A DNA stretch of 32,000 nt from Candidatus Saccharimonadota bacterium (GTDB lineage Bacteria; Bacteroidota; Bacteroidia; Cytophagales; Amoebophilaceae): positions 210,001-242,000 of the forward strand of contig NZ_OW441264.1 of the NCBI RefSeq assembly GCF_936981045.1, in the 5' to 3' direction. The stretch's first letter is position 1. Each line of letters begins with the position of its first letter. The position numbers and the translations under genes are program-made. Below are positions 1 to 32,000 of this stretch, in pieces. The notes below the pieces were generated by a model. That model was not told where the DNA came from. It ran no database searches and saw only the letters and a program-made list of their open reading frames with translations.

Positions 1-37
1 TTTGCTAGTTTTGGAGCGATCGAGTGGGTACGATTAA
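1..37 (+). CDS. rpsJ: 30S ribosomal protein S10, 3' end (partial, starts outside the window)
   Basis: Frame 2 reads ..LLVLERSSGYD* with a stop at 35-37. This resembles the S10 C-terminal L-x-L-(D/E)-x-x-S-G-(V/Y) region, and it lies directly upstream of rplC as in S10 operons. Confidence 0.45.
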   Translation, partial: LLVLERSSGYD

Positions 38-44
38 TGTTTAA

Positions 45-680
45 GTGATGATTGGAATCATAGGAAAGAAGATTGGGATGACCAGTCTTTATGATAGTAA
101 AGGTCAAAAGAAGGCATGTACCGTTATTCAAGGAGGTCCTTGTGTGGTGACACAGCTTAGAACAAAACCTATAGATGGGTATCAGGCGGTTCAGTTGTCT
201 TATGGCCATAAAAAAGAAAAGAATACGGTTAAGCCCCTTATAGGCCACTTTGCCAAAGCTGCTACTACCCCCAAGCGAAAACAAGTTGAGTTTAGGTGTG
301 ATGATGAGGAGTTGTTCCAGCAGATGGTATTGGGTCAGGTGATGCGTATAGAAGATGTTTTTCAGGAGGGTGAGTTTATAGATGTGGTGGGCACATCCAA
401 GGGTAAGGGCTTCCAAGGTGTTGTAAAGCGACATGGTTTTAGTGGGGTAGGCGGACGTTCCCATGGTCAACACAATCGAGAAAGGGCACCCGGTTCTGTT
501 GGTGCGGCTTCTTTTCCATCCCGTGTATTCAAGGGAATGCGTATGGCTGGAAGAACAGGTGGCCATAGGGTTAAAGTGGCAAACCTTCAAGTGATCAAGG
601 TGTTGCCAGAAAAAGATCTGATCGTACTCCATGGAGCAGTCCCTGGTGCAAATAATGGTTATGTAATTTTGGAGAAGTAA
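45..680 (+). CDS. rplC: 50S ribosomal protein L3
   Basis: N-terminus (M)[16 protein letters not shown] and the internal [14 protein letters not shown] motif are typical of L3. The GTG at 45 or the ATG at 48 are both possible starts. Confidence 0.97.
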
Positions 681-681
681 A

Positions 682-1311
682 ATGAACCTATCAGTATTAA
701 AATATACAGGGGAAGAGGCGGGTCGTTCTATTGTATTGCCAGAGGAGGTTTTTGGTATTGAACCAAATGATCATGCTGTTTATCTGGATGTAAAGTCTAT
801 TCTGGCCGGTCAGCGTCAAGGGACCCATCAGGCAAAGGAGCGTGGTGCAGTAAGTGGTTCTAGAAGAAAAATTAAGAGACAAAAAGGTACAGGTACGGCT
901 AGGGCTGGTGACATCAAGTCGCCTCTGTTCAGAGGAGGAGGTCGTATTTTTGGTCCAAAACCAAGGGATTATAGTTTTAAATTGAATCGTAAGGTAAAAA
1001 AATTAGCCAGAAAATCTGCATTTACCTATAAAGCTAAGGCAAACCATATCTCCATTTTAGAGCCCTTTTCTTTTGATGCACCAAAAACAAAAAATTACTT
1101 AGGCATGCTACAAAACTTGTCTTTTTTTGATGAAAAGACATTATTGATCTTACCCAACGCAGACAAAAATATTGTGCTATCCAGTAGAAATATCAAGCAA
1201 ACAAAGGTGCTTTGTGTGGATCACGTCAATACCTATGACCTGTTGCATGCAAAAAAATTGTTGATTATGGAGAATGCAATAGCACCTATAGTAGAAAAAT
1301 TGACTCAATAA
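682..1311 (+). CDS. rplD: 50S ribosomal protein L4
   Basis: 209 aa containing KRQKGTGTARAGDIKSPLFRGGGRIFGPKPRDY (L4 signature). It follows rplC with a 1-nt gap. Confidence 0.97.
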   Translation: MNLSVLKYTGEEAGRSIVLPEEVFGIEPNDHAVYLDVKSILAGQRQGTHQAKERGAVSGSRRKIKRQKGTGTARAGDIKSPLFRGGGRIFGPKPRDYSFKLNRKVKKLARKSAFTYKAKANHISILEPFSFDAPKTKNYLGMLQNLSFFDEKTLLILPNADKNIVLSSRNIKQTKVLCVDHVNTYDLLHAKKLLIMENAIAPIVEKLTQ

Positions 1312-1314
1312 CAG

Positions 1315-1602
1315 ATGAGCATCCTAAAGAAACCTTTGGTAACCGAAAAAGTATCGGCACTTAATAAGTATGGTGTGTATGGTCTAATTGTAGATAGTCG
1401 TGTAGATAAGCACCAGATACGAAAAGAAATCGAACGCTTTTATGGCGTTACAGTGGATAAAATTAATACCATGCGTTATGCTGGTAAACCCATAACGCGG
1501 TATACCAAGTCCTGCGTAATGAAAGGGAAAAGGCCTTCCTATAAGAAAGTACTTGTAACGCTTAAGGCAGGGGATGTTATAGATTTTTATAGTAATTTCT
1601 AA
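1315..1602 (+). CDS. rplW: 50S ribosomal protein L23
   Basis: 95 aa starting ILKKPLVTEKVS.., with a KKVLVTLKAGDVIDF tail. Operon position is between L4 and L2. Confidence 0.95.
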   Translation: MSILKKPLVTEKVSALNKYGVYGLIVDSRVDKHQIRKEIERFYGVTVDKINTMRYAGKPITRYTKSCVMKGKRPSYKKVLVTLKAGDVIDFYSNF

Positions 1603-1642
1603 CCTTTTGCATTGAATTTTATAGCTGTTAGTTGATCTAGTT

Positions 1643-2470
1643 ATGCCATTAAAGAAACTTAATCCAACCACCCCCGGTCAGCGTTTTAGAATAGCGCCAG
1701 ATTTTTCTACCGTTATTACGGCTCGTAAACCGGAGAAGTCACTCTTAGTGAAGACCAAGCGCACAGGTGGTCGGAATAATCGAGGTAGAATCACCGTTCC
1801 GCATAGAGGGGGTGGACATAAGCGCCGTGCCCGTCTTATTGATTTCAAGAGAAGGAAATTTGGTATTCTTGCATTTGTGCACGCTATTGAGTATGATCCT
1901 ATGCGTACGGCATACATAGCCCTATTGCATTATGTAGATGGTGAAAAAAGCTACATTATAGCACCGGAAGGGCTTAAGGTTGGGGCTAAGGTTGTAGCAG
2001 GTTCAGATGTCCCAATAGATTTAGGAAATGCTATGGAAATGAAGGATATTCCATTGGGAACGATTATTCATAATATTGAGCTAGCACCTGGGCGTGGCGC
2101 TGCACTAGCCAGAAGTGCTGGGTCTTATGCGCAGCTGCTTTCTAAAAGTGGCAAGTATGTGGCCATTAAATTGCCTTCTGGTGAAAGGCGTTTGGTATTG
2201 GGCCATTGCATGGCTACTATTGGATCTGTTTCCAATAGTGACCATGATAATGTTACCATTGCTAAAGCAGGCAGAAGCCGTTGGCTCGGTAAAAGGCCGC
2301 GTGTCCGGGCAGTTGTAATGAACCCTGTTGATCACCCAATGGGTGGTGGCGAAGGCAAGGCCTCTGGAGGTCATCCTAGGTCTGTTAGAGGGTTATATAC
2401 AAAAGGTAAAAAGACCCGAAATCGCAATAAATATTCTGCTAGACTGATCATTAGTAAAAAGAAAAAATAA
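1643..2470 (+). CDS. rplB: 50S ribosomal protein L2
   Basis: 275 aa with [19 protein letters not shown] and [13 protein letters not shown] motifs. Confidence 0.98.
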
Positions 2471-2736
2471 TGGGTAGATCTATAAAAAAGGGACCCTATG
2501 TGGCGCATCATCTACAACGTAAGATAGATATACTCAATCAATCCGGTAAGAAAACGGTAGTTAAAACCTGGTCTAGGCGGTCAACCATTACGCCAGATTT
2601 TGTAGGCCATACCCTTGCGGTGCACAATGGTCATAAGTTTATTCCTGTTTTTATTACAGAATCAATGGTAAGTCATAAGGTAGGTGAGTTTGCCTTATCA
2701 AGAAATTTTAAAGGCCATACGTCTAAAAAAAGATAA
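2470..2736 (+). CDS. rpsS: 30S ribosomal protein S19
   Basis: 88 aa starting [11 protein letters not shown] and containing [29 protein letters not shown]. The start overlaps the rplB stop codon (TAATG). Confidence 0.97.
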
Positions 2737-2744
2737 TTTGAACT

Positions 2745-3131
2745 ATGGAGGCAACTGCAAAGTTAAGAAAACTACCTATATCTGCGCGTAAGATGGGGCG
2801 ATTGGTGGCGCTTATTAGAGGTAAAGGCGTGGTTACATCATTAGCTATTTTACAGAGCAAGCCACAGCAGGCTGCTGTTCAACTTAAAAAACTCTTGCTT
2901 TCTGCTATTTCAAACTGGCAGAATCATAATGGAGTGGATTTGGAAGAGGTGCCAATTTTTATAAAAAAGATAACCGTGGATAGGGCAGGTATGCTCAAAA
3001 GAATTATGCCCGCACCAAGAGGTGTAGCGCATAGAATTAGAAAAAGATCTAGTCATGTTGTTATTGTGGTAGATAGCGCAACCAATTTTGCTGCTGTCCC
3101 GCGTGAGATCGTTTCAAGTACAACTACCTAG
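2745..3131 (+). CDS. rplV: 50S ribosomal protein L22
   Basis: 128 aa with EATAKLRKLPISARKMGRLVALIRGK and ITVDRAGMLKRIMPAPRGVAHRIRKRSSHV. Confidence 0.96.
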   Translation: MEATAKLRKLPISARKMGRLVALIRGKGVVTSLAILQSKPQQAAVQLKKLLLSAISNWQNHNGVDLEEVPIFIKKITVDRAGMLKRIMPAPRGVAHRIRKRSSHVVIVVDSATNFAAVPREIVSSTTT

Positions 3132-3158
3132 CCACACTATAGATGAAATAATACTACA

Positions 3159-3863
3159 ATGGGTCAAAAAGTTAATCCCGTCGGCTTTAGAGTTGGGTTT
3201 ATCCGAAAGCCAGATTCTAGTTGGTTTGCATCAAAAGCCTCCTATGCAGAAAAGTTAATGGAGGATGAAAAAATACGGGTCTATCTAGATGCTCGAATGG
3301 CTAAAGCCAGCGTTGCTAGAATTCTTATAGAACGTGCGGGCAAAAAAATTACCGTTACCATTCGAACCGCTCGCCCAGGCATTGTGATTGGCAAGTCGGG
3401 AGCGGAAGTCGATAAGGTAAAAGAGGAGCTCAAAAAGCTCACTAAAAAACAAGTTGCACTCAATATTGTTGAGGTAAAAAGACCAGATTTGGAAGCTAGG
3501 TTGGTTGCCTTGCAAATTGCACAACAGATTAGAGGTCGTATGCCTTATAAGCGCGTGGTGAAGCAGTCTATAGCTGCAGTGATCCGTGCCGGTGCGCAAG
3601 GTGTTAAGATGAAGGTTTCCGGTAGATTAGATGGTGCTGAAATGGCTAGGTCAGAAGCGTTTAAAGAGGGTTCTGTGCCGCTCCATACGCTTCGTAACGA
3701 TATGGATTATGCGGCCGTTGAAGCCCATACCATTTATGGTAGAATAGGTATTAAAGTTTGGATTTCTAAAGGTGATGTTGCGGTCCATCGTGCACAACGT
3801 TCAGCAAGCAAAGCAAATAGGATAGCAGAGAAAGCCATCGCGCCTTCTAGAGAACGGAAATAG
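3159..3863 (+). CDS. rpsC: 30S ribosomal protein S3
   Basis: 234 aa starting MGQKVNPVGFRVG, with a KH domain (ARPGIVIGKSGAEV) and GRLDGAEMARSE. Confidence 0.98.
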   Translation: MGQKVNPVGFRVGFIRKPDSSWFASKASYAEKLMEDEKIRVYLDARMAKASVARILIERAGKKITVTIRTARPGIVIGKSGAEVDKVKEELKKLTKKQVALNIVEVKRPDLEARLVALQIAQQIRGRMPYKRVVKQSIAAVIRAGAQGVKMKVSGRLDGAEMARSEAFKEGSVPLHTLRNDMDYAAVEAHTIYGRIGIKVWISKGDVAVHRAQRSASKANRIAEKAIAPSRERK

Positions 3864-3910
3864 CTAGATGCCCCTTACCATGATGTTAACTTTTGTATTA
3901 AATCACTAAA

Positions 3911-4336
3911 ATGTTACAACCAAAAAGAGTACGTTACAGAAAAACGCAGAAGGGGAGAATAAAGGGCTTATCTATGAAGGGAAATTCATTAGAATTTGGT
4001 ACCTTTGGGCTGAAGGCCCTAGAACCTTCCTATATTACTGCTCGGCAAATTGAAGCCATGCGTATTGCCATTACAAGAGAAATGAAACGGCAAGGGCAGG
4101 TTTGGAGTAGAATCTTTCCAGATAAACCCCTAACCAAAAAACCAGCTGAAGTAAGGATGGGTAAGGGTAAAGGTGCGCCAGATTGTTTTGTAGCGGTTGT
4201 TAAGCCTGGTAGAATTCTCTTTGAGTTAGATGGTGTTACTAGGGAAGTAGCAGAACGTGCCATGCGTCTTGCCATCCATAAGTTACCTATTAAGGCAAAT
4301 TTCGTAGTCCGAAGGGATTATCATCCAGCTGCATAG
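3911..4336 (+). CDS. rplP: 50S ribosomal protein L16
   Basis: 141 aa starting [15 protein letters not shown], with [10 protein letters not shown]. Confidence 0.97.
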
Positions 4337-4417
4337 GTTCGATGGGTCGCATGGCATGTAAGGTGGTTTGCCTATGGCTAGGTGCTATATTAGGTGGATG
4401 TTCAATAAGTTTTTAAA

Positions 4418-4621
4418 ATGAAGTACAAAGAGATTCAGTTGCTTTCTTCTCAAGAACGCAACGATAAGTTAAAGGAAACGTTGGATTATTTAGTAAAGCT
4501 AAGGTTTGCCCATTTGGTCTCTCCCATTGAGAATCCTATGAAAATTAGGGGAACAAGAAAATGTATTGCAAGACTAAAAACAGCTCGGAATAGTTGCCTG
4601 AAGCAACCATTAGAATTGTAA
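4418..4621 (+). CDS. rpmC: 50S ribosomal protein L29
   Basis: 67 aa starting [18 protein letters not shown].. and containing [28 protein letters not shown]. Operon position is between L16 and S17. Confidence 0.9.
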
Positions 4622-4626
4622 TCACC

Positions 4627-4881
4627 ATGCTGAGAAATAGAAGAAAAGAAAAGGTAGGAAGGGTCATCAGTAGCAAGTCCTATAAGACCATAACCGTTGT
4701 CATGGATACCAAGGCCATACACTCCGTATATGGTAAGTTTGTCAAAACGGCCACCAAGTTTATGGCACATGACGAGGAAAATACTTGTAGTATTGGTGAT
4801 CTGGTGAGAATTATGGAAACGCGTCCTTTAAGTAAAAAGAAGCGATGGAGGCTGGTTGAAATCATAGAAAGAGCTAAATAA
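4627..4881 (+). CDS. rpsQ: 30S ribosomal protein S17
   Basis: The ORF track extends upstream to 4594. The ATG at 4627 gives [24 protein letters not shown].., a canonical S17 N-terminus, and avoids overlap with rpmC. Confidence 0.93.
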
Positions 4882-4884
4882 AAG

Positions 4885-5253
4885 ATGATACAACAGGAAT
4901 CAATACTAAAAGTAGTCGATAATAGTGGCGCAAAGACAGCCCTGTGTATTCGCGTGTTGGGTGGAACGCGTAGGCGGTATGCCCATGTTGGTGATAAAAT
5001 TGTAGTAACCGTAAAGACGGCTAACCCTTCTAGTGCGCTTAAAAAGGGCACCATTTCTAAAGCTGTGGTGGTTCGTACTCGAAAGGAAGTAAAGCGTAAA
5101 GATGGTTCTTATATTCGCTTTCAGGATAATGCTATTGTGTTAATTGAAAACAACAATGAGCCCAAAGGCACAGGTGTTTTTGGGCCAGTTGCTCGAGAAG
5201 TTCGAGATAAAAAGTTTATGAAAATAGCTTCTTTAGCTGATGAAGTACTATAA
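4885..5253 (+). CDS. rplN: 50S ribosomal protein L14
   Basis: 122 aa starting [17 protein letters not shown], with ..[11 protein letters not shown].. and [19 protein letters not shown]. Confidence 0.98.
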
Positions 5254-5256
5254 AGC

Positions 5257-5604
5257 ATGAAGAAAACAATAAAAAAGAATCTCAAGATTCACATTCGAAC
5301 AGGGGATCGCGTAAAGATTTTGGCAGGCAAACATAGAAATGAACAGGGGACTGTTGTAAAAGTATTTCCCAAAGCATACCGTGCCATTGTCGAAGGTATG
5401 AACATAGTCCTCAGACATGTAAAGCCTTCTCCTGAACGTCCTACGGGAGTCATTCAGAAGCAACCGTCTCCTATTCATATCAGTAATCTCATGTTAATTG
5501 ATCCAATAAGTGGGGGCGCTACTCGTGTGGGAAGAAAGCATAATGCATCCGGTAAGCTCCAGCGGTATGCTAAAAAAACAGGAAATTTCATACAAAATGT
5601 TTAA
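5257..5604 (+). CDS. rplX: 50S ribosomal protein L24
   Basis: 115 aa with the KOW motif [24 protein letters not shown]. Operon position matches. Confidence 0.94.
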
Positions 5605-6151
5605 GCCTAGATTACAAGAAAAGTATTTTTCAAAAGTTATTCCCTCGCTCAAAGATCTATTTGGGTATAAATCTCCTATGCAAGTCCCTAGATTACAGAA
5701 GATATGTATTAATCAAGGATTAGGTGATGGTGTATCCAATAAAAAATTAATCCAGCTTGGGTTAGAAGAGTTAACCGCGATTACTGGGCAATGTGCGGTA
5801 CCTACCCGTGCCAAAAAATCAGTTTCTAATTTTAAGCTTAGAGTAGGTATGCCTATTGGTGTAAAAGTTACTTTGCGTGGCAAGCTTATGTATGAATTCC
5901 TGGATCGCTTGATATCCATTGCACTGCCCAGAATTAGAAATTTTTGGGGGATACGCACCACTGGATTTGATGGAAAGGGTAACTACAATGTAGGGATTCA
6001 GGAACAAATCATATTCCCAGAAATTAGCATTGATAAAGTCATTAAGATCAATGGTATGAATATAACTTTTGTTACAACTGCCCAAGACAATGAAGCCGCA
6101 TTTCAGCTCTTGAAAGCTTTGGGAATGCCCTTTAATGTGGAGCAAGATTAA
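5597..6151 (+). CDS. rplE: 50S ribosomal protein L5
   Basis: The ORF runs from 5510, but the internal ATG at 5597 gives [36 protein letters not shown], a canonical L5 N-terminus. That start overlaps the rplX stop by 8 nt (ATGTTTAA). Confidence 0.95.
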
Positions 6152-6162
6152 TTTAAAAAGTT

Positions 6163-6432
6163 ATGGCAAAAGAATCCGTCAAAGCAAGAGATAGGAAAAG
6201 AAGGTATTTGGCAGCCAAATATGCTGCTAAAAGGGTTGCATTAAAGAAACAGGGTAACTATATAGCACTCGATAAACTTCCTAAGAATGCCTCTCCGGTT
6301 AGATTGCGCAACAGGTGCAATGTAACGGGTAGAGCACGTGGATATATCAGAAAATTTGGTGTCTCTCGACTGGTCTTTAGACAGTGGGCTTTAGAGGGAA
6401 AGTTACCAGGTATACGGAAAGCAAGTTGGTAG
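6163..6432 (+). CDS. rpsN: 30S ribosomal protein S14 (long form, 89 aa)
   Basis: [14 protein letters not shown].., [43 protein letters not shown]. Confidence 0.96.
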
Positions 6433-6488
6433 TCATCTAACTATAAATGTGTATACCTATTTTTATTATTTGTTAATGTATAAGTACT

Positions 6489-6893
6489 ATGACTACAGAT
6501 CCAATAGCTGATTATCTTACTAGGATTAGAAATGCTATTCATGCCAGGCATAGCATTGTAGAAATCCCCGCTTCAAAAACCAAGACGAAGCTTACGGAGG
6601 TCTTGCAAGAAAAAGGATATATTCGAGGATATAAGGTGACCTCTAGGCCCAACAGCGTTCAGCCTATCATTAAAATTGCACTCAAGTATGATGCTTTTAC
6701 AAAGCAATCTGCTATTGTAAAGTTGAAACGTGTAAGTAAGCCAGGCTTGCGTAAATATGCCACTTTTGCTGCTATGCCCAGTGTCATTAATGGATTGGGT
6801 ATAGCCATATTGTCTACCTCCAAGGGCATTATGACAGACAAGGAAGCCCGTAAAATTCATGTTGGTGGTGAAGTGCTTTGTTATGTTTACTAA
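6489..6893 (+). CDS. rpsH: 30S ribosomal protein S8
   Basis: 134 aa starting MTTDPIADYLTRIRNA, ending ..GIAILSTSKGIMTDKEARKIHVGGEVLCYVY. Confidence 0.97.
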   Translation: MTTDPIADYLTRIRNAIHARHSIVEIPASKTKTKLTEVLQEKGYIRGYKVTSRPNSVQPIIKIALKYDAFTKQSAIVKLKRVSKPGLRKYATFAAMPSVINGLGIAILSTSKGIMTDKEARKIHVGGEVLCYVY

Positions 6894-6904
6894 AATTAGG
6901 AAAA

Positions 6905-7456
6905 ATGTCAAGAATAGGGAAGCAGCCCATTCATGTGCCACCAGGGGTTGTGGTAGAGGCAATGGATGGAGGGATTGTACAGGTTAAAGGTGTTAAAGGT
7001 GTGTTGCAACAGCGTGTTGATCCAACTATTATGGTTGAAGTTTCCGAAGGGTTGGTTAAGGTAGTACCAGTTGATCCTAAAAAGTTTAAAGCCTTTTATG
7101 GCCTTTATAGAGCTTTGATTCATAATATGGTGGTAGGCGTCAGTGTTGGGTTTAAGTGCACGTTAGAATTAGTAGGGGTTGGTTACAAAGCCAATGTCCA
7201 AGATAAATTGCTAGAGTTAAGTTTAGGCTATTCGCATGATATTGTTTTGGTTTTACCAGAAGAGATCGCTGCCACGACTGAGTTGCCTAAAGGCAAAAAT
7301 CCATTGGTTCATTTGGAATCTATGGATAAACAACTGCTTGGTCAGGTAGCTGCTAAAATTCGTTCTTTAAGAAAAGTTGAGCCTTACAAAGGTAAAGGTG
7401 TTAGATTCTTGGGTGAGCAAGTGCGACGTAAAGTCGGTAAATCTACTAAGAAGTAA
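6905..7456 (+). CDS. rplF: 50S ribosomal protein L6
   Basis: The ORF runs from 6878. The ATG at 6905 gives MSRIGKQPIHVPPGV, a canonical L6 start, and KVEPYKGKGVRF lies near the C-terminus. Confidence 0.95.
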   Translation: MSRIGKQPIHVPPGVVVEAMDGGIVQVKGVKGVLQQRVDPTIMVEVSEGLVKVVPVDPKKFKAFYGLYRALIHNMVVGVSVGFKCTLELVGVGYKANVQDKLLELSLGYSHDIVLVLPEEIAATTELPKGKNPLVHLESMDKQLLGQVAAKIRSLRKVEPYKGKGVRFLGEQVRRKVGKSTKK

Positions 7457-7505
7457 CATATCAATATATGTTTGAACTATTTGGTATTTCTATATAGTAG
7501 AAAAG

Positions 7506-7859
7506 ATGAAAGTGAAGGATAAAAAGGTAGAAAGGAGGCTTAAAGTTAGAAAAAGGATTAGAAAGCGTGTGCACGGCACATTGGCGCAGCCACGTCTCTC
7601 TCTTTTTAAGAGCAATACCTCCATGTATGCACAGCTTATTAATGATGACAAAGGAGAAACACTGCTCTCTTCTTCTCTAGGTAAGTTAAAGATTAGTAAA
7701 AATAATGTTTCGGGGGCATTGGTGTTAGGAAAAGCCATTGCTGAGCAAGCCCTAGCTAAGGGGATTGTAACCATTGTATTTGATCGTTCTGGCTATGTTT
7801 ACCATGGTAAGGTCAAAGCGTTGGCTGAAGGTGCTCGAGCACAAGGTCTTAAATTTTAG
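7506..7859 (+). CDS. rplR: 50S ribosomal protein L18
   Basis: 117 aa with [34 protein letters not shown] and [26 protein letters not shown]. Confidence 0.96.
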
Positions 7860-7864
7860 TCAAA

Positions 7865-8380
7865 ATGATATTAGGTGGTAAAAAACTCAAGGCCAGTGAC
7901 TATAATCTTGAAGAAAGGGTAGTGGCCATTAAGCGCGTTACCAAGGTGGTTGAAGGTGGTCGCAGGTTTAGTTCCGCTGTGGTGGTAGTAGTTGGAAATG
8001 GTGATGGCATTGTAGGTTATGGGCTTGGTAAGGCAAAAGAGTTAACAGATGCAATTGCTAAGGGGGTAGAAGAAGCCAAGCGTAATCTTGTCAAAGTCCC
8101 TATTTTACGTGGCACTATTCCCCATGGGGCAACTGGTAAATATGGTGGTGGAAATGTCCTGATTAAGCCAGCAGCCTCCGGTACCGGTGTGATTGCCGGT
8201 GGCGGCGTGCGTATTGTTTTAGAAAGTGTGGGTGTTAAAAACGTTTTGTCTAAGTCTCAAGGTTCTTCTAATCCGCACAATGTCGTCAAGGCGACTTTTA
8301 AGGCATTGTTGCAACTGCGTGATCCTGTGACCATTGCTAGGCAGCGTGGTATCTCTTTAGATAAAGTCTTTAATGGATAA
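7865..8380 (+). CDS. rpsE: 30S ribosomal protein S5
   Basis: 171 aa with [42 protein letters not shown] and [13 protein letters not shown]. Confidence 0.97.
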
Positions 8381-8387
8381 GGTTGTT

Positions 8388-8567
8388 ATGGAACAAATTA
8401 AAATTACTCAGGTACGTAGTTTAATAAAACGTTCTAAATCCCAAAAAGCTACCATTAAAGCACTTGGATTGGGGCGGATTAATAAGGGTATTGTCGTTGA
8501 AGTTACCCCTCAAATATTGGGTATGGTAAAAAAAGTCAACCACTTAGTAGTTACAGAAAAGATATAA
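8388..8567 (+). CDS. rpmD: 50S ribosomal protein L30
   Basis: MEQIKITQVRSLIKRSKSQKATIKALGLGRINK.. (59 aa from the ATG at 8388). The ORF also allows a start at 8373, which would overlap rpsE. Confidence 0.9.
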   Translation: MEQIKITQVRSLIKRSKSQKATIKALGLGRINKGIVVEVTPQILGMVKKVNHLVVTEKI

Positions 8568-8573
8568 TTGTTT

Positions 8574-9032
8574 ATGGAATTACATACACTTAAGCCAGCA
8601 ATAGGTGCTTTAAAGCATAAAAAGCGCATAGGTAGAGGGCAAGGTTCTGGTAAAGGTGGAACCGCTACTCGTGGTTATAATGGTGCACAGTCTAGATCTG
8701 GTTATAAAAGAAAGATTGGTTTTGAAGGGGGGCAGCAACCCTTGCAAAGGCGTATTCCTATGTATGGATTTAAATGTCCTAGTCGAATCGAGTTTACACC
8801 TTTGAATCTTTCTACTTTGCAAGTATTAGCCGAGAAGTATCAGGTTTCTTGTATCGATCATTTTTTCTTGATAAAGTATAACGTAATCGGGAAAAATGAA
8901 AAATACAAAATATTGGGAGATGGCGCATTAATCTTTAAGCTTTCTCTTGCTGCGCATCGTTGTTCAGCTGCTGCTTTACAAGCCATTCAAGATCTTGGAG
9001 GAGAAGTTAGTATATTGCCCATATATGAATAA
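8574..9032 (+). CDS. rplO: 50S ribosomal protein L15
   Basis: MELHTLKPAIGALKHKKRIGRGQGSGKGGTATRGYNGAQSRSG.. The ATG at 8574 is preferred over the TTG at 8568. Confidence 0.95.
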   Translation: MELHTLKPAIGALKHKKRIGRGQGSGKGGTATRGYNGAQSRSGYKRKIGFEGGQQPLQRRIPMYGFKCPSRIEFTPLNLSTLQVLAEKYQVSCIDHFFLIKYNVIGKNEKYKILGDGALIFKLSLAAHRCSAAALQAIQDLGGEVSILPIYE

Positions 9033-10317
9033 ACTATTTAAGGTTATTAAGGATATCTTTTTGATAAAAGAGCTTAGGATTCGTATAAGGAATACATTGT
9101 TCTTTTTGGTATTTTTCCGTATAGGAAGTATTATTGTTTTGCCGGGTATAGATGTAACGCAAATTTCTGGTAGCGCAAAGCGCGTATTTGGCTTGCTCGA
9201 TAGTTTTTTAGGCAGTTCTCTTAACCAGTTTTCTGTTTTTTCAGTCGGGGTTACCCCTTATATTTCCGCCTCTATTATCATGCAACTTTTGTCCATTGCT
9301 TGGCCCAAAATTCAAAAAATACAACGTGAAGGCGAAATGGGCAAACGTAAAATTGCGCAAATTTCTCGCGTACTTACTATTTTTATTGCTATATTTCAGT
9401 CTTTTCAATATTTATTTATTGCTACAGGTAGCGGAAATGTTTCCATAAGTCGCACTTTTTTTATTTTTATTTCTATTATTATTTTGACCGCAGGCGCCCT
9501 ATTTTGTATGTGGCTAGGAGAAAAAATTACAGATAAAGGTATTGGCAATGGTGTGACCATGTTAATAATGGTAGGTATTGTATCTGCTTTTCCCTCTGCC
9601 CTATACGAGGAAGCGGTCCACCGTGGTAGTAGGTCTATGTTTTTATTTGCATTGGAGTTATTCGTGTTGTTTTTAATTGTGCTTGCGCTAGTTGCTTTTA
9701 CACAAGCCACACGTAGGGTTCCCATTCAATATGCAAAGCAATTGAGTACCAGTACGATATATGGGGGGAAGCGTCAGTATATACCATTTAAGCTCAATAG
9801 TTCAGGTGTGATGCCCATTATATTTGCCAATCTTTTGATTGTTGCTATTTCATTTTTGTTAGGTCTTTGGAAAGATAAATTTCTTTGGTTGGCCTATATC
9901 AGTGGCATGTTGCAAGATTTTACCAGTTGGTTATTTAACCTTTTGTTTGCTTTTTTCATTATTGTTTTTACATTTTTTTATACCGCTATTACGGTCAATC
10001 CTGTTCAAATAGCAGAAGATATGAAGCGTTCGGGTAGTTTTATTCCTGGTATTACTTCTGGCAATGCAACCGCTCGTTTTTTAGATGGTGTGTTGGATAA
10101 GATAACCCTTCCAGCTGCTATTTTCTTGGGAGTTATTGCTGTTTTGCCTGCTTTTGCCTGTATGGCTGGTTTAAGTTCATCTTTTTCTAAGTTTTACGGA
10201 GGCACTTCTTTGTTAATTATGGTCAGTTCTATATTAGAAATCTTTCAACAAATTGAAAGTTACTTGTTAATGCGTCGATATGAAGTAATTATTAACAAAA
10301 GGGTTGGCGTGAAGTGA
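9025..10317 (+). CDS. secY: Preprotein translocase subunit SecY
   Basis: The ORF runs from 8947. The ATG at 9025 gives MNKLFKVIKDIFLIKELRIRIRNTLFFLVFFRIGSIIVLPGID, a SecY N-terminus. The protein is polytopic and hydrophobic with GEKITDKGIGNGVTMLI, and the start overlaps the rplO stop by 8 nt. Confidence 0.95.
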   Translation: MNKLFKVIKDIFLIKELRIRIRNTLFFLVFFRIGSIIVLPGIDVTQISGSAKRVFGLLDSFLGSSLNQFSVFSVGVTPYISASIIMQLLSIAWPKIQKIQREGEMGKRKIAQISRVLTIFIAIFQSFQYLFIATGSGNVSISRTFFIFISIIILTAGALFCMWLGEKITDKGIGNGVTMLIMVGIVSAFPSALYEEAVHRGSRSMFLFALELFVLFLIVLALVAFTQATRRVPIQYAKQLSTSTIYGGKRQYIPFKLNSSGVMPIIFANLLIVAISFLLGLWKDKFLWLAYISGMLQDFTSWLFNLLFAFFIIVFTFFYTAITVNPVQIAEDMKRSGSFIPGITSGNATARFLDGVLDKITLPAAIFLGVIAVLPAFACMAGLSSSFSKFYGGTSLLIMVSSILEIFQQIESYLLMRRYEVIINKRVGVK

Positions 10318-10472
10318 TTTTTTGAATCAAGTAGTAAGTACTGGGTATTCACAATAAATTTAGTATATTGGGCCTGGTTGGGTCTTTCTTTGTTATATGA
10401 TGATGGTGCGCATCAGAGCAGCGAGGACGGAAGTAACTAAAATTAAGATAAAGTAAAATTAGATAAAATAAT

Positions 10473-10700
10473 ATGGCTAAGATACCTCCTATTGAACAAG
10501 GTGGAATAGTACAAGAAGCATTACCAAATGCGGTATTTAAGGTTGCACTTAAAAACGGCCATATCGTTAGAGCTCATATTTCTGGGAAGATGCGTAAAAA
10601 CTATATTAGAATTCTTCCTGGTGATTCTGTTAGGATGGAGTTAACTCCTTATGATTTAACGCAAGCCAGGATAGTGCACAGATACAAAACAACCGAGTAG
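10473..10700 (+). CDS. infA: Translation initiation factor IF-1
   Basis: 75 aa with an S1-like fold: [60 protein letters not shown]. Confidence 0.96.
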
Positions 10701-10711
10701 TTACGCTAATT

Positions 10712-10828
10712 ATGAAAGTTAAAACATCTGTTAGAAAAAGAAGCGCTGATTGCAAGATTGTACGTCGCAAGGGTGTATTGTATGTCATCAATAAGAAGCA
10801 GCCTAAATTTAAACAAAGACAAGGGTAG
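10712..10828 (+). CDS. rpmJ: 50S ribosomal protein L36 (Zn-free C- form)
   Basis: Missing from the ORF track because it is under 60 aa. Manual translation gives [38 protein letters not shown] with the stop at 10826-10828. Position between infA and rpsM is as expected. Confidence 0.93.
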
Positions 10829-10831
10829 TAT

Positions 10832-11209
10832 ATGGCTAGGGTATTAGGTGTAGATATTCCAGATAATAAGCGTGGAGAGATTGCGCTTACGTATATATAT
10901 GGAATTGGTAGGAGTTCTGCAAATAAAATTCTTGAAGCGGTTCAAATGGATAAAGATCGCCGGGTGTCTACCTGGACGGATGATGAATTAAAAGCCATTA
11001 GGACGGCCATTCGTGGTGTATATAAAATAGAGGGAGACTTAAAATCTGAGATTCGGTTGAATATTAAGCGATTAGTTGAAATTAGGTGTTATAGAGGTCA
11101 TAGGCATCAAATGGGTTTACCCGTTCGTGGTCAGCGGACCAAGACCAATGCTAGAACACGTAAAGGCAAGCCTAAAACCATTGCGAATAAAAAGAAAGCT
11201 ACCAAATAA
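10832..11209 (+). CDS. rpsM: 30S ribosomal protein S13
   Basis: [34 protein letters not shown].., [26 protein letters not shown]. Confidence 0.97.
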
Positions 11210-11252
11210 AAGCTACCTTTCTTTTAAATTTAAAGAAAGTCTATAGAAGATT

Positions 11253-11648
11253 ATGATGAAGAATACGGGAAAAAATAAAGTTAAAAAAAGGGTTGTAAAG
11301 GTTGGTAAAGAGGGGCAGGCGCATATTCAAGCTACTTTTAATAACCTGATTATTTCGATTACAAATGAGGCGGGTCAGGTGATTGCGTGGTCTTCTTCTG
11401 GTAAGATGGGCTTTAAGGGATCTAAGAAAAACACACCATATGCTGCTCAAATCGCGTCAGCCGATTGTGCAAAAGCTGCCCATGAGTTGGGTTTACGGCG
11501 GGTGAATGTATTTGTAAAGGGGCCAGGGATTGGGCGTGAGTCGGCCATTCGTACCCTTCAAGAGCATGCTTTAGAAGTAGTTTCTATTAGAGATGTTACA
11601 CCTCTTCCGCACAATGGTTGTAGGTCACCTAAGCGTAGGCGTCCATAA
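11253..11648 (+). CDS. rpsK: 30S ribosomal protein S11
   Basis: [46 protein letters not shown].., [17 protein letters not shown]. Confidence 0.97.
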
Positions 11649-11829
11649 AATAGATCTCTTGTGCAACCTATTTCTGATGAGCAATTTTTAGGAGCAGTGC
11701 AGTCGAGCACTGCAGAATACTAGATGTATTTGAGGAGCATAGGTAAGCTTTGGTACCAAAATTGCCATTAGAAATTAAGTTTCGAAAGAGAGCTGATGGT
11801 TACTTATTTATATTAGAAGAAAATAGCGT

Positions 11830-12438
11830 ATGGCAAGATATCGTGGTCCAAAAGCAAAAGTTGCAAGAAGGTATAATAGTCCGATATTTGGTTCGTCTGT
11901 TAATAAGGTGTTGCAAAGAAAAAGTTATCCGCCGGGGCAACATGGTAAAAGGCGTAAAAGACGTTCTCAGTTTGCGCTTCAGTTGGTAGAACAGCAAAAA
12001 GCAAAATATACTTATGGGATATTACAGCGTCAGTTTAAGAATCTTTGTGAAAAAGCTGCTAAGAGTAAAGGTATTACAGGTGAAGTCATACTTCAGCGGT
12101 TGGAAGCTCGCTTAGACAATACCGTTTATAGGCTGGGTATTGCTACTACGCGCGGGGAAGCAAGGCAGATGGTATCCCATGGGCACATTACCGTTAATAC
12201 TGGAATAGTGGATATTCCTTCCTATACTTTAAAGCCTGGAGAAATAATAGGCATCACCAAGAAAGCAAAGAAAATGGCTTTGATTATTAATAATATAGCA
12301 AATAATCCATCTAATAAATATAGTTGGTTAGAATGGGATCCAACATTGATGGTAGGAAAATTCCTTGCTTTCCCGCAACGTTCTGAAATACCAGAAGAAA
12401 TTAATGAACGAAGTATTGTGGAGCTCCATTCCAAGTAA
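11830..12438 (+). CDS. rpsD: 30S ribosomal protein S4
   Basis: MARYRGPKAKVARR.., YGILQRQFKNL, LEARLDNTVYRLGIATTRGEARQMVSHGHITVN. Confidence 0.97.
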   Translation: MARYRGPKAKVARRYNSPIFGSSVNKVLQRKSYPPGQHGKRRKRRSQFALQLVEQQKAKYTYGILQRQFKNLCEKAAKSKGITGEVILQRLEARLDNTVYRLGIATTRGEARQMVSHGHITVNTGIVDIPSYTLKPGEIIGITKKAKKMALIINNIANNPSNKYSWLEWDPTLMVGKFLAFPQRSEIPEEINERSIVELHSK

Positions 12439-12480
12439 TGTTTCTATTGTTTCCTTGTTAAATCAAATTAAAGATTCTAT

Positions 12481-13464
12481 ATGTCGTCATTAGCATTTCA
12501 AATGCCCGAGAAGATATTTGTGGAGAAGGTTGATCCCTTACATGGCATTTTTAGTTTTCGTCCCCTTGAAAAGGGATATGGTACTACTATTGGTAATACA
12601 CTTAGGCGGGTATTGTTATCTTCCCTAGAAGGGTATGCTATTGTTGCCATTAAAATTCCTGGGGTCCGTCATGTGTTTTCTACTATTGAAGGTGTACAAG
12701 AAGATCTGGTAGAGATTATTTTAAATCTCAAGCAGGTTCGTTTAAAGAAAGTTGCAGAAGGGGGTGACGATATTATTTCGATTCGGGTTAACAAATCTGA
12801 GTTTCGTGCAGGTGATATTGCTAAAGCTACTCCTTTTTTCGAAGTTTTAAATCCAGATCTACTGATTTGTACGCTTGATGCATCTGCCAGTTTTGATATA
12901 GAACTCCATGTGGTAAAGCATAGGGGCTATCTTTTAGCTGAGGAGAATAAACCTAAGGAACCAGTTTTAGATCTCATTGCTATTGATGCTATTTTTTCTC
13001 CTATTGTAAGTGTGCAATATCGTGTGGAAAATATGCGTGTTGGGCAGCGTACAGATTATGAACAATTGACCTTTGAAGTAAAAACGGATGGTTCCATTAG
13101 CCCGGAGGAGGGCATTAGGCAAGCGGCTAACTTAATCATTCAGCACCTCAATTTGTTATCTGGACAGGAAATTCCTGTGCAGTTGCCAGAGGATGAAATC
13201 GTTCAGCTGTTAGATGAAGAAACAGTAGCCATGCAAAGGAATCTCAAAACCCATATTAGTGAACTGAAGTGTTCTTCTCGTGTGTTAAATTGTCTTAAAT
13301 CAGCAGGTATTGAGACTTTAGAAGATCTGGTCACGGTGAAAGATTTTGATACCATGAAATTTAGAAACTTTGGTCGTAAGTCACGTGATGAGATCGATCA
13401 ACTTTTGGCAGAAAAGAATTTGAAAATTGGTATGGATCTCTCTAGGTATAAGTTAGATGGGTAG
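12481..13464 (+). CDS. rpoA: DNA-directed RNA polymerase alpha subunit
   Basis: 327 aa with FSFRPLEKGYGTTIGNTLRRVLLSSLEGYAI and a C-terminal domain (ELKCSSRVLNCLKSAGIETLEDLV). Confidence 0.97.
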   Translation: MSSLAFQMPEKIFVEKVDPLHGIFSFRPLEKGYGTTIGNTLRRVLLSSLEGYAIVAIKIPGVRHVFSTIEGVQEDLVEIILNLKQVRLKKVAEGGDDIISIRVNKSEFRAGDIAKATPFFEVLNPDLLICTLDASASFDIELHVVKHRGYLLAEENKPKEPVLDLIAIDAIFSPIVSVQYRVENMRVGQRTDYEQLTFEVKTDGSISPEEGIRQAANLIIQHLNLLSGQEIPVQLPEDEIVQLLDEETVAMQRNLKTHISELKCSSRVLNCLKSAGIETLEDLVTVKDFDTMKFRNFGRKSRDEIDQLLAEKNLKIGMDLSRYKLDG

Positions 13465-13519
13465 TTTTTATTTAAAGTTAAGGCATACAGTACATTTAAG
13501 GTCGTATTAGTACAAATCA

Positions 13520-13999
13520 ATGAGGCATAGAAACAAAATTAATCGGCTGGGTAGGCCTGCAGGGCATAGGAAAGCATTGCTTATGAATTTATCTAAGTCG
13601 CTTATTATGCATAAGCGTATCGTTACCACTTTAGCTAAAGGCAAAGCGCTGCGCGCATTTATTGAACCTATTCTTACCAGAGCCAAGCAGGATACTACGC
13701 ATTCTAGAAGAATAGTTTTTTCTCACTTTCAAGATAAAGAGCCTGTAAAAGAACTGTTTAATCATATTGCTGAAAAAATTGACCAACGTCCAGGTGGCTA
13801 TACACGTATCGTTAAGTTGGCCAATCGTGCTGGAGACAATGCAGCTATGTGCATGATTGAATTAGTGGATTACAACGATATCTATACAAAAGAAACCAAG
13901 TTCATTAAAACAACACGACGCAGAAGAAAGAAAAGTACGTCTTCTGTTGTATCGGAAGTAGTTGCTGAAATAGATTCTGATAAAAAAGAAGTAGAATAG
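13520..13999 (+). CDS. rplQ: 50S ribosomal protein L17
   Basis: MRHRNKINRLGRPAGHRKALLMNLSKSLIMHKRIVTTLAKGKALR.., GGYTRIVKLANRAGDNAAMCMIELV. It has a basic/acidic C-terminal tail. Confidence 0.96.
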   Translation: MRHRNKINRLGRPAGHRKALLMNLSKSLIMHKRIVTTLAKGKALRAFIEPILTRAKQDTTHSRRIVFSHFQDKEPVKELFNHIAEKIDQRPGGYTRIVKLANRAGDNAAMCMIELVDYNDIYTKETKFIKTTRRRRKKSTSSVVSEVVAEIDSDKKEVE

Positions 14000-14066
14000 T
14001 AGTAATACGTATTGAATACATTGCTTGTTAAGATGGTTCTTAATGCAGCTAGTGATATCATTTTTG

Positions 14067-14756
14067 GTGCGGACTTCTGTAGGTTCTGTCGCGTTGTGTG
14101 TCGTAGAGAGGTATTATCATGAAAAAAAGTGATAATAAAAGCTTCGTATGAGATGAAAGAAGGCCCTTCGAGATCGGTTTTCAGTAGCAGGTCTCAAACC
14201 ACCTTAGTCGGTTGTCATTAAGAGTGATGGTCGTGAGCGCATAAGGAAAAGCTAAAAATAAATTCAGCAGGTGTGAATTAGAAAGATGAATAAAAATGAA
14301 CTTTTGTTGACGTGTCGAGAAGAACATACATGACATCAAAAGTGGAATAGAATGCGGTTCCATGGTAAGTCTATAATTTACCTGATTGCTGTATAGACGG
14401 TATCCCGCATAAAGAGCGCATGATTCTAATTTTGGCTTATATGAGGAACTACGAGAACCAGTCGTCTTGATGTTAAGGGAGACCCCCAAATAGAAAACAC
14501 TATAAGGGATAGAGTACCGATACAAGGCACTGGGGCGGATCAATCTATAGTAGTGAAGAAGTTTCTGTAATGGCAATGGAGCGAAGGGATTGAGCTTAAA
14601 CAGTCATTAACAATATACAACTCGTAAGAGGATGAAGTATTGGTAAAGACAAAGCCGTTATGGTAAATGTGTTTGTTTAAGTGGGAGCCGTATGATGGGA
14701 GACTATCAAGTACGGTTCTGAGAGAGGCTAAAGCTGAAATGCCTTGGCCTACTCAC
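14067..14756 (+). mobile_element. Group II intron ribozyme without an intron-encoded protein (ORF-less, about 690 nt)
   Basis: 5' GUGCG at 14067, a canonical 34-nt domain V at 14685-14718, and a domain VI helix with a bulged A (14751). The inferred 3' end ..AC is near 14756 (+/- 3 nt). The track shows no + strand ORF of 60 aa or more inside. Confidence 0.8.
14685..14754 (+). ncRNA. Group II intron domains V and VI (catalytic core and branch-site helix)
   Basis: DV is GAGCCGUAUGAUGG-GAGA-CUAUC-AA-GUACGGUUC, with the AGC triad, a 9-bp lower helix (2 G-U pairs), a 2-nt bulge, a 5-bp upper helix and a GNRA loop. DVI pairs 14722-14728 GAGAGGC with 14747-14754 GCCU(A)CUC, bulged A at 14751, plus an inner helix capped by the UGAAAU loop. 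Confidence 0.85.
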
Positions 14757-15142
14757 CTGTTTTCAAGAAGTTCTTAGTTTTAGTAACTTTAGTTAAAAGG
14801 TATTTACTATGTTTAAGATTTCTTCCAAATTATTACCGTATTCTAAAGGCTATTGTTCTTCAGCGGAAGTGATCCTGTTATTTGTCTAGATGAAGTGTTG
14901 TCGTATGTTTATAGAAGTTTTCGTGCGTTTGTAGACATAAAGTAGATATAGATTTGTAAATCTAGAATAGAATAAAGAAGGATCTGGGAAAAGGCTGCAT
15001 TCAAGTTGATATTAGATACCGTTAAGTACGTTCAGCCCCGAGGTCTTTCATCTTAAAAACTGAATAGTTCGATAGGCTTTAAAGCCTGTATATGCGACGT
15101 TAGTTTAAAAGATGAATCAATATAATACATATATTATAAATT

Positions 15143-16119
15143 ATGAAATATATAGGCATTGATCTAGGAAAAAGCAACTTTGTAGCAGCTTTTCCCCAAG
15201 AAAAAGGATACCGTACCATTACCTATAAGAATGATACCAAGGGCATTGAAACCTTTTTAGCTCAACTTGATAAATCATCGATCACTGTGTTTTAGAAGCT
15301 ACAGGAAACTATGGAGCCTTATTATTGCAGATGCTTACAGCACATGAAATAGTTGTGTCGATGGTCAATCCCAAGCAAACCAAACATTTTGCGCGCATGA
15401 TGCTAGTTGTAACCAAAACCGATGAGGTAGATGCCCAACTTATTCCCCTTTATGGAGAAAAGATGCAGCCTACCCCTTATATAATTCCTTCGCCCAATAT
15501 ACAGACCTTAAAGCAACAACAAACGATTCTTAATCAGCTGAAAAAATAACTTACTATGTCCTATAATCTGTTAGAGTCTTTTAGTGTATTGCCTAAAGTA
15601 GATGCTTTAGCCATAAAAGCGCTCAAGAAAACTATAGCATTTCTGGAAGAACAGATAGCGTTTCTCGAGCAACAAATGCTTTCTATTACTCAGGCGACCT
15701 ATAATGAGCTCTATAAGCGCATTAGTTCTATTAAAGGCATTGGTTATAGAATCGCTCTGGAGCTTATCGTTGCCACTGGAGGGGGGCAACATTTTCAAAG
15801 GGCCAAACAGTTCTCCAAGTTCATTGGACTGGCTCCTAGTTATGAACATTCAGGCTCTTCCATAAGGAAAAAGGGTCATATCAACCGTCATGGGAACTCC
15901 CAGCTGCGTTCTTTGCTCTATATGGCTTCTTGGTCGGCTATACGCTTTAATAAGGCCTGTAAAGCATTTTATGAAAGATTAAAAGCCAGAGGGAAACTTG
16001 GAAAGGTGGCGCTTATTGCTGTGGCTAATAAACTGATTAGGCAGATATTTGCTATCCTTGGGGATCATACTTTTTATGTGGATGGTTATCTATCTAAGCT
16101 GAAGGTAAATCCTTCTTAA
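15143..16119 (+). pseudogene. IS110-family (DEDD) transposase, disrupted by a frameshift and an in-frame stop
   Basis: The N-terminus MKYIGIDLGKSNFVAAF.. stops at the TAG at 15293-15295. The protein continues in another frame as HCVLEATGNYGALLLQMLTAHEIVVSMVNPKQTKHFARM..TKTDEVDAQLI. An in-frame TAA at 15547-15549 precedes the C-terminal part ..SIKGIGYRIALELIVATGGGQHFQRAKQFSKFIGLAPSYEHSGSS..GHINRHGNSQLRSLLYMASWSAIRFN (IS110 C-terminal domain). Confidence 0.88.
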
Positions 16120-16174
16120 CGGGGGAATTGGGATTACATAAACCAAATTTTTTAAGATGATACTTGCTTTTTAA

Positions 16175-16366
16175 CATAGTTCGTATTTAGAGAATGCCTT
16201 GATAGCCTTTGATCCATCCGAGGTTTTTAGTGTGTATAAAGATGAAATTAACACACTTAAGTATCAAAACGATGAACTTGCGAAGGCTTTAGGAAAAGCT
16301 ACCGTTGAGTAAGATTGGGCAGTGGGAAAGCTAAAGAGCTTGAATTTACTAAGTAGTCTTTCCTGA
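16175..16366 (+). pseudogene. Fragment resembling the C-terminal coiled-coil of an IS3-family OrfA, with an internal stop
   Basis: Translation gives ..VYKDEINTLKYQNDELAKALGKATVE*DWAVGKLKSLNLLSSLS*. The (I/L)GKxTVExDW/FxxKKL pattern is typical of the IS3 OrfA leucine-zipper region. No N-terminal HTH part is present. Confidence 0.35.
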
Positions 16367-16373
16367 AGTATTA

Positions 16374-16609
16374 TTATAAGTTCTGAATTATATTATTTTT
16401 TATATTGATAATCACTATAAATAAAAATTTATTTTACATAACTCATCTTATATATAATTAAATAAAATAACTGAACAACAAGTTATTTTGATTATCAGTA
16501 TATTATATATGATCTATAGATAAAATACTTATTTAGTAGATATAGATATTAACGAATTAAGTAATACTAAACATTTGTAAATCAGGCGAATAAATCTACA
16601 ACTCAGGTT
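16374..16609 (-). repeat. Decayed copy of the IS982-derived MITE, inverted relative to the 19931-20172 copy
   Basis: By eye it aligns end to end with the reverse complement of 19931-20172, roughly three-quarters identical. Example: TTGTAAATCAGGCGAATAAATCTACAACTCAGGTT against TTGTAAATCAGTCAAATAAATCCCGAACTCACGTT. The terminal repeats are mutated (AAGTTCTGAATT against GAGTCCGGGATT). Confidence 0.7.
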
Positions 16610-16883
16610 ACTACAAATATTATATATCTGCTTAAATTTGATCCTTGTTTTGCAAGATTTTTATATAAAACAACTCAAAAAGTGATTATTTCTTAATACA
16701 AATTTAACAGATTTTTAATATTTTTTATTTTAATTAACAAGTAGATAAATAATACTTCAGGGACGACTAAGTAAGAAAAGTCTTGTTAGATCCAAGCTTC
16801 CCAACCTACCCAAGGAAAGACAATGTGCATTATTTAGGAAACAAAATTATTAATAATTTGTCTGAATAAATCAGTCCACTATA

Positions 16884-17032
16884 AAAAAGTTTAATTGGGG
16901 ACCGCATGGTGGCTTCTGATTTTCCATCTTTAGGGGAACACTTTTGGCAACTTTTTGCATCAGGGCTTGATTTTTTGCATACTTTTTGATCAAGCAAAAA
17001 GTATGATATAATTCCTTTTTTCTTTAAAAAAC
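16884..17032 (-). repeat. Intergenic hairpin repeat R1, copy A (full length)
   Basis: The reverse complement aligns with 31099-31245. It contains an 11-bp stem, CATACTTTTTG-ATCAAG-CAAAAAGTATG (16978-17005), and ends 8 nt before the start of the 17040 gene. Confidence 0.85.
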
Positions 17033-17039
17033 TAGCAAA

Positions 17040-18665
17040 ATGAGATACAATTGGTTATTGAGTGCTTCGTTTTTTTGGATAGCTGTGTCTATATGCCACG
17101 CAGAAAGTGAGGCAGGGGCAATCAAGGATGCGGAATTTGTAATTGAAAAGCAAAAAAAGAATAAGGTAAACCAGGAAGAAAGGCTATTTTTTAACGCGCC
17201 CACTCGAACCACAAAAGGCCTTAACAAGCCTTTGGCAACTGTACAAGCGCTAACGCTAGAAGATATAGCATTTGATCCTGCACCTGTAATATATCTTCCC
17301 TTTAGTTTAGAAAAGAAAGGGGCTGGTCTTTCCTTTGACCACTATTGCAGGCTAGGTATTGGTTCCTTAGCGCTTCCTTATCTAGAAGTTGCACTAGACA
17401 ACTGCTCCTTTGCGCAAGCCATTTGGTCGACCCATTTAGCTTTTGTTCCAGAGTTATGGAACAAAAAGTCAAGGGAAACTTCACTTTCCCTACAAGGCAA
17501 ATATGGAATAGGGACATGGCTCCTACAACCCAATTTACATTATCAGCATGATTGGTACAAATATAGCGATAGTCATACAACCTTTAGACGCCTTCATCAA
17601 GGAAAGCTTGATCTAGTGGTTAAACAAGCTAATGAATCTTCCACTCAAGATGGACAGGTAGGTCTAAGCCTACTTAAGTACCACCATGAATACATAAACG
17701 AACAGCTGTTGACATTGAAATATAAATGGGTTAAACAGCTCGATAAGTGGTCTTTAAAAGTAGCTAGCTACAATGATATAGCTGGCTATAAAAACGATAC
17801 AAACCAACCAACCCGTTTTATTTTTTCGATTGCGCCTAGTCTCTATTTAACCTTACCCAAAGCTATTCAGCTAAAAGTTGGTCTAGGAATGGCCTACCAT
17901 AATGATCCAATTCCTGACAAAATACCTAATTTTGATCTGTACCCTATCGTCAAAATAGGTTGCATTGTGACCACCTGGCTTACTCCTTATATGGGCATAA
18001 AGGGTATCGGCGTAGGCGGTAGTGTTATTCCATTACATTTACATAATCTAGTAGCCAAAAATCCTTTTATAGCTTCTAATTCGAAGCTATTACACCCTCA
18101 TCAATACTTCAAGCTATATGGTGGTACTAGAGGTATCCTTTCACCGCATCTTTCTTATCACCTGCATATGGTCTATCGAAAGCTTAAGAACCAATCTAGA
18201 ATCGTTGCTGTTGCGGAGGATCAGATTAGACTGGAGTATAATCCACAGAACTGTAATGTATTAAAAGCCACTGGACTAGTCAACTATAGCATGCCTCATA
18301 CAAAATTCCATACAACCATAAAGGGAACCTATTACCGATATTCCGGCAATACATCGAATCTGATCTGGTGGTACCATAAACCTCTATATAAATTAAAGCA
18401 AATGCTCACCTATAGACCACATTTAAAAGTTTTACTAAAAAGTAATCTGCATCTACATAGCCCAACCATTGTAAAAAATATAGATGGTACTCCTAGGCAA
18501 CTCGGAAGCATTATAAATCTTTCTTTAGGTATGGATTATTTTATTACCGAAAAATTTGCAGCATTTTTAATGGTTAGTAACCTTCTAAACCGAAAGCATA
18601 TTACTTATACCGGTTATCCTGATAAAAAAATCAACATTACAGGTGGCCTACAATATAGATGGTAA
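17040..18665 (+). CDS. Predicted outer-membrane beta-barrel protein (function unknown)
   Basis: 541 aa with an N-terminal signal peptide (MRYNWLLSASFFWIAVSICHA|ESE). It has alternating aromatic/hydrophilic strand-like segments. The C-terminus ..NLLNRKHITYTGYPDKKINITGGLQYRW ends in an aromatic residue, like the terminal strand of OMP/TonB-dependent-receptor barrels. I saw no plug domain or TonB box. Confidence 0.7.
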   Translation: MRYNWLLSASFFWIAVSICHAESEAGAIKDAEFVIEKQKKNKVNQEERLFFNAPTRTTKGLNKPLATVQALTLEDIAFDPAPVIYLPFSLEKKGAGLSFDHYCRLGIGSLALPYLEVALDNCSFAQAIWSTHLAFVPELWNKKSRETSLSLQGKYGIGTWLLQPNLHYQHDWYKYSDSHTTFRRLHQGKLDLVVKQANESSTQDGQVGLSLLKYHHEYINEQLLTLKYKWVKQLDKWSLKVASYNDIAGYKNDTNQPTRFIFSIAPSLYLTLPKAIQLKVGLGMAYHNDPIPDKIPNFDLYPIVKIGCIVTTWLTPYMGIKGIGVGGSVIPLHLHNLVAKNPFIASNSKLLHPHQYFKLYGGTRGILSPHLSYHLHMVYRKLKNQSRIVAVAEDQIRLEYNPQNCNVLKATGLVNYSMPHTKFHTTIKGTYYRYSGNTSNLIWWYHKPLYKLKQMLTYRPHLKVLLKSNLHLHSPTIVKNIDGTPRQLGSIINLSLGMDYFITEKFAAFLMVSNLLNRKHITYTGYPDKKINITGGLQYRW

Positions 18666-18675
18666 TTTACATATT

Positions 18676-19701
18676 ATGATGGATAGCATTGCCCAATTAC
18701 TGGAAAAAATTGAAGGTACGATTATTAAGGATAAAGCAACATTAGAAAGCTTTCGGCGCGATTTTATCAGTAAAAAGGGGCACATTGCGCGCCTATTTGA
18801 AGCCTTCAAGCAGTTCTCTATTGCAGAAAAAAAAGCAATAGGTCCAGCGCTAAATAGTTTAAAAAATCAAGCACAAAAGAAGTTTAAAAATGCGGCAAGC
18901 GTACTAGAATCAGACGCGGTGCCATCTACAGCGCAACCAGTAGTAGATGTAACCCTTCCTGCTTTTGGTCCGATTATAGGTAGCCTACATCCCTTAACCA
19001 TTGTGCAAAACAGGATTATCTCCATATTTCAGCGTATGGGCTTTAATCTTGTAGAGGGGCCAGAAATTGTAGGAGACTGGCATAACTTTAGTGCATTAAA
19101 TTTCCCTGAAAACCATCCTGCACGTGATATGCAGGATACATTCTTCCTGCAGCGCAATCCAGATCAGTTGTTGCGCACACACACCACTTCTGTACAGATT
19201 TCAACATGTGTGGCTCAAAGCCCTCCTATTCGATCTATTGCTGTGGGACGTGTTTTTAGAAATGAGGCGATCTCTGCACGATCGCATTGTTTTTTTCACC
19301 AAGTGGATGGAATGTATATTCACACAGATGTTACCTTTAGTGACCTAAAGGGTACGATCTATCATTTTGTCGAGTCCATGTTTGGTCAAGCCACTAAGCT
19401 GCGTTTTAGAGCTTCTTATTTCCCTTTTACAGAGCCAAGTGCAGAGGTAGATATGAATTGTAGGTTGTGTCAAGGAAAGGGATGTACGGTTTGCAAGCAC
19501 TCAGGCTGGGTGGAGATATTGGGTGCAGGTATGATTGATCCTAATGTCTTAACCAATTGCCATATCGATCCTGAACAATACAGTGGCTTCGCTTTTGGAA
19601 TGGGCATAGAACGTATAGCGATGTTACGCTATCAAATTGATGACCTACGGTTGTTTTCGGAAAATCATCTTGCTTTTTTACGCCAATTTACAGCTTGTTA
19701 G
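18676..19701 (+). CDS. pheS: Phenylalanine--tRNA ligase alpha subunit
   Basis: The ORF runs from 18643, but the ATG at 18676 lies just past the upstream stop. Class II motifs are present: HPLT.., FPENHPARDMQDTFF, LLRTHTTSVQ, GRVFRNEAISARSHCFFHQVDG, FPFTEPSAEVD, GAGMIDPNVL, GFAFGMGIERIAMLRY. Confidence 0.96.
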   Translation: MMDSIAQLLEKIEGTIIKDKATLESFRRDFISKKGHIARLFEAFKQFSIAEKKAIGPALNSLKNQAQKKFKNAASVLESDAVPSTAQPVVDVTLPAFGPIIGSLHPLTIVQNRIISIFQRMGFNLVEGPEIVGDWHNFSALNFPENHPARDMQDTFFLQRNPDQLLRTHTTSVQISTCVAQSPPIRSIAVGRVFRNEAISARSHCFFHQVDGMYIHTDVTFSDLKGTIYHFVESMFGQATKLRFRASYFPFTEPSAEVDMNCRLCQGKGCTVCKHSGWVEILGAGMIDPNVLTNCHIDPEQYSGFAFGMGIERIAMLRYQIDDLRLFSENHLAFLRQFTAC

Positions 19702-19715
19702 GGGTTTCAAGGAGA

Positions 19716-19796
19716 TGTAAAATTTACTTTTTGCTTGATCAAAAAGTGTGCAAAAAGTCAAGCCCTGTGTAAAAATTTGTTGCAAGCACTCCTTAC
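19716..19796 (+). repeat. Intergenic hairpin repeat R1, copy B (short form)
   Basis: ACTTTTTGCTTGATCAAAAAGT-GTGCAAAAAGTCAAGCCCTG.., starting 15 nt after the pheS stop. It shares the first ~60 nt of R1 and then abuts the TATACTGGACT inverted repeat. Confidence 0.8.
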
Positions 19797-20322
19797 TATA
19801 CTGGACTGAAAAAATCGGACAAAAATATTTTAATTTATTTTCCGTATCGTTTAGTTTTAGAGTCATACAATAAATTAATCAGATGGGTAGAAATAAGATT
19901 AGGCATTTTAGTTCGGAATAAAAAATTAAGAACGTGAGTTCGGGATTTATTTGACTGATTTACAACAATTTAATATCAATTATTTAGTTAATATTTGCAC
20001 CTATTTAACAAGTTTTTATATCTAATTTTATAAATATAATATATATAATAAACTGATTATAAGAATTATTTGTTATTCAACTACCTATTTAACTGTCTAT
20101 AAAACAAATTTTATAAATTTTTATTAATATTGATTATCAAATGAAAAAATAATCTAATCCCGGACTCACGTTAAATACAATTACCAAAGGTTTCATTCTA
20201 GTATTAACTATCAAAAACCTATGAACGTCTATCTTAACCATGTAAAATTGGTAGATTAGCAAATGGGAAAAAATAGAAAATAAAATTAAGAAAAAAATGT
20301 CCGAATAAATTAGTCCAGTATA
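19797..20322. repeat. 526-bp AT-rich non-coding element bounded by 25-nt imperfect inverted repeats
   Basis: The left end TATACTGGACTGAAAAAATCGGACA (19797-19821) matches the reverse complement of the right end, TATACTGGACTAATTTATTCGGACA (20298-20322). A third solitary copy of the motif lies at 16859-16883, next to R1 copy A. Confidence 0.65.
19931..20172 (+). mobile_element. MITE (242 bp, non-coding) with IS982-type terminal inverted repeats
   Basis: The 17-nt TIRs AACGTGAGTTCGGGATT (19931-19947) and AATCCCGGACTCACGTT (20156-20172) are complementary at 16 of 17 positions. The left TIR matches the left end of the IS982-like element at 31396-31412 (AACTTGAGTTCGGGATT) at 16 of 17. The interior is AT-rich with no ORF. 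Confidence 0.8.
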
Positions 20323-20426
20323 GTTGAATTTAAGCGCTTTTTTAAGTTAAAGGATAGCGAATAAATCAGAAAAGTTACAGCTCATACTGCCATACAAATT
20401 TCTCTACTATTAACCATCTAATTATA

Positions 20427-21857
20427 CTATACATGATCCTTTTGCAAAGAAAGATCACTTAGTGGATCATCTAACCGATAGCGTACCCACTCTTTCTCTG
20501 GATCTATAGTCTCTAGTGGTACTTTTTTTCTTAGGTAAGTAGGTATTTCTAATTGTTCTTTTAAGTAGCGATCGTCCCAGCTTCTGGGTGGACTACCAGG
20601 TTTGGCATGCGTAATGACTGCATGGCCATATGGACAACTTTTTTCCAATTCCATTTCTTGAGGCAAACCAAAAGGTAAGGGCAATTGTACAGCAGATTCT
20701 TCCGCTTCACTAGACTCCTTTGTTCTTTTTTTGGGTGATTTTAATGCTATCTCAACCTCTGTTTTTTCCGTTGATGCTTGCAAGATCTGCTGATTGGGCG
20801 TTGGATGAGGCAACGTTTCACTACCAAAGTTAATGACATGCGGTTTTGGATGATCAAAAGCATCTTGATTCTCTGCTCCTTCTTCTCTATTAAACCCAGT
20901 CGCAATAACCGTCACCCTAATGCTTTCTGACATTTCTGGATCAGAACCATGGCCAAAAATCATTTCAGCATCATTTCCGGTTTGTTCCTGTATATAATTA
21001 GTAATAATGGTTAATTCATCCATTTGTAACTCAGCTGTTTGACCGGAAACAATAGACAAGAGTATCTTTTTAGCACCACGAATATCTGTATAGTCCAATA
21101 AAGGAGAAGCAAGTGCTGTTTCAGCAGCCTGTAATGCCCTGCCTTCACCCTCTGCTTCACCAGAACCCATAACCGCTGCCCCAGCATTTTTCATTACCGT
21201 CTTAACATCTTCAAAATCCACATTTACATAACCAGGTACCGTAATAATCTCGGCAATGCTTTTAGCAGCAGTGGTTAATACATTGTCTGCTTCTTGAAAA
21301 GCTTCACTGATAGAAAGCCCCCCTAATATGGATTGGATTTTATCATTTAAAATGATAAGCACTGTATCACAATGTTTCCGCAATTCATTAATGCCCTCCT
21401 GGGCCTGCAAATACTTTTTTTTACCCTCAAATGAAAAGGGGAGGGTGACAATACCAACGGTCAGAATACCCTGTTTACGCGCAATACTAGCAATTATAGG
21501 GGCAGCACCTGTACCGGTTCCACCACCCATACCAGCCGTAACAAAAAGCATCTTTGTATCATCGTCCAATAATTCTCGAATGCTTTCTTTGCTTTCTAAT
21601 GCAGCATTACGCCCCACTTCTGGATTGGCACCAGCACCTAGCCCACTTGTAAGGGCTGCGCCAATTTGAAGTTTAATGGGTATAGGGCTACTTTGTAACG
21701 CTTGAACATCTGTATTGCAAACAATAAAGGAAACATCTTTAATGCCACGTTTATACATGTTATTTACTGCATTGCTGCCACCACCGCCTACCCCTATCAC
21801 TCTGATAATAGATTTATGGCGAGAGGGTAGCTCAAACTTATAGGTAATATCCTTCAT
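20427..21857 (-). CDS. ftsZ: Cell division protein FtsZ
   Basis: 476 aa with IRVIGVGGGGSNAVNNM, the tubulin signature GGGTGTGAAP and NVDFEDVKTVM. A C-terminal EIPTYLRKK peptide is followed by a 31-aa tail. Confidence 0.97.
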   Translation of the reverse strand: MKDITYKFELPSRHKSIIRVIGVGGGGSNAVNNMYKRGIKDVSFIVCNTDVQALQSSPIPIKLQIGAALTSGLGAGANPEVGRNAALESKESIRELLDDDTKMLFVTAGMGGGTGTGAAPIIASIARKQGILTVGIVTLPFSFEGKKKYLQAQEGINELRKHCDTVLIILNDKIQSILGGLSISEAFQEADNVLTTAAKSIAEIITVPGYVNVDFEDVKTVMKNAGAAVMGSGEAEGEGRALQAAETALASPLLDYTDIRGAKKILLSIVSGQTAELQMDELTIITNYIQEQTGNDAEMIFGHGSDPEMSESIRVTVIATGFNREEGAENQDAFDHPKPHVINFGSETLPHPTPNQQILQASTEKTEVEIALKSPKKRTKESSEAEESAVQLPLPFGLPQEMELEKSCPYGHAVITHAKPGSPPRSWDDRYLKEQLEIPTYLRKKVPLETIDPEKEWVRYRLDDPLSDLSLQKDHV

Positions 21858-21925
21858 AACTTACACAATGCGGTACTTTGTACGAAAAATACCTATATTT
21901 AAGTAGTATGGTAATGTTTTGGCCA

Positions 21926-23230
21926 CTAGTTATCATCATAATCATCTATTAAAAAAGCTTTCGTTTTGGTAATCATACGTGCAAAAGAAAAACTGCTTTT
22001 TTTTGCTTTTTTAATATGTTTTTTCGTAAAATTCAAGTCAACAGATTGGGCGGTTCTATAATAGGCTTCTCTATAATCCAACGTTTTAAATCCAGCTAAA
22101 GTTAGTCCAACAGCGGTTGCATAGCTATGATCGTGCAGTTGCTTGCTACTGCCCTCTTCTAAATACTCATCTGGAAAGCCCAAACGGGTATCCAATCCAG
22201 TGATCTGCTGAAACATGGATGGCATACCTGCTAAATTAGCACTTCCACCTGTTAGGACCATACCAGCGACTAGTTTTTCATAAAAACCAGAACGTAAAAT
22301 TTCTTCATGGATAAAGGTTACTATTTCTTCTACACGTGCTTGTATAATTTTAGTCAAATTGCTGGTCACTACTTCCTTGGGCGTACGACTACGAAACCCT
22401 GGAATGGTTACTACCGCTTGAGTAGCCAAAGCACTAGGTTCAATGCTACCAAATTTTACTTTTAATAACTCTGCTTGCCGTTCCATAACCATACAACTTT
22501 GTTGTATATCTGAAGTAATCATATGCCCTCCAAGTGGAATGGTAGCGGTATAGCGAATAAGGGCATCATAAAACACCACCAAGTTAATAATGCTACCACC
22601 AAAATCGACCAAACAAACACCTGCTTTTTTTTCTTCATCGCTCAATATGGCCAAACTGGCCGCTAAGGCAGAAGCCATAACCATTTCTGCTTCTACACCA
22701 GCTTTTTTAACACACTTATGTATATTTTGAATGGCATGCGTTTTAGCAGTAACGATATGAAAATTTGCCTCCAATTTCACGCCTGACATGCCTACTGGAT
22801 CTTGGGTTACAATTTCATAATCTATGGTATACTCCTGCGGCATGGCATGAACAATTTCTGTACCCAGAGGGGGTACAATGCGATACATATCACTAGTAAG
22901 TTTTTTGATATCTTCCACCGTAATCTCTTCCTCTAGCCTATCCCTAGTAATGCTACCATGGTGGCAAGCACCTGCTACATGCCTTCCAGCAATATTTACA
23001 TTTACAATATTGATGTTTATGCCAGAATCTTCTTCAGCAGCTTGTAGTGCTTGCTTGATGGCAATAGCCGTTTTATCAATGTTAACAATCATACCGCGTA
23101 CAACGCCATCTGCAACAGCACTGCCCATACCTAACACCTCAAGTTTATTGACATCATACTGACTTTGTGCCCCTATAACTACACGAATTTTACTGGTGCC
23201 TATGTCAAGACCAGCGATAATTTCTGACAT
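21926..23230 (-). CDS. ftsA: Cell division protein FtsA
   Basis: 434 aa with an actin-like ATPase fold (AGLDIGTSKIRVVIG, VCLVDFGGSIINLVVF, VLTGGSANLAGM). It lies immediately upstream of ftsZ. Confidence 0.95.
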   Translation of the reverse strand: MSEIIAGLDIGTSKIRVVIGAQSQYDVNKLEVLGMGSAVADGVVRGMIVNIDKTAIAIKQALQAAEEDSGININIVNVNIAGRHVAGACHHGSITRDRLEEEITVEDIKKLTSDMYRIVPPLGTEIVHAMPQEYTIDYEIVTQDPVGMSGVKLEANFHIVTAKTHAIQNIHKCVKKAGVEAEMVMASALAASLAILSDEEKKAGVCLVDFGGSIINLVVFYDALIRYTATIPLGGHMITSDIQQSCMVMERQAELLKVKFGSIEPSALATQAVVTIPGFRSRTPKEVVTSNLTKIIQARVEEIVTFIHEEILRSGFYEKLVAGMVLTGGSANLAGMPSMFQQITGLDTRLGFPDEYLEEGSSKQLHDHSYATAVGLTLAGFKTLDYREAYYRTAQSVDLNFTKKHIKKAKKSSFSFARMITKTKAFLIDDYDDN

Positions 23231-23530
23231 GCCTAAAAGGGATACATGGTGATAACACTACGCTATACAGAACAGGTGCATCAATCCAACTTTATACTCA
23301 ACTCATCCTACACTAATGCCCGGTAAAAAATGGCTGATGCTAGGTATACCAATTTATTAAAATTTATCCAAAATAAACTGAGATGATTGGATTTACTCTG
23401 GATTGTAAAAACCTTGCAGCCGCTAAAAGTTTAGCAAAGGTTCTCTACCTATCAGATAATGGCGTCAACGTAAGGATGCGCTCCCTCATCAGATGCAAGT
23501 TATAAAAACTTTATATACTATTTTTAGCTT

Positions 23531-23610
23531 AATCAAAGGCACATATATGCTACTGCTTACTTGACCAAAAAGTATGCAAGAAGTCAAGCTCTAATGGAAA
23601 AAAAGGCACA
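23531..23610 (+). repeat. Intergenic hairpin repeat R1, copy D (degenerate; 5' arm of the hairpin lost)
   Basis: ..CACATATATGCTACTGCTTACTTGACCAAAAAGTATGCAAGAAGTCAAGCTCTAATGGAAAAAAAGGCACAC aligns with the R1 core ..CATATA..TTGATCAAAAAGTATGCAAAAAATCAAGCCCTG.. Confidence 0.6.
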
Positions 23611-23624
23611 CTTTTAAGCAACGA

Positions 23625-25010
23625 TCAAAGCAACTGCTCCACTGCACGATATTCTGGGGAAAAACTAATCACAAATTCTGACTTAGCCTTTTGAATCCAT
23701 GCATCAACGGCCTTTTTCTTTTTCTGCTGTAGTAAATCATAGTGGATCCTTTCATAATCCTGCGCGAGATTCATTGGATGAGCCGCTACCTTTTGCTTGA
23801 GATAGAGCAAGCGCCAAGCTGATCTATATGGTCTACCCATATACTGGGGCGCACTAACTGTGCCTGCCTCAAGCCCATCAATTGCAAAATAGACCTCTGG
23901 GTCCAAGTCTTCAACAGAGACTAGGCGGCCAGGTAACAAGTCTCCCCCTTGATGATTGGTCGTAATCAATCCTCCCTGAGCAACTGTTTCCTTGTCTTCT
24001 GAATATTGCTGTACAGCTGCTTTAAAGGTCAATGTGCCAGCAACTATTTTATTTTTAATTGCCTTCAATTCACGCTCCGTTAACCTAATCTCTTCTTCTG
24101 TTGGCTCAACAACCTTTAGGATATGGCGCGTATTATACTGGTCCTTATTACGCCCTATTCGCTCTATAAGGTGAAACCCAAATTCAGAGGCTATAGGATC
24201 ACTTATCTCACCAGGCTTAAGCGAAAGAGTAGCCGATTCATAAGCGTGCGCCAATGCGCCCAAAGGTACCCAACCGATTTCCCCGCCTTTAGAGGCAGAA
24301 TGGAGATCATCGGAATGTTGCTTAGCTAAGTCAGAAAAGGTAACCACACCATCTAGCAGCAATTGCTTTAGCTGCAAAAGTTTACTTTTAACTGCTTCTT
24401 GTCTTGCTGCACTTGCCTTAGGATAAATAATCAGTTGATGTACCTCAACAGAGGCAGGATAGTAGGGACGACTATGTGGCAGTAATGCATTAAAATAAGC
24501 TTTTACCTCTGCTGGCCGCACCACTATATGTTGTGTAAGGTGCTGGTAGACGCATGAAGCCAAATATTCTGCCTTGAGCCTCTTCTTTATACCTTTCTTA
24601 ATATGATAAATAGATTGATGGGCAGCCTGAACAAGCTTTTCTTCAGAACCGTACTGCCGTATCAAACTGGCTATTCTAAAATCACACGCTCTTTGAATAC
24701 GCGCTTTGGGAATTTTAACATCATCTAATAGAGCAGCCTTTGCCAAGAAAATTTTATTTAAAACCAACTCTCGCAATAGGTCCATCTCGACAGACTTATC
24801 TGCTTCCTTACCTTCCAAAGTCACTTGCTTGCACGCTTCTTCTAAATCAGAATGCAAAATCAGCTCTTGATTTACCGTAACAATGACTTTATCTAATAAC
24901 AGTGTATCACTGGCTCTAGTTACAGGCAACCAAGCGTAAGTAAGTAAAACAAGAAAAGGAATAACGCTTCTAATCCATCTGGATAATACAAGTACGATTT
25001 TTTTTAGCAT
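23625..25010 (-). CDS. surA: Periplasmic chaperone/peptidyl-prolyl isomerase, SurA-like (two parvulin domains)
   Basis: 461 aa with a signal peptide. Two PpiC/parvulin-type segments are present (FSDLAKQHSDD..SKGGEIGWVPLG..EFGFHLIERI and FKAAVQQYSEDKETVAQGGLI..). The N-terminal region is SurA-like and helical. Confidence 0.8.
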   Translation of the reverse strand: MLKKIVLVLSRWIRSVIPFLVLLTYAWLPVTRASDTLLLDKVIVTVNQELILHSDLEEACKQVTLEGKEADKSVEMDLLRELVLNKIFLAKAALLDDVKIPKARIQRACDFRIASLIRQYGSEEKLVQAAHQSIYHIKKGIKKRLKAEYLASCVYQHLTQHIVVRPAEVKAYFNALLPHSRPYYPASVEVHQLIIYPKASAARQEAVKSKLLQLKQLLLDGVVTFSDLAKQHSDDLHSASKGGEIGWVPLGALAHAYESATLSLKPGEISDPIASEFGFHLIERIGRNKDQYNTRHILKVVEPTEEEIRLTERELKAIKNKIVAGTLTFKAAVQQYSEDKETVAQGGLITTNHQGGDLLPGRLVSVEDLDPEVYFAIDGLEAGTVSAPQYMGRPYRSAWRLLYLKQKVAAHPMNLAQDYERIHYDLLQQKKKKAVDAWIQKAKSEFVISFSPEYRAVEQLL

Positions 25011-25860
25011 CTTCTAAGAGTTTACATTTTATTTTGTTAATCAGATCTAATTTCCTTTTATGGAGTATAATGGCTCTAATCCGATCTTCCACTGCTTTTA
25101 ATGGAGCAATGTCTTGTGCTAATTTATACTGATTTATCTTTAAAAAATAGATATGTTTTTGACCTGCTACATGGATAAATTTATTGGTTTTTAACAATCT
25201 AGTTGCATCCCCAGGGGGATGGTAACCGATTTTAGCCAAAACAGCTTCCCAAGGAAACCATTGATTCGTTTCTAATATAGTAGTACGGGCATAAGGCTTA
25301 CAGCATGCTTGTAATTTTTTTCGATCCGAAGCTTTGTTTGATAACATGAGCGACTTTACCGCATTAATACAAACCGCTTTTTTAGGAATCGCCAAAAAAA
25401 TACCTCTTACAATATCATGATGGAGTATAAAGTCCCTCTGCTTATACTTTTGGTAATAATCTGCTATTTCTTTTGATGATACATTGGCGTCAAACTCAGA
25501 TTCAATAAGGGTTTCTAAAAAATGGTATGCCAACAGGTCATGCTTATAGTCGTTGAACCTATCTTCCATAGAAAGCGGAATAGCTTGATGGTTGGCCTGG
25601 GCAATCAGGAGTTGTTTACACGCCCATTCCTCTACATATTTTTTAATAAAAAAATCCGCATCTGCAGCATCAATGTGAGAAAGATCTATTGACGAAATGT
25701 CTGACGGATATAAATATTGCTTACCTACACAAGCAATAAAAGACTCCTTTTGCGCATCTTGTGTACTTGTTTTAGCACTACAACTGCGCACCAGGCAGTA
25801 AACAAGGAGCAACAGCAAGAAGCTACAAACAAAAAGCCTACTCAAACGAGATATCCTCAA
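24970..25860 (-). CDS. Secreted SurA/parvulin-like chaperone paralogue (degenerate PPIase domain)
   Basis: 296 aa with a hydrophobic N-terminal signal (LFVCSFLLLLLVYCLVRSCSA). The helical N-terminal half resembles SurA_N. The C-terminal part ..VRGIFLAIPKK..WFPWEAVLAKIGYHPPGDATRLL..KHIYFLKINQYK has parvulin-like spacing but lacks the usual GG.LG motif. Its 3' end overlaps the surA start by 41 nt. Confidence 0.5.
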   Translation of the reverse strand: MRISRLSRLFVCSFLLLLLVYCLVRSCSAKTSTQDAQKESFIACVGKQYLYPSDISSIDLSHIDAADADFFIKKYVEEWACKQLLIAQANHQAIPLSMEDRFNDYKHDLLAYHFLETLIESEFDANVSSKEIADYYQKYKQRDFILHHDIVRGIFLAIPKKAVCINAVKSLMLSNKASDRKKLQACCKPYARTTILETNQWFPWEAVLAKIGYHPPGDATRLLKTNKFIHVAGQKHIYFLKINQYKLAQDIAPLKAVEDRIRAIILHKRKLDLINKIKCKLLEDAKKNRTCIIQMD

Positions 25861-25967
25861 AATGAATCTATAAAAAATGATACTACAGTGAGATACTGGT
25901 CACTAAAAGTCACAGCAACCAGTATTTACCCATTCCTTATACTATAAAGCAATAAGAAAGAAGTGAT

Positions 25968-26618
25968 TTATTTATTCTTAACAGACTTCTTAGTTGGAGC
26001 TGCTTTAGCAGGAAACGGAGCTTTCGAACCTACTAGAGGCGGTTGCACCTCTTTAGGCGCCATTGCTTTAAGTTTTTCCAATACAAGCTCAGAAAGATCC
26101 AATGACTTCTGAGCAAAAAGTACTACAGGACCAGCATCTGTGTTTTTGTTCAAAACAAAAGTATAAGCGTGTTTCTCTGCAACCTCTTTAATGACCTCTT
26201 GCATTTTGTCATGGAGGGGCTGCATAACTGCTTTATACTTTTCCGCCATTTGAGCAGGCTTTCGATCCTCAAGCCCCTGAATAACACGCCCCAAGTCTTG
26301 TATTTCTATTATTTTCTGCTTCTTTTGAGCTTCTGTAAGAGTATCTACCTGCTGCTGAAAGGCTTCAGTTTTTACTTGATATTCATCAAACTTTGTTTTA
26401 ATCTGATTATTCAGCTGCTTTTCAAAGCTCTGTATTTCAGTACTATTTTTTTTAGCTTCTGGTAGATTGTCTAAAATATAACCAACATCCACATACCCAA
26501 TCTTTAAACTAGATGGTGTTACTTGAGGCTTCTCCATAGCCTTAGGCGAATGATTCGCTTTTACACCAGTATACATGCAGATAACAAGTGCCAATGTAGA
26601 TAAAAATCTATAATTCAT
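25968..26618 (-). CDS. skp: OmpH/Skp-family periplasmic chaperone
   Basis: 216 aa with a signal peptide followed by IGYVDVGYILDNLPEAKK. A long coiled-coil region follows (..LNNQIKTKFDEYQVKTEAFQQQVDTLTEAQKKQK..), then YTFVLNKN, typical of OmpH. Confidence 0.85.
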   Translation of the reverse strand: MNYRFLSTLALVICMYTGVKANHSPKAMEKPQVTPSSLKIGYVDVGYILDNLPEAKKNSTEIQSFEKQLNNQIKTKFDEYQVKTEAFQQQVDTLTEAQKKQKIIEIQDLGRVIQGLEDRKPAQMAEKYKAVMQPLHDKMQEVIKEVAEKHAYTFVLNKNTDAGPVVLFAQKSLDLSELVLEKLKAMAPKEVQPPLVGSKAPFPAKAAPTKKSVKNK

Positions 26619-26995
26619 TACAGTACAGTTTTAACTTTTAATTTATATCAATACAAAAGGAATATCGAATAGGGAACACGCCATACTTACTATCGCCTAC
26701 CCACCCCTACCAACAAACAGCCTAATGATTACATAGTTACATATAAATAGGATAAAGATCAAGTGGACAAGCGAACAAAAAAAGCAGTGCTCTAATCAAG
26801 CTATGATCCAAATGCACTATACTACCCCGCTAATGGCTTACTACTTGAATGATGCTCCCCACTTCAATCAGGTGCTTATTTACTTGGTAAATTTAAATAA
26901 AAAAAGAGATTTTTTAAAAGCTAGCTATGAGATACGCAACCCTTTTAAATCTATTCATCCAGATTCCTTAACGCTTCCCACCAAACCAAATGGCA

Positions 26996-28519
<1,524 letters not shown>

Positions 28520-28913
28520 TCAAAAAATTAAAGACATTATAAATAGATCTTTTACCTATTGGTTCTACTACATCTTCAAAAAACGACCCTACAGAAAAAG
28601 AAATAGGAAGATGCAAATCTACGCAGAAGTTTGGTAAACATACCAATACTGCTAAGCAACTAGATCATCGTATGCCATACTACTAAAGACTACAAAACAA
28701 CCCACCCCAACAGCTGTTTGTCAATTCTTTCAACTACTTTCCACGGTTCTTAACCACTTCAATGTATTTCAGTACAGCATCTAAATCGGTCCTTAAATTT
28801 ATAAAAAAGGATTGGATTTGCTACTGTAATGTGGGCTAGCTTTAAGATAGGCAGACTGATATTTTCCTTAAGCCCTCACTACCAACTGAACAAATACCTA
28901 TACCACACTTACA

Positions 28914-29681
28914 TTAAGTGTTGGTCTTTTTCACAATGCCTTTATGGCTATTGCGTATAAAAGAGAGGATCATTTCTTTCTCTTGCGTATGGCCAACCTG
29001 TTTATCCACCTCTTCTAATGCCAGCGGCAACAATAATTGACTATGATAAATCAAACGGTAGGTATAGTATATGTTATTGCATTGTTCTTTAGTAAAGCCA
29101 TTCCGTTGTAAGGCAACCAGGTTGATACCATAATAGCGCAATGGTTCTCGTGCTACTTTAATAAAAGGGGGCACATCCTTACGCACAATACTTTTAGAAG
29201 CGACCATACTATAGGCCCCTACCCGCATAAACTGATGGACCGCTGCCATACCGCCTATTACAGCATGGTGGTGCAATTGTACATGGCCTGCCAATTGTGC
29301 TGCATTGGTTACGATCACATGATCGCCAATGATACAATCATGGGCAACATGTACATAAGCCATAAGCAATACATGGGACCCTATAAGGGTATTGCCAAAA
29401 GCACCTCTATTGAGGGTAACAAATTCACGTATAACCGTATGGTCCCCGACTTCCACATAGGTGCTTAAATTGGTTGCTTTACGCTCCTGTGCAGAGGCAC
29501 CAATAACCGCCCCTGGAAAAATCTGGCAGTTTTTTCCAATACGACTTCCAGACATAATGGTTGCATGAGGACCTATATAGGTACCATCACCTATGACTAC
29601 ATCTGCTTGAATCGTTACAAAATTACCTATGGTCACCGCTTTGCCCAGCAGAGCACTGGGATGGATATCAGCTTGCCTCAT
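28914..29681 (-). CDS. lpxA: Acyl-ACP--UDP-N-acetylglucosamine O-acyltransferase
   Basis: The ORF extends to 29732. The ATG at 29681 gives MRQADIHPSALLGKAVTIGNFVTIQADVVIGDGTYIGPHATI.. (hexapeptide repeats, LpxA-type N-terminus). The C-terminal helical domain has ..INLVALQRNGF. It overlaps the lpxC-fabZ stop by 14 nt. Confidence 0.92.
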   Translation of the reverse strand: MRQADIHPSALLGKAVTIGNFVTIQADVVIGDGTYIGPHATIMSGSRIGKNCQIFPGAVIGASAQERKATNLSTYVEVGDHTVIREFVTLNRGAFGNTLIGSHVLLMAYVHVAHDCIIGDHVIVTNAAQLAGHVQLHHHAVIGGMAAVHQFMRVGAYSMVASKSIVRKDVPPFIKVAREPLRYYGINLVALQRNGFTKEQCNNIYYTYRLIYHSQLLLPLALEEVDKQVGHTQEKEMILSFIRNSHKGIVKKTNT

Positions 29682-31095
29682 GTTGCTTGACAATTTGCGC
29701 CAATAATACTGCCTCACACACCAAATGCTCACCTACAAAAATACGTCCTTTTACCTTTGCAATCCCTACAGATTGCTTTTCAGTAGCACTAAATTTCACA
29801 TCTGCCAGCAATGCACAATGCAATACTAAGGTATCTCCAGGTACTACTATACGACGGAATTTGCACCTGTCAATAGCAAGAAAATAGGTCAAATATTGCG
29901 CTGGATCTGGTACCTTATGCAACACCAATATACCACCGGCTTGTGCCAATGCTTCTATTTGTAGAACGCCAGGCATAACAGGGGTGCAGGGAAAATGACC
30001 TTGAAAAAAAGGCTCATTCATCGTTACATTTTTAACCCCAACCACATAGGAATTACCTAACTCCATAATTTTATCTACCAACTGAAAAGGATAACGATGG
30101 GGCAACATTTTACTAATCTGCTTTACATCAAATAGCGGTGTAGCTTGTAGGTCACAAATGGGAGCTCCTTTTTGTTCTTGCATCCATACATGCTTTCTTA
30201 AAGCCGCTACGAAACGTATGTTGGCGCTATGCCCAGGCTTATGGACCACCAGCTTCCCTTGCAGAGGCCTACCCAATAAGGCTACATCACCGATCAGGTC
30301 TAATAATTTATGACGAGCTGGTTCATTGATATAGCGTAGAGAAGATAAACTAGACGGAGCAGGTGTTATCAAATTTTCAACCTGTTTACCAGATAATTGG
30401 GTGACCTGCTGCAACCGTTCTGTATTATCGGTATGATCAGAGAAAATAACCGCTTTGATAGGATCGCCTCCCTGTAGCAACCCTTTGCGATACAAGGCAA
30501 CGATGTCATCTAAATAGGTAAAAGTGCGGGCAGAAGCAATTTCTTTTTTAAAATGGGCTAATGTGGAGAGACTTGCATATTGATGCCCAATCGGCCATCT
30601 GTTGTAAGCAATGGTCACATGCAAGTTATAATCTGTATCAGGATAGACTTTATAATGGCTGCCGGTATAAGGATCATGATAGACAAACTTTTCCTTGAGT
30701 TTAAAAAACTTTCGGGAAGCTTCCTGTTGCAGCAGCCCTGCTTCTAATAGAAGATCTACAAAGGCTAATGCACTACCATCTATATCTGGCACTTCTGGTC
30801 CATTTAGTTGGATGCAAATATTATCCACTTGCAACCCTACAATGGCCGCTAACAAATGTTCGACAGTAGCTACCCGTGCTTGATCTTTTTCAAGAACGGT
30901 ACCTCTTTCTACTGCAATTGCATGGATTACCAATGCCTTTATAAAAGGCTGATCTGGAAGATCCACCCGTTGAAATTGTATGCCTGTATCAATGGGCATA
31001 GGGGCCAGTGTAACCTTAACCTTTCTACCCGTATGAAGCCCAATGCCTTCAAAACTAATGATACGTTGAATGGTCTGTTGTTGGCGTTGCATCAT
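29668..31095 (-). CDS. lpxC/fabZ: Bifunctional UDP-3-O-acyl-GlcNAc deacetylase / 3-hydroxyacyl-ACP dehydratase (LpxC-FabZ fusion)
   Basis: 475 aa. The N-terminal part is LpxC (QQTIQRIISFEGIGLHTGRKVKVTLAP.., ARTFTYLDD, HKLLDLIGDVALLG). The C-terminal part is FabZ (LPHRYPFQLVDKI.., NEPFFQGHFPCTPVMPGVLQIEALAQ). This fusion is characteristic of Bacteroidota. Confidence 0.96.
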   Translation of the reverse strand: MMQRQQQTIQRIISFEGIGLHTGRKVKVTLAPMPIDTGIQFQRVDLPDQPFIKALVIHAIAVERGTVLEKDQARVATVEHLLAAIVGLQVDNICIQLNGPEVPDIDGSALAFVDLLLEAGLLQQEASRKFFKLKEKFVYHDPYTGSHYKVYPDTDYNLHVTIAYNRWPIGHQYASLSTLAHFKKEIASARTFTYLDDIVALYRKGLLQGGDPIKAVIFSDHTDNTERLQQVTQLSGKQVENLITPAPSSLSSLRYINEPARHKLLDLIGDVALLGRPLQGKLVVHKPGHSANIRFVAALRKHVWMQEQKGAPICDLQATPLFDVKQISKMLPHRYPFQLVDKIMELGNSYVVGVKNVTMNEPFFQGHFPCTPVMPGVLQIEALAQAGGILVLHKVPDPAQYLTYFLAIDRCKFRRIVVPGDTLVLHCALLADVKFSATEKQSVGIAKVKGRIFVGEHLVCEAVLLAQIVKQHEAS

Positions 31096-31098
31096 AAA

Positions 31099-31245
31099 GA
31101 TCTTTTAAAAAGGATTTTATATGATACTTTTTGCTTGATCAAAAAGTATCCAAAAAATCAAGCCCTGTCTAAAAAGCTGCTGAAAGCCCAGTTTAGAGCT
31201 GGAAAAGCAGAAGCCACCCTGCACACTCTCCCACTAAACTGTTTT
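31099..31245 (+). repeat. Intergenic hairpin repeat R1, copy C (full length)
   Basis: It has an 11-bp stem, GATACTTTTTG-CTTGAT-CAAAAAGTATC (31123-31150), followed by CAAAAAATCAAGCCCTG..GCAGAAGCCACC... It starts 4 nt upstream of the lpxC-fabZ start codon, which is on the other strand. Confidence 0.85.
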
Positions 31246-31273
31246 TCTTTTCATCTGTAAGCTGCGCTTTCTG

Positions 31274-31310
31274 ATCGCCCCTTTTTAAAAGGGGCGATTT
31301 TTCTTGTTTT
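31274..31310 (+). terminator. Rho-independent terminator-like hairpin with T-tract (orphan)
   Basis: ATCGCCCCTTTT-T-AAAAGGGGCGAT is a perfect palindrome, followed by TTTTCTTGTTTT on the + strand. No + strand gene lies upstream of it in this window. Confidence 0.6.
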
Positions 31311-31395
31311 ATTCTATATTTAATAATCAGTAACGTTTATGCCTAAAAATTGACGCCATTGGCTCAGTGTATAGGGGTATTGTCGTCCTGGATAA

Positions 31396-32000
31396 AACTT
31401 GAGTTCGGGATTAGCTTGTTAAAAAATAGCTTTAAAAAGCTCCTTTGTGTTTTAAATTTGGAGATAAAAAAATACTAACCAGATTATCCAAAGGAGCCAG
31501 TTATGAATGTAGAAAAATTAGTTGAAATATATTATGCTGTTGATGAATTTCTCATAAAGTTTATGCCGTATATGGAAAAACAACTGTTAACCAACTCTAA
31601 AAGAAAACCTACTAGAACTTGTTCATTAACTTTGGGTGAAATAATGACTATTCTTATTGCCTTTCATGTGATTGGTTTTAGAAATTTTAAGTCTTATTAT
31701 ATTCATTTACAGCAATTTCATTCTAGTAAATTTGGAAAGTTAGTAAGCTAGAATAGATTTATAGAACTGATCCAAAGAACGTTAGTTCCCTTGTACTGTT
31801 TTACACAAAGTCTTTCTAAAACAAAAACAGGTTGTTATTTTATGGATGCAACAGCCATCAAGGTTTGCCATATCAAAAGAGCCTATACGCACAGGGTTTT
31901 TAAATCGATTGCTACTAAAGGTAAAACCAGCATCGGTTGGTTTTTTGGATTAAAGTTGCACTTGATAGTCAATGATTTAGGAGAAATCATGAATTTTCGA
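31396..32000 (+). mobile_element. IS982-family insertion sequence, left end and most of the transposase (runs off the window)
   Basis: The left terminal repeat AACTTGAGTTCGGGATT at 31396-31412 matches the MITE TIRs. The transposase reading frame begins at 31503. Confidence 0.8.
31503..32000 (+). pseudogene. IS982-family DDE transposase with an in-frame TAG (partial at window edge)
   Basis: MNVEKLVEIYYAVDEFL..LTLGEIMTILIAFHVIGFRNFKSYY..KFGKLVS then TAG (31749-31751). The same frame continues NRFIELIQRTLVPLYCF..GCYFMDATAIKVCHIKRAY..KGKTSIGWFFGLKLHLIVNDLGEIMNF. In IS982 transposases the motif is LVSYNRF, so the stop replaces a Tyr codon. Confidence 0.85.

Follow-up and report, generated by a model that had tools for sequence, protein, structure and literature searches.

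The element at positions 14096-14757 (+ strand) of the window, by which we mean the whole 32,000-nt stretch of DNA analyzed here, is a 662-nt group II intron that has lost its IEP gene and interrupts the left terminal inverted repeat of an IS6-family insertion sequence. This non-autonomous, ORF-deleted copy is most likely a relic in slow decay; a domesticated ribozyme is very unlikely. It runs from 5' GUGUG to ...ACUCACC 3', and was delimited by Rfam matches, an alignment of relatives, comparison with an empty site and the minimum free energy of the RNA (MFE z = -5.0 relative to shuffled sequences).

Ribozyme domains, splice sites and exon-binding sites

We analyzed the window with Rfam at gathering thresholds and obtained exactly two matches in the whole 32 kb; a permissive scan of the window added nothing relevant. 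RF01999 (group-II-D1D4-2) matched the domain I core at 14155-14272 (+ strand) with 88.9 bits (E 6e-17; gathering score 36), and RF00029 (Intron_gpII, domains V/VI) matched 14683-14757 with 63.8 bits (E 1.6e-10). The sequence-only reading had proposed a group II intron, and the D1D4 and the DV/DVI models thus both supported it above their gathering scores. Its description of domain V was also borne out by the RF00029 match: the 34-nt domain lies at 14685-14718 (+ strand) with an AGC triad, a 2-nt (AA) bulge and a GAGA loop, and the 34-mer occurs a single time in the window against a chance expectation of 0. Domain VI (14720-14757, + strand) likewise pairs as described, GAGAGGC with GCCU(A)CUC, leaving the branch-point A14751 bulged and unpaired at the seventh position from the 3' end at 14757; a 3' tail ACC, common to the related intron L054, follows.

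The remaining domains were placed by an RNAalifold consensus of 18 sequences (the window intron and 17 relatives, with ORFs removed from the full-length introns) that was projected onto the window. The consensus comprised 167 pairs with 91.8% of cells canonical, and 126 pairs had compensatory (double-sided) changes, distributed over all six domains. Domain II occupies approximately 14455-14536 (+ strand; compensatory changes in 13 of its 14 pairs) and domain III approximately 14540-14593 (+ strand), while domain IV (14594-14683, + strand) is cut to ~90 nt. A single-sequence fold of the 662-nt RNA already contained DV, DVI, DIVa and the EBS1 hairpin. By these comparisons the element is a group II intron in which all six domains are recognizable and supported by covariation.

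The sequence-only reading had placed the 5' end at 14067, where GUGCG follows a T-run, a position resembling class C insertion after terminators. That GUGCG is present, fits the GUGYG consensus and is preceded by TTTTT, but a start there is scarcely credible. When upstream regions were compared across loci, the relatives began with GUGUG(C/U)C or GUGCGCC, and a short hairpin and then ...AUGC/U..AGAUG came next; homology of the window to them started with GTGTGTCGTAGAG at 14096, and GTGCG at 14067 lay outside it. The true start, GUGUG at 14096-14100, conforms to the GUGYG consensus, and 16 of the 17 relatives begin with GUGUG or GUGCG (L003 has GAGUG).

Pairing with the exons agreed with this start. 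The loop of a hairpin at 14342-14363 (+ strand; stem GUGGAA/UUCCAU) carries AAUGCGG at 14351-14357, which is complementary to UCGCGUU at 14089-14095 (IBS1). If the exon ends at 14095 (..GUCGCGUU), the loop pairs with it over 8 contiguous positions; for an exon end at 14066 the number is 5. Over the 18 introns, the corresponding mean was 5.67 contiguous pairs with the cognate exon and 3.34 with non-cognate exons. Since pairing with the intron's own exon exceeded non-cognate pairing across the family, the loop was identified as EBS1 and the 5' splice site was fixed. A candidate EBS2, AGAAC at 14321-14325 (+ strand), can pair with GUUCU at 14083-14087 (IBS2), and the projected consensus leaves this part of domain I unpaired. 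The homologous stretches of L016 and L017 pair with their own exons; covariation is less clear and the support weaker than for EBS1, and we retain EBS2 as a candidate. Further points against a start at 14067 are that 14082-14095 is the IS6 inverted repeat, that no terminator is predicted, that an EBS2-IBS2 pairing exists, unlike in class C, and that the empty-site alignment described below refuted it. Membership in class C (IIC) was also ruled out, because the ribozyme is 662 nt long, an EBS2-IBS2 pairing is present and a terminator target is absent. Between the T-run (14061-14065) and the true 5' splice site there are 30 nt, and the run is unrelated to the insertion site.

At the 3' end, the broad family terminates in ...CUACUCGAC (..CUCGAC), while the window intron and its relatives L053 and L054 terminate in ...CUC(A/U)CC. 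L054 interrupts an IS701 transposase gene, and only an end after ..CACC restores the reading frame RWTIEE|CFEASKGEIGLDHYEVRSY. By analogy with this ..ACUCACC tail, the 3' end of the window intron was set at 14757. The flanks of the window intron held no IS701-like coding remnant (best tblastn E-value 1). In a search for EBS3/IBS3, complementarity to the first 3'-exon base did not exceed 75% of relatives in any alignment column, and this pairing was therefore not used for setting the 3' end. The intron ends in CC (..ACUCACC) instead of the terminal AY, and because L053 and L054 have this CC end as well, it is a trait of the sub-lineage. Consequently, the 3' end ..AC at 14756 and the length of ~690 nt given by the sequence-only reading had to be corrected to 14757 (...CACC, by the L054 tail and the empty-site comparison) and 662 nt; that reading had placed the 5' end 29 nt too far upstream and the 3' end 1 nt short.

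The IS6 inverted repeat as target site

The intron lies on the strand of the ribosomal-protein/rpoA operon, which occupies window positions 1-13999 and whose last gene is rplQ (50S ribosomal protein L17; 13520-13999, + strand). The rplQ product is an exact match to WP_250238546.1 from the Cardinium endosymbiont of Oedothorax gibbosus (cOegib), a spider endosymbiont. Exact matches for four proteins of the window were all to this endosymbiont and to no other source, which identifies it as the origin of the window. The intron starts 96 nt after the rplQ stop, and, in agreement with the sequence-only reading, no intrinsic terminator was predicted between the two. That reading had located the element just downstream of rplQ and the operon; the position stands, but the immediate host is the left inverted repeat of an IS6 element that begins 83 nt downstream of the rplQ stop codon.

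We looked for an orthologous empty site 3' of rplQ in other Cardinium strains and found none, as synteny ended at the rplQ stop. In the closest Cardinium relative, identity was 94% over the operon end (13400-13982) and homology stopped at 13982. Because synteny downstream of rplQ was lost in the other Cardinium, the left end of an IS6 element on pCher, a plasmid of cEper1, was used as the empty site. A search with the ligated exons (14060-14095 joined to 14758-14905) matched one record, a locus on pCher annotated as an IS6 family transposase, at 73.6% identity. The inverted repeats of the pCher IS6 element read GGTTCTGTCGCATCTGTA... (IRL) and GGCTCTGTCGCATCTGTA... (IRR), and in pairwise alignment with it homology began exactly at GGTTCTGTCGC, window position 14082. 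The alignment crossed the 14095|14758 junction uninterrupted, and the distance from the inverted repeat to the transposase ATG was 65 nt in the window and 64 nt in pCher. Since its removal leaves a sequence colinear with the intact left end of the pCher IS6, the intron is 14096-14757.

The 5' exon therefore consists of the first 14 nt of an ISCca2-like, IS6-family element, the outer part of its left terminal inverted repeat; it reads GGTTCTGTCGCGTT (14082-14095, + strand) and includes both IBS2 and IBS1. The 3' exon, 14758-14905 (+ strand), is the rest of the IS6 left end, with the transposase ATG at 14809. The arrangement is that of IS6-family elements, a terminal repeat GG(T/C)TCTGTCGC... 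with an IS6 transposase gene behind it: positions 14827-14901 of the 3' flank matched the beginning of a transposase gene of IS6 type on the plasmid of cEper1, and the 3' exon region was also homologous to a second IS6 copy. The transposase gene is a pseudogene because of an in-frame stop at 14887. As judged from these alignments, the intron is inserted in the left inverted repeat of an ISCca2-like IS6 copy, 14 nt from the outer end, and the repeat itself supplies IBS1 and IBS2.

Homology to IS6 was lost before 14978, where an IS110 pseudogene adjoins. This ISCca12-like element of the IS110 family (14978-16184, + strand) has a frameshifted transposase, is 76.9% identical over 1142 nt to the IS110 of pCher, matched the Pfam families Transposase_20 and DEDD_Tnp_IS110, and is named transposase by NCBI. 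The surroundings of the intron are thus a pile of nested dead mobile elements and not the operon's own 3' region. Manual curation of the cOegib genome attributed 29.6% of it to mobile DNA, counted 300 IS copies, among them 109 of ISCca2 (IS6 family) and 9 of ISCca12 (IS110), and mentioned "group II introns" without details (PMC9769881).

Loss of the ORF, relatives and signs of mild decay

The intron contains no + strand ORF of at least 60 aa, and none exceeds 36 aa. A tblastn search of the whole window with 14 IEPs of related introns detected no RT remnant. These results upheld the claim of the sequence-only reading that no RT/maturase is encoded; the element lacks the ORF that characterizes the autonomous retroelement form. 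The only long ORF is an antisense one of 131 aa (14181-14576), which had no significant Pfam match and was rejected as spurious.

Domain IV retains the start of the lost ORF. It measures ~90 nt, as compared to ~1.3 kb in full-length relatives, and contains a DIVa hairpin CUC-GUAA-GAG at 14621-14630 that is conserved (CAACUCGUAAGAGGAUGAA), a Shine-Dalgarno sequence GAGGA and a remnant ORF, ATG AAG TAT TGG TAA, at 14632-14646. About 15 nt resembling codons 6-10 of the L017 IEP come next, after which domain IV closes. Full-length relatives read CAACTCG..GAGGATGAATYTATGGAA (M-N-L-W...) at DIVa, followed by an IEP ORF of ~1.2 kb. Because DIVa, the Shine-Dalgarno sequence, the ATG and four codons are retained, we concluded that the window copy arose by deletion of the ORF. 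In characterized introns, DIVa carries the Shine-Dalgarno sequence and start codon of the IEP and is the primary, high-affinity binding site of the maturase.

We then scanned a collection of one genome per species, to which the cOegib genome does not belong, for the exact 34-nt domain V. An identical 34-mer was found at 49 loci in other bacteria, mostly Bacteroidota MAGs and isolates, and none of them was in Cardinium. At these loci RF01999 matched either ~1.71-1.80 kb or ~0.50-0.57 kb upstream of domain V; these two distance classes indicated that full-length and ORF-less forms both exist. The full-length relatives measure 1834-1924 nt and encode an IEP of ~405-420 aa with RT and X/maturase regions only and no endonuclease domain; that of L017 scored 418.7 bits on TIGR04416 (cutoff 300). 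Among solved structures, the IEP of the relatives had only distant matches, to IIC and other IEPs, and no Cardinium IEP was named among the 120 matches listed of at least 8000 in the IEP homology search. ORF-less siblings accounted for 6-7 of the ~31 loci that share the exact domain V and have enough upstream sequence: L003 (Pedobacter), L005 (Tenacibaculum), L019 (Marinifilaceae), L021 (Flavobacterium), L044, L049 and perhaps L013. L003 retains ATGAAAGCAAAACG, like IEPs of the MKAKP type, and the window intron retains ATGAAGTATTGG, like those of the MNLW type; as the ORF-less copies keep different ORF starts, the deletions were independent.

The nearest relatives are 67-74% identical to the window intron. 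Its closest ribozymes were not from Bacteroidota; they were the full-length Megaera and Neochlamydia plasmid introns (L053 and L054) together with metagenomic contigs at 72-74% identity. A 25-mer specific to the window intron had no match in the metagenomes, which held no near-identical copy, and a pattern for the sub-lineage found 33 metagenomic loci, all at most 74% identical. No second copy and no helper IEP were found within the 32-kb window. The lineage, as far as these sequences go, combines an IIB-like RNA with an endonuclease-less IEP and is common in Bacteroidota and also present in other intracellular symbionts.

The conservation of structure was used to ask how far this copy has decayed. 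The window intron forms 148 of the 167 consensus pairs. Four pairs are lost in it alone, all 17 relatives having canonical bases there: 14302-14417, 14316-14406, 14563-14574 (domain III, a U/C mismatch) and 14732-14743 (distal part of domain VI). The number of such private broken pairs is 0-2 in well-aligned relatives and 5 in L054, which is interrupted by a transposase gene. A first estimate of 8 private broken pairs and 8 private deviations was discarded, since its values were halved once the closer relatives L053 and L054 were included, the broken pairs falling from 8 to 4. Several apparent deviations proved to be traits of the lineage, namely GGGAGC before DV, UAGAG near the 5' end and the CACC tail. 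As the earlier count shrank with closer relatives, the present one is only suggestive of mild erosion. These comparisons suggest that the copy is mildly decayed, and some of its private mismatches could be characteristic of a lineage not represented among the relatives. There is no damage to the catalytic core, and DIVa, to which the maturase binds, is conserved; both would fit continued use in trans. Accordingly, the description "structurally intact" given by the sequence-only reading holds for the presence of all six domains and their covariation, but not for the four base pairs broken in this copy only.

Origin of the copy and comparison with known introns

The following sequence of events would account for these observations. 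An IS6-family element would have landed 83 nt downstream of the rplQ stop before the intron arrived. The intron or its full-length parent would then have retrohomed into the left inverted repeat through EBS1/EBS2 pairing. The IEP gene was lost by an internal deletion of ~1.2 kb in domain IV. With its own protein absent, the copy could splice or move only if a full-length sibling provided a maturase in trans, and such support, suggested by the sequence-only reading, is possible. Transcription, if any, would start at an IS6 promoter or reach the intron from the operon; read-through is conceivable because no terminator was predicted between rplQ and the intron.

We ranked a relic above a copy that is still active in trans because nothing depends on its excision and because of its private mismatches. 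An active non-autonomous retroelement, spliced by the RT/maturase of a sibling and mobilized into other IS6 repeats, is nonetheless an alternative with some claim, if an unlikely one. The copy retains the DIVa hairpin with its Shine-Dalgarno sequence and ATG, the usual binding site of an IEP; many full-length introns have exactly its domain V, and its EBS-IBS pairing is intact. The 109 ISCca2 copies would offer many potential targets in a genome from which group II introns have been reported (PMC9769881), and the known ORF-less introns of bacteria are in nearly all cases found together with related introns that encode an IEP (PMC4424553). Against this activity speak the window, in which neither a helper IEP nor a second copy occurs, the four private helix mismatches and the lack of a near-identical copy in the metagenome collection. 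A more specific version, in which the copy, its EBSs being tuned to the ISCca2 repeat, is a miniature "parasite of a parasite" spreading in trans through IS6 ends, appears improbable. An IS needs its terminal repeats to transpose. ISCca2 is the most abundant IS of cOegib, with more than 200 ends, and to an intron whose recognition sequence lies in an IS terminal repeat, a genome full of IS copies would offer hundreds of sites where it could insert safely. If this version were true and a helper IEP existed, IS6 repeats would be split after their first 14 bp, which would contribute to the mass inactivation of IS elements observed in cOegib.

Two further readings give the RNA a role that does not depend on mobility. 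All catalytic domains are present, the MFE z-score is strongly negative and the native DV, DVI and EBS1 hairpins form in the single-sequence fold, as would be expected of a self-sufficient ribozyme that only splices and needs no maturase, for which C.te.I1 is a precedent (PMC4424553). The intron interrupts no gene that needs splicing, though, and keeps the IEP-binding DIVa typical of protein-dependent relatives. Since its flanks are dead IS sequence, no selection for self-splicing would act, and we regard this reading as very unlikely. The position of the intron, on the operon's strand, 96 nt past the rplQ stop and with no terminator predicted between them, would also fit a ribozyme that has been domesticated, or a regulatory RNA, transcribed together with the highly expressed ribosomal-protein operon as its 3' UTR. 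That domestication, which the sequence-only reading had put forward as one option, is highly doubtful, as the insertion site is an IS6 inverted repeat in junk DNA and not operon sequence, the region downstream of rplQ is unconserved even in the closest Cardinium relative, and the private substitutions are destabilizing. A relic in slow decay remains the probable reading.

The main value of this analysis lies in annotation: for one intron copy in a repeat-rich endosymbiont, it establishes exactly where the element begins and ends, what its target was and where it came from. Bacterial group II introns without an ORF are already known, as are introns homing into IS elements and the presence of group II introns in the cOegib genome. 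New are the exact anatomy of this copy, its IS6 terminal-repeat target and the fairly frequent ORF-less derivatives in its lineage; nothing suggests a new mechanism.

Among characterized introns, the closest likeness is to RmInt1. RmInt1 homes into ISRm2011-2. This class D intron of Sinorhizobium meliloti (IIB3 RNA) has an endonuclease-less IEP, as in the ~417-aa IEP of the relatives of the window intron, and like the latter it targets an insertion sequence. In contrast to RmInt1, the window copy lacks an IEP and targets an IS6 terminal inverted repeat. The L017 IEP was 45-47% identical over 96% of its length to a multi-copy S. meliloti plasmid IEP, which we take to be that of RmInt1 (class D), and ~41% identical to a Shigella/E. 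coli plasmid IEP, presumably that of S.f.I1/E.c.I4 (class A). We treat this closeness of the lineage IEP to the RmInt1/class D type as a lead; class D corresponds to IIB3, the class names being those of PMC3552965.

L053, on a plasmid of Candidatus Megaera polyxenophila, and L054, on plasmid pS13 of Neochlamydia sp. S13, were the closest ribozymes found in annotated records, with 71.6% identity over 514 aligned nt and 71.1% over 470 nt, respectively. They have GGGAGC before domain V and the 3' end ..CUC(A/U)CC in common with the window intron, and all three hosts are intracellular symbionts. Unlike the window copy, L053 and L054 keep an IEP region, frameshifted in L053 and invaded by a transposase gene in L054, and their domain V sequences and targets differ from those of the window intron, L054 residing in an IS701 transposase gene.

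C.te.I1 of Clostridium tetani is, like the window intron, an ORF-less bacterial group II intron. It has no IEP in its genome, is self-splicing and resides in a functional gene from which it must splice, whereas the window intron is surrounded by dead IS sequence and has preserved the IEP-binding DIVa. In its general features, the window intron resembles the ORF-less bacterial introns treated by Zimmerly and Semper 2015 (PMC4424553), being a ribozyme without an IEP, derived from a retroelement and presumably dependent on an IEP in trans. A passage of that review, drawing on Simon et al. 2008, describes them as rare and states that a related intron encoding an IEP is almost always present alongside. 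In the Bacteroidota-centered lineage of the window intron, in contrast, ORF-less derivatives make up about one-fifth of the assessable loci, which is above the "rare" of the reviews.

Strain variation and mobile elements after rplQ

At the end of the operon (13400-13982), the window was 94% identical to the closest Cardinium relative. Comparison with loci of other Cardinium (L050, L051 and L052) indicated that homology with this relative ends at position 13982, shortly before the rplQ stop codon, and that the C-terminal tail of L17 and all the sequence downstream (window 13983 onward) vary among the strains.

We identified an IS110-family (ISCca12-like) element at 14978-16184, the transposase of which is fragmented, with three or more separate reading frames (15143-15295, 15325-15549 and 15556-16119). 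Since this element adjoins the truncated IS6 copy, three mobile elements are nested in the 2.1 kb after rplQ. We also noted short stretches at 16914-17020 and 19723-19786 that matched several places, in both orientations, in loci of another Cardinium MAG (L051/L052); these stretches could correspond to IS ends or to the MITE known from the Cardinium genome of the window. The 541-aa ORF at 17040-18665 is hypothetical by annotation, had no Pfam match and clustered as a singleton.

Irregular relatives of the window intron

In the Candidatus Megaera polyxenophila plasmid intron (L053), the IEP was found in two overlapping frames of 217 aa and 206 aa (3485-4755). A frameshift has probably made this gene a pseudogene, and the lack of a CDS at 3485-4755 in the plasmid table would then be explained. 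At another locus, L042, the ribozyme parts of the intron were normal while the IEP region (intron positions about 560-1700) translated into a G/P-rich low-complexity sequence. The public record of this MAG contig probably contains an artefact of assembly or polishing here.

The ORF-less intron of locus L019 is directly preceded by ..CCACTACTCGAC (about 2230-2250, intron orientation), a sequence that resembles the 3' terminus of a second intron from this family. At locus L071, a DV/DVI segment lies ~80 nt upstream of the 5' part of another intron. These arrangements suggest tandem or nested introns at both loci.

Target sites of the intron lineage

The exon flanks of the L015 and L031 introns indicated that their host gene is an IS200/IS605-type tnpA (..SLSHT|RWNLKYHIVFIPK). 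The Neochlamydia sp. S13 plasmid pS13 intron (L054) lies in an IS701 transposase gene and, as judged from the sequence, splicing would restore the frame exactly (1964-2930 joined to 6323 onward). Related introns occupy transposase genes at these loci, and the lineage of the window intron seems to prefer mobile-element targets.

We also observed that the first ~20 nt of the 3' exon of the window intron (14758-14780; TGTTTTCAAGAAGTTCTTAG) resemble those of Neochlamydia L054 (6323-6346; AATGTTTTGAAGCTTCTAAAG), although the host elements differ, being an IS6 repeat for the former and an IS701 gene for the latter. The likeness may reflect either chance or a common 3'-exon preference.
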